A DNA stretch of 64,000 nucleotides from an uncultured Gemmatimonadota bacterium (GCA_902825965.1 CADEDA010000003.1:157149-221148), one strand, 5' to 3'. Shown: positions 1 through 64,000, counted from the first letter of the stretch. A program made the numbers and translations. Notes: a model not told the origin generated them from the sequence alone.

Positions 1-1
1 C

Positions 2-3000
2 GGCGCCACGGTGCCGATCGTGGCCGAGGCGTTCGACGGCCAGAACACCGTGATCGCGGGCACACCGATCGCGTTCTCCCTCGTGAACCCGGCGGACTCC
101 GTGCGGGCGCGTTTCCCGGACCGCGGGATCGGCTCGCTGGTGGTGGGCACGCAGCGGGGCACGGTCGCGGTCCAGGCGCGGCTGCTCACCGGTCCGTCGG
201 TCACCACCAACATCGCCATCCAGCCGGTCGCCAACGGCATCATCGCGCAGAGCGGGAATGCGCAGACGGGTGTTGCCGGTGGCGTGCTGGCGCAGCCCCT
301 CGTGGCCCGCGTGCGCGCGGCCGACGGGCTCGGGGTGCAGGGCGTCCCGGTGACCTTCGCGGTCCTGACCGGCGGCGGCACGCTCAGCGTGCTCACCGAC
401 ACGTCCGACCTCAATGGCGACGTGAGCAGCACGCTCACGCTCGGCGCCCTCATCGGCGCACAGACGGTGCGCGCGTCGGTGCCCTCGGTCCCGGGGGCCG
501 AGGTGACGTTCACGGCCACCGCGACCGGCGGGGCCGCCGCGCGCCTGCTGATCCTCGATGAACCGACCAACGTGACCGCCGGCAACGCGGTCGCACCGGC
601 GGTGCGCGTGGCCGTGCAGGATGCCGGTGGCAACACGCTGCCGGCGGCCGTCAATCCCGTGACGGTGGAGATCCTCAACAACCCCGGCGGCACCGGCGTG
701 CTGCAGGGGCCACTGACCGTCAACGCCGTGGCCGGCGTCGCGACGTTCAACGCCATCCGCATCGATCAGGCGGCTGCGGGCTACACGCTGCGGTTCACCG
801 CGGCAGGACTGAGCGCCGACACCAGCGTGGCGTTCACTGTCGCTCCGGCGGCGGCGACCGCGCTGGCGTTCGCCACCCAGCCGCCGCTCTCGGCCGTGAA
901 TGCGACGCCGTTCACCGTCGCGGTGCGTGCTCGCGACGCGTTCGGGAACACGACGCCGGTGTTCGTCGGCGGCGTGACGGTCGCGATCGGCACCAATCCG
1001 GCGGCCGGCACCCTCGCGGGCACCGTCACGCAGACCGCCGTGGCGGGAGTCGCGACGTTCACCAGCCTCAGCATCAACAACATCGGTGTGGGCTACACGC
1101 TCACGGCGACCGGCGGCGGCTTGACCGCGGCCACGTCCAACGCCTTCGACATCACCGCCTCGGCCGGCATCAATAGCTGGGTGAATGCCGCAGGTGGTGC
1201 CTGGAGCACCGCGGCGAACTGGAGCCAGGGCAGCGTGCCCGACCCCAGCGATACCGTGACCATCGAACTGCCAGGCACGTACACGGTGACGGTGGATCAG
1301 AACGTCACGGTCGGCCGCCTGCGGCTCGGCGGCGCCAGCGGCACCCAGACGCTCGCGATCGGTACCAACACGTTCACCATGGCGGAGTCCGTGTTCGTGG
1401 CGCCGCAGGGTGTGGTGGCGTTGAGCGGTTCGTCGCTCAACGGCATCGGCACCATGCGCGTGGCCGGCACCTTCAATTGGACCGGTGGCGCGATCGCCGG
1501 CGTGGGCGGCGACGTCGTGGTGGCCACCGGCGGCGTGCTCAACGCCACCGGTGCACTCGCGCGCAACCTGCAGGAGCGCACGCTGCGCATCGTGGGCACG
1601 GCGACCTGGAGCGCCAGCGGCACACTCAACGTCGGCCTGGGCGCGCTGCTGCACATCGCGCCGGGCGGCAGCCTGGCCGTCACCTCGGACCCGAGCTTCA
1701 CCTTCAACCTCGGTGGCGCGACGCCGCGCCTCCACAACGAGGGCACGCTCACGCGCTCGGGATCGGCCGGCATCTTCCTCCTCCAGATGCCCTGGGAGAA
1801 CGACGGCACCACCGTGCTGACCTCCGGGCAGCTCACCGCGACCAACGGCAGCGGCGCGGGCAGCAGCGGCGGCGCCCTGCAACTGGGCGCCGGCACGACG
1901 CTGCTGATCAACAACGGCACCTACAACTGGGATGCCGGATCCTCGACGTCCGGCACCGGCACCCTCACGGTCTCGGCCGGCACCGTGAACGTGTCGAGCC
2001 CCTTCGCGCATCCTGGCCCGGTCACCGTGGCCGGTGGCGACCTGAATCTGCTCGGGGCGACGAACAGCATCACCGGGCTGACGATCTCCGGCGGCAACCT
2101 CGGCGGCGCGGCGGGCACGACCGTCACGCTCAACGGCACGACGGCCTGGACGGGCGGCAGCATCGGCACGTCAGGCATCGTGACGGTGCCCCTGGGTGCC
2201 ACCCTCAACGTCTCGAACGCCGTGGCGCACACCTTGTCGTCGGCGACGCTGCAGATCGCCGGCACGGCGAACTTCACGGATGCGTTCACGCTCAACACCG
2301 GGTTGGGAGCGGTGCTCCGCGTGCAGGCCGGCGGCGCGCTCAACCTGCAGGGTGACCACATCCTGAGCTACAACCTCGGCGGCGCCAGCTCACGGCTGGA
2401 GAACCTCGGCACCATCACGCGCGTGAGCGGTACCGGGTTCTCGACCATCTCGCTGCCGGTGGACCACGACGGCGTGTGGAACGTCCAGACGGGCGCACAG
2501 CGCATCAACCTTGGTTCTGACGTCGAGAGCTGGTCAGGGTCGATGGCCCTCGCGGCCGGCACCACGCTGGACTTCTCCGGCGGCACCACGGCGCTGGGGC
2601 CGACCGCGACCATCACCGGCACCGGTGCACTCAGCGTGGCGGGCGGCACGGTCAACGTCGCGGCCCCCCTCAGCTTCACGGGTGCGGTCAACGTCGCCAA
2701 CGGGGCGCTGAACCTCAACGGCGCCACGGCGCTCACCACCGTGACGCTCTCCGGCGGGTCGATCGGCGGCACCGGCGCGATCAGCGTGGCGACCGCGCTC
2801 AACTGGTCCGGTGGCAACATCGATGGCAGCGGCACGCTCAGCGTGCCGGTGGGTGCCACCTTGGCCTCGTCGGGCACCGCGACGCGCAGCCACAGCGGAC
2901 GCCTCATCAGCGTCGGGGGCAGCGCGAACTTCACCGGCGGGCATCAGGTCAACTCCGGTCTCGGGTCCGTGCTGCGGGTGCTGGCGGGCGGCACGTTGCT

Positions 3001-6000
3001 CGTGCAGGGCAATCACAGCTTCCTCAACAACCTCGGCGGCGCCGCGCCGCTGGTGGAGAACCTCGGGACGTTCACGCGCAACACTGCCACCGGCACTGTG
3101 ACGATGAACGTGCCGTTCCAGAACAGCGGTACGGTCACGCTGTCCACCGGTGTGCTGGATCTCACCGGGGCGGCGACCCTGGGTGGGCCGATCGCCCTCG
3201 CCACCACGACCACCCTGCGGCTCAACGGTGGCACCATCACGCTCGCGCCGACCCTGGTGGTGAGCGGGCTCGGCGTCACGCAACTCGCCGGCGGCATCGT
3301 GTCCGGCCTCGTCGCCGGTGACACCGCGAACTTCGGACGCCTGCAACTCACCGGCGGCACGTTGAGTGCCGGCGGTGTGGTGCGCTCCACGGACTTCCTC
3401 GATTGGGCCGGCTCGACGATCAGCGGCACGCTCACGCTGGTGGCGGTGGACAGCATGGTCATCACCACCACCGGCACGCGGAACCTGAGCAACGCAACCC
3501 TCGAGACCCGCGGCGCCACCGTGTGGGCCACCGCGGCCACCATCAACAGCGGCGCCGGCGCCGTGTGGCGCAATGCCGCCGGGGCCAACATCGTGTGGTC
3601 CGGCAACGGCAGCCTGCTCCACAACCTCGGCGGCACCCAGACGCAACTGGAGAACCTCGGCGGCATGCAGTTCACCGGCGCGGGCACCGCGACCATCGGT
3701 GCCACCCTGATCGACACGGCCGGCGTCGGCTTCTCCGTGCCCTCCGGCACCGTCGCCCTGAGCGGGGGCGGCCGGCTCTCGGGCAATCGGAACGTGACCG
3801 GATTCCTCGACGTCACGGGCGGTGTGCTCACTCTGCGTCCCGGCACGTCGATCTCGAGCATGGGCACCGGCACGCTGCGCATGACGGGTGGTACGCTGCG
3901 GCCGGACAGCGGCGCGAGTGTGTCCGTGGACCGCTTCGAGCTCTCCGGCGGCGCACTCGACCACGAAGGCACGTTCAGCGTGACCACGTTGTTCAACTGG
4001 TCGGCGGGCAGCATCCAGTCCAACCAGGTCGGACTGGGCGGCACCACCGCGCTCACCACCGGCGCGACCATGAACATCACCGGCGCCACCGCCCGCAGCG
4101 CGTCCGGCACGCACCTGCTCAGCATCACCCCGGGCACGACCGTCAATCACAACGCCACCGGCGCCATCCTCACCGGCTTGGGCTTCACGGTGCAGAACGG
4201 CGGCACGTACAACCTGCAGAACGTCGGCGGCTACGCCTTCACGCTCGGCGGCACCCAACCCACGTTCCGCAACCTCGCGGGCGCGACGCTGACGTCGAGC
4301 GGCGCGAGCACCGGCAGCATCGCCATGCGGATGGACAACCAGGGCGGTGCGCTCACGGTGACCGGGGACACGCTGCGGCTGCTGCTGGGCAGCACCGGCT
4401 CGTTCGCCGGCACGGCGACCGTGAACACGGCAGCGCTGAAGCTGGGCGGGGGCCCCTTCACGCTCACCGGTGCGTTCACCGTGGCCGGCACCGCCGGCGA
4501 CCTCGTGGTCAACAACGGGTCCATCGCCGTCGGGACGCAGACGCTGCAGGTGAACGGCGACCTGCTCACCGAGACCGGTGGTGCCCTGACCAGCACGGCG
4601 GCCACCGGCGTGATCGACGTGAACGGCAACGCCGTGTTCAACGGCGCGCAGAGTGTGCTCTCCGCCGGCACGTTGCGCGTCGCGGGCAACTTCACGCAGG
4701 GCCCGACCGGCGTGGTGAACACCTTCGACGCCAGCGGGACGCACCGCACCGTGTTCGACGGCACCGGGCCGCAGAGCATCACGTTCGCCAATCCCACGAG
4801 CTCGCGGTTCAACCGCGTGGAGTTCCCGACGATCGGCCACACGGTCACGTTGCAGACCAACGTGACCGTGCTCGACTCGCTGATCATGCTCGGCGGCGGT
4901 CCGGGCTCCGCCGATCTCGTCGGCGCCGGAACGACGCAGCGGCTCAGGGTGGAAGGTGTGCTCCGCATGGACTTCTCCACGACGTCGCCGAGCCTCTCGG
5001 TGCCGGTGGTGGAGATGACGGCGGTGCCGGCCGTGGCGGCGATCTCGAGCCCGGGGCGTGGCTTCTTCCCCGACACCGCGGTCTATCTGGGCGCCGCGAT
5101 CACCGCCCTGCCGACGAACGCCGGCTACAAATACAACAGCGTACGCCTCGCCACCGGTGCCGCCGTGACCATCGCCAGTGACACCATCGCCGGCGACCTC
5201 CACGTCTCGTCCGGTGTCGCCAGCTATGTCGGCACCGTCAATCACCGCATCCAGGGCGACCTGCGCACCACCGGGACCGGATCGATCTTCCTCTTCTCGG
5301 TCGACGCCAACGTCACCGTGGTCGACAGTGCGATCTTCGGCGGCGCGAGCACCAACACCACGCTCAACGCCGGGACCTTGCGCCTGCTCGGCCACTTCGT
5401 GCAGGCCGGCGGGAACACGGCGGCGTTCGCGGCGACCGGGACCCATACGACGATCTTCGCCGGTGCGGCCCAGCAGACGATCCGCTTCGACAATCCGGGT
5501 ACCACCACCACGACCTCGCACTTCGCGGAGCTGCAGATCGCCAACGTCTCCGCGGGCGGCGTCCGCCTGCTCTCGCCCGTCCACGCGGTGACGCAGTTGG
5601 AGACGAGCTTCAGCCGCACGGCGATCAGTCAGGTATCGAGTGCCAACGGTGACTCATTGACCATCCAGGGCGCGAACGCGGACTCGATCACGTTCGACAA
5701 CACGCCGCTGCGCGTGATCGGGACCGGTGCGATCACCAAGCTCAACGTCATCCGGTTCCAGAACATGGCGGCGACGGCAACGCAGTTCCGCTTCACGCGT
5801 GCGGGTACGGGGACCCCCATCGCGCTCAATGACTGGACCTTCGCCAGCACGCCCGTGGGCGGCCTCTACTTCTCGTTCAACAACACCGCCGTCGGCGTGG
5901 CGATGCCGGTGAACTTCCTCGGTGCGACCCCGGGCACCATCGGCGCGTTGGGTGGATTGTACCAACGCCTCGGTGCGACGCTGCCCGCGGTGAACTGGAA

Positions 6001-6019
6001 CGGACAACCCATGCCGTAG
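2..6019 (+). CDS. Giant secreted/surface repeat protein, 5'-truncated at the window edge (>=2002 aa). Ig-like (invasin/Big-type) modules are followed by at least 5 copies of a ~200-220 aa Gly/Thr/Ala-rich beta-helix-like module.
   Basis: The frame is open from the window edge (track ORF 11..6019). Two ~95-aa modules look alike (..VAPAVRVAVQDAGGNTL..VAGVATFNAIRID..GYTLRFTA / ..FTVAVRARDAFGNTT..VAGVATFTSLSINNIGVGYTLTA). The signature (F/L)NW(T/S)GG.I...G ... LN.GLGA.L.. ... NLGG....L.N.GT.TR recurs at nt ~1472, 2141, 2798, 3398 and 3991. GC3 is very high. Confidence 0.8.
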   Translation, partial: GATVPIVAEAFDGQNTVIAGTPIAFSLVNPADSVRARFPDRGIGSLVVGTQRGTVAVQARLLTGPSVTTNIAIQPVANGIIAQSGNAQTGVAGGVLAQPLVARVRAADGLGVQGVPVTFAVLTGGGTLSVLTDTSDLNGDVSSTLTLGALIGAQTVRASVPSVPGAEVTFTATATGGAAARLLILDEPTNVTAGNAVAPAVRVAVQDAGGNTLPAAVNPVTVEILNNPGGTGVLQGPLTVNAVAGVATFNAIRIDQAAAGYTLRFTAAGLSADTSVAFTVAPAAATALAFATQPPLSAVNATPFTVAVRARDAFGNTTPVFVGGVTVAIGTNPAAGTLAGTVTQTAVAGVATFTSLSINNIGVGYTLTATGGGLTAATSNAFDITASAGINSWVNAAGGAWSTAANWSQGSVPDPSDTVTIELPGTYTVTVDQNVTVGRLRLGGASGTQTLAIGTNTFTMAESVFVAPQGVVALSGSSLNGIGTMRVAGTFNWTGGAIAGVGGDVVVATGGVLNATGALARNLQERTLRIVGTATWSASGTLNVGLGALLHIAPGGSLAVTSDPSFTFNLGGATPRLHNEGTLTRSGSAGIFLLQMPWENDGTTVLTSGQLTATNGSGAGSSGGALQLGAGTTLLINNGTYNWDAGSSTSGTGTLTVSAGTVNVSSPFAHPGPVTVAGGDLNLLGATNSITGLTISGGNLGGAAGTTVTLNGTTAWTGGSIGTSGIVTVPLGATLNVSNAVAHTLSSATLQIAGTANFTDAFTLNTGLGAVLRVQAGGALNLQGDHILSYNLGGASSRLENLGTITRVSGTGFSTISLPVDHDGVWNVQTGAQRINLGSDVESWSGSMALAAGTTLDFSGGTTALGPTATITGTGALSVAGGTVNVAAPLSFTGAVNVANGALNLNGATALTTVTLSGGSIGGTGAISVATALNWSGGNIDGSGTLSVPVGATLASSGTATRSHSGRLISVGGSANFTGGHQVNSGLGSVLRVLAGGTLLVQGNHSFLNNLGGAAPLVENLGTFTRNTATGTVTMNVPFQNSGTVTLSTGVLDLTGAATLGGPIALATTTTLRLNGGTITLAPTLVVSGLGVTQLAGGIVSGLVAGDTANFGRLQLTGGTLSAGGVVRSTDFLDWAGSTISGTLTLVAVDSMVITTTGTRNLSNATLETRGATVWATAATINSGAGAVWRNAAGANIVWSGNGSLLHNLGGTQTQLENLGGMQFTGAGTATIGATLIDTAGVGFSVPSGTVALSGGGRLSGNRNVTGFLDVTGGVLTLRPGTSISSMGTGTLRMTGGTLRPDSGASVSVDRFELSGGALDHEGTFSVTTLFNWSAGSIQSNQVGLGGTTALTTGATMNITGATARSASGTHLLSITPGTTVNHNATGAILTGLGFTVQNGGTYNLQNVGGYAFTLGGTQPTFRNLAGATLTSSGASTGSIAMRMDNQGGALTVTGDTLRLLLGSTGSFAGTATVNTAALKLGGGPFTLTGAFTVAGTAGDLVVNNGSIAVGTQTLQVNGDLLTETGGALTSTAATGVIDVNGNAVFNGAQSVLSAGTLRVAGNFTQGPTGVVNTFDASGTHRTVFDGTGPQSITFANPTSSRFNRVEFPTIGHTVTLQTNVTVLDSLIMLGGGPGSADLVGAGTTQRLRVEGVLRMDFSTTSPSLSVPVVEMTAVPAVAAISSPGRGFFPDTAVYLGAAITALPTNAGYKYNSVRLATGAAVTIASDTIAGDLHVSSGVASYVGTVNHRIQGDLRTTGTGSIFLFSVDANVTVVDSAIFGGASTNTTLNAGTLRLLGHFVQAGGNTAAFAATGTHTTIFAGAAQQTIRFDNPGTTTTTSHFAELQIANVSAGGVRLLSPVHAVTQLETSFSRTAISQVSSANGDSLTIQGANADSITFDNTPLRVIGTGAITKLNVIRFQNMAATATQFRFTRAGTGTPIALNDWTFASTPVGGLYFSFNNTAVGVAMPVNFLGATPGTIGALGGLYQRLGATLPAVNWNGQPMP

Positions 6020-6048
6020 GCGAGGGTATAGGCTCGCCAGCGCATCAC

Positions 6049-6085
6049 GCGGGGTCCGCCATCATCGGCGGACCCCGCTTGACTT
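6049..6085 (+). terminator. Intrinsic terminator after the giant-protein gene
   Basis: A perfect 12-bp inverted repeat, gcggggtccgcc-atcatc-ggcggaccccgc (6049-6078), is followed by ttgactttt. Confidence 0.7.
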
Positions 6086-6107
6086 TTCCGCGACCGCCGC
6101 CGATACT
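6079..6107 (+). promoter_or_regulatory. Sigma70-like promoter for the metX operon
   Basis: TTGACT (6079-6084), an exact 17-nt spacer, then GATACT (6102-6107). It lies in an AT-shifted stretch of an otherwise ~70% GC sequence. Confidence 0.55.
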
Positions 6108-6275
6108 CACTGCACAACAGAAGCCCGTGGTCATTTGCCGCGATTGCCGCCACGTTAAAGAAAGTGCTAAAACGCGATGTCCCGCGGCGTCCGTCCGTGG
6201 GATTTTTCATTTCCCATCGGCGACGCCTCGACCTCACGAAGACCGCGGCCCTCTCACCCGCTCGAGGACCGCTCG
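6108..6275 (+). promoter_or_regulatory. Structured 5' leader of metX with an attenuator/terminator hairpin. Candidate metabolite-sensing (SAM-type) leader; class unassigned.
   Basis: An AT-rich core (cgttaaagaaagtgctaaaac, ~6160-6176) is unusual for this genome. A local helix cgtggt/gccacg flanks a 17-nt loop. The hairpin cccgcgg-cgtccgt-ccgtggg (6181-6201) is followed by atttttcattt. Confidence 0.4.
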
Positions 6276-7304
6276 ATGGCCACCTTCGTCGCTGATCCCT
6301 CGCGAAGCCTGCGCTTCGCCACGCTGCCGCCCCTTCCGCTCGACTCCGGGGAGATGCTGGCGCAGGGTACGATCGCCTACCACCTCGACGGCAGCCTCAA
6401 CGCCACGCGCGACAACGTGATCCTGGTGCTGCACGCGCTCACGGGGTCCGCCGACGCGGCAGGGGAGTGGTGGCAGGGCCTGATCGGTCCCGGCTGCGCG
6501 CTCGACACCGACCGCTTCGCTGTCCTCGCCCCAAACCTCATCGGCTCCTGCTACGGATCGAGCGGCCCGCGCGAGGGTGGCGACCCCTTCCCGCGCATCA
6601 CCACGCGCGACCAGGCGCGTGCGGTGGGGGTGTTGCTCGAGGCGCTGCGCATCCCGCGCGTCGTGTTGGTCACCGGCGGCTCGCTGGGGGGCATGGTGTC
6701 GCTCGAGTTCGTCGCCACGTTCCCGTCGCGTGCGGAGGCAGCGGTGGTGTTCGCCGCACCGGCGGTGCAGTCGGCGGCGAGCATCGGCTGGGTGCACGTA
6801 CAACGCGAGGCGCTGCGACTGGGAGGCGCCGAGGGCCTCGCGCTCGCCCGGCAGGTGGCGATGCTCACCTATCGCACGTCCGACGGACTCCGCGAACGCT
6901 TCGGGCGGCTGCGCGGCGCGGCCGGTGCGTTCAGCGTGCAGGAGTGGCTCTGGGCGCACGGCGCCAAGCTGCGCGCCCGGTTCGACAAGGCGAGTTATCT
7001 CACGCTGCTCGACGCGATGGACGCCCACGACATCGGCCGCGGACGTGGTGGCATCGGCGAACGGCTGCGCGAGTCCGGCACCGCGCTCACCGGCGTCGGG
7101 ATCCCGGGTGACCTGTTCTATCCGGCCGAGGAGGTCGCGGAATGGGTGGCCGAGGCGGGCGGCAACTACCGCGCGATCGTGTCGGAGCACGGCCACGATG
7201 CCTTCCTGCTCGAGCGCACGCGCGTCGGCGCGATCCTGCGCGAGGCGTTGTCCACGCGGCACCAGGCCCCGCGCCGCGCGCGCAGTGCCCAGGAGGTCGC
7301 ATGA
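6276..7304 (+). CDS. metX: Homoserine O-acetyltransferase
   Basis: Alpha/beta-hydrolase MetX hallmarks: LDSGEML...IAYH..G.LN...DNVILVLHALTGSADAAGEWWQGLIGPG and GGSLGGM. I prefer the ATG at 6276 (GAGGA 9 nt upstream) over the track start at 6177, which would place the leader hairpin inside the gene and has lower GC3. Confidence 0.88.
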   Translation: MATFVADPSRSLRFATLPPLPLDSGEMLAQGTIAYHLDGSLNATRDNVILVLHALTGSADAAGEWWQGLIGPGCALDTDRFAVLAPNLIGSCYGSSGPREGGDPFPRITTRDQARAVGVLLEALRIPRVVLVTGGSLGGMVSLEFVATFPSRAEAAVVFAAPAVQSAASIGWVHVQREALRLGGAEGLALARQVAMLTYRTSDGLRERFGRLRGAAGAFSVQEWLWAHGAKLRARFDKASYLTLLDAMDAHDIGRGRGGIGERLRESGTALTGVGIPGDLFYPAEEVAEWVAEAGGNYRAIVSEHGHDAFLLERTRVGAILREALSTRHQAPRRARSAQEVA

Positions 7305-8269
7305 CCACACTGGCCATCGCCGGCTGCGGCACGGTGGGCGGCGCGCTGCTCGACCTGCTCGCGCGCCACGGCGACGCGATCGAACGACGCACCGGTCACC
7401 GGTTCGAGGTGCTGCGCATCCTCGTGCACGACGTCGCGCGGCCGCGGTCGGTGCACGTGCCGCGGGCGCTGCTGACGGAATCGGTCACCGAGTTCCTGGC
7501 GGCGCCGGCCGACGTCGTGGTGGAGGCGATCGGCGGAACGAGCACGGCGGCGGCGCTCGCGCGTGCCACGCTGGCCAGCGGCCGTCGGCTGGTCACGGCC
7601 AACAAGGCCCTGCTGCGGGCCGAGGGGCCGGCGTTGGCGGCGTTGGCCGCCGCGCACGCCGCCGACGGTGCGGCGCTCGACTTCGAGGCCGCCGTGGGTG
7701 GCGGCGTGCCGGTGGTCCGTGCGCTGCGTGAATCGCTCGCCGGCCACGGTGTGCGACGCATCCGTGGCGTACTCAATGGCACCACCAACTACATCCTCTC
7801 GCGGGTCGAGGATGGTGCGGATGCCGCGGCGGCGCTGCGCGCGGCGCAGCGGGCCGGGTTCGCCGAGGCCGATCCCACGCGGGATGTCGCCGGCATCGAC
7901 GCCGCCGACAAGATCGCGGTGCTCGCCTGGCTGGCGTTCGGTGTGGATCCCACGCGGTTGCCGGTGCGTACGCTCGGCCTGCCGCCGGATCCGGTGGCCG
8001 CGGTGCGGCGCGCGCGCACCCAAGGCGCGGTGCTGCGGCTGGTGGCCGAAGCCGAGGAGCACGAGGGCGTCGTCCGTGCGAGCGTCGCACCAGTGCTGCT
8101 CGATGCCGCGGACCCGCTCGCCCGCGCGCGCGACGAGGAGAACGTCGTGGTCATCGAATCCGAGTCCGCCGGGGCGATCACGCTGCACGGACGTGGCGCT
8201 GGTGGCTCCGCCACCGCCTCCGCATTGCTCGCCGACCTCCTGCGGGCCTCGGCGCCCGTGCCGGCCTGA
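7301..8269 (+). CDS. hom: Homoserine dehydrogenase
   Basis: N-terminal Rossmann motif IAGCGTVGGALLDLL and the downstream motif GVLNGTTNYILS. Its ATG overlaps the metX stop (ATGA). Confidence 0.85.
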   Translation: MTTLAIAGCGTVGGALLDLLARHGDAIERRTGHRFEVLRILVHDVARPRSVHVPRALLTESVTEFLAAPADVVVEAIGGTSTAAALARATLASGRRLVTANKALLRAEGPALAALAAAHAADGAALDFEAAVGGGVPVVRALRESLAGHGVRRIRGVLNGTTNYILSRVEDGADAAAALRAAQRAGFAEADPTRDVAGIDAADKIAVLAWLAFGVDPTRLPVRTLGLPPDPVAAVRRARTQGAVLRLVAEAEEHEGVVRASVAPVLLDAADPLARARDEENVVVIESESAGAITLHGRGAGGSATASALLADLLRASAPVPA

Positions 8270-8287
8270 CACCACCCGAGCCCTTCC

Positions 8288-9451
8288 ATGCATCCCGAGA
8301 CCCTCGCCATCCGCACGCAGACGGCGCGCAGTGCGCACCGCGAACACGCGACACCGCTGTTCCTCACGTCCTCCTTCGTCTTCGACTCCGCCGAGCAGGC
8401 CCGCGCGCTGTTCGCCGAGGAGATCGCGGGGCCGGTGTACTCGCGATACGCCAACCCGACCACCGACGAGTTCGTCGAGAAGCTGCGCCTGCTCGAGGGT
8501 GCGGAGGATGGGCTCGCGACGGCCTCGGGCATGTCGGCGGTCTACACCGCGCTCGCCGCGCTGCTCCAGTCGGGGGACCACGTGGTCGCCGGCCGTGCGT
8601 TGTTCGGCTCGACGCACCAGCTGTTCACGCGGGTCTTCCCCAAGTGGGGCATCACGCACCGCTACGTGGACGGCGCCGACGCGGACGCGTTCGCGGCCGC
8701 GATCCAGCCGAACACCAAGGTGATCTTCGTCGAGACGCCCTCCAACCCGGGACTCGACCTCGTGGACCTGGCCGCGCTGGGCGACCTCGCGCGCGCACGC
8801 GGCCTCACGTTCGTGGTGGACAACTGCTTCGCCACGCCGGTGCTCACGCGGCCGATCGGGTTCGGGGCGCACGTGGTGGTGCATTCCGCGACCAAGTTCA
8901 TCGATGGTCAGGGCCGGGTGCTCGGTGGGGCCATCGTCGGCGAGGCGTCACGGATCGCCGAGGCGCGTTTCCTGGCGCGGCACTCCGGGCCGGCCCTCGC
9001 GCCGTTCAACGCCTGGGTGCTCAGCAAGAGCCTGGAGACGCTGGCGTTGCGCGTCGAGAGGCACGCGTCCAACGCGCTGGCCCTGGCGACGGCACTGGAG
9101 GAGAACGCGGCGGTGCAGCGGGTGCGTTATCCCTTCCTCGCGTCGCATCCGCAGCAGGCCCTGGCGCGGCGCCAGATGCGCTGGGGCGGCGGTGTGCTCA
9201 CCATCGACGTCGGCGCGTACGAGACCGCGCGCCGGTTCCTCGACGGCCTGCGCCTCTGCTCGCACTCCCCCAATCTCGGCGACACCCGCACCATCGTCAC
9301 GCATCCCACGTCCACCACGCATTCCAAGCTCACGGACGCCGAGCGCGCGCGGGTGGGGATCACGCCCGGACTGGTGCGGATCTCCGTGGGGCTGGAGCAC
9401 GTCGACGACATCCTCGACGACGTGTCGCAGGCGCTGGCGTCAGCGCGCTGA
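8288..9451 (+). CDS. metZ: O-succinyl/O-acetyl-homoserine sulfhydrylase (Cys/Met-metabolism PLP enzyme)
   Basis: Strong resemblance to MetZ: NVYSRY(A/T)NPT, ASGMSA, VETPSNP, VVDNCFATP, and the PLP-lysine motif HSATKFIDGQG. Confidence 0.85.
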   Translation: MHPETLAIRTQTARSAHREHATPLFLTSSFVFDSAEQARALFAEEIAGPVYSRYANPTTDEFVEKLRLLEGAEDGLATASGMSAVYTALAALLQSGDHVVAGRALFGSTHQLFTRVFPKWGITHRYVDGADADAFAAAIQPNTKVIFVETPSNPGLDLVDLAALGDLARARGLTFVVDNCFATPVLTRPIGFGAHVVVHSATKFIDGQGRVLGGAIVGEASRIAEARFLARHSGPALAPFNAWVLSKSLETLALRVERHASNALALATALEENAAVQRVRYPFLASHPQQALARRQMRWGGGVLTIDVGAYETARRFLDGLRLCSHSPNLGDTRTIVTHPTSTTHSKLTDAERARVGITPGLVRISVGLEHVDDILDDVSQALASAR

Positions 9452-10423
9452 CGTTCGGGCGGCGCGGGCCATCACCGAGTCCACGAGGGCCCGCAGCACG
9501 TCCGGGCGGTCGCCCTGCATGTGCTTGCCGGGCAGCCACACGCGCTCGCGCGGCTCGGCCGTGGCGTCCCAGAGGGCATCGACGGCCACGCGCGGGATCC
9601 GTTCGTCGTCCATCGCGCTGAGCAGGACCACGGGGCGGGGCGCCACGGCGCCGACCCAGCGCTCCGGTGCGAATCGTGGACCCGAGGCGAGCAGCGTGGC
9701 CAATCCGGCGATGGGCCAGCGGAACGCAGCGATGGGCACATCGCGCTTGAGCCCTTGGTCGATCATGGCGAAGGGGCGTCCGCCGCCGTGCGCGATCCAG
9801 AGCCGCGTGACGCGCGGGTCGCGGGCCGCAGCGATGGTGGCGAACGGTGCACCGAAGCTCGCGCCGACGAGTTCCACCCGCGTGTCGTCCACATCCGGTC
9901 GCGCCAGCAGGTGGTCGAGCGCGAGCGAGACTGCGGGCGGTATGTCGTACAGCGCGCGCCGGATGGCCGGGACCTGTGCGACGACCGCGAGCCCCTTGGC
10001 CCGATGGTCACCGTCGAACGGATACTCGAGCGAGGCGAAGACGGTGCCGCGCGTGTCGCCGACCAGGGCGCCGGCGCGCATGCCCCGCTGGTGCCCGCCG
10101 AGCACGAGGAAGAGCGGGCGCCGCGTGGGAGCCGTGCCCGCGGGCGCTGACGCCGGCCGGAGCGGCTCGCGCACCGCGAGTTGCACCTGCAGTCCGCTCG
10201 AGGAGCGCAGCGCCACCACCTGCTCGCGGGCGGTGGAATCGTGGGTGGCCGGGAAGGTGTCCGCCGCGACGAGTGTGCCGCGGCGCTCGGCGAAGACCGG
10301 CTCGGGGTCGCGCAGCAGCCAGGCGACCGCGGCAAGTCCGGCGAGGAGGACGCCCCCTGCGCTCCAGCGCAGCAGGCGCCTCCGGCGATCAGCGGACGAT
10401 GAGCGTGTAGCCGCCGAAGTCAT
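9440..10423 (-). CDS. Membrane-anchored alpha/beta hydrolase (dienelactone-hydrolase-like)
   Basis: N-terminal TM segment (GGVLLAGLAAVAWLL) and nucleophile-elbow-like ELVGASFGAPFA. ATG at 10423. Confidence 0.6.
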   Translation of the reverse strand: MTSAATRSSSADRRRRLLRWSAGGVLLAGLAAVAWLLRDPEPVFAERRGTLVAADTFPATHDSTAREQVVALRSSSGLQVQLAVREPLRPASAPAGTAPTRRPLFLVLGGHQRGMRAGALVGDTRGTVFASLEYPFDGDHRAKGLAVVAQVPAIRRALYDIPPAVSLALDHLLARPDVDDTRVELVGASFGAPFATIAAARDPRVTRLWIAHGGGRPFAMIDQGLKRDVPIAAFRWPIAGLATLLASGPRFAPERWVGAVAPRPVVLLSAMDDERIPRVAVDALWDATAEPRERVWLPGKHMQGDRPDVLRALVDSVMARAARTSAR

Positions 10424-10832
10424 TCGGATCGAAGGTGTTCGCGAGGACGTAGTAGGTGCCGGCCGCGAAGCCGAAGGTGATGCGCGCGTTGATGTCGATG
10501 CCGCCGTCGTCGTCCTCGACGATCGTGTTGCCGGCCGCGTCGCGGATGATCAGGTACGGATCGAAGTCATCGCTGATGTGGTCGATGGTCAGCACCGAGG
10601 CCGTGTCGATGTCGAGGCGCCAACGGTCGGCGTAGGAGCCATCGGTGAGCCGGCAGGACTCGCGCACGAGCACCCCGGTGACCGTGTCGCCGAGCGAGAG
10701 GTTGCCCACGGTGGTGTTGCAGGCGAGCGACTCCCGTGGCGGCCCGACGGGATCGTCGTCGCAGGCGGCAGCGGAGAGCGTGACCACGGCGAGTACGGCT
10801 AGGAGCAGGGGCCGACGGTTGAGGCGGCGCAT
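10389..10832 (-). CDS. Small lipoprotein made of a single pre-peptidase C-terminal (PPC)-like domain
   Basis: Signal plus lipobox (LSAAAC), then a PPC-like pattern GDTVTGVL..D.W.LDI....LTIDH.S.DFDPYL.I.D..GN......D......I.F....GTYYV.....D.....GYTL.V. Confidence 0.6.
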   Translation of the reverse strand: MRRLNRRPLLLAVLAVVTLSAAACDDDPVGPPRESLACNTTVGNLSLGDTVTGVLVRESCRLTDGSYADRWRLDIDTASVLTIDHISDDFDPYLIIRDAAGNTIVEDDDGGIDINARITFGFAAGTYYVLANTFDPNDFGGYTLIVR

Positions 10833-10930
10833 CGAGGGTCCGTTCCGGTAGAGGTTCCCGGGGTGCTACACCGGCCGCGGGCGAAGGAGCCACGCCCGCG
10901 CGGCGGCCGGGAACGGCACGGGAACACGAC

Positions 10931-10955
10931 GGGGCCGCGCGGTCGGCGCGGCCCC
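10931..10955 (-). terminator. GC hairpin downstream of the 10982 gene (no clear U tract)
   Basis: ggggccgcgc-ggtcg-gcgcggcccc, a perfect 10-bp stem. Confidence 0.35.
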
Positions 10956-10981
10956 GTCAGCCTGCGGTTCGTACAACTCCC

Positions 10982-11725
10982 TTACGGCTTCTTGAGCGCC
11001 TTCACCTCGGCCGGCAGCTCGAAGAGCTTGGGGTCCGGATCGCCGGCTTCGGCGGACGTGATCGTCATGACCTGTTCCATCCCCATCACCTGCACCACGA
11101 CCTTGTGGGCCATCAGGATGCCGCCGACGGAGCGGTAGTCGCTGAGACGCGAGACCGCGTCGATCTCGCCCTGCGGCGACATCTGCTTGCTCATCGACTC
11201 GATGATGAGGCCCGTCTTCACCGAGTAGCAGTCCGTGGTCACGCGCTTGGACTTCCACACGTGCTTGACGCGGATGCACTTCTCGCCGCCCACGTCGCCT
11301 TCGCCGGCGAGCTCGGACGACTCGAACATCGACGCGGGACGCGTGAGCATGCCGAAGTCCGCGTTGTCGATGGTCTGCGCCGCCTCGGCGCCGCTGACGA
11401 GGCGCGGACCCTGCATCGGGTCGGACGCCCAGGCCGTGCTGCCGTCGAAGCCGGAGCGCATCTCGCCCAAGCCGGGCAGCGTGATCTTCACCGACACGAG
11501 GTTCGGCCGGCGCTGCACCGAGGAGACCGTCGCGGACATGCCCATGGCGGGCATCTCCATGGTCATGGTCGAGGTCATGCCCTGGATCGATGCGGCCTTG
11601 CCGTCGGGGTCGACGGCCTTGGCGTAGCGGGCGAGGATCTCCGCCGGGGTCTGCGCCGACAACGCGCGCCCCGCGACGAGGGAAAGTGCGAGGACGGCGA
11701 TGTTGCGGATACGACGCGAGAACAC
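10982..11725 (-). CDS. Secreted hypothetical protein (possibly a LolA/lipoprotein-sorting-like fold)
   Basis: Signal peptide IAVLALSLVAGRALSAQ. I chose the GTG start at 11725, which is preceded by GGAGG. The fold assignment is only an impression. Confidence 0.5.
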   Translation of the reverse strand: MFSRRIRNIAVLALSLVAGRALSAQTPAEILARYAKAVDPDGKAASIQGMTSTMTMEMPAMGMSATVSSVQRRPNLVSVKITLPGLGEMRSGFDGSTAWASDPMQGPRLVSGAEAAQTIDNADFGMLTRPASMFESSELAGEGDVGGEKCIRVKHVWKSKRVTTDCYSVKTGLIIESMSKQMSPQGEIDAVSRLSDYRSVGGILMAHKVVVQVMGMEQVMTITSAEAGDPDPKLFELPAEVKALKKP

Positions 11726-11811
11726 TGGGCCTCCGTGCAGGTGGGGTCGTGCGGGTCGGAGGGACGCGGACGCGACCTCCGTCGTGCTGGGACGAACAAC
11801 CGGCGCCGGAA

Positions 11812-13170
11812 TCACGGCATCTCCCGCGCGAGCGTGGACGCCAGCCAGGCGCGCGCGGCGTCCAGGGCGGCGTCCCGGCCGCTCCTCAGATTAACCAAGG
11901 TCAACGGCACAGGTTCCTCGGGGATCACGCCGACCCCCTCGACCTTGCGGCCCTTGGCGTCGCTGTGGTCCGCAAGCACGTGCATCAGGACGTCGCCGCT
12001 GGGCAGCTTGCCCGCCGCCGCGGGCAGCGCCATGCCCGCACTGCGGGTCCCGAAGACCCGGGCACGGCCCAGGCCCTGCATGCCGGACGCGAAGAACTCC
12101 GAGGTGCTGGCCGAGAACTCGTCCACCAGGATGGCCACCGGTCCGGCGAAGGGCGCCCGCAGGGTGCCGCTGCGATCCACCCGACGGGGGTTCGCCGCGA
12201 ACCGGAGTACGCCGCTCCGCGTCTTGAGCTCGCCGAGCGAGACCACCGTGTCGAGCACGTGCCCCGAGACACCGGCAAGCATGCCGATGACGCCGCCGGG
12301 ATTGCCGCGCAGGTCGATGATGAGTCCGTGTGCATCGCGCTGCATGAAGAACAGCGAGTCCAGGGTCGGCGAGACGACGGGGAACCAGCCGCTCCAGCCG
12401 ATGGTGGCCACGGTGCGCGCACCGCGCGCCGTGGTGACGGTGGCCCGCGTGCCGGTGGCCTGCACGACGAACGGCGGCAGGTTACCGAATCGCGTGAGCT
12501 GGCCTTGCAGGGCGCCGCGCACGATCCGATGCGCACGCGTACGTCCCCGCGCGTCGGTGATGGTGACGTGCAGCGTATCGCCGATGGGACCGGCGAGCCG
12601 CGATTTCACGAAGGTCGTGAGCAGGCGCTCGGCGCCCAGGCTGTCGGAGGGCATCGACTTCCGCACCAGCGTGCGCAGCGCACCGATGCTGGTGGTGTCG
12701 AGGTGGGTGATGATGTCGCCCGGGGCGATGCCCGCCCGCGCCGCCGCGGACCCGGCCTCGACGCGCCACACGGCGATCGTGCCGTCGACCGGCCGCACGT
12801 CGATCCCGCTGGACCCCGGGCGCGTGGCGACGATGGTCTCCGAGTCGCCGCGGGCCGACATCGCGGCGGCGTCGCTGGGGATGAGCACGAAGTGCGACTG
12901 CGCCGGCACCGCGATGAGCGCCCGGATGGCGCCGCGTACGGCGTCCCGGCTCGCCGTGGGTTCGAGCGTGGCCCGCAGCGAGTCGCGCACGGCACGCCAG
13001 CGGCCGTTCACGAAGCTGCTGTCCCAGTAGGTGCGGGAGATCGCCGACCACGCCGAATCGAAATCCGCGCGGAGCGTGGGCGGCGGCGGGTCCTGCGCGC
13101 GCAATGGAGCGGGTACGGCGGCTGCCGCGACCGCGGCCGTGAGGAGGACCGTGAATACAGTGGAATGCAT
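11812..13170 (-). CDS. S41-family (C-terminal processing / tail-specific-like) serine peptidase with PDZ
   Basis: Signal peptide MHSTVFTVLLTAAVAAAAV, PDZ-like segment GIAPGDIITHLD, GNPGG, and the S41 serine motif VDEFSASTSEFFA. An alternative GTG start lies at 13182. Confidence 0.75.
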   Translation of the reverse strand: MHSTVFTVLLTAAVAAAAVPAPLRAQDPPPPTLRADFDSAWSAISRTYWDSSFVNGRWRAVRDSLRATLEPTASRDAVRGAIRALIAVPAQSHFVLIPSDAAAMSARGDSETIVATRPGSSGIDVRPVDGTIAVWRVEAGSAAARAGIAPGDIITHLDTTSIGALRTLVRKSMPSDSLGAERLLTTFVKSRLAGPIGDTLHVTITDARGRTRAHRIVRGALQGQLTRFGNLPPFVVQATGTRATVTTARGARTVATIGWSGWFPVVSPTLDSLFFMQRDAHGLIIDLRGNPGGVIGMLAGVSGHVLDTVVSLGELKTRSGVLRFAANPRRVDRSGTLRAPFAGPVAILVDEFSASTSEFFASGMQGLGRARVFGTRSAGMALPAAAGKLPSGDVLMHVLADHSDAKGRKVEGVGVIPEEPVPLTLVNLRSGRDAALDAARAWLASTLAREMP

Positions 13171-13353
13171 CGAGACGCGCACGATGGGCTCGGAGGGGGC
13201 AGAGGGGGAGCGGAAGTGCTACGTGCATTGTACAGCGACGCGGGCCGCCGGTGGGAGCAGGTGGGTCGCTGTCGCGCCCGGGATCCCGTCACGTTCGGTC
13301 CGGACGAGACTTGGACGATGCACGGACCGAGCCGGACCGACTAACTTCCGCCC

Positions 13354-14532
13354 GTGCCCAACACCGTCCTGACCCCCGACGAGTCCCTGCGACTCGTGCC
13401 CGAACTCGCCGCCACCCGGAACCCCAAGGTCTGGGTGTATCGATTTACCGACGCCACCCACGGGTGGACGCTGTCGGTCGCCACGCACGCCGAGCCGGGC
13501 TCTCACAAGCTCTCGCTCGGCGGCTTTCGTATCGCCCCCGTCGAGCGCACCTCGGCGCCCGGCTTCACCACCGATCGCGAAGCCATCGCCCTGGCGATGG
13601 GCATGGAGGAGAAGGTCCATTGGTCGCGCGTCATCGGTGTGGGTGGACCGCTCGCACGGCGGGACCTCACGCGCGTGGTGGGCGGCAAGTGTGTGCTCGC
13701 CCCCACGCCGGACGCGCGGGTGGGGCAGCCCCACGATGCCGCGCTGCTCGACTTCGCGATCGCCGCGTTCCAGGAGATCGAGCGGCAGGCTGGCATCCGG
13801 CTCACCACCGGGCAGGACCTCGGGCACGGCATCATGCACGACGGACGCACGCCGTCCCTCGCGTACCTCAACGCCCGCTACCTCGGCAGCGTGGTGGCCG
13901 ACACCTCCGTGCCGACGGGCGAAGGCAACTACCGGATCCTCGACGGCATGCTGCGCGCCTGCGGCGTGCCGCTGGAGCGCGCGACCGTCGCACTCATCGG
14001 ATGCGGCAACATCGGCATGCACATCGTGGGGCGGTTACGGGAGCGCGGCAGCACCATCCTCGCCTGCGAGTCGCGCGCCGAGCGCCGGGCCGAGCTGGAG
14101 GCGCTGGGCATCCGCACGTTCACGCCGGAGCAGAAGCCGGCGCTGCTGCGCGAGCCGATGGACGCGCTCGTGGTGAACGCCGCCGGGGGCTCGCTCGACC
14201 GCGCGACCGTGGAGGCCTGCGCGGCCAATCCGCGGCTCGCCGTGATCTGCGGCAGCGAGAACCTCGTGATGCCGGATCCGTCCGCCGTCGCCGTGCTCGA
14301 GCGCGCGAAGAAGGTCTACGCGCCCACCGAACTCGGGGGCATGATGGGCTATCTCACCGCGGTCGAGGAATTCCTCGCCAAGGAAGCGGGCGTGCCGTTC
14401 GAGGTGCAGACGCTGCTGGACGCCGCGAAGAAGCTCGACGACGCCGGGTATCGCGCGACCGCACGTGTGCGCGAAGGCGGCCATGCGGAGTCGTTCGAGC
14501 AGGCCATCACGGCGATCTACTCCGCTGCGTGA
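13354..14532 (+). CDS. Divergent Glu/Leu/Phe/Val-dehydrogenase-family protein (amino-acid dehydrogenase-like)
   Basis: The motifs run in the same order as in LeuDH: LGGFR, VGGKCV (catalytic Lys region), TTGQDLG, Rossmann ALIGCGNIGMHIVGRL, VICGSENL, YAPTELGGMMGY. GTG start. Confidence 0.6.
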   Translation: MPNTVLTPDESLRLVPELAATRNPKVWVYRFTDATHGWTLSVATHAEPGSHKLSLGGFRIAPVERTSAPGFTTDREAIALAMGMEEKVHWSRVIGVGGPLARRDLTRVVGGKCVLAPTPDARVGQPHDAALLDFAIAAFQEIERQAGIRLTTGQDLGHGIMHDGRTPSLAYLNARYLGSVVADTSVPTGEGNYRILDGMLRACGVPLERATVALIGCGNIGMHIVGRLRERGSTILACESRAERRAELEALGIRTFTPEQKPALLREPMDALVVNAAGGSLDRATVEACAANPRLAVICGSENLVMPDPSAVAVLERAKKVYAPTELGGMMGYLTAVEEFLAKEAGVPFEVQTLLDAAKKLDDAGYRATARVREGGHAESFEQAITAIYSAA

Positions 14533-16117
14533 GGGCTTCGCGGCAGGCCCGCGCCAGCTCTTCCTTGAGCGCGGGCTTCTGCAGCACCATCGTGATGCCC
14601 ACGTCCCGCAAGGCGGGATCGTTCGCGTCACGCACGTAGCCGGAGAGCAGCACCACCGGCAGGTCCGACCGCACGGTCTGGATCGCCTCCGCCAGGTCGA
14701 GCCCGGACATCTCGGGCATCGAGAGGTCCGTGATGACGAGGTCGAAGCGCCGCGGCGCGGCGCGGAGCAGCTCCAGGGCGGTCATCGCGTCCTTCGCCGG
14801 CACCACCGAGTAGCCGAGCGTCTCGAGTCGCCGACGCCCGGCCTCCACCAGCGCGGGCTCATCATCCACGTACAGGATGCACTCGCCGTTGCCCCGGAGC
14901 GCGGGGTGCAGCGCCGACTTGGGTGCGACGGCCGTCTCGTCCTCGACGGAGGGGAACAGGCAGCGGACGCGGGTGCCCACGCCGAGCTCGCTCTCCAGCA
15001 GCACCGCGCCCCGGTGGTCCTGCATGATGCCATGCACCATCGCCAAACCCAGCCCGGTGCCGCTGCCCGGACCCTTGGTGGTGAAGAACGGCTCGAAGGC
15101 GCGTGCCCGCGTGTCGGCATCCATGCCCTCGCCGCTGTCCCGCACGCTCATGGCCACATAGTGCCCCTCGCGAAGCCCCGGATTGGCGCGTGCGATGCTG
15201 TCGTGCACGTAGATCGGTTCCACCTCGAACGTGAGGATGCCACCGCGCGGCATCGCCTGCGATCCGTTCGACGCGAGGTTCATGAGTACCTGATGCACCG
15301 ACGTGGTGTCCGCCATCACGTGGGGCACCTGGTCGGCGGTGTTGAGCTCGAGTGCCACCCCGGCGGGCAGCGTCGCGCGCAGCAACGGTTGGATCTCGGT
15401 GACGAGGTCCCGCAAGTCGATCGACGTGAGCGTCTGCTCCTGGCGCCGCGAGAAGGTCAGGATGCGCTCCACGAGCTGCCGTCCGCGCAGGGCGGCCGCC
15501 ATCACCTCGCCGACGTCTCGGGTGAGGCCGGCGTTGGACTCCACTTGCCCGGCGATCAACTCCGTGTAGCCGATGATGGCGCCGAGCAGGTTGTTGAAGT
15601 CGTGCGCGATGCCGCCCGCGAGCGTGCCGATCGCCTCCATCTTCTGCGACTGGCGCAGGCGCTCGCTGAGCGCGCGCTGCTCCTCCTCGAGGCGCTTGCG
15701 CGCGGAGATGTCGACCACCGCGCCGAGCACGAAGATGCCCTCCTCGGTGGCCACGGGCGTGAGCCCGATCTCCACCGGCACCTCGGAGCCGTCCTTGCGC
15801 AGCCCGAAGAGGTCGCGACCGGCGCCCATGGCGCGCACGCGAGGGTCGTTCCGGAATCCGGCGCGGTACGAGGGATGTGCGCCCTGCGAGCGGGCAGGGA
15901 CCAGCCGTTCGACCGGCTGTCCGAGGAGCTCCTCACGTGCGTAGCCGAACATCCGTTCGATCTCGCGGTTCACGAGCACGATGCGCCCCTCGGCATCGGT
16001 CATGAGCAAGCCGCTCGGCGCAGACTCCACCGCGGCCCGGAGATGTGCTTCGATGTTGCGGATCGGAGCGTCGGTCACGTCTCCCTCGCGCATGGACGGT
16101 GAGCGTACCGTACGCAT
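14507..16117 (-). CDS. Hybrid sensor histidine kinase (PAS - HisKA - HATPase - REC)
   Basis: PAS segment (LLMTDAEGRIVLVNREIERMFGY), H-box GGIAHDFNNLL, G-boxes GTGLGLA, and a receiver domain ILYVDDEP...DLVITDLSMPEMSG. Confidence 0.88.
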   Translation of the reverse strand: MRTVRSPSMREGDVTDAPIRNIEAHLRAAVESAPSGLLMTDAEGRIVLVNREIERMFGYAREELLGQPVERLVPARSQGAHPSYRAGFRNDPRVRAMGAGRDLFGLRKDGSEVPVEIGLTPVATEEGIFVLGAVVDISARKRLEEEQRALSERLRQSQKMEAIGTLAGGIAHDFNNLLGAIIGYTELIAGQVESNAGLTRDVGEVMAAALRGRQLVERILTFSRRQEQTLTSIDLRDLVTEIQPLLRATLPAGVALELNTADQVPHVMADTTSVHQVLMNLASNGSQAMPRGGILTFEVEPIYVHDSIARANPGLREGHYVAMSVRDSGEGMDADTRARAFEPFFTTKGPGSGTGLGLAMVHGIMQDHRGAVLLESELGVGTRVRCLFPSVEDETAVAPKSALHPALRGNGECILYVDDEPALVEAGRRRLETLGYSVVPAKDAMTALELLRAAPRRFDLVITDLSMPEMSGLDLAEAIQTVRSDLPVVLLSGYVRDANDPALRDVGITMVLQKPALKEELARACREALTQRSRSP

Positions 16118-16183
16118 GCCAAGGTAGGGAGATTCCCGACACTACGCCATTGGACTCGACGCTGGTGGTGCTCGACCGGTGAG

Positions 16184-16969
16184 CTATTTCGCCCGGAACC
16201 TTGCGAGTGCCTCGCGCGTGAAGTCCGAAAACACCATGCGCCCGCTCATCGCGGCGCGTTCACCCATGCGCTCGGCCCAGTCCTCGGTACCTCGCCAGAA
16301 GATGCGCTTCATCTCGCGCATGGCCTCCGGATTGGCGGCCGCGAGGCGGCTCGCGTGGGCCGCGATGACGGCATCGAGGGCGGCCGCATCATCCACGAGC
16401 GCGGAGTAGAGGCCGTGCCGTTCGCACCACTCGGCGTCGTGCCAGTCGGCATGCACGCCGAGATTCATGAACGGGGCGAGACCGAGCTTCCGTTCGATCA
16501 CCACGCCGACCACGAACGGGCCGATCCCGACCTGCAGCTCGCTCAGCTTGACCTGGGCGGCGCGCACTGCCACCGAGTAGTCGCTCGCGGCGATGACACC
16601 GATGGCCCCGCCGGCGGCACGGCCCTGCACGCGCGTGAGGACGAACTTGGGCGCCCGGATCATCGCCAGGATGACCCGCGAGAAGCCGCTGAAGAACTCC
16701 TTGCCGGCCTCGGCGTCGCCGAGCGCCGTGAACTCGTCGAACGACGCACCGGCGCAGAAGGTGCTGCTGCCGGCACTGCGCAGCACAATCACGCGCGCCG
16801 ATGAATCGGCCCCGACGGCGGTGATGGCGGCCGCCAGCTCGTTGAGGAGCTTGGCGGGTAGGGAGTTCCCCTTCGGGTGGGCGAACTCCACGGTCCCGAC
16901 GCCATCGCTGGTGGAGGTTCGGACCGTGCCCTCGGGCACTGGGGATGAGCTGGAAGCGGTAGCGGTCAT
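16184..16969 (-). CDS. Enoyl-CoA hydratase/isomerase (crotonase) family protein, divergent from paaA. A possible PaaF substitute.
   Basis: Crotonase pattern [22 protein letters not shown]...[12 protein letters not shown]. The canonical GGG-E catalytic Glu is not evident. Confidence 0.7.
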
Positions 16970-16987
16970 GGCACTAACTTACACGTC

Positions 16988-17959
16988 ATGGAACCGACCC
17001 CCAACGCCCCCGCGGACGAGACGGCGCTCAACGCCGCGTTCGAAGCCAAGATCGCAGCCGGCGACAGCATCGAGCCCAAGGACTGGATGCCGGAGCGGTA
17101 CCGCAAGCAGCTCACGCGGATGATGTCGCAGCACGCGCACTCCGAGATCGTGGGCATGCTGCCCGAAGGCAACTGGATCACGCGCGCGCCCAGCCTGCGT
17201 CGCAAGATGTCGCTCATCGCCAAGGTGCAGGACGAGGCCGGGCACGGACTCTACATCTATTGTGGGACCGAGACGCTGGGGGTGGACCGCTTCGACCTGT
17301 ACAACCAGCTGCTCGACGGCAGCGCGAAGTACTCCAGCATCTTCAACTACCCGACCCTGTCCTGGGCCGACATGGGCGTGATCGGGTGGCTGGTGGACGG
17401 GGCGGCGATCGTGAACCAGACGGTGCTGGCCAAGACCTCGTACGGCCCCTATGCCCGCGCGATGGTGCGCATCTGCAAGGAGGAGAACTTCCACAAGCGG
17501 CAGGGCTACGAGATCTGCGCGACGCTGGCCGCCGGCACCCCGGCACAGCGGGAGATGCTGCAGGACGCCGTGAACCGCTTCTGGTGGCCGGCCCTCATGA
17601 TGTTCGGCCCGAGCGACAAGGACTCGCCGAACTCGGCCGAGCTCCTGCGCTGGCGCGTCAAGCGCAAGACCAACGACGAGCTGCGCCAGCGTTTCGTGAA
17701 CCTCACGGTGCCGCAGGCCCAGGCGATCGGCATCACGCTCCCCGACCCGGACCTGCGCTACAACGAGGCCACCAAGAACTGGGACTTCGGCGAGATCGAC
17801 TGGGCGGAGTTCTTCGAGGTCATCAAGGGCAACGGGCCCTGCAACAAGGAGCGGCTCGCCGCGCGCAACAAGGCGCACGACGACGGGCGCTGGGTGCGCG
17901 AGGCGGCGACGGCCTACGCCGAGAAGCAGGCGAAGAAGCGGCAGACGGAGGCCGCATGA
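16988..17959 (+). CDS. paaA: 1,2-phenylacetyl-CoA epoxidase subunit A
   Basis: Near-colinear match to E. coli PaaA as I remember it: [78 protein letters not shown]. Confidence 0.95.
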
Positions 17960-18243
17960 GCGACAGCCATTGGCCGCTGTGGGAGGTGTTCACCCAGGGT
18001 GCGCAGGGTGAGCCGTTCGAGCATGCGGGCTCGCTGCATGCCACGGACGCCGAGCACGCCCTGCAGAACGCACGCGATGTGTACGCGCGCCGCGGCGAGG
18101 CGGTGAACCTCTGGGTGGTGCCGAGCACGGCGATCACGGCCTCGGCCCCCAGCGACGCCGGGCCGTTCTTCGATCCCGGCAACGACAAGGCGTATCGGCA
18201 CCCGCAGTTCTACAAGGTGCCGCGCGGCGTGAAGGTCTTTTGA
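17956..18243 (+). CDS. paaB: 1,2-phenylacetyl-CoA epoxidase subunit B
   Basis: 95 aa, with WPLWEVF....G.P.EH.GS.HA.D...AL..ARDVY.RR. ATGA overlap with paaA. Confidence 0.9.
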
Positions 18244-19091
18244 CCGCCAAGGCCGCAGGACACGACGACGAGCCGGGCATCGCTGCCGGCGAGGCCGCGG
18301 CCGGGACGCGCCCGGTGGCGGGGGCGCGACGCGCCGCACTCGGGGATCCGCTCGTCGAGCTGCTGTTCCGGCTCGGCGACGACCGGCTCATCCTCGGGCA
18401 CCGGCTGTCGGAACTGACGGGGCACGGCCCGATCCTCGAGGAGGACATCGCGACCGCCAACATGGCGCTCGACCTCATCGGGCAAGCCGCGTCGATGCTC
18501 AAGCTCGCGGGCGAGCTCGAGGGCAAGGGGCGCGATGAGGACGCCCTCGCGTACTTCCGCGACGCGGTGCAGTTCCGCAACTGCCTCCTCGTGGAGCAGC
18601 CCAACGGCGACTTCGCGCAGACCATGGCGCGGCAGTTCCTGTTCGACGCGTACAGCGTGCTGCTGCTCGACGAGCTCTCGCGGGCCTCGCACGCGGGCAT
18701 CGCGGCGGTGGCCGCCAAGTCGCTCAAGGAGGCCAAGTACCACCTGCGGCACTCGAGCGAGTGGGTGCTGCGACTCGGCGACGGCACCGACGAGAGCCAT
18801 GCGCGCATGCAGCGTGCGATCGGCGCACTCTGGCGCTTCACCGGCGAGCTCTTCGTGGCGGACGAGGTGGAGGCGGCCGCGGCCGCGAAGGGCGCCGCCG
18901 TCGACCTCAGCGGCGTGCAGGCGCGATGGGACACGATGGTGGACGACGTGCTCGCGCGCGCGACGCTCCGGCGTCCCACCGACACCGCCATGCAGCGCGG
19001 CGGGCGCAGCGGACGGCACACCGAGCACCTGGGTCACCTGCTCGCCACGATGCAGATCGTCGCGCGCTCGCATCCCGGCGCCACCTGGTGA
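18240..19091 (+). CDS. paaC: 1,2-phenylacetyl-CoA epoxidase subunit C
   Basis: PaaC-like LLFRLGDDRLILGHRLSE and EEDIATANMALDLIGQA. TTG start overlaps the paaB stop. Confidence 0.88.
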   Translation: MTAKAAGHDDEPGIAAGEAAAGTRPVAGARRAALGDPLVELLFRLGDDRLILGHRLSELTGHGPILEEDIATANMALDLIGQAASMLKLAGELEGKGRDEDALAYFRDAVQFRNCLLVEQPNGDFAQTMARQFLFDAYSVLLLDELSRASHAGIAAVAAKSLKEAKYHLRHSSEWVLRLGDGTDESHARMQRAIGALWRFTGELFVADEVEAAAAAKGAAVDLSGVQARWDTMVDDVLARATLRRPTDTAMQRGGRSGRHTEHLGHLLATMQIVARSHPGATW

Positions 19092-19137
19092 GTCCCAACC
19101 CGCGCCGCGACCTGCGACCCTCGGCCTGACACGACCC

Positions 19138-19629
19138 GTGCTGACGACACCGCGCGCGTGGGAGGTGATCGGCACGGTGCCCGATCCCGAGGTGCCGGTG
19201 ATCTCGGTGGTCGAGCTCGGGATCGTGCGGGACGTGGCGGTCGATGCCGAGGGTGCCGTGGCGGTGACCATCACGCCCACGTACTCCGGCTGTCCGGCGA
19301 TGTACGAGATCGAGAAGGACATCCGCACGGCGCTCACCGAGGCTGGCGCGTCGTCCGTGACGGTGCGGACCGTGCTCTCCCCCGCGTGGACCACCGACTG
19401 GATCGGCCCCGAGGCGCGTGAGAAGCTGCGCGCCTACGGCATCGCGCCACCGGGCCGCGCGGAGCAGGGTGGACTCATCACGCTCACCCGTGCGCGCCAG
19501 CCGGTGACCTGCCCCTGGTGCGGGTCGCGGGACACCGAGCTCAAGAGCGAGTTCGGCTCCACGGCCTGCAAGGCGATCCACGTCTGCCGTGCCTGCCGGC
19601 AGCCGTTCGACGAGTTCAAGGCGCTCTGA
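19138..19629 (+). CDS. paaD: Phenylacetate-CoA oxygenase subunit PaaD (SUF/FeS-assembly-like)
   Basis: VPDPEVPVISVVELGIVRDV...TPTYSGCPA and the C-terminal motif C..CGS....SEFGSTACKA...C..C. GTG start at 19138. Confidence 0.85.
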   Translation: MLTTPRAWEVIGTVPDPEVPVISVVELGIVRDVAVDAEGAVAVTITPTYSGCPAMYEIEKDIRTALTEAGASSVTVRTVLSPAWTTDWIGPEAREKLRAYGIAPPGRAEQGGLITLTRARQPVTCPWCGSRDTELKSEFGSTACKAIHVCRACRQPFDEFKAL

Positions 19630-19641
19630 GCGCGCGCCGCG

Positions 19642-21057
19642 TCACTCCGGCGGCGCTGCGGTGGTGTCGAGTCGTCGTGCGTGGGTGTAGGTCCACGCCT
19701 TGCCATACGGGTTGTCCGCGGTCTTGGGCACCGTCAGATGGTAGGTGAAGACCACCCAGCGCCCGTCCAGGGACTCGCCCCGCTCGCGCGGGATGCTGAA
19801 CCGCTGCATCGCACCCAGCGCGATCTGCTGTCCGTTCTCGTTCGGCAACTCGAGCACGATCGCGTTGCTCTCGCGTCCGGGCGACCAGGAGGCCCCGGTG
19901 CTCTGCGCCAGCGAAGCCGTGATCGAATCCAGGCGCTGCGGCGCCTCGATCCGCTGCGCCCGCAGCATGCCGTCTCGCACCAGGACGACCACGCTGTCCG
20001 GATACACGTCCGTGCGGCCGTCCATCGCCCCCACCACGGAGAAGCCCACCTCGAGCGAGTTCGCGCTGCGCTCGTCGGTGCGCTCGCGCGTGCGGCGCGC
20101 CGCGGTGGCCGCGCGGATGTCCGGCTTGGGCCCACGACGCGGATCCTCGGCGCGGGCGCGGACCAGCTCCAACAACCCGGACTGGCCGCGCGCCACGAGC
20201 GTGTCGGCCCACCAGCCCAGGTAGCCGTTCATCCGCGTCGCCAACCGATGCGTGTGTCGCATGCGGAGCCTGGTGTGTGCGGAGTCGATCACCTGCAGCG
20301 TGAACGTCGCGGCGCGGAGCGTGAAGCCGCCGTCGCCGAGGCCGAGTCCGGCACGACGGTCCCGCGGCGCCGTCGGCGGCGCATCGGCCACCACGCGGAG
20401 CGAATCCTCAGGCTCCCACGCGGTGATCGTCTCGACGAGTGACCGGCCGTCGTCAAAGCGCAGCGTGCGCTTGGCCGCCTCCTGCGGCAGGTCGAGCGTG
20501 ATCTCGCGCACCTGCGATACCGGGAGCCAGGGTCCTGACGCCGTGGCGCGCTCCGCGTCCGCACCGGCCTCCACGCGGACGACCTCGTCCCAGACGCGCG
20601 CCACGGGTGCTGCGATCGCGATGCTGGACTCGGCATCCGACACGCGCTCCTGTGGCGGGCGTCGCAGCTCGAATGCGCCCGCCACGACCGGCGCGAGCAA
20701 CACGGCGGCGGTCTCGAGTGCCGTCGAGCGACCACGGCGCCAGTGCGCGACGAGACCGCCCGACAGCGTGCCGGCGAGCAGCAGCGGTGCGGCCAGCGCG
20801 ATGTACGCGGGCGCTTCGGCGCCGTCGATCAGCAGCACGGCCACTGCGCCGGTCACCGGCAACACGCCAACGGTCGCGCTCCACCACCAGCCCGCGCTGG
20901 CGACCCCGCGCGCCATGAGGTACGCGCTCACGAACGGCGCTCCGACGAGGAACGCGAAGGTGGCGCGCGACTCGAGGAGCGGATGCAGGCCGCTCGTTGC
21001 CAGGACGTAGAGTCCCAGGGCGTAGGCGACGGAGGAGAGCAGCAGCCGGCGGTCCAT
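19642..21057 (-). CDS. Polytopic membrane protein fused to an SRPBCC/START-like domain and an unassigned ~170-aa C-terminal domain
   Basis: About 5 hydrophobic helices in the N-terminal third. An SRPBCC-like segment follows (IAIAAPVARVWDEVVRVE...TITAWEPEDSLRV). The start is uncertain (ATG at 21057 versus track 21183, whose extension has lower GC3). Confidence 0.5.
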   Translation of the reverse strand: MDRRLLLSSVAYALGLYVLATSGLHPLLESRATFAFLVGAPFVSAYLMARGVASAGWWWSATVGVLPVTGAVAVLLIDGAEAPAYIALAAPLLLAGTLSGGLVAHWRRGRSTALETAAVLLAPVVAGAFELRRPPQERVSDAESSIAIAAPVARVWDEVVRVEAGADAERATASGPWLPVSQVREITLDLPQEAAKRTLRFDDGRSLVETITAWEPEDSLRVVADAPPTAPRDRRAGLGLGDGGFTLRAATFTLQVIDSAHTRLRMRHTHRLATRMNGYLGWWADTLVARGQSGLLELVRARAEDPRRGPKPDIRAATAARRTRERTDERSANSLEVGFSVVGAMDGRTDVYPDSVVVLVRDGMLRAQRIEAPQRLDSITASLAQSTGASWSPGRESNAIVLELPNENGQQIALGAMQRFSIPRERGESLDGRWVVFTYHLTVPKTADNPYGKAWTYTHARRLDTTAAPPE

Positions 21058-21200
21058 GGGCAGGATCGGGAAGGGCGGTACGGCATGCCGCGACGTGCCC
21101 GCGGCCACTGTCGGAGGACGAGTGTCGGTCGGCCCTGTAAACACCGGGGAGCCGGTCGGAATCCCACCGACGTGCGCGTTCACTCACCCAGGAGGTCCAG

Positions 21201-21677
21201 ATGCTGCTCCGCACCGTCGCCACCGCTTTCGCCGCCACCACCCTCGCCGCCGCCTTCGGGCCGCCGCGGATCACCGTCACGCCGGTGAGCGGCACGCCGC
21301 CCACCCGCGACGCCGTGCTGGCGATCACCACGCAGCACCATACGGAGGAGGAATGGGCGGACGTCAGCGCGCGGGCCTACCGCATGCGTGACGGGCGGCG
21401 CGAATCACGCGAGATCGCCGTGACCGCGTCGGCGACCAAGGGCCGCTACGGCGTCACGCGGCAGTGGGAGTCCGGCACCGCGTGGGTGCTGGTGTTCACC
21501 ATCAAGCAGGGCGAACACGGCGCGCACGGCACGGCATCCGCACTCGTGAAGGTGGATGCGGCCGGCACGATCGTGGGCATCGAGAACCCCTCCGAGCGCA
21601 GCGACCGCGGGTACCTGCTCCCGCGCGCCACGACCGACGCCGACATCACGCGGGCCTTCGCCGCACTGCAGCACTGA
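21201..21677 (+). CDS. Small secreted hypothetical protein
   Basis: AGGAGG lies 7 nt upstream of the ATG. Signal peptide MLLRTVATAFAATTLAAA. High GC3. Confidence 0.6.
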   Translation: MLLRTVATAFAATTLAAAFGPPRITVTPVSGTPPTRDAVLAITTQHHTEEEWADVSARAYRMRDGRRESREIAVTASATKGRYGVTRQWESGTAWVLVFTIKQGEHGAHGTASALVKVDAAGTIVGIENPSERSDRGYLLPRATTDADITRAFAALQH

Positions 21678-21708
21678 CGCCGGCGAAGGGTGGTCCGAAG
21701 CAAAGGAC

Positions 21709-21745
21709 GGGGGAATCGTGCGCGGCCTTGCCGCCCGATTCCCCC
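21709..21745. terminator. Bidirectional GC-rich hairpin between convergent genes
   Basis: gggggaatcg-tgc-gcggc-ctt-gccgc-c-cgattccccc, a 10-bp outer stem plus a 5-bp inner stem. Confidence 0.6.
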
Positions 21746-21780
21746 ATCCAGTATCCACCATCCACTATCCACCATCCCCC

Positions 21781-23220
21781 TCACACATGCTTCAGCTTCC
21801 AAGCCCCCCGCTTGAACAATAGCCCGCTCACCACGGCGAGCACCGAGTAGCTGACCGTCACCGCGATGAACACGCCGTCCTGCTTCATCCCGAGCGGGTA
21901 CGAGAGCAACCAGGCCAGCGGGATCTGCAGCACCCAGTACACGCAGAGGTTGATCCACGTGGGCGTCCAGGTGTCGCCGGCGCCGTTGAACGACTGCTCC
22001 AGCACCATGCCCGCCGCGAAGAACGGGAAGCCGAGTGACATCCAGCGGAGGCCGTCCACCGCGACCTTGGCCACCGCCGCGTCCGTCGTGAAGAAGCTCA
22101 CGATGAACGGGGCGCCGATGAGGAAGATCGCGCCGATCGTGCTGAGGAAGGCGACGTCGTACTTGGCGGCCGCCCACACGGCGGCTTCCGCACGCTCCGG
22201 TTTCTTGGCACCGAGGCTCTGCCCGACCATCGTCGCCGCCGCCCCACCAAGACCGAAGGCCGGCATCATCGCGAAGATCACCAGGCGGATCGCGATGGTG
22301 TACCCCGCCATCGCCTCGGGCCCGAAGCCGGACACCACGCGCACGAGGCCGATCCAGCTCATCGAGCCGATCGCGACCTGGAACGTCCCCAGCCCGGAGA
22401 GCTGTGCGATGCTCAGCATGGTCGCGGGCTCGACCTTCAGGTGCGACGGCCGGATGGCGAGGTGCCCGGCGCCGCGCGCCAGCATCCAGAATGCCATCAG
22501 CAGGCCGATGCCGCGTCCGATGGTGGTGGCGATCGCGGCGCCGGTGACGCCGAGTTCGGGGAAGGGACCGAGGCCGAAGATCAGCACCGGGTCGAGCACG
22601 ATGTTGATGGAGTTCGCGACGATCAGGATGCGCATCGCGACCGCCGGATCCCCGGCACCGCGGAACACGGCGTTCACGACGAACAACAGGAACGCGGTCC
22701 CGCTGCCGCCGAGCATCCAGCGCGCGTAGCCGCTGCCCACGGCGATCACCTCCGCGTCGGCTCCCATGAGGGCGAGCAGTTGCGGCGCGAACACCGCCCC
22801 CACGAGCCCGAGCACGCCGGAGATGAGTGTGCCGAGCAGGATGACCTGCACCGCCGCCCGTCCGGCCGCGTCGGCATCCTTCTCGCCGATGCGTCGTGAC
22901 ACGGTCGCCGTCGCACCGATGCTCAGGCCGAAGGCGAGGGTGTAGATCACGATCATCAGCGATTCGGTGAGACCGACGCTGGCCACCGCCGCCGCACCGA
23001 CGCGTGCGACGAAGAACACGTCCACGACGGCGAAGATGCTCTCCATCGCCATCTCCACCACCATCGGCACGGCCAGCAGGAAGATGGCCCGGCCCAGCGG
23101 GCCGCTGGTGTAATCGTGCGCGGTGCCACGCAGTGCGTCGCGCAGGTCGCGCCACAGGCCGCCGCTCGGCGGCGGCGCACTGGCGTCGGGAGTCGACACG
23201 GATTCGTTGGAACTATGCAT
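21781..23220 (-). CDS. MATE-family multidrug/toxic-compound efflux transporter
   Basis: 12-TM pattern with MATE N-terminal signature LAVPMVVEMAMESIFAVVDVFFV and RGAGD. I chose the ATG at 23220 (GAGG upstream); the track ORF extends spuriously to 23457. Confidence 0.85.
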   Translation of the reverse strand: MHSSNESVSTPDASAPPPSGGLWRDLRDALRGTAHDYTSGPLGRAIFLLAVPMVVEMAMESIFAVVDVFFVARVGAAAVASVGLTESLMIVIYTLAFGLSIGATATVSRRIGEKDADAAGRAAVQVILLGTLISGVLGLVGAVFAPQLLALMGADAEVIAVGSGYARWMLGGSGTAFLLFVVNAVFRGAGDPAVAMRILIVANSINIVLDPVLIFGLGPFPELGVTGAAIATTIGRGIGLLMAFWMLARGAGHLAIRPSHLKVEPATMLSIAQLSGLGTFQVAIGSMSWIGLVRVVSGFGPEAMAGYTIAIRLVIFAMMPAFGLGGAAATMVGQSLGAKKPERAEAAVWAAAKYDVAFLSTIGAIFLIGAPFIVSFFTTDAAVAKVAVDGLRWMSLGFPFFAAGMVLEQSFNGAGDTWTPTWINLCVYWVLQIPLAWLLSYPLGMKQDGVFIAVTVSYSVLAVVSGLLFKRGAWKLKHV

Positions 23221-23340
23221 GCAGGACCTCAGGGGATCGGAATGAGAACGCCCCGACTGCGAGACCGAAGCAGGCGGGGCGTGGATCCACGGGGAGCGAC
23301 GACGCGTCGCTGCTACCCGAGAGGCCCTGCTTCGATGACC
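23221..23340 (-). promoter_or_regulatory. Structured 5' leader of the MATE gene with competing helices (candidate riboswitch/attenuator)
   Basis: In plus-strand coordinates, 9-bp helix P1 pairs 23266-23274 with 23326-23334 and encloses hairpin 23295-23311. A terminator-like hairpin (23250-23260/23270-23280, 10 of 11 bp) shares 5 nt with P1 and is followed on the transcript by GUUCUCAUUCC. Confidence 0.4.
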
Positions 23341-23481
23341 ACCGCACCGCCGGCCGGCATCCGGAGACGGATGCGACCCGAGACGGCAAGGATGGCGGGG
23401 GAGTCTGGAATCATCGAAGCACCGACCTGCGGAGGATGAAGCGCCCGGCGGAAGCACGGCCGCCGAGCGCCACGTACGGTA

Positions 23482-25572
23482 CTAGGCGCGTAGAACTTCC
23501 GCAATGGCCGTCGCGATCCGCTCCGCATCCGGCAACACGGCGTCGAGCAGCACCGGGTGGTACGGCATCGGGATGTCCTGTGGTGCGAGTCGCTGCACCG
23601 GTGCATCGAGATGCCAGAACACCTCCTGCGTCACCGTCGCCGCGACCTCGGCGCCGAACCCGGCCGTCAGGTTGTCCTCATGTACGATCAGGCAGCGCCC
23701 TGTCTTGGTGACCGACGCGAGGACCGCGCGACGGTCCCAGGGCGAGATGGTCCGCAGGTCGAGCAGCTCCACTGCGTCGTCGAAGCGATCCGCCGCCTCG
23801 AGGCAGCGGTGCACCATCGCGCCCCAGGTCACGAGCGTCACCGACCGTCCCTGCCGCAGCGTGTGCGCCTGCCCGAAGGGGAGCACGTAGTCGTCGCCCG
23901 GATATCGTGCGCTGCCGTCACCGGTCATGAGCAGCGAGCGATGCTCGAAGTAGATCGTCGGGTTGGGCGATCGCAGCGCCGTGCGCAGCAGGCCGACCGC
24001 GTCGGCCGCGTTGGAGGGGATGGCGACCTGCCAGCCGTATGCGTGTGCGAATCGCACCTCGTCCGAGAGCGAATGCCAGGGATCGCCCACATCCTTGCCG
24101 AAGCCGCCCGGCATGCGCACGACCATCGGCGCGGCGAAGCGGTTGGCGGTGCGCCAGCGCATGGTGCCCGTGTTGTTGAGTTGTTCCGTCGCCGGGTCGG
24201 CGTACTTCCGGAACTGGATCTCCGCCACCGGCATCAGGCCGCTGATGGCCAGCCCCGACGCGCGGCCGACGATGCCCTCCTCGGAGAGGCTGGTGTCGAA
24301 CACCCGCGCCGCCCCGAACTGCTTCTGCAGGCCCTCGGTGACGAGGTGCACGCCGCCCTTCTTGCCGACGTCCTCACCGAACACCACCACCTTGGGATTC
24401 ACCTCGAGCTCGCGGCGCAGTGTCCGGCGCACGGCCTCGGCGAAGCGCAGCAGTTCCCCGCCGGCCGCCGGAGTCGCGCTGCCGCCCAGCCGCCGGCGTT
24501 CGGCGCGCCGCAGCCCGCCGAACGCCTCAGGGGCCGTGTCCGCGTCGTCGGCGAACATGTGTGCGCCGATGCGCGAGGCATCGGGCACGCCCCGCGCACG
24601 CGCGGCCGTGAGCGCCGCGTCCACGTCGCGCGCGACCTCGGCCTCCAGCGCGGTCCAGTCCGACTCGGTCATGAGACCGGGCACCAGGTACTTCTTGAGC
24701 CGTGGCAGCGGATCGCGCGCCTGGTCGGCCGCGATCTCGGCCTCCGTGCGGTAGCCCTTCTGGTTGTCGGGCCCCGAGTGGCTCGAGAGTCGCGGCAGCG
24801 TGAGGTGCACGAGCGCCGGTCCCTCGCCGCGCCGCACGTGGTCCACGCACTCCTGCAGCAGCCGTGCGGATTCATGCGGGTCGGTGCCGTCACCGTCGCG
24901 CACGAACAGCTGGTTGAACGATGCGAGGTTGCGCGCGATGTTGCCGCCCGGCGTCTGCATCTCGCCCTTCACCGAGATCCCGAGGTCGTTGTCCTCGATG
25001 TAGAACAGCATCGGGAGGCGGAGCGTGGTGGCCATGGTGAGCGCCGCCCAGAACCCGTTGGTCGCCACCGATCCGTCGCCGCCGAGGGCGACACCCATCG
25101 CGCCGTGCCAGTCGGCATCCTTGAGCACGTCGCGGTGGTACGTGATGGCCTGCGCCCAGCCCGCGGTCGGCGTGTACTGCGATCCCACGTCGCCGCTCAT
25201 CGGCAGCACCACGGGGCCGTCACGGTTGGGCAGGTTGCACACCACGCCGATGTCGCGACCGTCGGAGAACCCCCCGGCGCGCCCCAGCGGCGAGCCGAGC
25301 GCATCCTCGAGCGAGAGCCCGAGTGAGAGCAGCAGCGGGCGACTGCGATAGTACGCCCCCGCCGCGTCGTGACGACCGTCGATGATCGAACCCAGGATGC
25401 ACTGCGCCATGTCGTGGCCGCGTGCGGAGAACTGGTAGAGCACCACATGGTCCTTGGGGACCGAGGCGCGGTTGCGGTTGGTGGCTTCCTCGACGTCGTC
25501 GAGTGCGCGGGAGGCGAGCGTGTGATATGCGATGCGACGCCAGTCGAAGCCGGCGAGGGGTTTCCGTGACAT
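23482..25572 (-). CDS. Fused alpha-beta E1 component of a TPP-dependent 2-oxoacid (branched-chain/acetoin-type) dehydrogenase
   Basis: The alpha part carries the TPP motif GGDGSVATNG...IEDNDLGIS. The beta part has VFGEDVGKKGGVHLVTEGLQKQFG..RVFDT.LSEEGIVG. ATG at 25572; the rest of the 1176-aa track ORF is a shadow frame. Confidence 0.85.
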   Translation of the reverse strand: MSRKPLAGFDWRRIAYHTLASRALDDVEEATNRNRASVPKDHVVLYQFSARGHDMAQCILGSIIDGRHDAAGAYYRSRPLLLSLGLSLEDALGSPLGRAGGFSDGRDIGVVCNLPNRDGPVVLPMSGDVGSQYTPTAGWAQAITYHRDVLKDADWHGAMGVALGGDGSVATNGFWAALTMATTLRLPMLFYIEDNDLGISVKGEMQTPGGNIARNLASFNQLFVRDGDGTDPHESARLLQECVDHVRRGEGPALVHLTLPRLSSHSGPDNQKGYRTEAEIAADQARDPLPRLKKYLVPGLMTESDWTALEAEVARDVDAALTAARARGVPDASRIGAHMFADDADTAPEAFGGLRRAERRRLGGSATPAAGGELLRFAEAVRRTLRRELEVNPKVVVFGEDVGKKGGVHLVTEGLQKQFGAARVFDTSLSEEGIVGRASGLAISGLMPVAEIQFRKYADPATEQLNNTGTMRWRTANRFAAPMVVRMPGGFGKDVGDPWHSLSDEVRFAHAYGWQVAIPSNAADAVGLLRTALRSPNPTIYFEHRSLLMTGDGSARYPGDDYVLPFGQAHTLRQGRSVTLVTWGAMVHRCLEAADRFDDAVELLDLRTISPWDRRAVLASVTKTGRCLIVHEDNLTAGFGAEVAATVTQEVFWHLDAPVQRLAPQDIPMPYHPVLLDAVLPDAERIATAIAEVLRA

Positions 25573-25629
25573 GGATGCAATCTGGCAGGGGGTGGGCGGC
25601 GGGGGAACCGTTCCCCTATCTTCTCTCCC

Positions 25630-26421
25630 ATGACGACTCCACTCGTGCTCTCCGAGCTGACGGACGGCGTGCTGGTGCTGACGCTGAACCGTCCCGAGGT
25701 CCTCAACTCGTTCAATCGGCCCATGGCGCTGGCGCTGCAGGCCGAGCTCGCGCGGGCGGCGAGCGATCCCGGCGTCCGTGCGGTGCTGCTCACCGGGACC
25801 GGCCGCGGCTTCTGCGCCGGTCAGGACCTCGCCGAGGTGCTGCCGCAGGGCGGTGGCCCCATGCCCGACATCAGTGAGACGGTGCGCGCGAGCTACAACC
25901 CCATCATCAAGGCCATCCGCCACCTCGAGAAGCCCGTGGTCTGCGCGGTGAACGGCGTGGCGGCGGGCGCCGGCGCCAACCTCGCCTTCGCCTGCGACCT
26001 GACGATCGCGGCCGAGGAGGCGACGTTCGTGGAGAGCTTCGCGAAGCTCGGCTTGATCCCCGACACCAGCGGCACGTTCTTCGTGCCGCGGCTGATCGGG
26101 CCGCAGCGTGCGACCGCGATGTTCTTCCTCGCCGAGAAGATGCACGCCGGCCGCGCGAAGGACTGGGGCCTCATCCACGACGTGGTGCCGCAGGCGCAGT
26201 TGCACGAGGTCGCGCTGCACCTCGCCAAGCAGCTCGCCGGCCAAGCCACGCGCGGGTTCGGCCTCACCAAGCGCGCGATGAACGCCTCGTGGACCAACGA
26301 CATCGACGCGCAGTTGGAGGTCGAGGCCGACTGCATGCAGGAGGCCGGCCGCACCGCCGACTACGAGGAGGGCGTGCGCGCGTTCCTCGAGAAGCGGAAG
26401 CCGACCTACCGGGGCGCCTGA
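25630..26421 (+). CDS. paaG: 2-(1,2-epoxy-1,2-dihydrophenyl)acetyl-CoA isomerase
   Basis: Close to E. coli PaaG: LTLNRPE.LNSFN, LLTG.GRGFCAGQDL, YNP......L.KPV.CAVNGVAAGAGA, and C-terminal ADY.EGV.AFL.KR.P. Confidence 0.9.
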   Translation: MTTPLVLSELTDGVLVLTLNRPEVLNSFNRPMALALQAELARAASDPGVRAVLLTGTGRGFCAGQDLAEVLPQGGGPMPDISETVRASYNPIIKAIRHLEKPVVCAVNGVAAGAGANLAFACDLTIAAEEATFVESFAKLGLIPDTSGTFFVPRLIGPQRATAMFFLAEKMHAGRAKDWGLIHDVVPQAQLHEVALHLAKQLAGQATRGFGLTKRAMNASWTNDIDAQLEVEADCMQEAGRTADYEEGVRAFLEKRKPTYRGA

Positions 26422-26422
26422 C

Positions 26423-27616
26423 GTGAGCGGACTCGGGACGTCGAGTGTGGTGGGAGTGGTCGGCGCGGGCGCGATGGGCGCCGGCATCGCGCAGGTGGCG
26501 GCGACGCAGGGCCACGCGGTGGTGCTGGCCGACGCGCAGGTGGCGGCGATCGGCCGGGCCAGGGATGGGCACGCGAAGGCGATGGCGCGCGAGGTCGAGA
26601 AGGGGCGGCTCACGGCCGACGCCGCCGACCAGGTGCTGCGGCGCATCACGTACGTGGAAGGTGTCGACAGCGTGGCGCTCGCCCAGTTCGGCCGCTGCCA
26701 GTTGGTGATCGAGGCGATCGTCGAGGACCTGGCGATCAAGCAGGCGCTCTTCACGGCCCTCGAGAAGGTCCTGCCGGCGGACGCCGTGCTCGCGACCAAC
26801 ACCTCGTCGCTGAGCGTCGCGGCGCTCGCCGGAGCCTGCCAGCGGCCCGCGCGGGTGGTGGGGATCCATTTCTTCAACCCCGCGCCGGTGATGCCGCTGG
26901 TGGAGGTCATCCCGTCGATCATCAGCGACGCGGCGGTCACCGACGCCGCGCAGGCGCTCATCGATGCCTGGGGCAAGGTCACGGTGCGCTGCACCGACAC
27001 GCCGGGCTTCATCGTGAACCGGATCGCGCGTCCGTTCTACGGCGAGGCGCTGCGCATCCTCGAGGAGCGCCTGGCGGACGCCGCCACCATCGATTGGGCG
27101 ATGAAGACGCTGGGCGGCTTCAAGATGGGGCCGTTCGAGCTCATGGACTTCATCGGGAACGACGTGAACTTCGCGGTGACGCGGTCGGTGTTCGAGGCGA
27201 TGTTCTTCGATCCGCGCTACAAGCCCGCGCTCACGCAGCGGCGTCTCGTCGAAGCCGGCCTGCTCGGCCGCAAGGCCAAGCGCGGCTACTACGACTATCG
27301 CGACGGTGCGTCGGCGCCGGAGCCCCGGACGGACGAGACGCTCGGCCGCGTGATCGTCGACCGCATCCTCGCGATGCTCATCAATGAAGCGGTGGATGCG
27401 GTGCAGCTGGGGATCGCCGCGCCCGGCGACATCGAGCTCGCGATGACCAAGGGCGTGAACTACCCGCGCGGCCTCCTCGCGTGGGGCGACCAACTCGGGG
27501 CGGGCCAGGTGCTCGCCACCGTGGAGGCGCTGCAGGCCGAGTACGGCGAGGACCGGTACCGGCCGAGCCCGCTGCTGCGGCGCACCGCCCGGCAGGGCGG
27601 GCGGTTGCTCCCATGA
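26423..27616 (+). CDS. paaH: 3-hydroxyadipyl-CoA (3-hydroxyacyl-CoA) dehydrogenase
   Basis: NAD-binding motif [16 protein letters not shown], plus [30 protein letters not shown] and TPGFIVNR. Confidence 0.88.
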
Positions 27617-28034
27617 CCGACGCCGACCGCGCCGCCCGACTGGTCGTCGAGCGTATGCTCGCGAAGGACCGCTTCTCGCAGTGGCTGGGCGTCGAGCTGG
27701 TCGAGGTGCGCGCGCGGCACGCGGTGATCCGGATGACCGTGCGGCCGGAGATGGTGAACGGCTTCGGCTTCGCCCACGGCGGGATCGTGTTCTCCTTCGC
27801 CGACAGTGCCCATGCGTTCGCCACCAACTCCGACGGCGAGATCAGCGTGGCCGTGGACTGCTCGGTGAGTTATCCCGCCCCGCTGCGCGTGGGCGACGTG
27901 CTCACCGCGACCGCCACCGAACAGACCACCACCAACCGCCTTGGCTTCTGCGACGTGACCGTCCGCGATCAGGACGACCGCATCGTCGCACACTTCCGCG
28001 GCACCGTGTACCGCACCCGCAAGCCCCTCCCCGA

Positions 28035-28038
<4 letters not shown>
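27613..28038 (+). CDS. paaI: Hydroxyphenylacetyl-CoA thioesterase (hotdog fold)
   Basis: [22 protein letters not shown], with the typical ~140 aa size. ATGA overlap with paaH. Confidence 0.85.
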
Positions 28039-29246
<1,208 letters not shown>

Positions 29247-29274
29247 CCCGACGCGCGCGGGGCGTGCCGCGGGC

Positions 29275-31866
29275 TCAGCGTCCGAGCATCGCGCTCAGGC
29301 GTTCCCCGAGCTCGACGGTGGAGAAGGGCTTGCGGAGCAGGCCGAGCTCGTCGCTCTGCCGCGCGACGCGGTCGAGCGCGGTGCCGGTGTGTCCCGAGAT
29401 GAGCAGGATCGGCAACTCGGGATGGTTGGCCTTCATCCAGGCCGCGAACTCGAGTCCGGTCTCGCCGGGCATCATGACATCGCTCACCACCGCGTCGATC
29501 GCACCCGCCTCGGCGTCGAGCAGCACCCGCGCGTCCGCGGCGGACGCCACCGCCACCGGGACGTAGTGCAGCACCTCGAGCAGCCGTACGAGCTGCTCGC
29601 GCACCGAGAGCTCGTCCTCCACCAGCAGCACGCGTCCCTTGCTGGGCGGCCGCGCGGCACCCGAGGCACCGGCGGCGGCCGCAGGCAGCGCCGACGGCAG
29701 TACCGACGGCAGCGCCCGCGTCGGACCGCTGGCTCGCGCGGGACGCGTGGCGTCATTGCGCTGCGCCGGGAGCCAGAGCGTCACGGCGGTGCCCTCGCGC
29801 TCGGAGGACTCCACGCGGAGGCCGCCGTTCGCGCCCTCGACCAGCGGTCGCACACCGATGAGCCCGAGCCCCGTGCCGCGGCCGCCGGACTTCTGCGTGA
29901 AGAACGGGTCGAACATCCGACGCCGCACGTCCTCGGGCATGCCGTGGCCCCGGTCGCGCACCGTGAGCCTGGCATGGCGGCCCGGTGGCGGCGAGATCAC
30001 GTAGTCGCCGATCGCGAGTTCGGTGCGCTGGTCCACCTCGGCGTCCACCACGATCGGCCCGCCGTCGAGCATGGCGTCCCGAGCGTTGGCGACGAGGTTG
30101 AAGATGATGTGCTCCAGCTCCGTGCGGTCCACCACCACCGTGCCGATGTCCGGGGCGACACGGAGGACCACCTGGTTCGACTCGCCGGCCAGGCGCTGCA
30201 GGAGCGGCTCGAGGTCGGAGAGCAGTTCGCCGAGGTCCACCTGCTGCGCCGGCACCGGTTCCTGGCGCACGAACGCGAGCAGGCGCCGCGTGAGCGCGGC
30301 CCCGCGCTGCGCCGACGATTCGATCCCCTGCAGGTCCTGCTGCACCGGATGTTCGGCGTCGAGCGAGAGCTGCGCGAGTTCGGTGCCGGCGAGCACCGCC
30401 GTGAGCACGTTGTTGAAGTCGTGCGCCACGCCGCCGGCGAGCCGGCCCGCCACCTCGAGCTTCTGCGCCTGGCGGAGCCGGTCCTCGAGGGTGGCGCGTT
30501 CGGTCACGTCGCGGGAGCTCAGCACGATGCCGCCGACGGCCGCCTCGCGCCGCAGGTCGCGGCCCACGGTCTCGATGAGCCGCTCCGCCGACGTGCCGTG
30601 GCCGATGCGCCAGGTGTGGGAGAGCGCCTGGCCCGGCGCCGCCATGAGGGCGCCGAGGAACGCCGTCCAGCCCTCTCGCTCCACCGCCGGCAGGTGCGCC
30701 GTGATCGGCCGACCTTCCTGCCCGACGACGGCAGTCTCGAACAGCCGGTCCGCGGGCGCACTCGCGAACAACAGGTGTCCGCCGCCGTCCACCAGCACCA
30801 GCGCGTCGGACGAGTGGCTGACCAGTGCATCGATGCGCCGCGTGGCCGCCCGCTGCGACGAGAGCAGCAGCGCCTCCGCCGCCGCGCGACTCGCCATGTG
30901 GTCGCGCACCACGAGCAGCGCGTTCAGGATCACCAGCGCCGTGACCAGCGGCGGCGTGATCTGCACACGTCCGGTGGAGGCGAGCCAGAGGATGATGAGC
31001 ACCAGCCCGCTCATCGCGATGATCGGCAGCGGGGTGAACGGGTTCCGCGGGAACGCCTCCTCGACCGTGGCCGGCAAGGGGTCCTCGAGGAACCGGATCG
31101 CGGACCAGACCATGCAGAGGTTCGCGAGCATCGCGAGCGGGACGTTCCAGTTCCAGCGGTCGTAGCCGGTGGAATAGGCGATCTGGTACGCGAGGTCGCC
31201 CAGCGCCGTCAACGCGAGTCCGGCGAACAGCAGGAACAGCGCCCGTACCGACGGCTGACGCAGCGCCCGTTCGATGGCATCGCTCAATGCGATCACCGTG
31301 ACGAGCTGGCCCACGCTCGAGACCGCGATCATCGTGCGCAACCCGGTGGAGTAGCGCGCCTGCAACTCCTCGAGCAGCAGCGCGAGCACGATGAGGCTGC
31401 CGAGGGCGACGAGCACCACACCCCAGCTCAGCAATGCGCGCCAGCGCGGCTCCTGCCCGGGCACGCGCGGCAGGGCGAGGAGCCCGACGATGGCCAGCGG
31501 GTAGAAGGAGAAATAGATGGGGTCCACCCACGACACGTACTGCAGGCGGTAGCCCGAGACGCTGAGCGTGGTCCACACGGCGGAGCCGAGGGCGATCATC
31601 CCGAAGCCCCAGCCGAGGAACCGCAACGCCCGGCGGGTCCCGTCGGGGAGATCGGCCCGCCGGCTCGCCAGCAGCAGCGCGACCATGGAGCCGGTCTGCA
31701 GGGGCAGGAACGAGAGGTGGTCCAGCCACACGCGCCAGGCCGCCATCGGCTCCGTGCGCCCACGGTACTCGGACGCCAGCGAGACCACCGCCAGCGCGGT
31801 CAGGGCGCCGAGCAGGAGTCGGAGACCGGTCTCGCGCCGAGGGGCGGACGTCGCCGATGCAGGCAT
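29275..31866 (-). CDS. Hybrid sensor histidine kinase with a large polytopic N-terminal membrane domain (TM x ~9 - PAS - HisKA - HATPase - REC)
   Basis: About 330 aa of hydrophobic helices come first. Then H-box GGVAHDFNNVL, GTGLGLIG, and receiver LLVEDE...DAVVSDVMMPGETG. I prefer the ATG at 31866; the track start at 31920 is a TTG. Confidence 0.85.
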   Translation of the reverse strand: MPASATSAPRRETGLRLLLGALTALAVVSLASEYRGRTEPMAAWRVWLDHLSFLPLQTGSMVALLLASRRADLPDGTRRALRFLGWGFGMIALGSAVWTTLSVSGYRLQYVSWVDPIYFSFYPLAIVGLLALPRVPGQEPRWRALLSWGVVLVALGSLIVLALLLEELQARYSTGLRTMIAVSSVGQLVTVIALSDAIERALRQPSVRALFLLFAGLALTALGDLAYQIAYSTGYDRWNWNVPLAMLANLCMVWSAIRFLEDPLPATVEEAFPRNPFTPLPIIAMSGLVLIILWLASTGRVQITPPLVTALVILNALLVVRDHMASRAAAEALLLSSQRAATRRIDALVSHSSDALVLVDGGGHLLFASAPADRLFETAVVGQEGRPITAHLPAVEREGWTAFLGALMAAPGQALSHTWRIGHGTSAERLIETVGRDLRREAAVGGIVLSSRDVTERATLEDRLRQAQKLEVAGRLAGGVAHDFNNVLTAVLAGTELAQLSLDAEHPVQQDLQGIESSAQRGAALTRRLLAFVRQEPVPAQQVDLGELLSDLEPLLQRLAGESNQVVLRVAPDIGTVVVDRTELEHIIFNLVANARDAMLDGGPIVVDAEVDQRTELAIGDYVISPPPGRHARLTVRDRGHGMPEDVRRRMFDPFFTQKSGGRGTGLGLIGVRPLVEGANGGLRVESSEREGTAVTLWLPAQRNDATRPARASGPTRALPSVLPSALPAAAAGASGAARPPSKGRVLLVEDELSVREQLVRLLEVLHYVPVAVASAADARVLLDAEAGAIDAVVSDVMMPGETGLEFAAWMKANHPELPILLISGHTGTALDRVARQSDELGLLRKPFSTVELGERLSAMLGR

Positions 31867-31975
31867 GATGGAAGGTACTCCGCATCGAACGGCGGCGGAA
31901 CGCGCGCGGGTCCGTGGCAAGACTGGAAATGACGGGCCGCCAGAGGCATCCTTCGCTCGTGAAGAATTCTCCCGG

Positions 31976-32592
31976 GTGTCCCACGTGATCTACGCCTTCG
32001 ACGGCTTCATCCCGGTGGTCCACGAGTCGGCCTTCGTGCACCCGCAGGCCACCGTGACCGGCAACGTGATCATCGGCCGCGACGTGTACGTCGGCCCCGG
32101 GGCCGCGATCCGCGGTGACTGGGGCGGCATCGTGATCGAGGACGGCTGCAACGTGCAGGAGAACTGCACGGTACACATGTTCCCCGGCGTGACGGTCGTG
32201 CTCGAGCGCGGCGCACACATCGGACACGGCGCCGTGGTGCATGGGGCGCGGATCGGCGCCAACGCCCTGGTGGGCATGAACGCGGTGATCATGGACAACG
32301 CGACGGTCGGGGCCGGCTCCATCGTCGGGGCGCTGAGCTTCGTGCCCGCCGAGATGGCGATCCCCGAGCGCAGCGTGGTGGTGGGCAACCCCGCCCGCAT
32401 CGTGAAGCAGGTGAGCGATGCCATGCTCGCGTGGAAGTCGGAGGGCACCGCCCTCTACCAGCAGCTCCCGGCCGCGATGCGCGCCTCCTGGCGCCCCGTC
32501 GAGCCGCTCCGTGAACTCCCCGCCGACCGCCCCACGCAATCGGCGATCCTCAAAGCATGGCACGAGACCAAGTCCGTGCCGGAGACCACCTG

Positions 32593-32593
<1 letters not shown>
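31976..32593 (+). CDS. paaY: Phenylacetate-degradation protein PaaY (gamma-carbonic-anhydrase/hexapeptide-repeat thioesterase)
   Basis: Colinear with E. coli PaaY: IYAFDG..PVV.E.AFVHP.A...G.VIIG..VYVGPGA..RGD.G.IV..DG.N.Q.NC..H, and VEPLRE near the C-terminus. GTG start at 31976 or 31985. Confidence 0.85.
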
Positions 32594-34635
<2,042 letters not shown>

Positions 34636-34643
34636 CGTAGGGC

Positions 34644-36956
34644 ATGTCCCTCCGCTGGCGCTCCCTCGCCCTGGTCTTCCCGGTCTTCCTGACGGGACTG
34701 GTGCTCGTCGTCGCCGGGTTGTTCGTGTACGCGGCGCAGACCCAGATGCGGGCGGTGCTGCTGGAGGAGACGGCCGAACGGTTGCGCGGGGCGGGCGAGC
34801 GACTGGCGCCGTTCATCGGCGGGCCCGGCGAGGCACGCGCCGCCGCGACGCTGGCCCTGCAGCGGCATCCGCTGGTGGCGACCTTCACCGGCGCGCGCCG
34901 CGATTCCGCCGCCGTGATCGCGGTCCTCGACTCGGCCATGCGACTCGTGCGCGACACCTCCGGGATCGCCACCGCCATCCTCGACGAGAACGGGACGCCA
35001 CTGCTGCGCGTCCAGCGACGCGGCACGCCGCCGCCGCTGGACTGGGCGGCCGAGCGCATCGCGCGCGGGGCCGTGCGGTCGCAACGGTTCTCGCCCATCC
35101 GGGATGTCGGCGGGGTGCCCACGTACGAGATCCTCACGCGCTTCCCGCTCGAGGAGGACCGTCCCGTGCGGTACCTGCTCGAGACCCGCGAGGCGCTGGG
35201 GCGCGGGCAGGCCGCGATCAACAAGCTCATGGGCGCCGAGATCTTCCTCGTCGGACATCTCGACGGCGGGGCCTGGACCGACCTGGCACGCATCCATCCG
35301 CCGCCCCCCACCATCGCGGTGATCGACTCGCTGCTTCGGTTCGAGGAGTCGCCGCGCGGCGACGTGGTAGGCGTGGCGCACCAGATCGAGGACAGCGAAT
35401 GGGTCGTGTGGCTCGAGGTCCCAACGGCGACGGTGCTGGCGCCGGTGACGCGCTACCTCGAGCGCGTGCTGCCCATCGCAGCCGCGCTGATCCTGCTCGG
35501 GGCGCTGGGGGTCTGGCTCGTGACCCGCGAACTGACGTCCCGGCTCACGCGCCTCACCGTCGAAGTGGACCGCGTGGAGGCCGGTGCCAGTGCGGCGCCC
35601 GTACACGCGCCGCCCGCGAGCGCCGACGGGGACGAGCTCGACCACCTCGAGGCGGCCTTCGCGCGGATGGCCGAGCGCCTCGAGTACCAGCAGCGGCTGG
35701 AGACGCAGCTCACGCAGTCCCGGCGGCTCGAGGCCATCGGTCGACTCACCGGCGGCATCGCGCACGACTTCAACAACGTGCTCACGGCGCTGCGCAACTA
35801 CGCGGAACTGGTGCGGGCCGAGCTGCCCCCCGGCAGCGATGCCGCCGCGGACATCGAGGAGGTGCTGCGCACCACGGACCGCGCCACCTCGCTCACCCGG
35901 CAGCTGCTGGCCTTCAGCCGTCAGCAATCCGACGTGCCGCGGCGCATCGAACTCAACGCCGTCGTCATCGGGTTGCAGCGCATGCTCCAGCGGCTCATCC
36001 CGTCCAACATCACCTTCGCGACGGCGCTGGCCCCGAATCTCCCTGCCGTGCGCGGCGACCTCGGCCGGCTCGAACAGGTGCTGCTCAACCTCGTGCTCAA
36101 TGCCGCCGACGCCATGCCCGACGGCGGCACGCTCACCGTCGAGACGCGCCGCGGTACCGCGCTCGACGCGCTCGAGTCCCAGCCGAACGAGGTCCCCGTG
36201 GTGCTGGCGGTGCGCGACACCGGCAGCGGCATGGACGCGGAGACCGCCGCCCGCATCTTCGAGCCGTTCTTCACGACCAAGCCGAGCGGCAAGGGCACCG
36301 GACTCGGACTTGCGACGGTGCAGGGAGTGGTGGAGCAAGCCGGCGGACGCGTCCGTGTGGAGTCGGCTCCCGGATCGGGCACGCTGTTCGAGGTGGTGCT
36401 GCCGCTCTACCTCGAGGTGGACCGCAGCACGCCGACGGTGCCGCAACCGGTCGCAGACACCTCACGACCGGCGCCTGCGCTGCCACCGGCACCGGCACCT
36501 GCACCGGCAGCGGCAGCGGCAGCGGCGCCGGCGACGCCGCGGGTGACGGCGAGCGCCCCGCGATCGGGATGGACGGTGCTTGTCGTCGAGGACGAGGACG
36601 CGACGCGGGCCGTCGTGTGCCGCCTGCTCGCGGCCCAGGGACACGAGGTGCTCGAGGCGGAGCAGGGGCAACGGGCGCTCGAGATCCTCTCACGGCGCGC
36701 AGGCGAGATCGACATCGTGCTCAGTGATGTCATGATGCCGGGCATGTCGGGTCCGGAGCTCGCCGACCGCATCGAGGCGCGCTGGCCGGGACTGCCCGTG
36801 GCCCTCATGTCCGGCTACACCGAGCGTACGCCCATCCACCGGGCCGACGGCAGCGGCCCGCGCCCCATCCTGCAGAAGCCGTTCTCGCCGGAGCGCCTCG
36901 CGGACTACCTGCTCGAGGCGCGCACGGACCTCACGTCACGAACGCGGACGCCTTGA
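34644..36956 (+). CDS. Hybrid sensor histidine kinase (TM - periplasmic/extracytoplasmic domain - TM - HisKA - HATPase - Pro/Ala linker - REC)
   Basis: Two TM segments bracket ~260 aa. H-box GGIAHDFNNVL, GTGLGLAT, the linker PAPALPPAPAPAPAAAAAAAPATP, and receiver VLVVEDED...DIVLSDVMMPGMSG. Confidence 0.88.
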   Translation: MSLRWRSLALVFPVFLTGLVLVVAGLFVYAAQTQMRAVLLEETAERLRGAGERLAPFIGGPGEARAAATLALQRHPLVATFTGARRDSAAVIAVLDSAMRLVRDTSGIATAILDENGTPLLRVQRRGTPPPLDWAAERIARGAVRSQRFSPIRDVGGVPTYEILTRFPLEEDRPVRYLLETREALGRGQAAINKLMGAEIFLVGHLDGGAWTDLARIHPPPPTIAVIDSLLRFEESPRGDVVGVAHQIEDSEWVVWLEVPTATVLAPVTRYLERVLPIAAALILLGALGVWLVTRELTSRLTRLTVEVDRVEAGASAAPVHAPPASADGDELDHLEAAFARMAERLEYQQRLETQLTQSRRLEAIGRLTGGIAHDFNNVLTALRNYAELVRAELPPGSDAAADIEEVLRTTDRATSLTRQLLAFSRQQSDVPRRIELNAVVIGLQRMLQRLIPSNITFATALAPNLPAVRGDLGRLEQVLLNLVLNAADAMPDGGTLTVETRRGTALDALESQPNEVPVVLAVRDTGSGMDAETAARIFEPFFTTKPSGKGTGLGLATVQGVVEQAGGRVRVESAPGSGTLFEVVLPLYLEVDRSTPTVPQPVADTSRPAPALPPAPAPAPAAAAAAAPATPRVTASAPRSGWTVLVVEDEDATRAVVCRLLAAQGHEVLEAEQGQRALEILSRRAGEIDIVLSDVMMPGMSGPELADRIEARWPGLPVALMSGYTERTPIHRADGSGPRPILQKPFSPERLADYLLEARTDLTSRTRTP
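36484..36530. repeat. Hexanucleotide-type simple repeat (caccgg/gcagcg units) encoding the Pro/Ala linker of the kinase
   Basis: caccggcaccggcacctgcaccggcagcggcagcggcagcggcgccg. Confidence 0.7.
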
Positions 36957-37338
36957 ACCCGGCGGCGCTCACGGTCGCGGTGAGCACGGTGCCCCAGGCC
37001 AGGTCGACCCACACGACGGTGGACGGGAAGTCCTTGAGCAGCGCCAGGCTCGTCAGGTCGAACGCCGCGTAGGCCGCGAGCCCGAACACCGCGCCGCGCC
37101 AGAGTGCACCCACGAGCGACCGCTCCGCGACCGCCGGCCACACACAGAGGGCGACGACCGCCGCCAGGTAGATCACGTAGAACGCGAGTGCCGCCGGCCA
37201 CTGCACCTGCTCACGGGTGAGGTGGCCGAGCTGCGCCTGGTAGAAACCCTTCGCGACGACCCCCAGCCAGAGGAGGTCGAGCGCGAAGAAGGTGACGAAA
37301 CAAGCCGCGTAGAGCTTGCCGAAGGTCGCCACGGTCAC
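36931..37338 (-). CDS. DUF2177-like small integral membrane protein
   Basis: Four hydrophobic helices, with FFALDLLWLGVVAKGFY and LAAYAAFDLTSLALLKDFP. The GTG start directly abuts the stop of the upstream dipeptidase gene. Confidence 0.6.
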   Translation of the reverse strand: MTVATFGKLYAACFVTFFALDLLWLGVVAKGFYQAQLGHLTREQVQWPAALAFYVIYLAAVVALCVWPAVAERSLVGALWRGAVFGLAAYAAFDLTSLALLKDFPSTVVWVDLAWGTVLTATVSAAGFKASAFVT

Positions 37339-38678
37339 ATCGTCGTGGACTGCAGCGACGCGGCCACGCGCTGCACATCGGTGAGCACGCGCAGCAGGTT
37401 GCCGCTCCAGATCTTGCCGATCTGCTCCTCGGTGTAGCCGCGGCGCACGAGCTCGAGCGTCACGTTGAAGGTCTCGGTCGCGTTGCGCCAGCCGTCCACG
37501 CCGCCACCGCCGTCGAAGTCCGAGCTGATGCCCACGTGGTCGATGCCCATCAGCTTCACCGCGTAGTCGATGTGGTCCACGAAGTCCTTCACGGTGGCCA
37601 TCGGGTCGGCGGGATAGCGGCGCGACGTGATGTCCTCCTGCGCCGCGAGGTAGGCGTTGCGCCGGTCCTCCGGTAGCTTCGCCACCGACTCGCTGACCTC
37701 GCGCGGGTTGCTGCCGGTCACGCCGTACTGGGTGCGCAGGGCGGCGATCGCCGCCGCCCGCTCGGCGTCCTTGACCGGGTTGCACTTCACGTAGCTGTTG
37801 AACGCCACCAGCTGCACCACGCCGCCGTTCTTCGCCATGCCGCGCAACTGCTCGTCGTCGAGGTTGCGGCTGTGGTTGCAGAGCGCGCGCACCCCGGAAT
37901 GCGACGCGATGATCGGGGCCTTGGTGAGCGCCAGCGTCTGCATCATCGAGGCCTTGCTGGGGTGCGAGATGTCGATCATCACGCCCCACTTGTTGAGCTC
38001 CTTGATCGCCTCGCGGCCGAGCGGGCTGAGGCCGTTGTGCAGCCAGACGCCGTCCCGTTCGCCGGTGTTGGAGTCCGAGAGCTGGCTGTGGCCGTTGTGC
38101 GCCAGCGAGAGGTAGCGACCCCCGAGGTCCGCGAACTGCTTGATGCGCGAGAGGTCGGTGCCGATCGGGAAGCCGTTCTCGATGCCGATGAAGATCACCT
38201 TGCGGCCGCTGGCGTAGATGCGGCGCGCCTCCTCGGCGCTGCGCGCGAAGCCCACGCGGGTCGGTGCGAGCGAGTCCGTGAGCCGATGCACCGCGCGGAA
38301 CTTCTCCATCGCCTGATCGTACGCCGCCGCCATCGTCGCCGCGTCGATCGTGCGCGCCTGGCCGACGTAGACGATCAGGAAGGCCGCATCGAGCCCGCCC
38401 TGCTCCATCTTGGGGATGTCCACCTGGTTCCGCGCGATACCCGTGACATAGTTGAGGGTGTCGCGCCGGAACGCCGCCGGGCTGATGTCCACGTGCGTGT
38501 CGAGCGTCATCACCCGGTCATGGATGCCGCGCGCCTTCTCGCGCAGGGCCTCCGGCGACAGTGCCTCGGCCCGCGCCGCGTCGGCCGGACCGTTGCCGGA
38601 GGCCGTGGCGCGCGCGCACGCGCCAGTGGTGACGAGGACTGCCAGTGTGGCGAGCGGGATGACTTGTGACGAGCGCAT
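37335..38678 (-). CDS. Membrane dipeptidase, peptidase family M19 (renal-dipeptidase-like), lipoprotein/secreted
   Basis: DTHVDIS, LSLAHNGHSQLSDSN, MIDISHPSK, IASHSGVRALCNHSRNLDDEQL and GISSDFDGGGG. Signal sequence MRSSQVIPLATLAVLVTTGAC. The track start at 38735 is a TTG. Confidence 0.85.
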   Translation of the reverse strand: MRSSQVIPLATLAVLVTTGACARATASGNGPADAARAEALSPEALREKARGIHDRVMTLDTHVDISPAAFRRDTLNYVTGIARNQVDIPKMEQGGLDAAFLIVYVGQARTIDAATMAAAYDQAMEKFRAVHRLTDSLAPTRVGFARSAEEARRIYASGRKVIFIGIENGFPIGTDLSRIKQFADLGGRYLSLAHNGHSQLSDSNTGERDGVWLHNGLSPLGREAIKELNKWGVMIDISHPSKASMMQTLALTKAPIIASHSGVRALCNHSRNLDDEQLRGMAKNGGVVQLVAFNSYVKCNPVKDAERAAAIAALRTQYGVTGSNPREVSESVAKLPEDRRNAYLAAQEDITSRRYPADPMATVKDFVDHIDYAVKLMGIDHVGISSDFDGGGGVDGWRNATETFNVTLELVRRGYTEEQIGKIWSGNLLRVLTDVQRVAASLQSTTM

Positions 38679-38761
38679 GGGGAACTGGGTAGGAGGTGAT
38701 TGACTAGAACTATGCGTCCCGGAGTCGTTCCGCAACGCGCCCCCCCATCCCCAGGTGCCCC

Positions 38762-39337
38762 GTGCTCCTTCTTGCGGTCCCGATGATCATCCTGCAGGCG
38801 GCGTGGTCGCCCATCGTCGCCGACTCCCAGCCGCAGTCGCTGCGCGGTCCCGTGCGTGAGGAGCGCTTCGCCGCCGCCCGCGCGGCCGTGGCGCCGGCCG
38901 ATACGGTGTTCGAGTACAGCAAGGCGTACTACCGCCGGCTCGACGTCCACCGGGCGGCGAGCTACACCATGCTCCCGCTCTTCGCGCTGCAGATGATCGC
39001 CGGGAACCAGCTGTATCGGATGAGCGACGCCGCGCCCGATTGGGCCAAGGTCGGGCATCGCGTAGGGGCCACGGGAGTGGCCGCGCTCTTCACGCTCAAC
39101 ACGGTGACGGGTCTGCAGAATCTCTATGAGGCCCGCCCGGACCCCGAGGGGCGTGGCCGCCGCACCCTGCACGCGGTCATGATGCTCGCCGCGGATGCCG
39201 GCTTCATCGCGACGGGCGTGCTGTCGGAGAAGGCCGAGGGTTCGGCCGACGACCGCCGCATGCATCGGACCGTCGCCCTCTCGTCCATCGGCATCGCGAC
39301 CATCGGATACCTCATCCAGGGCGGAGGGTTCCGATGA
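38762..39337 (+). CDS. Hypothetical integral membrane protein, translationally coupled to the Rieske gene
   Basis: About 4 hydrophobic segments and high GC3. Its stop overlaps the next ATG (ATGA). GTG start. Confidence 0.5.
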   Translation: MLLLAVPMIILQAAWSPIVADSQPQSLRGPVREERFAAARAAVAPADTVFEYSKAYYRRLDVHRAASYTMLPLFALQMIAGNQLYRMSDAAPDWAKVGHRVGATGVAALFTLNTVTGLQNLYEARPDPEGRGRRTLHAVMMLAADAGFIATGVLSEKAEGSADDRRMHRTVALSSIGIATIGYLIQGGGFR

Positions 39338-39819
39338 ATCCTGCGACCACGGCCACGCCCTCGGACTGCGCTGCGCAGTGCGTGTTGCACAGTCGTCGGC
39401 GGTTCCTCTCCCAGGCGCTCATGGCCTCAGTGGGCGCGGTGCTGCTGGAAGCCTGCGGTGACGGCCAGATCGGCCTCACCGGACCCGGTGGCGGGGACCT
39501 CGACGCGGCGGTGCTGGTCACACTCGCGGAGTATCCGGCACTCGCGACGGTGGGTGGCATCGCGCGCGTGACGACCGGCAGCAGCCGCCGGCCGATCGCC
39601 GTCGTCCGCACGGCCGTGGACACGTACGTCGCGGTGAGCATGGTGTGCGCCCACCAAGGGTACCGCCCCATCGAGATCGTCGGGGCGGGCTTCATCTGTC
39701 CCAATCACGGCGCCGAGTACTCGGCGACCGGGCAGTGGACCGGCGGGCAATCCGCCGGCAACCTGCGTCAGTACGCCGTCGCCTTCGACGCCGTGGCGGG
39801 GACGCTCACCATCAGTTGA
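39334..39819 (+). CDS. Tat-exported Rieske [2Fe-2S] domain protein (possible lipoprotein)
   Basis: Twin-arginine signal SRRRFLSQALMASVGAVLLEACG. Rieske ligand boxes CAHQG and CPNHGAEY. Confidence 0.8.
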   Translation: MNPATTATPSDCAAQCVLHSRRRFLSQALMASVGAVLLEACGDGQIGLTGPGGGDLDAAVLVTLAEYPALATVGGIARVTTGSSRRPIAVVRTAVDTYVAVSMVCAHQGYRPIEIVGAGFICPNHGAEYSATGQWTGGQSAGNLRQYAVAFDAVAGTLTIS

Positions 39820-42721
39820 GCGCGCGGATGCCGTCCACCGCCCGCATCGCCTCGAAGCGGAGCACGGCGGCATCCTGCGGCTTCATCACGCCCGTCCACT
39901 CCATCAGGAACACCGCGCTCAGGAACACGCGCAGTGACCCGATCGCCTGCTCTTCCTTGCCCTTGCCGAGGAAGTGCTGCGCCTTGTCGAGCGCCCCATA
40001 GAGCAACTTCGCCCGCGTGGTCGTGAGCCGCCGCTGGTCCACCAGCGACCTCACGGCGTTGCGCGTGCGCGTGATCGCGGCCGTCGGCGGCAACTGCTTG
40101 GCCGAGACCTGCACGGTCGCCGTGTCCGCGAGGCCGCGGGCATCGGTCACGATGAGCCGCACGAGGAACTCCCCGGCGGTCGAGAACGTGTGCGCGATCG
40201 TCTCGCCCGAACCGAGCGTCCCGTCGCCGAAGTCCCACGCATAGGTGAGGGCGTCGCCGTCGGCGTCGGAGGACCCGGTGCCGGAGTAGAGCAGGGGATC
40301 CCCGAGGAAGGCGAACCGCTCACCGCTCGCCACCGCGACCGGCGCGCTCGACTCGCTCTCCACCGCGATCTCGATGTCGTCCCGCAGCAGCGCGAGCAGG
40401 TCGTATCCGCTGGCCTGTTCCACCGCGTCCACCGTGGTCTCGTAGGTCTCCCACGCGACACTGCGGATGCCCGGGTCGTTCGGCATGAGCACGGCGTACA
40501 CCATGAGGTCCTGCGGGCCGGTGATGTCGTCGAGGCCGGCGTTCCGCGGCAACACCACCGCGACCTTCCACGTCACGGCCGGGATGGTGATCTTGCCCTC
40601 GCCCTTCACGCTGCCCTTGCTGCCGGCGGCACCCGCGATGACGTACACCTCGCGGTCCGAGAAGCGCGCGAGGTCGCCCAGGAAGTTCTCGAACTGCGCC
40701 CACGGCCCCTGGTTGTTGTCGGAGGCCTGCGGGATGATGTTGGAGAAGTAGAACGTGGTCGCGTTGTCGAAGCTGCCCGTGGTGCGGTCGAACGAGCGCA
40801 CCAGGTGGCCGCGGTCGATGCCGTAGCCGGCCGCCGCGCCCGCGCCGGTGTAGTCGGCCGTGGTGTAGCGTCCCGCCGGCGCCAGCTCGGGGTCGTAGGT
40901 GAAGCAGTCGCAGCGGTCCTCGCTGCCGAAGTGCGAGGCCTCGAGGTTGTAGGTCACCCAGTTCGGGATGCCGCGCTGCGGGTTGAACGACGAGGTGTAG
41001 GTGCTGCGGCGGATGATGAAGTCGTTGCTCGCGTCGCTGTCCGTCGGCTCGCCGAACTCCGCATTGCCGAGGTAGCTCGCCGTGCTGCTCGCGACCGGTT
41101 CACGCGTCGGGAGCGAGTAGGTGCCCGTGGTGCCGTCGGCCGCGGTGGCCCGGAGCACCGCGGTGCCCACGCCCAGCGCGCGCATCACGCCGTTCGCGTC
41201 CACGCTGGCGATGGCTGGCGTCTCCGACGTCCAGGTGATCGTGGTCTCGAGCGTCGTGCCGGTGCCCGAGCGCAACGTCGCGAAGATCTGGTCCTCGAAG
41301 CCCACCGGCAGCGGCGAATCGCCCACCGTGCGGCCCGAGAAGGACAGGCTGTTGGCCGGCGGCGGCGCCGAGCCGGAGCCGTTGCAGGCACCGATGCTGG
41401 CCGCGACCGGGCCGCTCCACACGCCCAGCGAATCGCGCTGCAGCGACTGCCCGATCGGCGCGTTCGCCGGCTCGGAGACGCCGATGTCCGTCGAGGTCAT
41501 GCCGGCGGCCGGTCCGTTGGTCGCCGTGAGGGTGCCCTCGTACGACAGGAACTCGACCACCGTGCCCGACGCGTTCACCAACGCGAAGCCGTCCGCCGGG
41601 CCGTTCTGGATGCCGTTCGCCGGATACACCACGGCCACCACGCCGCGCCCGCTGCACATCGACGGGATCGCCCCGCTGAGCGCCGACGTGCCGTAGGTGA
41701 CACCGCCGGTCTGGTTGTAGAGCACCACCGACCAGCCCGTGAGGTCCGTCCCGGCCGGTCCTTCGATCTCGATCGCCTCGTTGAGGTCGGCGCCGTCGTT
41801 GTCGTAGTGGATCTCGCTGAAGCGCGTCGGCGGCAGCGTCACCACCGGCGCCTCCTCCACCGTCACCTCGGCGCTGGCCGTGAACGCGCCGGCCGTCGCG
41901 GTGATCATCACCGCGCCCATGCCGATGCCCGTCACGCGGCCGGTCGCATCGACCGAGGCGATGCCGCCGTCATCGGTCGTCCAGGTGAAGCTCACGCCGA
42001 CGATCGGCGCGTCCGCCGCGTCGAACGCCGTCGCCGTCAGCTGCACCGTCTCGCCTTCCGTGATAGTCGCGGTCGCCGGCGTCACCGCCACGCGCGCGAC
42101 CTCGGCCTCTTCGTCATTGGTGGTGCCGTCGTTGCAGGCGCCGAAGGTGTTGGCAGCCGGGGCGCTCCACGTGCCGTCCGGATTCCGCGCGACCGACTGG
42201 CCCAGCGGCGTGGACGTCGTCTCCGACACCAGGATGTCCGTCGAGAGGATGTCCGCCGCCGGACCGCTGCCGGCCGTGAACGTGCCCTCGTACGAGAGGA
42301 ACTCGACCGCCATGCCGGCGGCGTTCACCAGTGCGATGCCGTCCGGACTGCCGTTCTGGATGCCATCCACGGGGTAGGTGAGCACGACCACGCCGCGCTC
42401 GCCGCAGGTGGCCGGGACCACGCCGCTGAGGACCCGCGTGTTGTACGGCGCGAGGCTCGTCGCGGAACCGTTGTAGAGCACCACCGACCAGCCCGTCAGG
42501 TCAGTACCGGCCGGTGCGGAGATCTCGATCGTCTCGCCCGCGTCCGTGCCGACGTTGTCGTAATGGATCTCGGCGATGCGGATGCTGGTGCCGACCAGCG
42601 TGGCCTGTGGCGCCCCGCTGAGGCGCGTGCGCGACGGTCCGGTCGGGCCATCGCCCGAGCAGGAGAGGGCGACGAGGATGGCGGCCGCAGAGGCGGCGAC
42701 GCGGCGGAATGTAGGCATCAT
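39812..42721 (-). CDS. Large extracellular/lipoprotein nuclease: LTD - Big_2-like - LTD - Big-like - DNA/RNA non-specific endonuclease (NUC) - PKD - helical C-terminal domain
   Basis: Lipobox LVALSCSG. Two lamin-tail-like segments (IAEIHYDNVGTDAGETIEISAPAGTDLTGWSVVLYN / FSEIHYDNDGADLNEAIEIEGPAGTDLTGWSVVLYN). NUC active site GIDRGHLV and NIIPQ...NQGPW. PKD signature YAWDFGDGT. ATG at 42721. Confidence 0.85.
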   Translation of the reverse strand: MMPTFRRVAASAAAILVALSCSGDGPTGPSRTRLSGAPQATLVGTSIRIAEIHYDNVGTDAGETIEISAPAGTDLTGWSVVLYNGSATSLAPYNTRVLSGVVPATCGERGVVVLTYPVDGIQNGSPDGIALVNAAGMAVEFLSYEGTFTAGSGPAADILSTDILVSETTSTPLGQSVARNPDGTWSAPAANTFGACNDGTTNDEEAEVARVAVTPATATITEGETVQLTATAFDAADAPIVGVSFTWTTDDGGIASVDATGRVTGIGMGAVMITATAGAFTASAEVTVEEAPVVTLPPTRFSEIHYDNDGADLNEAIEIEGPAGTDLTGWSVVLYNQTGGVTYGTSALSGAIPSMCSGRGVVAVVYPANGIQNGPADGFALVNASGTVVEFLSYEGTLTATNGPAAGMTSTDIGVSEPANAPIGQSLQRDSLGVWSGPVAASIGACNGSGSAPPPANSLSFSGRTVGDSPLPVGFEDQIFATLRSGTGTTLETTITWTSETPAIASVDANGVMRALGVGTAVLRATAADGTTGTYSLPTREPVASSTASYLGNAEFGEPTDSDASNDFIIRRSTYTSSFNPQRGIPNWVTYNLEASHFGSEDRCDCFTYDPELAPAGRYTTADYTGAGAAAGYGIDRGHLVRSFDRTTGSFDNATTFYFSNIIPQASDNNQGPWAQFENFLGDLARFSDREVYVIAGAAGSKGSVKGEGKITIPAVTWKVAVVLPRNAGLDDITGPQDLMVYAVLMPNDPGIRSVAWETYETTVDAVEQASGYDLLALLRDDIEIAVESESSAPVAVASGERFAFLGDPLLYSGTGSSDADGDALTYAWDFGDGTLGSGETIAHTFSTAGEFLVRLIVTDARGLADTATVQVSAKQLPPTAAITRTRNAVRSLVDQRRLTTTRAKLLYGALDKAQHFLGKGKEEQAIGSLRVFLSAVFLMEWTGVMKPQDAAVLRFEAMRAVDGIRALN

Positions 42722-42874
42722 GGGACCCGGCTGGTGGGAAGGAACGACGGGGTGACGCGGATGTGTAGGCAGGGAGCCGATTTCGCGGCAAGATACGCCG
42801 CCCGCGATCGCTCCTGCCACCTTGCGGACTCGACGCTCGCGAACGGTTGACGTATCCGTTACCATCATCGAGTG

Positions 42875-43114
42875 ATGAATCGGCGCCTCCAAACCTACGA
42901 AGGTCACGGCATCACTGTGACTTTTGACCCGGAACGCTGCACACATTCAGCAAAATGTGTGCGCGGCCTTCCCGCCGTCTTCGACGTCAAACGCAAGCGC
43001 TGGGTCGACGTCACGGCCGCCACCGCGGACGAGATCGAGGCCCAGGTGGCGCGCTGTCCCTCCGGGGCACTGCAGTGCACCCGTTCATCAACGCCGGACC
43101 CCGCGGGATCGTAG
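42875..43114 (+). CDS. Small divergent 4Fe-4S mono-cluster-type (Fer4_19-like) protein
   Basis: 79 aa with GITVTFDPERCTHSAKCVRGLPAVFD...RCPSGAL, the cysteine spacing typical of this small family. Confidence 0.55.
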   Translation: MNRRLQTYEGHGITVTFDPERCTHSAKCVRGLPAVFDVKRKRWVDVTAATADEIEAQVARCPSGALQCTRSSTPDPAGS

Positions 43115-43173
43115 TCCCCGCATCGACGTGCGGTGCTGCCGCACGAGTTCCTTCGGCCCTCGCGACTGATTCC

Positions 43174-45240
43174 GTGCCCCACTCGCGCGTCTCTTCCGCC
43201 GCGACCCGCGCCTACGCCACGCTGCCGCTCGCCGCGCTGCTGCTCGCCGCGCTGCTGCTCGCCGCGCTCGTTTCGCCGCTGTCCGCCCAGCAGGTGCCGC
43301 CGCGCGACAGCAGCGCACAGACGATCGAACCCCAGGTCGTCCGCGGCGCACGCGGCGCCACGACCGTGGGAGGTGCCTCGGCCGTCATCGTCCGGCCGGA
43401 CTCCGCGCGCCTCGCGCCCGCACCCACGCTCGGCGACCTGCTGCGCACCATTCCGCTGGTCCTCGTGCGCACCAACTCGCGGGGGGAGATCGAACTCTCC
43501 GTGCGCGGCTCCGAGAGCCGTCAGGTCGGTGTCGCGCTCAACGGACTGCCGCTCTCGCCGGGCTGGGACGGGCGCGCCGACCCGGGCCTCATCCCGCTCA
43601 CCGGCATCTCGCAGGTCTCCTATGTGCGGTCCACGGCCACCGTGCTCGGCGGGCCGAACACCTTGGGCGGCATGCTCGACCTCTCGCTCGACGCCGCACC
43701 CGCGGAGCGCCGCGAACAGCAGCTCTCGCTGGGCACCGACCACACGGGCGCACGGCTCGCCTCGGGCGGTGTCGCTGCCACCCGCGACCTCGGACACTCG
43801 CAGCTCTCGTGGCGCGTGGGCGCGGGGCTGCGGCAGCGCGACGGACTGGTCATCGCGAAGGGCGTGGTCGATCCCGTCGCCGGTGCGGAGCTCCGCAGCA
43901 ACACGGATTCACGTACCGCGGACCTGTTCGCGTCGCTGGGATGGCGTTCGGCCAACGGTGCCGCCGTGAGTGCCATGGCCAGCGGGTATGACGCCATGCG
44001 CGGCGTGGCCCCGGAGCTTCATCTCAGCGCACCGCGCTACTGGCGCTACCCGGAGCAGTCACGGCGCCTCCTTCAGGTGCGCACAAGCCTGCCGCGCCTG
44101 CACTCGGCACTCGGCACGACGGAGGTCGAGGTCGGCGGCGGCGTGCTCCGCGGGACCACCCGCATCGCGACGTTCAGCGATGCCACCTACACCACGCAGA
44201 GCGGGTCCGAGGCCGGCGAAGAGCAGGTGAACAACGCCCGCCTCGCACTCACGCAGACCTTCGCCCGCGGCGTGCAGCTCAAGGCGGCGGTCACCGGGAA
44301 CAACATTCTCTACGACGAGACGCTCAACGCCGCGGCCGCCGCGCACTATCGTCAGGACCTCATCAGTGCGGGCGTCGAGACCAGCTTCATCCTCGGGACG
44401 CGCACGCTGGTGAGCGGCGGCGTCGTGCTCGACCAGGCGTCCTCGATCGCCGCCGGGGGACGCCCCCCGCTCGCGACCAAGGCGCTGACGGGCTTCCGGC
44501 TGGGCGCCACGCATCAGCTGAGCGCCACGGCGCGCCTGCATGCGAGTGCCAGCAAGCGCGGCCGATTCCCTGCGTTGCGGGAGCTGTACTCGGGTGCGGT
44601 CAATCGGTTCGAACCCAATCCGGACCTCCGGCCCGAGAACCTGCTCGCCACCGAAGCCGGGGTCTCGTTCGGCGATCCGACGACGCAGGACGGCCTCAGC
44701 CTGCAGTTCGTCGGGTTCCACCATTGGCTGGACGACGGGATCGTCCGCACCAACTTCGGGGCCACCAACCGATTCATCCGCATCAATCGTGACGAGACCC
44801 GCACGGCGGGCCTCGAGACCATGCTGAGCTGGTACGGTGCGACGCCCGGCCGCAGCCTCACACTCGACCTCGTCGCGCAGCAGGTGCGCATCCGCGACGC
44901 CGCCGCGGGCGGCCCGACGCGCAAGCCCGAGCACATGCCGGACTTCCGCGCCATGCTCGACGGCACCGTGCCGCTCGGCCGCGGTGTGATCATCGGGGCG
45001 AACCTCTCCCACATCGGGAGCCAGTTCTGCGTCAACCCGAACTCGGGGCGCGATGCGCGCCTCGACGCGCAGACCGTCAGCGCCATCACCGCCCACCGCA
45101 GCCAGCCGGTGCACCTGGCGGGCTTCCGCTCACTGCGCATCCTCGCCGGGGTCGACAACCTCACCGACGCCGCCGTGTATGAGCAGTGCGGCCTCCCGCG
45201 CGCCGGCCGCACGGTTCGGATCGGGTTCGACCTGCATTAG
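43174..45240 (+). CDS. TonB-dependent outer-membrane receptor
   Basis: Signal LPLAALLLAALLLAALVSPLSAQ. Plug motifs (LGDLLRTIPLV.VR....GE.ELSVRGSESRQV.V.LNG.PL) and beta-barrel repeats follow. The start is uncertain (GTG at 43174; the track start at 42955 overlaps the previous gene). Confidence 0.8.
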   Translation: MPHSRVSSAATRAYATLPLAALLLAALLLAALVSPLSAQQVPPRDSSAQTIEPQVVRGARGATTVGGASAVIVRPDSARLAPAPTLGDLLRTIPLVLVRTNSRGEIELSVRGSESRQVGVALNGLPLSPGWDGRADPGLIPLTGISQVSYVRSTATVLGGPNTLGGMLDLSLDAAPAERREQQLSLGTDHTGARLASGGVAATRDLGHSQLSWRVGAGLRQRDGLVIAKGVVDPVAGAELRSNTDSRTADLFASLGWRSANGAAVSAMASGYDAMRGVAPELHLSAPRYWRYPEQSRRLLQVRTSLPRLHSALGTTEVEVGGGVLRGTTRIATFSDATYTTQSGSEAGEEQVNNARLALTQTFARGVQLKAAVTGNNILYDETLNAAAAAHYRQDLISAGVETSFILGTRTLVSGGVVLDQASSIAAGGRPPLATKALTGFRLGATHQLSATARLHASASKRGRFPALRELYSGAVNRFEPNPDLRPENLLATEAGVSFGDPTTQDGLSLQFVGFHHWLDDGIVRTNFGATNRFIRINRDETRTAGLETMLSWYGATPGRSLTLDLVAQQVRIRDAAAGGPTRKPEHMPDFRAMLDGTVPLGRGVIIGANLSHIGSQFCVNPNSGRDARLDAQTVSAITAHRSQPVHLAGFRSLRILAGVDNLTDAAVYEQCGLPRAGRTVRIGFDLH
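43228..43268. repeat. 15-bp tandem repeat (ctcgccgcgctgctg, ~2.7 copies) inside the receptor signal peptide
   Basis: Two identical units at 43228-43242 and 43243-43257, plus 11 nt of a third. They encode (LAALL)n. Confidence 0.85.
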
Positions 45241-45339
45241 GGCGCTCCACGGCACGGGGAAACCGCGGTCGACGCCACGCCGTATCTTCCCTGCATCCGG
45301 GCACGACGCGCCCGCCGGCCCCCTCAGCTCGCCGACCCC

Positions 45340-46002
45340 ATGCCTGTCCTCGTTCCGATCCTCGCGCTGCCGCAGGGCGCCGTCTCCGGTACTCCGGCGC
45401 CACTGCCCGGGCCGCCGCCGCCGCCAACCTCGAACCCGTCGGCGATCTACGAGGGGTTGGTCAACCAGCGCAACGTGCTCCGGTCGCAACTCGACGACCT
45501 GAGCGAGCTGCGACAGGAGGTCCGCCGCGAGATGAACTCGGCGGTCGGCGACGTGGACAAGACGGGCTTGGAGCAGCGACTCAACGGCGTCGACGTGCGC
45601 ATCGCGCAGGTCACGATCCAGCTCGCCGAGGTGGATGCCAAGGTGGCCGTCGCGGCGGGGGTGCCCGGCGCGATCGTGGACACGCCACCGCCGTTCGAGC
45701 CCGGCAATCGCGACGAACTCATCGCGATGGGCATCGCGTTCGGGACGCTGCTCTCGCTTCCGATCATCATCGCGTACGCGCGCCGCATCTGGAATCGTGG
45801 TGGGGCGGCGCCGGCGGCGTTGCCGCAGGACGTCTCCGAGCGGATCCGCGCGATGGAGCGCTCGCTCGACGCGGTGGCGGTGGAGGTCGAGCGCATCGGC
45901 GAGGGACAGCGATTCGTCACGCAGTTGCTCGCTGCCCGCGCCGAAGAGGCGAAGGTGGCCCTGCCAGCCTCGCGCGATCGCGCCGAGCCGCGGACGCCGT
46001 AG
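45340..46002 (+). CDS. Hypothetical single-pass membrane protein with coiled-coil segments on both sides of the TM
   Basis: Pro-rich N-terminus, heptad-like LRSQLDDLSELRQEVRREM, TM segment LIAMGIAFGTLLSLPIIIAYA, and a second helical region. High GC3. Confidence 0.55.
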   Translation: MPVLVPILALPQGAVSGTPAPLPGPPPPPTSNPSAIYEGLVNQRNVLRSQLDDLSELRQEVRREMNSAVGDVDKTGLEQRLNGVDVRIAQVTIQLAEVDAKVAVAAGVPGAIVDTPPPFEPGNRDELIAMGIAFGTLLSLPIIIAYARRIWNRGGAAPAALPQDVSERIRAMERSLDAVAVEVERIGEGQRFVTQLLAARAEEAKVALPASRDRAEPRTP

Positions 46003-46021
46003 CCGCGGACGCCGTAGCCGC
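45986..46021. repeat. 15-bp tandem duplication (agccgcggacgccgt x2 plus a partial unit) that duplicates the stop codon
   Basis: 45986-46000 is identical to 46001-46015. TAG occurs at 46000-46002 and again at 46015-46017. Confidence 0.85.
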
Positions 46022-46080
46022 CCGGCCCCTCGCGCCGCCGGCGGGGTCCGCCCTCGGGCGAGCCGACCCATATTTGGGCG

Positions 46081-47187
46081 GTGACTGCGACGCTTCCGCC
46101 GATCAATCCACGTCAGCGGACGGCGCTGCTGCGCTGGTGCGCGCCGCAGCGGCCGTCAGGCGCCGCCCCGCCGCTGGACGCCCGGGAGTGGTCGGAGCTG
46201 GTGGACGTCGCCACCGCACTCGGCGTCGCTGGCTACCTGTTCCTGAACCTGCGTGCGGACCCCGCACACGCCGGCATGCCCGCGGACGTCTGGTCGCGAC
46301 TCAGCGCCACCTACTACGCCTTTGCGGCCGCAAATGCCGAGATCCTCGCCGGGCTCGGACCCATTCTCGAGGCCTTCGATCAGCGTGGCATCCGCGTGAT
46401 CGTGTTGAAGGGGGCCGCGCTCGCGGAACTCGTACACGGCAACGTCGCGATGCGCCCGATGTTCGACGTGGACCTGCTGGTGGCCGAGTCGGATGTGCCG
46501 TCCGCTGCGGCGCTGCTCGCGTCGCAGGGATTCGTGCCGGACGAACGCTACCGTCCCGCGGAATGGTACGAGCAGGAGCTGCATCACCTCGCACCGTTCC
46601 GTCGCGGGCGCCTGACGATCGAGTTGCACCGCGAACTGCTGCCGCCGTGGGCGCCGCTTGCCGCCACCACGGCGGAACTCTGGGCGCGTGCGGAGCCGCG
46701 GGCGATCGCGGGCGCCAAGGCCATGGTGCTCGAAGCCCATGACTTCCTGCACCACGTGGTGCTGCACGCCGCACACTCGCACCAGTTCCTGCGCGGCCTG
46801 CGTGACCTTCACGACCTCGATGTACTGCAGCGCAGTCTCGGCGCGCGGCTCCAGTGGGAGACCGTGTTGGCACGGAGCGGCGGGGCGGAACGCGCGTGGC
46901 TGGCCGTCCTCGGGTTCCGGGAGCGACTGGGACTCGACCGCGCCCCGTCCGGGGTTGTTGCCGCCCTGCGTCGGCGCGGGCGCGTGGGACGCCTGGAGCG
47001 CGTGATGCTCGGCTGGGCGGCATGGCCGCTGCTCACGTACACGGGCGGGGGCGGCCTGCTGCCAGCGTGGATGCGCCGCATCGCGGTGATGCTGCTCCTG
47101 GAGCGTCGCGGCTGGGCGTCCCGACTCCTGCGGTTCGTGCGGCTGGTCGCCGACGCGCGGAAAAGCGACGAGGCGGCGAGGGCCTGA
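46081..47187 (+). CDS. Uncharacterised nucleotidyltransferase family protein (NTP_transf_5 / PF14907-like)
   Basis: IRVIVLKGAALAELVHGNVAMRPMFDVDLLVAESD..AAALLASQGF is the family's hallmark K-G...R...D-x-D-L-L-V block. GTG start. Confidence 0.75.
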   Translation: MTATLPPINPRQRTALLRWCAPQRPSGAAPPLDAREWSELVDVATALGVAGYLFLNLRADPAHAGMPADVWSRLSATYYAFAAANAEILAGLGPILEAFDQRGIRVIVLKGAALAELVHGNVAMRPMFDVDLLVAESDVPSAAALLASQGFVPDERYRPAEWYEQELHHLAPFRRGRLTIELHRELLPPWAPLAATTAELWARAEPRAIAGAKAMVLEAHDFLHHVVLHAAHSHQFLRGLRDLHDLDVLQRSLGARLQWETVLARSGGAERAWLAVLGFRERLGLDRAPSGVVAALRRRGRVGRLERVMLGWAAWPLLTYTGGGGLLPAWMRRIAVMLLLERRGWASRLLRFVRLVADARKSDEAARA

Positions 47188-47225
47188 GCCCCCGCCGCCT
47201 CGTGGACTGGCGTGACCAGCGGCGA

Positions 47226-47390
47226 CTAGATGTCGTCGCTGCCACCGGCGTCGGAACCGGTCTGCGCGAGCGAAGCGCGCGGGATCCCCACCGCGAGCAC
47301 GACCGGAACGATCCAGCCAGCGCGCAGGAGCGCCCGGCGGCTTACCTTGGTCTCCGCCGCGGACGCCAGTGCGTTCAACTCTTTCTCCAT
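47226..47390 (-). CDS. Unlisted 54-codon gene: twin-arginine (Tat)-type signal peptide followed by a ~12-residue acidic Ser/Gly tail (MEKELNALASAAETKVSRRALLRAGWIVPVVLAVGIPRASLAQTGSDAGGSDDI)
   Basis: My own translation of the minus strand. The ATG (47390-47388) is preceded by GGGGGGAG directly upstream of the ATG. GC3 is ~85% (46 of 54 codons), close to the real genes here. S-R-R-x-L-L-R, then a hydrophobic stretch, then A-S-L-A/Q. It is below the apparent ~60-aa floor of the supplied ORF track. Confidence 0.6.
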   Translation of the reverse strand: MEKELNALASAAETKVSRRALLRAGWIVPVVLAVGIPRASLAQTGSDAGGSDDI

Positions 47391-47624
47391 CTCCCCCCCG
47401 GAACATGTGAACCCACACGTGCACCCACCCTCGTGGCCGAGGACCGCAATCGTGGTGCCGTCCCGTCAGTTTGCCGTAAGTGACTGTGGGTGAATAAGTT
47501 GGGTTGTATCGGCAGGTCTCGTAACTGCTGCGTCGGTGCCACAGAATGTCGGTGGCCACCCCGTGTTGCCTGAAGCCTGCACGCATCGTTCATCGCTCGA
47601 GCCCCCATCCAACTTCCACACCCG

Positions 47625-47951
47625 ATGTCGCCGAACGAAGTGCCGGATGACCAGCCCCTCGCGTTGCCGTTTGACGCGACGAGCGCCACCACACCGCGCC
47701 GCGCCGCGGGCGTCCGCGAGTTCCCCCTCGGCACCGAGGATCTTCTGCTCTTCGCGGAGGGTCGCCAGGTCGTGCACACGCTCAATCTTTCCGCCTGGGC
47801 GGTCTGGGACCTCTGCGACGGGAGCCGCAGCGTCGAGAGCATCGCGGCGGAACTGGCCGCCGAGGTGGGGCGTCCGGTCGCCGAGATCGAGCGCGACGTC
47901 CTGAGCACGGTGCAGCAACTCGGCAGTCTCGGGCTCCTGCTGGCCTCGTGA
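47625..47951 (+). CDS. PqqD-family protein (RiPP recognition element-type peptide chaperone)
   Basis: 108 aa. HTLNLSAWAVWDLCDGSRSVESIAAELAAEVGRPVAEIERDVLSTVQQLGSLGLL matches the PqqD pattern (LN..A..IW.L.DG..t..eI...L...). Confidence 0.8.
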   Translation: MSPNEVPDDQPLALPFDATSATTPRRAAGVREFPLGTEDLLLFAEGRQVVHTLNLSAWAVWDLCDGSRSVESIAAELAAEVGRPVAEIERDVLSTVQQLGSLGLLLAS

Positions 47952-48772
47952 CGGGTCAGGCGGCGGCGGTCGGCCGCGTGCGCGTCGGATTCCGGTCAGT
48001 CGCCGTGACGGTCGAGTCCGAGGCGCCTGAGGTCACCGCGGACTTGGCACGGGTGTACCGGCATCTGCCGGCGCCCGACGCCGCGCCGTCCGCCGTGACA
48101 CTTCGGATCCGGGCGAGCGAGGCCGGATTCGACTGTCTGGGTGCGGCGGGTGGGGCCGTGCGCCGGCCGACCACGCGCATGGCCGTCCGCTGGGCTCGGT
48201 TCCAGATCCTGGCCTCGCTGATCGAGCATCACCCGGCGCTGCTCTGGATGCACGGTGCCGTCGCCGCGCTCGGCGATCGCGCGGTGCTGCTCCCCGGTCG
48301 GCGTGGTCGCGGCAAGAGCACGCTCGTATCGGCGCTCTGCATGCGCGGTTGGCGCTACCTCTCCGACGACGTGGTGCCGCTGGATCCCGCGACCATGCGC
48401 GTGCAGCCGTTTCCGCGCGTGCCGGAGCTGCGGCGGGACCCCGGCCGTGACATGCCCGCCGCCTGGCTGCTGGACGTTCAGAAGGAGGAGGTGCCGATCG
48501 ACGAGCGGGTGGAGCGGCATCCCCGGCCCGTCGCGGCGATCGTCCTGCCACTCGCCCAGCGTGACGGCGGGGTGGGGATCGCGCCTGCCCGCGCTCCGGA
48601 GCTGCTGGGGGAGATCGCCCAAGGCTGTTGGAACTTCGCCGCACACGGCGTCGGCGGGGCGGCGGCCTTGGGTGCACTTCTGCGCGGGAGCCGGCTGGCG
48701 CACCTGCGGTTCGACGACGCCGCGGCGGCGGCGGCGGCGCTCGAGCGCTGGCTGGACTGGTCGGCCGAATGA
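47948..48772 (+). CDS. HPr kinase/phosphorylase C-terminal-domain-like P-loop protein (HprK-related kinase)
   Basis: HGAVAALGDRAVLLPGRRGRGKSTLVSALCMRGWRYLSDDVVPLD parallels the HprK core HG.L....G.GVLI.G.SG.GKSE.AL.L...GH.LV.DD. The GTG start overlaps the PqqD stop. Confidence 0.75.
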   Translation: MTGQAAAVGRVRVGFRSVAVTVESEAPEVTADLARVYRHLPAPDAAPSAVTLRIRASEAGFDCLGAAGGAVRRPTTRMAVRWARFQILASLIEHHPALLWMHGAVAALGDRAVLLPGRRGRGKSTLVSALCMRGWRYLSDDVVPLDPATMRVQPFPRVPELRRDPGRDMPAAWLLDVQKEEVPIDERVERHPRPVAAIVLPLAQRDGGVGIAPARAPELLGEIAQGCWNFAAHGVGGAAALGALLRGSRLAHLRFDDAAAAAAALERWLDWSAE

Positions 48773-48920
48773 CGCCCCCTCTCGCCCGACGGCGTGGCCA
48801 ACTATAGAGTAGAGGAGCGGTGTGACCGCCCGCACAGCGCCGCGGGCCGGCGCACGGTCACACTGCAGCCACGCACGCGGGACGCCACGGATGCCTGTCA
48901 TACTTCGTGACAGAGCCATC

Positions 48921-48936
48921 GTGCACTCGTGTTGCA
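48921..48936 (+). promoter_or_regulatory. Sigma54-like -24/-12 element upstream of the pilin operon (imperfect)
   Basis: GTGCAC-tcgtg-TTGCA against the consensus TGGCAC-N5-TTGCA. The spacing is correct, but the first G of the GG doublet is T. It ends 42 nt before the ATG. Confidence 0.3.
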
Positions 48937-48977
48937 GACGTCGCATACTGGCGTCTCTACCTCGGAGTACCGCAGGC

Positions 48978-49580
48978 ATGTTCAACCAGGACAATCCTTT
49001 GGCTCAGCGCAGTCGGCGACCCATCGTCCGTCGCGGCTTCACCATCGTCGAGTTGCTGACGGTGATGGTGATCTTCGGCCTGCTCGCCGCGTTCGCGGCG
49101 CCGCGGATCGACGTCGCGCGTTTCCGGGTGAACAGCGCCGCGCAGGTGATGGGCACCACGATGCTCACGGCGCAGCGGCAGGCGGTCACGCAGCAGCACA
49201 ACATCATCGTGCGGTTCGCCGAGGACCAGAACCGGCTGCGCATCCACGAGGATCGGAACAACAACAACACCGTCGACACCGGGGAGCACGAGCGTTCCGT
49301 GCAGCTGGGTGAGGGCATCGTGTTCGGACGGACGACGGCGCCGGCGATGGCGATGGGGACGGCGAACGTGACCTTCACGCGCACCATCGGCGGGTTGAAG
49401 GCGGTGACCTTCCATCGGGACGGCTCGGCGAGCGAGATGGGCGGGTTCTACATCACCTCGCTGCGGGCCTCGTCGAACAACAACACGCCCGAGGACGCGC
49501 GGGCGGTGGTGGTGGAGCGGGCGACTGGCCGCACCTCCTGGCACCGCTATCGCTCCGACGGCTGGCAAAAGGTGTTCTGA
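48978..49580 (+). CDS. GspH/FimT-family minor pseudopilin
   Basis: Prepilin N-terminal methylation motif RRGFTIVELLTVMVIFGLLAA, ~200 aa. Confidence 0.8.
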   Translation: MFNQDNPLAQRSRRPIVRRGFTIVELLTVMVIFGLLAAFAAPRIDVARFRVNSAAQVMGTTMLTAQRQAVTQQHNIIVRFAEDQNRLRIHEDRNNNNTVDTGEHERSVQLGEGIVFGRTTAPAMAMGTANVTFTRTIGGLKAVTFHRDGSASEMGGFYITSLRASSNNNTPEDARAVVVERATGRTSWHRYRSDGWQKVF

Positions 49581-49954
49581 TGAAGACGCGCGGGGGATTC
49601 ACCCTGATCGAGATCGTGATGGCGATGGCCATCCTGCTCATCGTGATGCTCACACTGGTCACGATGACGGGCCGCGCCGTGCACGTGAGCACGATCGCCG
49701 AGCGTGAGCAGGCGGCGATCCAGATGGCGACCGACCGGACGGACGAGGTGCGCACCAACCCCTCGTACGCCGCGCTGGACAGCCTGTACGGCGGCACGGA
49801 GAACAGCTTCCCGACGCTGCCGGGCTTCACGCGCGTGACGACCATCCAGCGCATCACGGCCAATGGGCAGGACTACAAGAAGGTGACGGTGACGGTGAAC
49901 GGCCCGGGGCTCGCGGCCCCGATCTCTCGAACCATCGCGGTGGCAGCGCCATGA
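49580..49954 (+). CDS. PilV-like type IV minor pilin
   Basis: RGGFTLIEIVMAMAILLIVM prepilin motif, 124 aa. Its start overlaps the previous stop. Confidence 0.75.
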   Translation: MKTRGGFTLIEIVMAMAILLIVMLTLVTMTGRAVHVSTIAEREQAAIQMATDRTDEVRTNPSYAALDSLYGGTENSFPTLPGFTRVTTIQRITANGQDYKKVTVTVNGPGLAAPISRTIAVAAP

Positions 49955-51123
49955 CCCGACTCTCGATGCGTGCTCGTCCCGGCCTCACGCTGATCGAAAT
50001 GATGATGTCGCTCGTCATCTTCTCGTTCGTGGTGGCGGGAGCCGTCCTCCTCCTCCGCTCGGAGAGCCGCAGCTTCTCGCTCGGCTCCGAGCGCGTGGCG
50101 ATGTACCAGAACGGGCGCTTCGCGCTCAACGAGATGGAGAAGGACCTCCGGACCTCCGGCGCAGGCGCGCCGGACGTGCAGCCGCACCTGATCTACATCG
50201 CCGACAGCGTGATCGTCTTCAACGCCAACTATTGGACGAACACCGCCGGCGACGTCGAGGCCGTCTATTACAACCCGGATGCGCCGGACTCGGCCGTCAC
50301 GGCGCTGACGACGTCGACCAAGATCACGCTGCCGCACACCAGCATCCAGTACCCGGACACGAACTACCGCGTCGGTGCCGTGAACTCGGCGTCGGAGACC
50401 ATCAGCTTCTACTTCGCGCGTGATGCGAGCACGGCCCGCACCGACGACTGGATCCTGTGGCGTCGGGTGAACAACCTCGCGCCGGAGATCGTGTCGACGA
50501 ACATCGCACGCATCGACTCGACCGCCTTCTTCACGTACTTCCGGGTGCGCACCACCACCGGCGGCGTCTCGTCGATGCAGCAGGTGGCGGCCAACACGCT
50601 GCCCTGGCGGCACACGGTGCCGATCCACCTCTCCATCAACGATACCGGCGCCAACGCCCGCATCGACAGCATCCGCGCGGTCCGCGTCGCGTTCTCGGTC
50701 TCCAACGGCAAGTCCGGCTCGGAGGAGCGGTTCCGCACGCTCTCCCGCCTCATCCGGCTGCCCAACGTGGGGCTCGCCAACACCCGCAGCTGCGGTGACG
50801 CGCCGATCTTCAGCGCCACGCCGAGCGTGGCCAACATCATCCTGCCCGACAGCGTGACCCGCGCCGTGCGGCTCCAGTTCGTGCGGTCGGTGGACGAGCT
50901 CGCCGGTGAGCGCGACGTGGAGCGGTACGTCGTGTGGCGGCGCATCTCGCCCGCCACCGACTGGGGTGACCCCTTCGTGACCGTCCCCGGCGGTGACTCG
51001 CTCAACACGTACATCGACGCCACCGTGACGAGCGGCCTCACGTATCGCTATGCGGTCTCGGCGCAGGACTGCACGCCGACGCTGTCCGGACAGCAGTTGT
51101 CCGCTGAAATCACGATCCCGTGA
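49951..51123 (+). CDS. PilW-like type IV minor pilin with a C-terminal FN3-like extension
   Basis: RPGLTLIEMMMSLVIFSFVVAG motif. The C-terminal ~90 aa (VRLQFVRSVDE...RYVVWRR....W..P...V......Y.D..V..G.TYRY.V.A.D) looks fibronectin-III-like. ATGA overlap with the previous gene. Confidence 0.7.
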   Translation: MTRLSMRARPGLTLIEMMMSLVIFSFVVAGAVLLLRSESRSFSLGSERVAMYQNGRFALNEMEKDLRTSGAGAPDVQPHLIYIADSVIVFNANYWTNTAGDVEAVYYNPDAPDSAVTALTTSTKITLPHTSIQYPDTNYRVGAVNSASETISFYFARDASTARTDDWILWRRVNNLAPEIVSTNIARIDSTAFFTYFRVRTTTGGVSSMQQVAANTLPWRHTVPIHLSINDTGANARIDSIRAVRVAFSVSNGKSGSEERFRTLSRLIRLPNVGLANTRSCGDAPIFSATPSVANIILPDSVTRAVRLQFVRSVDELAGERDVERYVVWRRISPATDWGDPFVTVPGGDSLNTYIDATVTSGLTYRYAVSAQDCTPTLSGQQLSAEITIP

Positions 51124-51149
51124 GTCTTGACGTGAACCTCGGAGTCCCG

Positions 51150-52973
51150 ATGTCCCCTCGCCCGCAGCTCAAGAACCGACGCGGTATCGCGCTGATCGTG
51201 GTGCTGATGGTCGCCCTCGCGGTGGCCGCCATCGCCTCGGGCGCGACCTTCCTGTCGCTCAACACGTCGCTCGTCAGCACCTACCACAGCCGCCTGAGCG
51301 TGCTGGAGAGCGTGGCCGATGCCGGGCTGGAGCAGGCGCGCTCGGCGATGAATGCGAACGACTCGCTGTACCCGGACTCCGGGTACGTCACGTATGAGAA
51401 CGGGGTCTCCGTCACCGACGCCTCGGGCAACGCGATCCCTGGCGTGACGCGGTGGACGTACGTGGGACCGTCCGGCGTGACCTCCGGCCAGTACGGCGTG
51501 TTCGGCAGCGTCGTCACCGTGGTGACCGACGGGTCGGGCAACCGCATCGTGCGGCGCCTCGAGGTGCTGCAGGAGAGCTTCGCCAAGTACGCGTACTTCA
51601 CGGACTTCGAAGGCTCCATCGTCTTCGGCGCCAACGACGTGCTCTACGGCCCGGTCCACTCGAACGACGGCATCACCATGCAGGCGGCCGCGCCCGGCGC
51701 GACGTTCTGGGGCCTGGTGAAGACCGCGGAGACGATCACCAACCGGAGCTCGGGCAACTACAACGCCGGGTACCAGGAGAACGTGCCGGAGATTCCGTTC
51801 CCGCAGACCCAGGAACTCACCCGGCTCTTGGCGCAGGCGACGGCGGGCGGCACCAACTTCACCAGCTCCACGGCCGGTGACTCCTCGAGTGCGACGATGC
51901 GCATCGAATTCGTGGCGCTCGACCTCAACGGTGACGGCGACTCCACCGACACCGACGAAGGCTTCATGAAGATCTACCGCGTGACGAACAACTCGAACTA
52001 CTGGTACGTCACCGCGGACACCACCGGCAACTTCGGCACCAACGGCTTGGCGCGCTCGTGGAACTGCGGGCACATCAGCGCCAGCGGCACGGGGTCGCAT
52101 TCGACGTTCCGGACTTTCCGTCGCCACCAGACGGGCACATCCCAGGACCGGGCGACCTGGGCCACGCAGAACGGCACCTCGCGCACCTGCTACCTGGGTG
52201 GCTCCAACATCCTGAATGACTGGACGTCGCCGGCGGGCAGCTTCCTCGCGACGGACTCGCTCGGCTCCTGGGTCGCGTGGACCGGAACCGTGGATTCGCG
52301 CGTCGCCAGCGCGCGCCCGGCGGACAATGCGTACCTCTGGCCGATCTCGCGCGCCCTGAACCCGAACTTCAAGGGTGTCATCCACGTGACCGGCAAGGTG
52401 GCGATCAGCGGGAAGTTCCGCGGCTCCGTCACGCTCGCGGCCACCGGCAACATCATCATCGTCGACAACCTCACCTACGTCACCAACCCCGGCGGCACGA
52501 CCCCCTGCAACTCGCCGGTGCGCGACATGCTGGGGATCTTCAGCGGGGCGGACGTCATCGTCGCCGACAACCTGGTGAACGCCCCGTACCGTCCCGTCAC
52601 GGGACAGCCCTACCGCACGTGGCGACCCAACGGCTCGGATGAGACCATCCACGGCGTGGTGCTCGCGCTCAACCAGTTCCGCGCCGAGAACCACAACATC
52701 GATCCGCAGGACGTCGAGGACTGCTCGGGCGCGAACAACGCCCGCGGCTGCCTCTACCTGACCGGCGGCATCATCCAGCAGAACCGTGGCCCGGTGGGTC
52801 AGGTGAACGGCCGTGGCTACATCAAGCGCTACCAGTACGACGCCTGCGCGGGCCTGAACCCGCCGCCGTACTTCCCGACAACCGGTCACTTCATCCGTGG
52901 CCACTACTACGAAGTCGAACCGACGAACTTCAGCATCTCCAGCTTCTGGCCGCTGCTCGTCCCGGCACCCTGA
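51150..52973 (+). CDS. PilX-N-terminal-domain protein, oversized (~607 aa), putative pilus-tip/adhesin-like
   Basis: RRGIALIVVLMVALAVAAIASG, followed by the PilX_N-like LSVLESVADAGLEQARS. GGAG lies 5 nt upstream of the ATG at 51150. An Asp-rich DLNGDGDSTDTDEG Ca-binding-like loop is present. Confidence 0.7.
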   Translation: MSPRPQLKNRRGIALIVVLMVALAVAAIASGATFLSLNTSLVSTYHSRLSVLESVADAGLEQARSAMNANDSLYPDSGYVTYENGVSVTDASGNAIPGVTRWTYVGPSGVTSGQYGVFGSVVTVVTDGSGNRIVRRLEVLQESFAKYAYFTDFEGSIVFGANDVLYGPVHSNDGITMQAAAPGATFWGLVKTAETITNRSSGNYNAGYQENVPEIPFPQTQELTRLLAQATAGGTNFTSSTAGDSSSATMRIEFVALDLNGDGDSTDTDEGFMKIYRVTNNSNYWYVTADTTGNFGTNGLARSWNCGHISASGTGSHSTFRTFRRHQTGTSQDRATWATQNGTSRTCYLGGSNILNDWTSPAGSFLATDSLGSWVAWTGTVDSRVASARPADNAYLWPISRALNPNFKGVIHVTGKVAISGKFRGSVTLAATGNIIIVDNLTYVTNPGGTTPCNSPVRDMLGIFSGADVIVADNLVNAPYRPVTGQPYRTWRPNGSDETIHGVVLALNQFRAENHNIDPQDVEDCSGANNARGCLYLTGGIIQQNRGPVGQVNGRGYIKRYQYDACAGLNPPPYFPTTGHFIRGHYYEVEPTNFSISSFWPLLVPAP

Positions 52974-53155
52974 CGGGTGTTCCGGATGGTGCCGAGGCCC
53001 GGTGGCGAGCGATCGCTACCGGGCCTCGGTGTCTTACAGGCCACGTTCCCGCGGGCCAGCCAGACGAGCGTCAGCGCGGCGCTGGCGCCCTGCGTTCAGC
53101 TTCGGCACGTTCCATGGCGTCCGTTGCCGTTCCCCACACTCCAGACCGCGCCCCG

Positions 53156-55588
53156 ATGTCCCTGTCCCGCTCCCTCCGGCCCCTGGCCGCCTCCACCCTG
53201 CTCGCGACCGGCCTCGCGACCGGCCTCGCGCTAAGCCTCAGCGCGACCGCCCTGGCCGCGCAGGAGGCCCCCTTCATCGGTGTCCGCGTGGACGCCGACC
53301 GCAACAAGGTCCTGCTCGAGATCCCCGTGGGCCGGCTCGACACCGACTTCATGCACCAGAGTGTGCTCGCCACCGGCGGCGGGGCGCCCAACCTCGGGCT
53401 CGATCGCGGGCAGACGGGTGGCAGTGCCATCGTCCGGCTCGAGCGCCGCGGCAAGCGCGTGCTCATGCTCCGGGACAACCTCGCGGTGCGCGCCGTGAAC
53501 GCCAGCGAGGCCGGCCGCACGGCGGCGAGCGAGGCCTTCCCCACGTCGGTGGTGGCCTCGTTCCCGATCGAAGCCGAGGCCAATGGCAGCATCACCGCCG
53601 ACGCCACGGCGCTATTCCTGTCGGACACGTACGGCATCGCGGAGAGCATCCGCCGCGCGCAGGGCGGGAACGGGCGCGTGGACCCGAACCGCAGCTGGAT
53701 CGACGCGACGCGCACCAAGGCCTTCCCGCGCAACACCGAGATCCACGCCGTGCTCACCTTCGCGGTGGACAACCCGGGTGCCGTGCTGCGTCGCGTCGCG
53801 CCCGACGCCGCTGCGCCGACGTTCGAGGTGCACCACTCGCTGGTCGCGTTGCCGTCGAGCGAGGGATTCCGTCCGCGGCGCGGGGACGCGCGGTCGGGAC
53901 TCTTCGGCACGCAGTTCATGGACCTCTCCCAGGGTTTCGACGGCACGTATCGCGATGGCTACGCCAATCGTTGGCGCCTGGTGCCCAAGGACCCGGCGGC
54001 GTACCAGCGTGGCGTGCTGACCGAGCCGGTCGCGCCGATCGTGTACTACCTCGATCCCGGCATCCCCGAGCCGTACCGCAAGGCCTTCCTCGAGGGCGGC
54101 AACTGGTGGAACAAGGTCTTCGAGGGCGCGGGCTGGAAGAGCGCGTTCCAGGTGAAGGAACTGCCGGCCGGCGTGGATCCCATGGATGCGCGCTACAACC
54201 TGATCTACTGGGTGCACCGCAGCGGACCGGGCCCGTCGGTGGGCCCGTCGTTCAGCGACCCGCGGACCGGTGAGATCGTGCGTACGGTGGTGCGCATGGA
54301 CGCCTGGCGTTCGCTCGTGGACTACAACATCTACGCGGGCTTGCTGCCCGCCGCCGGCGCTGCCGGACTGAACGTCTCGGCCGAGGACTTCGCGATGGCG
54401 CGGCGCCGCCAGCATGTGGCGCACGAGATCGGGCATACCATCGGCTTCTCCCACAACTACATCTCGCACGCGCAGGACCGTGCGTCGGTGATGGACTATC
54501 CGTTCCCGCTCATCTCGGTGGACGCACGCGGCCAGTTGGACCTGCGCAACGCGTACCGGCCGCACGCCGGCGGCTGGGACTCGCTCGCGGTGCGCTACGG
54601 CTACACCTGGTATCCGGACGCGAAGGCCGAGGAGGCGGGCCTCGCGAAGATCGTGTCGGAGGGCCTCGCGCGCGGGCTGCGCTTCGTGGCCGACCAGCAC
54701 GCCGGTGCGGATGGATCCATCCCCGAGGTGACGCGCTGGGTGGAAGGCAAGACGATGTTCGACGCCGTCGAGCGCACCAGCGCGGTGCGCAAGCTCGCGA
54801 TCGAACGGTTCGACGAGCGCGCGATCAAGCCCGGCGAGCCGATGTACCTGCTCAACATGCGGTTCGCGCACGTGTACCTGCACCACCGCTACTCGCTCGA
54901 AGGGCTCACCAAGTACGTCGGTGGGATGGATTTCCGGTACGCGATGCGCGGCGACGGGCAGGTGCCGACGAGCATCGTGCCGGCAGCGCAGCAGCGCCGG
55001 GCCCTCGCGATGGCACTCGACGCGCTGGAGCCGGCCAACCTGGCGGTGCCGGAGCGGGTGCAGGCGATGATCCCGCCGGTGCCCCCGGGTGGCGACGGCG
55101 CGCTCGAGTGGATCGGCACGGCGGCCGGCACGGCGTTCGACGAGATCTCGCTCGCCGGTGGCCTCGCGACCGAAGTGCTCGAGAACCTCATGCACCGCGA
55201 GCGCCTGGCGCGTGTGGTGCTGTTCCGTGCGCGCGACGCCCAGAACCCGACGCTCGACGAGGTGCTGCAGACGATCGTCGATCGGACCTGGGGCGTGGCC
55301 GCCAGCGACGACATGCACGCGCAGTCGCTGCGGCGGACGGTGCAGCGGGTGGTCCTCAACACGCTGCTCGACCGGGCGGGTGACAAGGACGCGCTGCCCG
55401 ACGTGCGCCAGGTGGCGGCATTGCACCTGGAGCAGCTCGACCAGCGGCTCGCGGGACAGACCGGCGGCACCCCGGCCGATCGTGCGCTGCGTGCTGCCGC
55501 GCGGCGCGAGATCGCGCGGTTCTTCGACGGGGACGACGACCCGGCGTCGCGTTCGCGCTTCGCCGTGCTGCCGCTGCCCTGGCCCTGA
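53156..55588 (+). CDS. Secreted zinc-dependent metalloprotease (DUF5117/DUF4953-type)
   Basis: Signal LLATGLATGLALSLSATALAAQ and zinc motif HVAHEIGHTIGFSHNY. The ~810 aa architecture is typical of this family. Confidence 0.8.
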   Translation: MSLSRSLRPLAASTLLATGLATGLALSLSATALAAQEAPFIGVRVDADRNKVLLEIPVGRLDTDFMHQSVLATGGGAPNLGLDRGQTGGSAIVRLERRGKRVLMLRDNLAVRAVNASEAGRTAASEAFPTSVVASFPIEAEANGSITADATALFLSDTYGIAESIRRAQGGNGRVDPNRSWIDATRTKAFPRNTEIHAVLTFAVDNPGAVLRRVAPDAAAPTFEVHHSLVALPSSEGFRPRRGDARSGLFGTQFMDLSQGFDGTYRDGYANRWRLVPKDPAAYQRGVLTEPVAPIVYYLDPGIPEPYRKAFLEGGNWWNKVFEGAGWKSAFQVKELPAGVDPMDARYNLIYWVHRSGPGPSVGPSFSDPRTGEIVRTVVRMDAWRSLVDYNIYAGLLPAAGAAGLNVSAEDFAMARRRQHVAHEIGHTIGFSHNYISHAQDRASVMDYPFPLISVDARGQLDLRNAYRPHAGGWDSLAVRYGYTWYPDAKAEEAGLAKIVSEGLARGLRFVADQHAGADGSIPEVTRWVEGKTMFDAVERTSAVRKLAIERFDERAIKPGEPMYLLNMRFAHVYLHHRYSLEGLTKYVGGMDFRYAMRGDGQVPTSIVPAAQQRRALAMALDALEPANLAVPERVQAMIPPVPPGGDGALEWIGTAAGTAFDEISLAGGLATEVLENLMHRERLARVVLFRARDAQNPTLDEVLQTIVDRTWGVAASDDMHAQSLRRTVQRVVLNTLLDRAGDKDALPDVRQVAALHLEQLDQRLAGQTGGTPADRALRAAARREIARFFDGDDDPASRSRFAVLPLPWP

Positions 55589-55765
55589 GCGCCCCGTGCT
55601 CGGTTAAGTTCCGATTACGGGCCGAGCAGGGGTGATGCGCCGCCGTGTACCTGAGGTTAGGGTATCGGCGGCGCAACCCATTCCGGGGTTGTGGTGTCCT
55701 ATTGCACGTGCCATCCCCCGGGGTGGCGCCACGCGCCCAGTCCCCACCCTCCGGCGAGACCCCGT

Positions 55766-57094
55766 ATGGCCCTCTCGTTCAGCCGTCGCACGCTCATCGT
55801 GCTTGCCGTGCTCGTCGTCGGCGCCCCGACCGCCTGGTTGCTCGCCCGCCCGCCCGAGGAGGCCGGCGCCGCGCTGACCGCGACGGCCAAGAAGACGCCC
55901 TTCATCGTGACGGTGACGACGGCCGGCGAGTTGCGTGCGAGTTCCGCGGTGCAGATCCAGGGCCCGCAGGAGATGCAGCGTGCCGGGGCGTTCCAGGTCA
56001 AGATCGCGTCGCTGGTCCCCGAGGGCACCGTCGTGAAGGTCGGCGACCTCGTCGCCGAGCTCGATCGCTCGGCCCTCGCCCAGCGACTGCAGGAGACCTC
56101 GCTGGCGGTGCAGAAGGCCGAGGCGGTGAACGAGCAGGCGATGCTCGATTCCACGCTCAACCTGTCGAAGGCGCGCGAGGACATGCGCACGATGGAGCTG
56201 GCGCTGGAGGAGAAGCGCCTGGCCAAGGAGCAGGCGGTCTACGAGGCGCCCACGGTCAAGCGGCAGGCGGAGATCGACCTGGAGAAGGCGGAGCGTGCGC
56301 TGGCGCAGGCCAAGCTCGACTACAAGACGAAGGTGGAGCAGGCGCAAGCGAAGATGCGCGAGGTGGGGGCGGACCTGCAGCGCCAGAAGAACCAGCTCGA
56401 GGTCGTGCAGAAGGTGATGGGGGAGTTCACGATCCGCGCACCGGCGCCGGGCATGGTGATCTACCAGAAGGAATGGAACGGGAAGAAGCGCGCCGTCGGC
56501 TCGCAGATCGGCGCCTGGGATCCCACGGTCGCCACGCTGCCGGACCTCACCAAGATGGAGTCGATCACCTACGTCAACGAGATCGACATCAAGAAGGTCG
56601 CGGTGGGCCAGCCCGTCGCGATCACGCTCGACTCCGATCCGACCAAGAAGCTGAGCGGCAAGGTGGTGCAGGTGGCGAACGTCGGGGAGCAGCGGCCCAA
56701 CACCGACGCCAAGGTGTTCGAGGTGAAGGTGCTGCTCGTGGGCGTGGACACCACGCTGCGCCCGGGCATGACCACGGGCAATGCGATCGAGACCACGGTG
56801 CTCACGGACGTGGTGTCGGTGCCGCTGGAGGCGGTCACCTCGATCGAGGACGTGCCCTACGTGTTCAAACGCTCCGGCGGCCGCCTGATCAAGCAGGAGG
56901 TCGAGACGGGCGCGATGAACGACAACGACGTCGTGATCGTGAAGGGGCTCGCGGAGGGTGAGGAGGTGCTGCTGGTGCCGCCGGCGGACGCCAACACGAT
57001 GGCGGCCACGCGGTTGCCGGGATCGACCCGCGGCCTGCCGGCCAAGGGCGGCGACACCTCCAAGGCTGCGCGCCCGGTCCCGCCCGGTGCGTGA
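55766..57094 (+). CDS. Periplasmic adaptor (membrane-fusion protein, MacA/HlyD family)
   Basis: N-terminal anchor, a long coiled-coil hairpin (LQETSLAVQKAEA...AQAKLDYKTKVEQAQAKMREV), and a beta-barrel domain (ITLDSDP.KKLSGKVVQVAN). Confidence 0.85.
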   Translation: MALSFSRRTLIVLAVLVVGAPTAWLLARPPEEAGAALTATAKKTPFIVTVTTAGELRASSAVQIQGPQEMQRAGAFQVKIASLVPEGTVVKVGDLVAELDRSALAQRLQETSLAVQKAEAVNEQAMLDSTLNLSKAREDMRTMELALEEKRLAKEQAVYEAPTVKRQAEIDLEKAERALAQAKLDYKTKVEQAQAKMREVGADLQRQKNQLEVVQKVMGEFTIRAPAPGMVIYQKEWNGKKRAVGSQIGAWDPTVATLPDLTKMESITYVNEIDIKKVAVGQPVAITLDSDPTKKLSGKVVQVANVGEQRPNTDAKVFEVKVLLVGVDTTLRPGMTTGNAIETTVLTDVVSVPLEAVTSIEDVPYVFKRSGGRLIKQEVETGAMNDNDVVIVKGLAEGEEVLLVPPADANTMAATRLPGSTRGLPAKGGDTSKAARPVPPGA

Positions 57095-58481
57095 GCGCTT
57101 CGCCGCATTCTCGGGGCACGTCGGCTTCGCGACGCGCACGGCCCTCGAGGCCGTCGCGCACAACCGCCTGCGGGCCGGCCTCACGTCGCTCGGCATCCTC
57201 TTCGGGGTCGCCTCCGTCATCGCCATGCTCGCCATCGGCAAGGGCGCGGAGTCCGAGATCCTTGAGCAGATGCGGCTCCTCGGCTCCAACAACATCCTCA
57301 TCCGGCCCTACGTTGAACAGGAGGAGGGCAATGCCGACGAGGAGCAAGGGAGCAAGCAGCCGAAGCGGTTCTCGCCCGGGCTGACCTACCTCGACGCGGA
57401 CGCCATCGCGCGGACGGTCCCGGGACTCGACGCGGTGAGCGCCGAGGTGGTGGTGAACTCCAACATCACGCGCGAGGGCCGGCGACGGTCGGGGCGGGTG
57501 GTCGGCGTGGACAGCACGTACTTCCGCCTGCTCAACATGCCGCTCGCCAGCGGCAAGCCGTTCAACGCCGAGCAGATGGCGCAGGGACGGCCCGTGGCGA
57601 TCATCGGCTCGGGGGTGCGCACGCGGTTCTTCACCACCGAGGACCCGATCGGGCGCCCGATCAAGGTGGGCGAGGTGTGGCTCACGGTCGTGGGCGTGCT
57701 GGCGGACCGCCAGGTGGCGGGCGAGAACGCCGAACGCCTGGGCCTGCGCGACGTGGGCATGGATGTGTTCGTGCCGCTGCAGACCATGCTCGGCCGCTTC
57801 CGCAACCGGGCGCAGATCACGCAGCGCGACATCGAGGCGGCCGCGCGCGCGGCGGGGCAGGAGGGTGTCGTGGTCATCGGCGCCGCCTCCGAGCAGCCGT
57901 CGGAGGAGACGAAGCAGGAACGGAGCAACACCAACCAGCTCGACCGCATCGTCGTGCGGGTGAACGAGGCACAACACGTCTCGCAGGCCGCCGACGTCAT
58001 CCGGCGCATGCTCGCGCGGCGGCACAACGGCGTGGTGGACTACGAGATCACCGTGCCGGAACTGCTGCTCAAGCAGGAGCAGCGCACGCGCACGATCTTC
58101 AACGTCGTGCTGGGGGCGATCGCCTCCATCTCGCTCATCGTCGGCGGCATCGGGATCATGAACATCATGCTGGCCAGCATCCTCGAGCGCATCCGCGAGA
58201 TCGGCGTGCGGCGCGCGCTCGGGGCGACGCAGCGCGACATCCTGGCGCAGTTCCTCGCCGAGGCGGTCATGATCAGCGTCGCGGGCGGTGTCGCGGGCAT
58301 CCTCACCGGGGCGGGACTGAGCATCGGGATCGAGAAGTTCGCCGGCATCCGCACGTTGGTGTCGGTGCTGTCCGTGGTGGTCGCGTTCGGCGTCTCGCTG
58401 ACCGTCGGCCTCGTGTTCGGGATCGTGCCGGCGTGGCGCGCGGCGCAACAGGATCCCGTCGTCTGCCTCCGGTACGAGTGA
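57087..58481 (+). CDS. MacB/FtsX-type ABC transporter permease (no ATPase domain)
   Basis: N-terminal TM LTSLGILFGVASVIAMLAIG, a periplasmic MacB_PCD-like region, and a C-terminal FtsX domain (ERIREIGVRRALGATQRDIL.QFL.EA). No Walker motifs. GTG start overlaps the adaptor stop by 8 nt. Confidence 0.85.
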   Translation: MRERFAAFSGHVGFATRTALEAVAHNRLRAGLTSLGILFGVASVIAMLAIGKGAESEILEQMRLLGSNNILIRPYVEQEEGNADEEQGSKQPKRFSPGLTYLDADAIARTVPGLDAVSAEVVVNSNITREGRRRSGRVVGVDSTYFRLLNMPLASGKPFNAEQMAQGRPVAIIGSGVRTRFFTTEDPIGRPIKVGEVWLTVVGVLADRQVAGENAERLGLRDVGMDVFVPLQTMLGRFRNRAQITQRDIEAAARAAGQEGVVVIGAASEQPSEETKQERSNTNQLDRIVVRVNEAQHVSQAADVIRRMLARRHNGVVDYEITVPELLLKQEQRTRTIFNVVLGAIASISLIVGGIGIMNIMLASILERIREIGVRRALGATQRDILAQFLAEAVMISVAGGVAGILTGAGLSIGIEKFAGIRTLVSVLSVVVAFGVSLTVGLVFGIVPAWRAAQQDPVVCLRYE

Positions 58482-59950
58482 TGATGCGACGTTTCCGACT
58501 CGGCGCCATTGGCGTCGCCTTGGCCGCGGGGGTCGCGCCCGTCATGGCCGCCGCGCAGGGCGCGCCCTCGCGGTACACGCTGCAGCAAGCCATCGACCGC
58601 GCGCAGGCGCAGGGGCTCACCGCGCTCGCGGCCAAGGCGACGCGCGACGCGGCGCGGCAGCGGGACCGGGCGTTCGGCGCGGGCCTGCTGCCGCAACTCT
58701 CGCTCTCGGGGCAGGTCCCGACCTACAACCGGTCCATCATCCCCGTGCTGCAGCCGGACGGCACCACGTTGTTCCGCCCGCAGGAGCAGAACGAGTCCTC
58801 GCTCAACATGGTGCTCGCCCAGCGCCTGCCGTACCTCGGCGGCGACCTCACGGTGAGTTCGCAGCTCTCGCGTCTCGACCGGGTGGGCACGACGTCCAGC
58901 CGCACCTGGTCGAGCACGCCGATGAACGTGGGCATCCGGCAGGACCTCTTCCGCCCCAACCGGCTGCGCTGGGACTCGCGCGTGCAGGAACTGCAGGCCG
59001 AGTCGGCGGAGCGGACGTATCGCGAGGCCATGGAGGACGTCGCGATCCAGACGGCGAACACCTTCTTCGACTACTACAGCGCGAAGCTCGGATTGGAGAA
59101 CGCCGTGACCAACGCGGCGGTGAACGACACGCTCTACACGCTCAACAACGGCCGCTTCGAGGTCGGCAAGATCGGCGAGAACGACCTGCTGCAGAGTGAG
59201 CTCGCGCTGCTGCGGGCGCGTGTCGCGCTGGATGGGGCGCGGCTCGAGCACGATCGCACCTTGGCCTCGCTGCGCCTGGCGCTGAACCTGCCGCCGGGGG
59301 CCCCGCTCGAGGTGGTCGTCACCTCCGAGATCCCCGAGGTCGCGGCGGACACGGCCCAGGCGGTCGCACAGGCCCTGCGCAACCGCGCGAACATGGTTGA
59401 GCTGGAACTGCAGGAAGTGAACGCCGACCGGCGCATCTCGGAGTCGCGGTTCGGCACCGGGCCGGGCGCCACGCTGCAGGCATCGATGGGCTTCAACCAG
59501 ACCGGCAGTGAGGTCGACGCCGTCTACCGCGACCTGCGCGAGGCGCAGCGTTTCAGCCTCGCGGTCTCGATGCCCATCGTGCAGTGGGGCGGACGCAGCG
59601 CCAACATCCAGGCCGCGCGGCTCGACGAGCAGCGGGTGCAGCACACCAACCGCCAGACACGCGAGCAGACGGCGCAGGAGGCGCACTTCGCCGCGCTGCA
59701 ACTCGCGCAGGCGCGCCGCTCCCTGGCGATCGCGGCCAAGGCGGACACCGTCGGCGCCAAGCGCTTCGAGGTCGCCAAGAACCGCTACGTGATCGGGCGT
59801 ATCGGGATGGACAACCTCTACCAGGCGCAGAACGAGAAGGACGCGGCCCTGCAGGGCTACCTCGGCGCGCTGCGGAACTACTGGGTGGCGTACTACCGGC
59901 TCCGGCGTGTGACCATGTACGACTTCGCCATCGGGAGCGCCCTCCGCTAG
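58481..59950 (+). CDS. TolC-family outer-membrane efflux protein
   Basis: Signal sequence, then two TolC-type helical repeats (YTLQQAIDRAQAQGL..., LELQEVNADRRISE...). Its start overlaps the permease stop. Confidence 0.85.
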   Translation: MMRRFRLGAIGVALAAGVAPVMAAAQGAPSRYTLQQAIDRAQAQGLTALAAKATRDAARQRDRAFGAGLLPQLSLSGQVPTYNRSIIPVLQPDGTTLFRPQEQNESSLNMVLAQRLPYLGGDLTVSSQLSRLDRVGTTSSRTWSSTPMNVGIRQDLFRPNRLRWDSRVQELQAESAERTYREAMEDVAIQTANTFFDYYSAKLGLENAVTNAAVNDTLYTLNNGRFEVGKIGENDLLQSELALLRARVALDGARLEHDRTLASLRLALNLPPGAPLEVVVTSEIPEVAADTAQAVAQALRNRANMVELELQEVNADRRISESRFGTGPGATLQASMGFNQTGSEVDAVYRDLREAQRFSLAVSMPIVQWGGRSANIQAARLDEQRVQHTNRQTREQTAQEAHFAALQLAQARRSLAIAAKADTVGAKRFEVAKNRYVIGRIGMDNLYQAQNEKDAALQGYLGALRNYWVAYYRLRRVTMYDFAIGSALR

Positions 59951-59993
59951 ACCAGTACTGGCGCGAGGCCGGGGTGCGCCGTCACCTTCCGGC

Positions 59994-60530
59994 GTGCCGC
60001 GCCCCGTCCTGATCCTCTTCGCCCACCCCTCGTACGAGAAATCGCGGGTGCATCGACGGCTCGCCCGGGCCGTCCGCGACCTGCCCGGCGTGACGCTGCA
60101 CGATCTCTACGAGGCGTACCCGGACCACGACATCGACGTCAAGCGCGAACAGGCGCTGCTCGTGGCCCACGAGGTCGTGGTGTTCCAGCACCCGTTCTAT
60201 TGGTACTCGGTGCCGCCGCTGCTGAAGCAGTGGATGGACCTGGTGCTGGAACACGGCTGGGCCTACGGCAGCCACGGCCACGCGCTGCGCGGCAAGGCGC
60301 TGCAGGTCGCGATGACGGCCGGTGGGCGCGACATGGCCTACGGCCCCGAGGGCTTCAACCGCCACACGTTCCGCGAGTTCCTGTTGCCGGTGGAGGCCAC
60401 CGCCCGGCTCTGCGGCATGACCTTCAATGCACCCTGGGTCGTGTCCGGCACCCACGCGATGACCGACGCCGCGATCGCGGAGGCCGCTGACGGGTACGTC
60501 GCGCTCATCCGCCGCCTGGGGGAGGGCTGA
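59994..60530 (+). CDS. kefG: Glutathione-regulated K+-efflux ancillary protein / NAD(P)H quinone oxidoreductase (flavodoxin-like)
   Basis: ILFAHPSYEKS..., LHDLYEAYPDHDIDVKREQALLVAHEVVVFQHPFYWYSVPPLLKQWMD. The choice between the kefF and kefG paralogues is arbitrary. Confidence 0.75.
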   Translation: MPRPVLILFAHPSYEKSRVHRRLARAVRDLPGVTLHDLYEAYPDHDIDVKREQALLVAHEVVVFQHPFYWYSVPPLLKQWMDLVLEHGWAYGSHGHALRGKALQVAMTAGGRDMAYGPEGFNRHTFREFLLPVEATARLCGMTFNAPWVVSGTHAMTDAAIAEAADGYVALIRRLGEG

Positions 60531-60531
60531 G

Positions 60532-62415
60532 ATGCAGGGATTCCTGCTGTCCGCCACGGTGTACCTCGCGGCCGCGGTGGTCGCCGTCCCCATCGCCAAG
60601 CGCTTCGGCCTCGGCTCGGTGCTCGGCTACCTCATCGCGGGCGTGGTGATCGGGCCTTCCGTGCTCGGCTTCGTGGGGGCGGAACGGCAGGACGTCATGC
60701 ACGCGGCGGAGTTCGGCGTGGTGATGATGCTGTTCGTCATCGGGCTCGAGCTCGAGCCCGCCCTGCTGTGGCGACTGCGGGGCGCCCTGCTCGGCCTCGG
60801 CGGCCTGCAGGTGCTCGGCACCACCGTGGCGGCGGGTGGCATCGCGATGGCGCTCGGCCTGCCCTGGTCGCAGGCGCTGGCCGTCGGCCTCATCCTCGCC
60901 CTCTCGTCCACGGCCATCGTCCTGCAGACGCTGCAGGAGAAGGGCTGGATGAAGACGGACGCGGGACAGAAGAGCTTCGCGGTGCTGCTGTTCCAGGACC
61001 TCGCCGTCATCCCCATCCTCGCCGTGCTCCCGCTGCTGGCGGTGACGCCGGACCTCGCGCTGGCCCCTGCCGCTGCCGATCACGCGAGCGGCGCCTCGTG
61101 GGCGGAGCACTTGCCGGGCTGGCAACGTGCGTTGGTCACCCTGGGCGCGGTGGCCCTGCTGGTGGGCGTGGGACGCTCCCTCGTCCCGGCGCTGTTCCGC
61201 GTGATCGCGCGGGCGCGGCTGCGCGAGACCTTCACCGCCGCCGCGCTGCTGCTCGTGATCGGCATCGCCGTGCTGATGCAGCTCGTCGGCCTCTCGCCGG
61301 CGCTCGGCACCTTCCTCGGCGGCGTGGTGCTGGCCACATCCGAGTTCCGCCACGAGCTCGAGAGCGACATCGAGCCCTTCAAGGGCCTGCTGCTCGGCCT
61401 GTTCTTCATCGCGGTGGGGGCGAGCATCGACTTCCTGCTCATCGGGGCGCAGTTCCTCGTCGTGGCAGGACTGGTCGCGGGCCTGCTGGCGGTGAAGGCC
61501 CTGGTGCTCTGGCTGCTGGCGCGCGGTGCACGCATGAGCCACGACCAAGGACTCCTGTTCGCCCTGGCGCTGGCCCAGGGGGGCGAGTTCTGCTTCGTGC
61601 TGCTCTCGTTCGCCGAGCAGAACGCGGTGCTGCCCAGCGCCGTGGGCAAGTTGCTCGTCGCCGCGGTGGCCCTGTCGATGGCCGCGACGCCGCTGCTGCT
61701 GCTCTTCTGGGAGCGGGTGATCGCACCGCGCGCCACGTCGGAGCCGGGGGCCGAACGCGAGATGGACACGCCCGAGGAGGAGCATGCCGTCATCATCGTG
61801 GGTTTCGGCGACTTCGGGTCGAGCGTGGGGCGCCTGCTCAATGCGAGCGGTGTGGAGACGACGGTGCTCGAACTCGACTCCGACCGTGTGGAGGTGCTCC
61901 GTCGCCTCGGGTTGCGCGTCTACTACGGCGACGGCGCCCGCGAGGACGTGATGCGCTCCGCCGGCGCCGAGCGCGCCAAGCTCGTGATCCTCTGTCTCGG
62001 CGACGCGGAGGCCAACCTCGAGCTCGCGCGGAGTATCCGGAAGCACTTCCCGCAGCTCACGATCCTCGCGCGAGCGGCCGGCCGGCTCGCGGCGTACGAG
62101 TTGATCGAGTCCGGTGTCACGCATGTGTACCGGGAGTCCATCGATTCCGCGATGCGCCTCGGGGTGGACGCGCTGCGGTTGCTCGGGCGACGCGGGCATG
62201 CGGCCTGGCGTGCGGCGCAGCACTTCCGGCGGCGCGACGAGGAGAACATGCGGCGTCTCGCCGCGGTGTTCCGCGACCGCGCCACCCATCTGTCCCTCGC
62301 GCGCGAGGCGATCGCCGACCTCGAGGCGTCGATGCGCGCGGACGGGGTGTCCGGCGCCGCGAGCGACGACACGGCCTGGGACGCGGAATCGTTGCGGCGC
62401 GAGTTCGGCGGGTGA
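60532..62415 (+). CDS. kefB: Glutathione-regulated K+/H+ antiporter, CPA2 family with C-terminal TrkA-N/RCK domain
   Basis: Na_H exchanger membrane domain (LGYLIAGVVIGPSVLGF, EFGVVMMLFVIGLEL) plus RCK Rossmann motif VIIVGFGDFGSSVGRLL. The choice between kefB and kefC is arbitrary. Confidence 0.85.
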   Translation: MQGFLLSATVYLAAAVVAVPIAKRFGLGSVLGYLIAGVVIGPSVLGFVGAERQDVMHAAEFGVVMMLFVIGLELEPALLWRLRGALLGLGGLQVLGTTVAAGGIAMALGLPWSQALAVGLILALSSTAIVLQTLQEKGWMKTDAGQKSFAVLLFQDLAVIPILAVLPLLAVTPDLALAPAAADHASGASWAEHLPGWQRALVTLGAVALLVGVGRSLVPALFRVIARARLRETFTAAALLLVIGIAVLMQLVGLSPALGTFLGGVVLATSEFRHELESDIEPFKGLLLGLFFIAVGASIDFLLIGAQFLVVAGLVAGLLAVKALVLWLLARGARMSHDQGLLFALALAQGGEFCFVLLSFAEQNAVLPSAVGKLLVAAVALSMAATPLLLLFWERVIAPRATSEPGAEREMDTPEEEHAVIIVGFGDFGSSVGRLLNASGVETTVLELDSDRVEVLRRLGLRVYYGDGAREDVMRSAGAERAKLVILCLGDAEANLELARSIRKHFPQLTILARAAGRLAAYELIESGVTHVYRESIDSAMRLGVDALRLLGRRGHAAWRAAQHFRRRDEENMRRLAAVFRDRATHLSLAREAIADLEASMRADGVSGAASDDTAWDAESLRREFGG

Positions 62416-62521
62416 ACCGCTCGCGACGTCCCCTGGCGCGTCACCGAGTGGTGACATGACCGCCCTTGCGGGCGGTCGCGGGTGAAGCGACCATCCGGGC
62501 GACCTCCACCTTCGCCTGCGC

Positions 62522-64000
62522 ATGGACCGCCGACACTTCCTCACCGACCTCTCGCGGCTCGCCATCCTCTGCGCCGCGGCGCCGAGCGACTGGCGGCTGA
62601 TCACCCGGCCGCGCTGGGTGGACGACCCCTTCACGCTGGGCGTCGCGTCCGGGGACCCCACGGCCACGGGAGCTGTGTTGTGGACGCGTCTCGCGCCGCG
62701 TCCCTACGAGGTGGACGGTGGCATGCCCGGGCCGCGGACCGCGGTGGACTGGGAGGTGGCCGACGACGAGGCATTCACGAGCATCGTGCGACGCGGTCGC
62801 TACATCGCGGCGCCGGAACTCGGCTACAGTGTGCACGTCGACGTGGAGGGGCTCGCCGCCGACCGCTGGTACTTCTACCGCTTCCGCTCCGGCGAGGCCG
62901 TGAGTCCGGTGGGCCGTGTACGCACCACGCCGCCCGACGGTGCCCAGACGCCGCTGCGGCTGGGCGTCGCGTCCTGCCAGAACTACGAGCAGGGGCTGTT
63001 CACCGCCCTCGACCATCTCGCGCGCGAGCGCTGCGACCTCGTGACGCATCTGGGCGACTACATCTACGAGTACGGTGCGCGCGAGAACGCCGTGCGCCAG
63101 CACCGCACCGTCGAGATCCGCACGCTCGAGCACTACCGCGAGCGGTACGCGCAGTACAAGCTCGACCCGGCGCTGCAGGCGGCCCATCGGATGTGCCCAT
63201 GGCTCGTCACCTGGGACGACCACGAGGTCGACAACAACTACGCGAACGACGTCGGCGAGAACCTCATGGAATCCGCCGACCAGATGCGGATCCGCCGCGC
63301 AGCCGCCTATCAGGCCTGGTGGGAGCATCAACCGGTGCGCGTGCCGCGCGCCCGGTCCTGGGCGGACCTCGACATCCGACGCACCACCAACTGGGGAGCG
63401 CTGGCGCGCTTCTGGATGCTCGACACGCGGCAATACCGCGACGACCAGACCTGCGGCGACGGGTCCAAGGTCGTCCCCTGCGGCGACTGGGACAACCCCG
63501 CGCGTTCCATCCTCGGGATGCAGCAGGAGGAGTGGTTGATCGACGGACTCGGGGCTTCGGCCTCACGCTGGCAGGTGCTCGGGCAGCAGATCCCCGTGTC
63601 GCCGTACGATGATCTCGCGGGTCCGGAGCGGCGGCTCTACATGGACGGATGGGCGGGGTATCCGCACGGTCGCGACCGGGTGCTCAAGGCCGTCGCCGAG
63701 CGCAGTGCGAACCGCACCGTGGTGCTCACCGGCGACGTGCACTCCAACTGGGTGCACGAGGTGCATGCCGGCTTCGACCGTCCGGACCGTCCGGTGGTGG
63801 CGGCGGAGTTCGTGGGCACCTCCATCGCCTCCGGCGGCGATGGCGAGGATCAGTGGCGGCAGGTCCCCGAGTCGATGCGGGACAATCCCCACACCAAGTG
63901 GCACACGGCCCGTCGCGGCTACATGGTGTGCGATGTGACGGATGCGAGCTGGACGACGACGTACCGCGAGGTGCCGTTCGTGACCCGCCCGGACGCGCCG
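62522..64000 (+). CDS. phoD: Alkaline phosphatase D (PhoD-family), Tat-exported, 3'-truncated at the window edge
   Basis: My own translation of a frame absent from the track, because there is no stop in the window. MDRRHFLTDLSRLAILCAAAP (Tat signal), FTLGVASGDPT..AVLWTRL, YFYRFRSG, GVASCQNYE.G.F, HLGDYIYEY, WDDHEVDNNYA. Confidence 0.85.
   Translation, partial: MDRRHFLTDLSRLAILCAAAPSDWRLITRPRWVDDPFTLGVASGDPTATGAVLWTRLAPRPYEVDGGMPGPRTAVDWEVADDEAFTSIVRRGRYIAAPELGYSVHVDVEGLAADRWYFYRFRSGEAVSPVGRVRTTPPDGAQTPLRLGVASCQNYEQGLFTALDHLARERCDLVTHLGDYIYEYGARENAVRQHRTVEIRTLEHYRERYAQYKLDPALQAAHRMCPWLVTWDDHEVDNNYANDVGENLMESADQMRIRRAAAYQAWWEHQPVRVPRARSWADLDIRRTTNWGALARFWMLDTRQYRDDQTCGDGSKVVPCGDWDNPARSILGMQQEEWLIDGLGASASRWQVLGQQIPVSPYDDLAGPERRLYMDGWAGYPHGRDRVLKAVAERSANRTVVLTGDVHSNWVHEVHAGFDRPDRPVVAAEFVGTSIASGGDGEDQWRQVPESMRDNPHTKWHTARRGYMVCDVTDASWTTTYREVPFVTRPDAP

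Follow-up and report, generated by a model that had tools for sequence, protein, structure and literature searches.

A lasso-free cassette of RRE, kinase-like and NTP_transf_5 genes with an adjacent peptide gene in Gemmatimonadota: a Gram-negative cousin of linear polyphosphorylated peptide systems

Described systems and how the locus compares

HprK-like kinases and NTP_transf_5 enzymes first became known as tailoring enzymes of lasso peptides. There, the linear precursor is phosphorylated by an HprK homologue, and the phosphate can be decorated with hexoses by the nucleotidyltransferase PsmN (PMC8498205). A lasso-free combination of an RRE, an HprK-like kinase and an NTP_transf_5 protein has been reconstituted for the linear polyphosphorylated peptides (LPP), encoded by lppA-K-B-S-D-N of Paenibacillus alginolyticus, and polyphosphorylation of the precursor was demonstrated (Popov et al., Nat Commun, May 2026; PMC13381572). 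The modified residue is Ser3 of the linear precursor, whose core begins A-Q-S; LppK rejected Thr or Tyr in place of this Ser, and deletion of LppN had no detectable effect (PMC13381572). The family is defined by a marker, the SipW-like (archaeal-type) signal peptidase LppS, and its K, B and N genes are defined in the supplement by the same Pfam/TIGRFAM labels as the three enzyme families of the locus described below, the kinase by weak TIGR04352/TIGR04249 matches (PMC13381572). LPP are described as confined to Bacillota, where they often share a genome with lasso clusters, and their distribution is noted by the authors to be patchy and HGT-like, a trait typical of conflict genes; the discrete RREs of both lasso and LPP systems bind the motif [Y/W]xxPx[L/V/I/A/F/Y] (PMC13381572).

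In 64 kb of DNA from an uncultured Gemmatimonadota bacterium (GCA_902825965.1 CADEDA010000003.1:157149-221148; hereafter the window), positions 46081-48772 hold a real, self-contained cassette, which is a Gram-negative cousin of the Bacillota LPP systems, the closest known to it. Its gene content, motifs, folds and conservation as a quartet across phyla are established directly. Like LPP, it is lasso-free and combines a discrete PqqD-type RRE with an HprK-like kinase and an NTP_transf_5 protein; in both families the N-terminal part of the precursor is conserved and the C-terminal part hypervariable, the leader contains [Y/W]xxPxV, and a hydroxyl residue follows the cleavage site by 2-3 positions (A-Q-S3 in LPP; Q-T/S/Y after the Ala that ends the predicted leader in the window family). 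Whereas LPP clusters encode the SipW-like LppS and an MsbA-like exporter, LppD, neither is found in the window or as a conserved neighbour. The WxxPxV of the window family also lies in a twin-arginine signal-like leader, unlike the YxxPxVLxHQxIxFETxxS of LPP: xxPxV is kept, Y becomes W, and the HQxIxFETxxS part gives way to a signal-like ...P[RK]xA[LF]A followed by Q[STY]. Further, the family is found in Gemmatimonadota and further Gram-negative phyla, not in Bacillota, the Ser3 equivalent is often Thr or Tyr, both of which LppK rejected, and the cores in the clade of the window span only 10-37 aa.

The paeninodin (PadeK) and pseudomycoidin (PsmK/PsmN) systems likewise pair an HPr-kinase homologue with an NTP_transf_5-type enzyme, and phosphorylated or phosphoglycosylated lasso peptides share the PqqD-family RRE and the WxxP leader motif. 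Unlike these, the window lacks genes for a macrolactam synthetase, a B2 protease and an ABC-D exporter, and where their acceptor is a C-terminal Ser, the last residue is Ile in the window peptide and F, L, V, T or S in its relatives. The HprK-like/PqqD-like pairing also recurs in SynChlorMet cassettes (HprK-like ScmC, PqqD-like ScmD and two radical SAM/SPASM proteins), and the window kinase has a weak precomputed match to PF27840 'ScmC' but none to TIGR04249. An NTP_transf_5 gene here takes the place of the radical SAM/SPASM genes, and a SynChlorMet assignment was rejected, as ScmE/ScmF are absent and no Radical_SAM protein is encoded in the window.

The cassette, its enzymes and its surroundings

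The three enzyme ORFs reported in an initial annotation of this DNA are all present, and a peptide gene lies among them on the opposite strand:

46081-47187, plus strand: NTP_transf_5 (Pol-beta-fold nucleotidyltransferase; PF14907), 368 aa, counterpart of LppN/PsmN
47226-47390, minus strand: putative precursor peptide gene, 54 aa, MEKELNALASAAETKVSRRALLRAGWIVPVVLAVGIPRASLA followed by QTGSDAGGSDDI
47391-47624: spacer of 234 bp that separates the peptide gene from the divergently oriented PqqD-kinase pair
47625-47951, plus strand: discrete PqqD-family RRE (PF05402), 108 aa, counterpart of LppB and lasso B1
47948-48772, plus strand: HprK/PEPCK-fold P-loop kinase-like protein, 274 aa, counterpart of LppK/PadeK, translationally coupled to the RRE gene

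The GC1/GC2/GC3 pattern of the three enzyme ORFs is that usual for genes of this window (~70% GC). Translational coupling of the RRE and kinase genes is borne out by the GTG start at 47948, which overlaps the TGA stop at 47949-47951 in a 4-bp GTGA; the same overlap occurs in the gene calls of two related loci (L002 and L003). This overlap, together with PqqD::kinase, NTP_transf_5::PqqD and glycosyltransferase::PqqD fusions in relatives, points to an RRE that is physically coupled to its enzymes. The spacer is presumed, solely from the gene arrangement, to be a divergent promoter region; neither a sigma-70-like site nor an Rfam match was found in it.

Family searches confirmed the PqqD assignment (PF05402, E=7.5e-15; 55.4 bits, cutoff 23.4) and placed the NTP_transf_5 protein far above its cutoff (PF14907, E=1.8e-49; 169 bits, cutoff 31.2). 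A profile built from 12 cassette PqqD sequences matches PqqD structures (5sxy, 1e-9), the lasso RREs TfuB1 and TbiB1 and, as a further likeness to LPP, the whole length of LppB (9x8z_B, 1.4e-5); the best NCBIfam matches of the window protein, PQQ_PqqD (32.4 bits) and geo_PqqD_fam, are both under cutoff. The nucleotidyltransferase keeps the hG[GS]...DxD motif, with K110-G111, R125, D129-x-D131, H183 and D245 invariant among 17 homologues. Its AF2 model, which is only moderately good (pLDDT 69.7), has its best PDB matches in three O-nucleotidylyltransferases (ANT(2'')-Ia, MenT and LnuA) and in FKRP, a phospho-alcohol transferase.

The kinase-like protein scores under every curated family cutoff: Hpr_kinase_C (PF07475) gives 19.9 bits against 33.3, TIGR00679 15.6 against 240, and TIGR04352 (HprK_rel_A) 76.9 against 200 over residues 93-158 only (66 residues). 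Assignment to HprK/P proper, which calls for a full-length TIGR00679/PF07475 match above cutoff, was rejected. In a profile of 14 homologues, nevertheless, H102, the Walker A G117-S124 and D140/D141 align with their HprK/P counterparts (His, Walker A and 'DD') in the structures 2qmh/1jb1/1ko7, over H...GxxGxGKS...DD, and H102, G117, R119, G122-K123-S124 and D140 are invariant. The AlphaFold model (AF2, mean pLDDT 90.4) finds ATP-dependent PEP carboxykinases (PEPCK, E=4e-5) and HprK/P as its best PDB matches with Foldseek, and the protein thereby combines a PEPCK-like P-loop fold with the three active-site elements, Walker A, the catalytic His and Asp-Asp. The earlier HprK-like label thus stands as to fold and active-site residues, which support an HprK/PEPCK-fold kinase-like protein despite the weak sequence scores, and falls short as to PF07475. 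Judged from their kept motifs and folds, kinase and nucleotidyltransferase are likely to be catalytically competent. An exhaustive search recovered 314 representative kinase clusters with full-length matches at E<=1e-30; among the matches listed, several are ~370-400 aa long and have ~105-130 N-terminal residues ahead of the kinase match, and PqqD::kinase fusions were confirmed in two loci (L031 and L035).

TIGR04352 ('HprK-related kinase A') and TIGR04353 ('HPr-rel-A system PqqD') are what we take to be uncharacterised comparative-genomics models. The former is the best-scoring curated model for the window kinase and all relatives tested (61-96 bits for eight from related loci), and the P-loop/DD core is common to both groups. 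The 'HPr-rel-A system' membership suggested in the initial annotation could not be upheld, because the window kinase and its relatives lie far under the 200-bit cutoff and the window PqqD protein has no TIGR04353 match at E<=0.01; the window kinase and its relatives form a sister group for which no curated model exists.

Pfam scans that covered essentially every gene of the 64-kb window found no Asn_synthase (lasso macrolactam synthetase), no Transglut_core3 or related B2 leader peptidase, no ABC ATPase (ABC_tran), no signal-peptidase family, SipW-type included, and no Radical_SAM; nor is a SipW-like peptidase found as a conserved neighbour in related loci. Earlier statements that cyclase and B2 protease are missing hold for the full 64 kb. 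That no ABC exporter lies within 15 kb is right as regards the ABC ATPase, but 'no exporter' is too strong, as an operon for HlyD, a MacB-type permease and an outer-membrane factor (OEP) lies 7 kb downstream (55691-59950) and a MATE pump at 21781-23457; ABC genes recur in just 3 related loci. The suggested link to the downstream pilin operon is doubtful, since this operon lies near the cassette in just one other locus (L010), and the operon is probably unrelated. A 220-aa protein encoded upstream has only a marginal match to PbeC (PADLOC, E=0.005).

A peptide family with a conserved leader and a hypervariable tail

Starting from the kinase, we collected 33 GTDB loci, to which context look-ups added two metagenome contigs. 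In 23 loci other than that of the window, spread over about six phyla (host groups: Gemmatimonadota, Verrucomicrobiae, Scalindua, Thermodesulfobacteriota, cyanobacteria and Alphaproteobacteria), homologues of the 54-aa ORF adjoin PqqD, kinase and NTP_transf_5 genes, which bears out the earlier suggestion of a substrate gene inside the cassette and answers its call for a neighbourhood survey with a conserved small-ORF family. A peptide HMM picks exactly one or two small ORFs adjoining PqqD/kinase per locus in these 23, and over ~700 kb of six-frame ORFs it matched nothing apart from cassette-adjacent ORFs; the set comprises 24 peptide ORFs in all, two of them in one locus (L004). Gene orders vary (NTP5> <pep PqqD> kinase> versus pep> PqqD> kinase> NTP5>), as do the flanking genes, and a search based on the peptide recovered the same arrangement in the loci L038 and L039. 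The cassettes of most related loci include an NTP_transf_5 homologue, which was not found in the 5.8-kb contig of L004.

The peptide gene is real on the grounds of its coding-like codon-position GC (GC1/2/3 = 0.69/0.53/0.85) and the synonymous excess in its leader, where codon differences are mostly synonymous (e.g., 15 synonymous versus 4 non-synonymous), a pattern that indicates purifying selection; a gene call on an independent contig also includes the ORF. The peptide has no match among Pfam or NCBIfam families. Its features, all on the minus strand, are:

47390-47265: leader
47339-47334: twin-Arg of the leader
47315-47298: W-I-V-P-V-V of the leader
47264-47229: predicted core, QTGSDAGGSDDI, 12 aa

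The conserved N-terminal order is [ST]RRxL[VLIM][KR]A, W-x-x-P-x-V, a small-x-Ala site and Gln, ahead of a hypervariable, low-complexity tail, a RiPP-type architecture. R18, R19, W26 and P29 are invariant in a 16-sequence leader alignment; in the wider set the twin-Arg position is RR in 20/24 peptides and KR in 4/24. All 24 contain WxxPx[LVIAFY], which fits the [Y/W]xxPx[L/V/I/A/F/Y] bound by discrete lasso and LPP RREs, and 23 of 24 have the small-x-A site, followed by Q in 17/23 and then by S/T/Y in 15/23, with Thr and Tyr frequent at the position equivalent to LPP Ser3. Tails of relatives are 10-16 aa and Gly/Ser/Asp-rich, or long Pro/Thr, His/Asp or Thr/Gly repeats; Pro/Thr/Ser tails co-occur with a 2OG oxygenase and glycosyltransferases, and His/Asp tails with a radical-SAM enzyme and a methyltransferase.

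Proposed modification and export, and competing explanations

Positions 46081-48772 are likely an RRE-guided modification cassette of precursor, RRE, kinase and nucleotidyltransferase that acts on the adjacent precursor. The earlier proposal of a self-contained, non-lasso peptide system gains support, in that homologous trios keep the small ORF and LPP is a reconstituted analogue; the accompanying remark that such trios have no known substrate or function is outdated for this nearest analogue (PMC13381572). The chemistry we propose draws on knowledge of the families. The 54-aa precursor would be made from the minus strand, and its leader bound through W26-x-x-P29-x-V31 by the PqqD-type RRE, which would present the short acidic Gly/Ser/Thr-rich C-terminal part to the coupled HprK-fold kinase. 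Close to where leader and core meet, the latter may phosphorylate a hydroxyl side chain, perhaps more than once, the best candidates being the Thr at +2 or the Ser at +4, and by analogy we lean towards such a step. The NTP_transf_5 enzyme could then transfer a nucleotidyl, glycosyl or phospho-alcohol group to the phosphate or to a different hydroxyl.

As neither a peptidase nor an exporter of its own is encoded in the cassette and the leader is Tat-like, we tentatively propose that the modified precursor exits by the housekeeping Tat (or Sec) pathway, with the housekeeping signal peptidase I cutting after ...SLA to release a 12-residue modified peptide; such a Tat/signal-peptidase route is possible, though we would not count on it. 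The family leader comprises an n-region of 15-19 aa, [ST]RRxL[VLIM][KR]A, an h-region of 12-13 aa and P[RKT]xA[LF]A, and that of the window reads SRRALLRA, GWIVPVVLAVGI and PRASLA. Judged by inspection only against the Tat criteria (S/T-R-R-x-F-L-K-like motif, uncharged h-region of at least ~12 residues, AxA), it has the RR motif, a 12-residue hydrophobic stretch, a basic c-region residue and an A-x-A-type site. The S-R-R-x-L-L/V-K/R is close to the S/T-R-R-x-F-L-K consensus, and the moderate hydrophobicity of the 12-13-aa h-region, the basic c-region residue and the AxA site are likewise those of Tat signal peptides; PhoD, a canonical Tat substrate (with MDRRHFLT), is encoded in the window. 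Tat leaders are bound by established chaperones, the REMPs such as TorD and DmsD, and the RRE might act in a comparable proofreading role until modification is complete, being a small cytoplasmic protein predicted to bind a leader before export; it is, however, a wHTH RRE and not a TorD-family protein. The cargo would also differ, a modified peptide of 10-37 aa instead of a folded cofactor enzyme, and 10-16 aa is unusual for Tat. Alternatively, the RR, hydrophobic stretch and AxA could serve enzyme recognition or membrane anchoring alone.

The same leader features raise the question of whether any modified product is made, since the small ORF might be an ordinary exported or membrane-anchored protein whose signal peptide is gated for export (e.g., by Tat) through phosphorylation or nucleotidylylation by the trio. 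The full twin-arginine layout and the existence of Tat-leader-binding chaperones fit this, as do two loci: one contig (L040) in which a Hint-domain protein of ~190 aa carries the same leader and the trio is missing from the surrounding 2.2 kb, so that the leader can also occur apart from the cassette, and L035, where an 825-aa FG-GAP protein with a Tat-like RR leader adjoins the PqqD::kinase fusion and an NTP_transf_5 gene. Yet the tails co-vary with lineage-specific tailoring genes, which argues for modification of the tail and not of the signal, and in LPP the core is the substrate (PMC13381572); we hold export control to be unlikely. Still less likely, and in our view very much so, is a detached lasso tailoring module, for which cyclase, B2 protease and true precursor would be encoded at another place in the genome, the small ORF being no substrate. 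The first recognition of HprK-like and NTP_transf_5 enzymes as lasso tailoring enzymes (PMC8498205), the WxxP motif common to lasso leaders and the frequent co-occurrence of LPP and lasso clusters in Bacillota genomes (PMC13381572) speak for it, and a PqqD-type RRE with a matching leader motif (W-I-V-P-V-V) is indeed present. Against it, the window has no Asn-synthase-like or transglutaminase-like gene, no ORF with the cyclase PP-loop motif SGGxDS lies in it or within 10 kb in the related loci L001-L036, and the small ORF stays with the trio when gene order changes and from one phylum to the next. The predicted core of the window is 12 aa long, the cores of relatives share no consistent lasso ring pattern (Gly/Ala/Ser/Cys1 to Asp/Glu7-9, with a tail able to thread), and a lasso peptide cluster as such was rejected.

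Two further readings seem to us highly improbable. In a conflict system (toxin-antitoxin or anti-phage), a MenT-like nucleotidyltransferase would work with the P-loop kinase, the PqqD protein and small ORF being incidental; the nucleotidyltransferase model resembles MenT toxins among others, and the patchy, HGT-like distribution of LPP is typical of conflict genes (PMC13381572), but that model is equally like antibiotic O-nucleotidylyltransferases and FKRP, and none of the four cassette proteins has a PADLOC family match. RRE fusions and a peptide with conserved leader and variable core are hallmarks of RiPP pathways, and these too count against it. Decay of the cassette, with the kinase-like protein a non-catalytic remnant, could account for kinase scores under all curated cutoffs, but it sits poorly with intact ORFs, catalytic motifs that are invariant across 14-17 homologues, purifying selection on the peptide leader and the breadth of full-length kinase matches (314 representative clusters).

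Gene content and folds of the cassette

We found a compact cassette of four genes, all within 2.7 kb, in which a minus-strand precursor ORF of 54 codons is accompanied by plus-strand genes for an NTP_transf_5 protein, a PqqD-family RiPP recognition element (RRE) and a kinase-like protein.

Gene order around the cassette, from the ORF list and a codon-position GC filter (window GC about 70%)
42955-45240: TonB-dependent receptor
45340-46002: 220-aa protein, function unknown
46081-47187, plus strand: NTP_transf_5 gene (Pfam E = 1.8e-49, above the gathering score)
47226-47390, minus strand: 54-codon precursor ORF
47625-47951, plus strand: PqqD gene (Pfam E = 7.5e-15, above the gathering score)
47948-48772, plus strand: kinase-like gene, its GTG start overlapping the TGA stop of the PqqD gene
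48822-52973: four prepilin-type genes, directly 3′ of the cassette

The trio recognized in the initial annotation (NTP_transf_5, PqqD and kinase-like genes) is real, with two members secured by Pfam and the kinase by alignment, profile and fold. The kinase-like protein scores below threshold against Hpr_kinase_C (19.9 bits, cutoff 33.3) and reaches 76.9 bits against TIGR04352 (cutoff 200) over residues 93-158 only; the curated cutoffs reject membership of TIGR04352/TIGR04353, and hence the earlier assignment to the 'HPr-rel-A system', and we likewise reject HprK/P proper as its identity. In a 14-sequence kinase alignment, H102, G117, R119, G122-K123-S124 and D140 are invariant, and in a comparison using the profile of these sequences they fall on the His, the Walker A motif and the Asp-Asp pair of HprK/P proteins with solved structures. 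The nearest folds to its AlphaFold model (pLDDT 90.4) are ATP-dependent PEP carboxykinases and HprK/P, two groups that have the PEPCK-like P-loop kinase fold in common. An HprK/PEPCK-fold kinase is a well-supported prediction for the 47948-48772 product. An exhaustive HMMER search returned full-length kinase matches from 314 representative clusters (50% identity) at E ≤ 1e-30; among the matches listed, several are about 370-400 aa long, with the match beginning after about 105-130 N-terminal residues, and PqqD::kinase fusions were confirmed at L031 and L035, two of the related loci (L001-L040) found by kinase or peptide searches.

The NTP_transf_5 protein keeps the KG...DxD signature of Pol-beta-fold nucleotidyltransferases, and its model looks like O-nucleotidylyltransferases (ANT(2′′)-Ia, LnuA), MenT toxins and FKRP, which transfers ribitol phosphate. 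This model is of moderate quality (pLDDT 69.7; built on 4 sequences) because the word-indexed searches yielded few homologues (6 matches for the peptide, 3 for NTP_transf_5). The cassette PqqD profile matches LppB of the linear polyphosphorylated peptides (LPP) (9x8z_B, full length), TfuB1, TbiB1 and PqqD itself.

Pfam searches of essentially all genes in the 64-kb window detected no Asn-synthetase-like enzyme, transglutaminase-like protease, signal-peptidase-like protease, radical SAM enzyme or ABC ATPase. The absence of the lasso core is thus upheld and a lasso cluster, with its C and B2 genes, is rejected, as is a SynChlorMet cassette, there being no radical SAM enzyme. The accompanying statement that no exporter is present holds for the ABC ATPase and needs qualifying for an HlyD/MacB-type permease/outer-membrane-factor operon (55691-59950) and a MATE pump (21781-23457), neither of which accompanies the cassette at other loci. 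Window positions 44-50 kb yielded nothing usable in promoter/terminator and Rfam scans.

The predicted precursor peptide and its leader

The 54-aa ORF has a coding-like composition (GC1/2/3 = 0.69/0.53/0.85) and is called as a gene in an independent assembly. Two homologous kinases (46-49% identity) lie among unrelated flanks in the same context of NTP_transf_5, a minus-strand ORF of 53-59 aa, PqqD and kinase, and these ORFs are clearly homologous to that of the window; two further short contigs with this arrangement were recovered from the peptide side. Scanning the kinase alignment against one genome per GTDB species gave 33 loci, distributed across Gemmatimonadota, Verrucomicrobiae, Ca. Scalindua, Thermodesulfobacteriota, heterocystous cyanobacteria, Alphaproteobacteria and Acidobacteriota. 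Phmmer and HMM searches with the peptide over every six-frame ORF of at least 25 aa at all loci detected one or two small ORFs per locus at 23 loci besides the window, all adjoining the PqqD/kinase genes, and no homologues away from them. A self-contained, non-lasso modification system, as originally proposed, is therefore essentially right, and the conserved precursor strengthens the case beyond what could be known from the window sequence at that stage. Neighborhoods were clustered on a GC3-aware gene call, since high-GC loci are otherwise swamped by antisense ORFs. Many loci have the order peptide, PqqD, kinase and NTP_transf_5 on one strand; as the order is not fixed and the flanking genes differ, the linkage of peptide and trio is functional, beyond synteny. 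The peptide-first scan with a 7-sequence alignment retrieved 4 short metagenome contigs and no more. One related locus, L004, has two peptide genes (1602-1892 and 2080-2265), both of which look intact and differ in their tails, and another, L002, has a second copy (9193-9393) with a degraded leader (MIRQRALVRAGVDRAGG...).

The N-terminal ~42 residues of the peptide are conserved and the remainder is hypervariable. In the window clade, a polar n-region of 15-19 aa is followed by [ST]RRxL[VLIM][KR]A, a 12-13-aa hydrophobic h-region opening with G-W-x-x-P-x-V, then P[RKT]xA[LF]A, usually Gln, and a tail of 10-37 aa rich in Gly, Ser, Thr, Asp and Asn (in the window, QTGSDAGGSDDI). WxxPx[LVIAFY] is present in 24/24 peptides, the twin-Arg position is occupied by RR (20/24) or KR (4/24), and 23 of the 24 have a small-x-Ala site, after which the next residue is Gln in 17 and the one following it Ser/Thr/Tyr in 15. 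Discrete RREs of lasso and LPP pathways hold their leaders by the motif [Y/W]xxPx[L/V/I/A/F/Y] (PMC13381572), of which W-x-x-P-x-V is, judged by sequence, an exact instance. By inspection, the whole leader also has the tripartite layout of a twin-arginine signal, including the basic c-region residue and the AxA site. At 62486-64000, a PhoD-like phosphatase begins with MDRRHFLT, a canonical twin-arginine sequence, which points to use of the Tat pathway by this organism.

Relation to LPP clusters and a candidate mechanism

LPP were described in Bacillota by Popov et al. (Nat Commun, 20 May 2026; PMC13381572), who discovered them by following a SipW-like peptidase. LppS is this peptidase; the clusters further encode LppB (a discrete RRE), LppK (an HprK-like kinase), LppN (an NTP transferase) and LppD (an MsbA-like exporter), with the NTP transferase given as NTP_transf_5 and the RRE as PqqD in the supplement; the precursors combine a conserved N-terminal YxxPxVLxHQxIxFETxxS with variable C-terminal parts (PMC13381572). 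In a core that begins A-Q-S, LppK loads Ser3 with as many as four phosphates, LppS removes the leader only when it is presented by the RRE, and deletion of LppN had no visible effect (PMC13381572). The 'HprK kinase' label there derives from RODEO hits to TIGR04249, TIGR04352, TIGR04355 and TIGR00679 (PMC13381572), weak curated-model hits of the same sort as those of the window kinase and its relatives. In lasso pathways, HPr-kinase homologues phosphorylate the linear precursor, and PsmN, a nucleotidyltransferase, decorates the precursor phosphate with one or two hexoses (review PMC8498205).

The window cassette shares the K/B/N gene set of LPP, and its peptide resembles the LPP precursor in its conserved leader, variable tail and xxPxV part, but the cassette lacks the signal peptidase (SpI) and MsbA, the two features used to find LPP, and its leader departs from the specific LPP consensus; accordingly, we file it as an LPP-like variant outside LPP proper. 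With LPP now described (PMC13381572), the cassette is less unprecedented than it had seemed. LPP and paeninodins are restricted to Bacillota according to their authors (PMC13381572), whereas the loci collected here, as read from sequence, would extend the set of RRE, HprK-like kinase and NTP_transf_5 to at least six other phyla, Gram-negative ones, with a different kind of precursor whose distinct leader may serve two purposes. Literature searches on HprK-related kinase A, NTP_transf_5, SynChlorMet and Tat plus RiPP leaders found nothing relevant.

The window is probably best explained by an LPP-like cassette in which a precursor with a leader of Tat-type signal form accompanies the RRE, the kinase and NTP_transf_5. 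Its gene content, linkage, motifs and folds are established by the sequence analysis, and from them and the known analogues we infer each chemical step and the export route, as follows. The RRE would bind WIVPVV in the leader, and the coupled kinase would phosphorylate a hydroxyl close to where the core begins, with Thr +2 and Ser +4 as candidates by analogy with LPP Ser3. The NTP_transf_5 enzyme would elaborate the phosphorylated product, and the modified precursor would be exported and cut after ...SLA by housekeeping machinery. Four points count against this scheme: a 12-aa cargo would be unusual for Tat; deletion of LppN, the NTase of LPP, had no visible effect (PMC13381572); LppK rejected Thr and Tyr at position 3 (PMC13381572), which by analogy would weigh against the proposed kinase step; and at L040, a 2.2-kb contig, the N-terminus of a ~190-aa Hint-domain (intein/hedgehog-like) protein (1323-1907), encoded next to ybaB-recR, is this same leader (IRRALIRAGWVLPVVLA...TAFAQY), with no PqqD, kinase or NTase detectable on the contig.

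That the trio is instead a detached tailoring module of a lasso pathway is unlikely, given that there is no cyclase in the 64 kb or within 10 kb at the related loci L001-L036 and that the peptide travels with the trio. An export-control device, in which the trio acts on the signal peptide itself, is a less likely reading and fits poorly with tails that co-vary with lineage-specific tailoring genes. A defense or toxin system finds no support, PADLOC having given no defense-system match for the four cassette proteins, and the catalytic motifs are invariant and the leader is under purifying selection, which contradicts decay of the cassette. Leader codons differ mainly by synonymous changes, for example 15 synonymous and 4 non-synonymous between the window and the related locus L003.

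Beyond the LPP-like cassette itself, we entertain, with rather more doubt than conviction, that it is the minimal member of a large unrecognized Gram-negative RiPP-like superfamily, in which one segment is both RRE-binding leader and twin-arginine signal, housekeeping Tat/signal peptidase replace the dedicated peptidase/exporter, the RRE is an export-proofreading chaperone, and tailoring sets and tails vary by lineage. Such sets and tails would be added around an invariant core of RRE, HprK-like kinase and NTP_transf_5. Prolyl-hydroxylase-like 2OG oxygenases and hydroxyproline-arabinosyl-, GlcNAc- and fucosyl-transferase-like enzymes would act on Pro/Thr/Ser-rich tails to yield extensin- or mucin-like bacterial glycopeptides; radical SAM enzymes and methyltransferases would act on His/Asp-repeat tails, possibly giving metal binders; and the window type would have short acidic Gly/Ser tails and no extra enzymes. 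If true, the dual use of the leader would be a new logic for RiPP maturation. Genome mining for a protease/transporter beside an RRE would miss clusters of the window type. The 2.7-kb quartet offers an unusually small and directly testable system for the role of NTP_transf_5 and the purpose of linear phosphopeptides.

Tails and tailoring genes of relatives, and neighbors of the cassette

On the Oricola sp. chromosome NZ_OZ246003.1 (L014:6384-15444), the leader is joined to Pro/Thr/Ser/Ala-rich repeat tails in a larger operon, a layout also seen in the alphaproteobacterial relatives L018, L020, L022-L028 and, partly, L029. The operon includes genes for a 430-aa protein that starts with PqqD, a 692-aa fusion of O-FucT-like and HprK-like parts, a prolyl-hydroxylase-type 2OG-Fe(II) oxygenase, a PF11397 GlcNAc-transferase, a hydroxyproline-O-arabinosyltransferase-like part fused to PqqD, an NTP_transf_5 enzyme and another PqqD. 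From its domains, this operon looks like RRE-guided hydroxyproline glycosylation in bacteria, and its plant-like hydroxyproline-glycosylation enzymes fused to RREs would be of separate interest. At one Gemmatimonadota (L009:5248-8735) and one Thermodesulfobacteriota locus (L017:6189-9627), the tails are His/Asp-rich repeats of 172-177 aa (e.g., HADTHNDHGDHSDHGD), and a radical SAM enzyme and a methyltransferase-domain protein, homologous between the two, lie directly 5′ of the peptide gene; their products may be metal binders. Heterocystous cyanobacteria (L013:166-2836, L016:1-1584, L019:7656-10007) have NTP_transf_5 and PqqD fused in proteins of ~530-550 aa, and the L013 and L019 tails are Thr/Gly repeats (43% Thr). 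In more distant relatives (L035:3114-8560 and, similarly, L031, L033 and L036), PqqD is fused to an HprK-like part (389-405 aa in all) and an NTP_transf_5 gene comes next. Encoded 5′ of these at L035 is an 825-aa protein of FG-GAP repeats, whose twin-arginine-like N-terminus (TSRREVLTKA...) is a different one; homologues of this large protein (the C8 cluster) occur at L031, L033 and L035 and are absent from L036. The substrate in such loci may be a full-size protein.

The four products of the prepilin-type (N_methyl) operon at 48822-52973 are a GspH/ComGD-like protein, a PilV-like protein and two more of 390 and 617 aa. One other Gemmatimonadetes MAG has a homologous operon (L010:6672-10599), about 3 kb away from its cassette; the other loci lack it. 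Functional links of the cassette to the prepilin operon, to the TonB receptor and 220-aa protein, and to a radical-SAM/186-aa pair near the cassette in L002 and L003 were rejected, because none recurs with the cassette save the prepilin operon in L010; the pilin connection raised in the initial annotation is thus doubtful, and we treat the pilin operon, TonB receptor and 220-aa protein as unrelated neighbors.

In the 55691-59950 operon, a MacB-type permease (MacB_PCD + FtsX) is accompanied by an HlyD-like adaptor and an outer-membrane efflux protein, and no adjoining ABC ATPase gene was detected; L003 has, near its cassette, a complete MacB/ABC operon that includes a homologous adaptor. A 2002-aa ORF (11-6019) with strong coding statistics (GC3 0.92) and one weak, sub-threshold Pfam hit (Big_1, 23 bits) encodes a giant protein of unknown type, and a 1044-aa protein on the minus strand (39812-42946) has Lamin-tail, Big_2, Endonuclease_NS (non-specific endonuclease), PKD and FIMAH domains. 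Genes at 16184-34635 resemble a phenylacetate/fatty-acid-type catabolic cluster, with two PaaA/PaaC-family proteins, enoyl-CoA hydratases, a 3-hydroxyacyl-CoA dehydrogenase, a thiolase and an aldehyde-dehydrogenase::MaoC fusion. The N-terminal half of a long minus-strand ORF there (23482-27012) is probably not real, because it overlaps two plus-strand genes (25630-26421 and 26423-27616).
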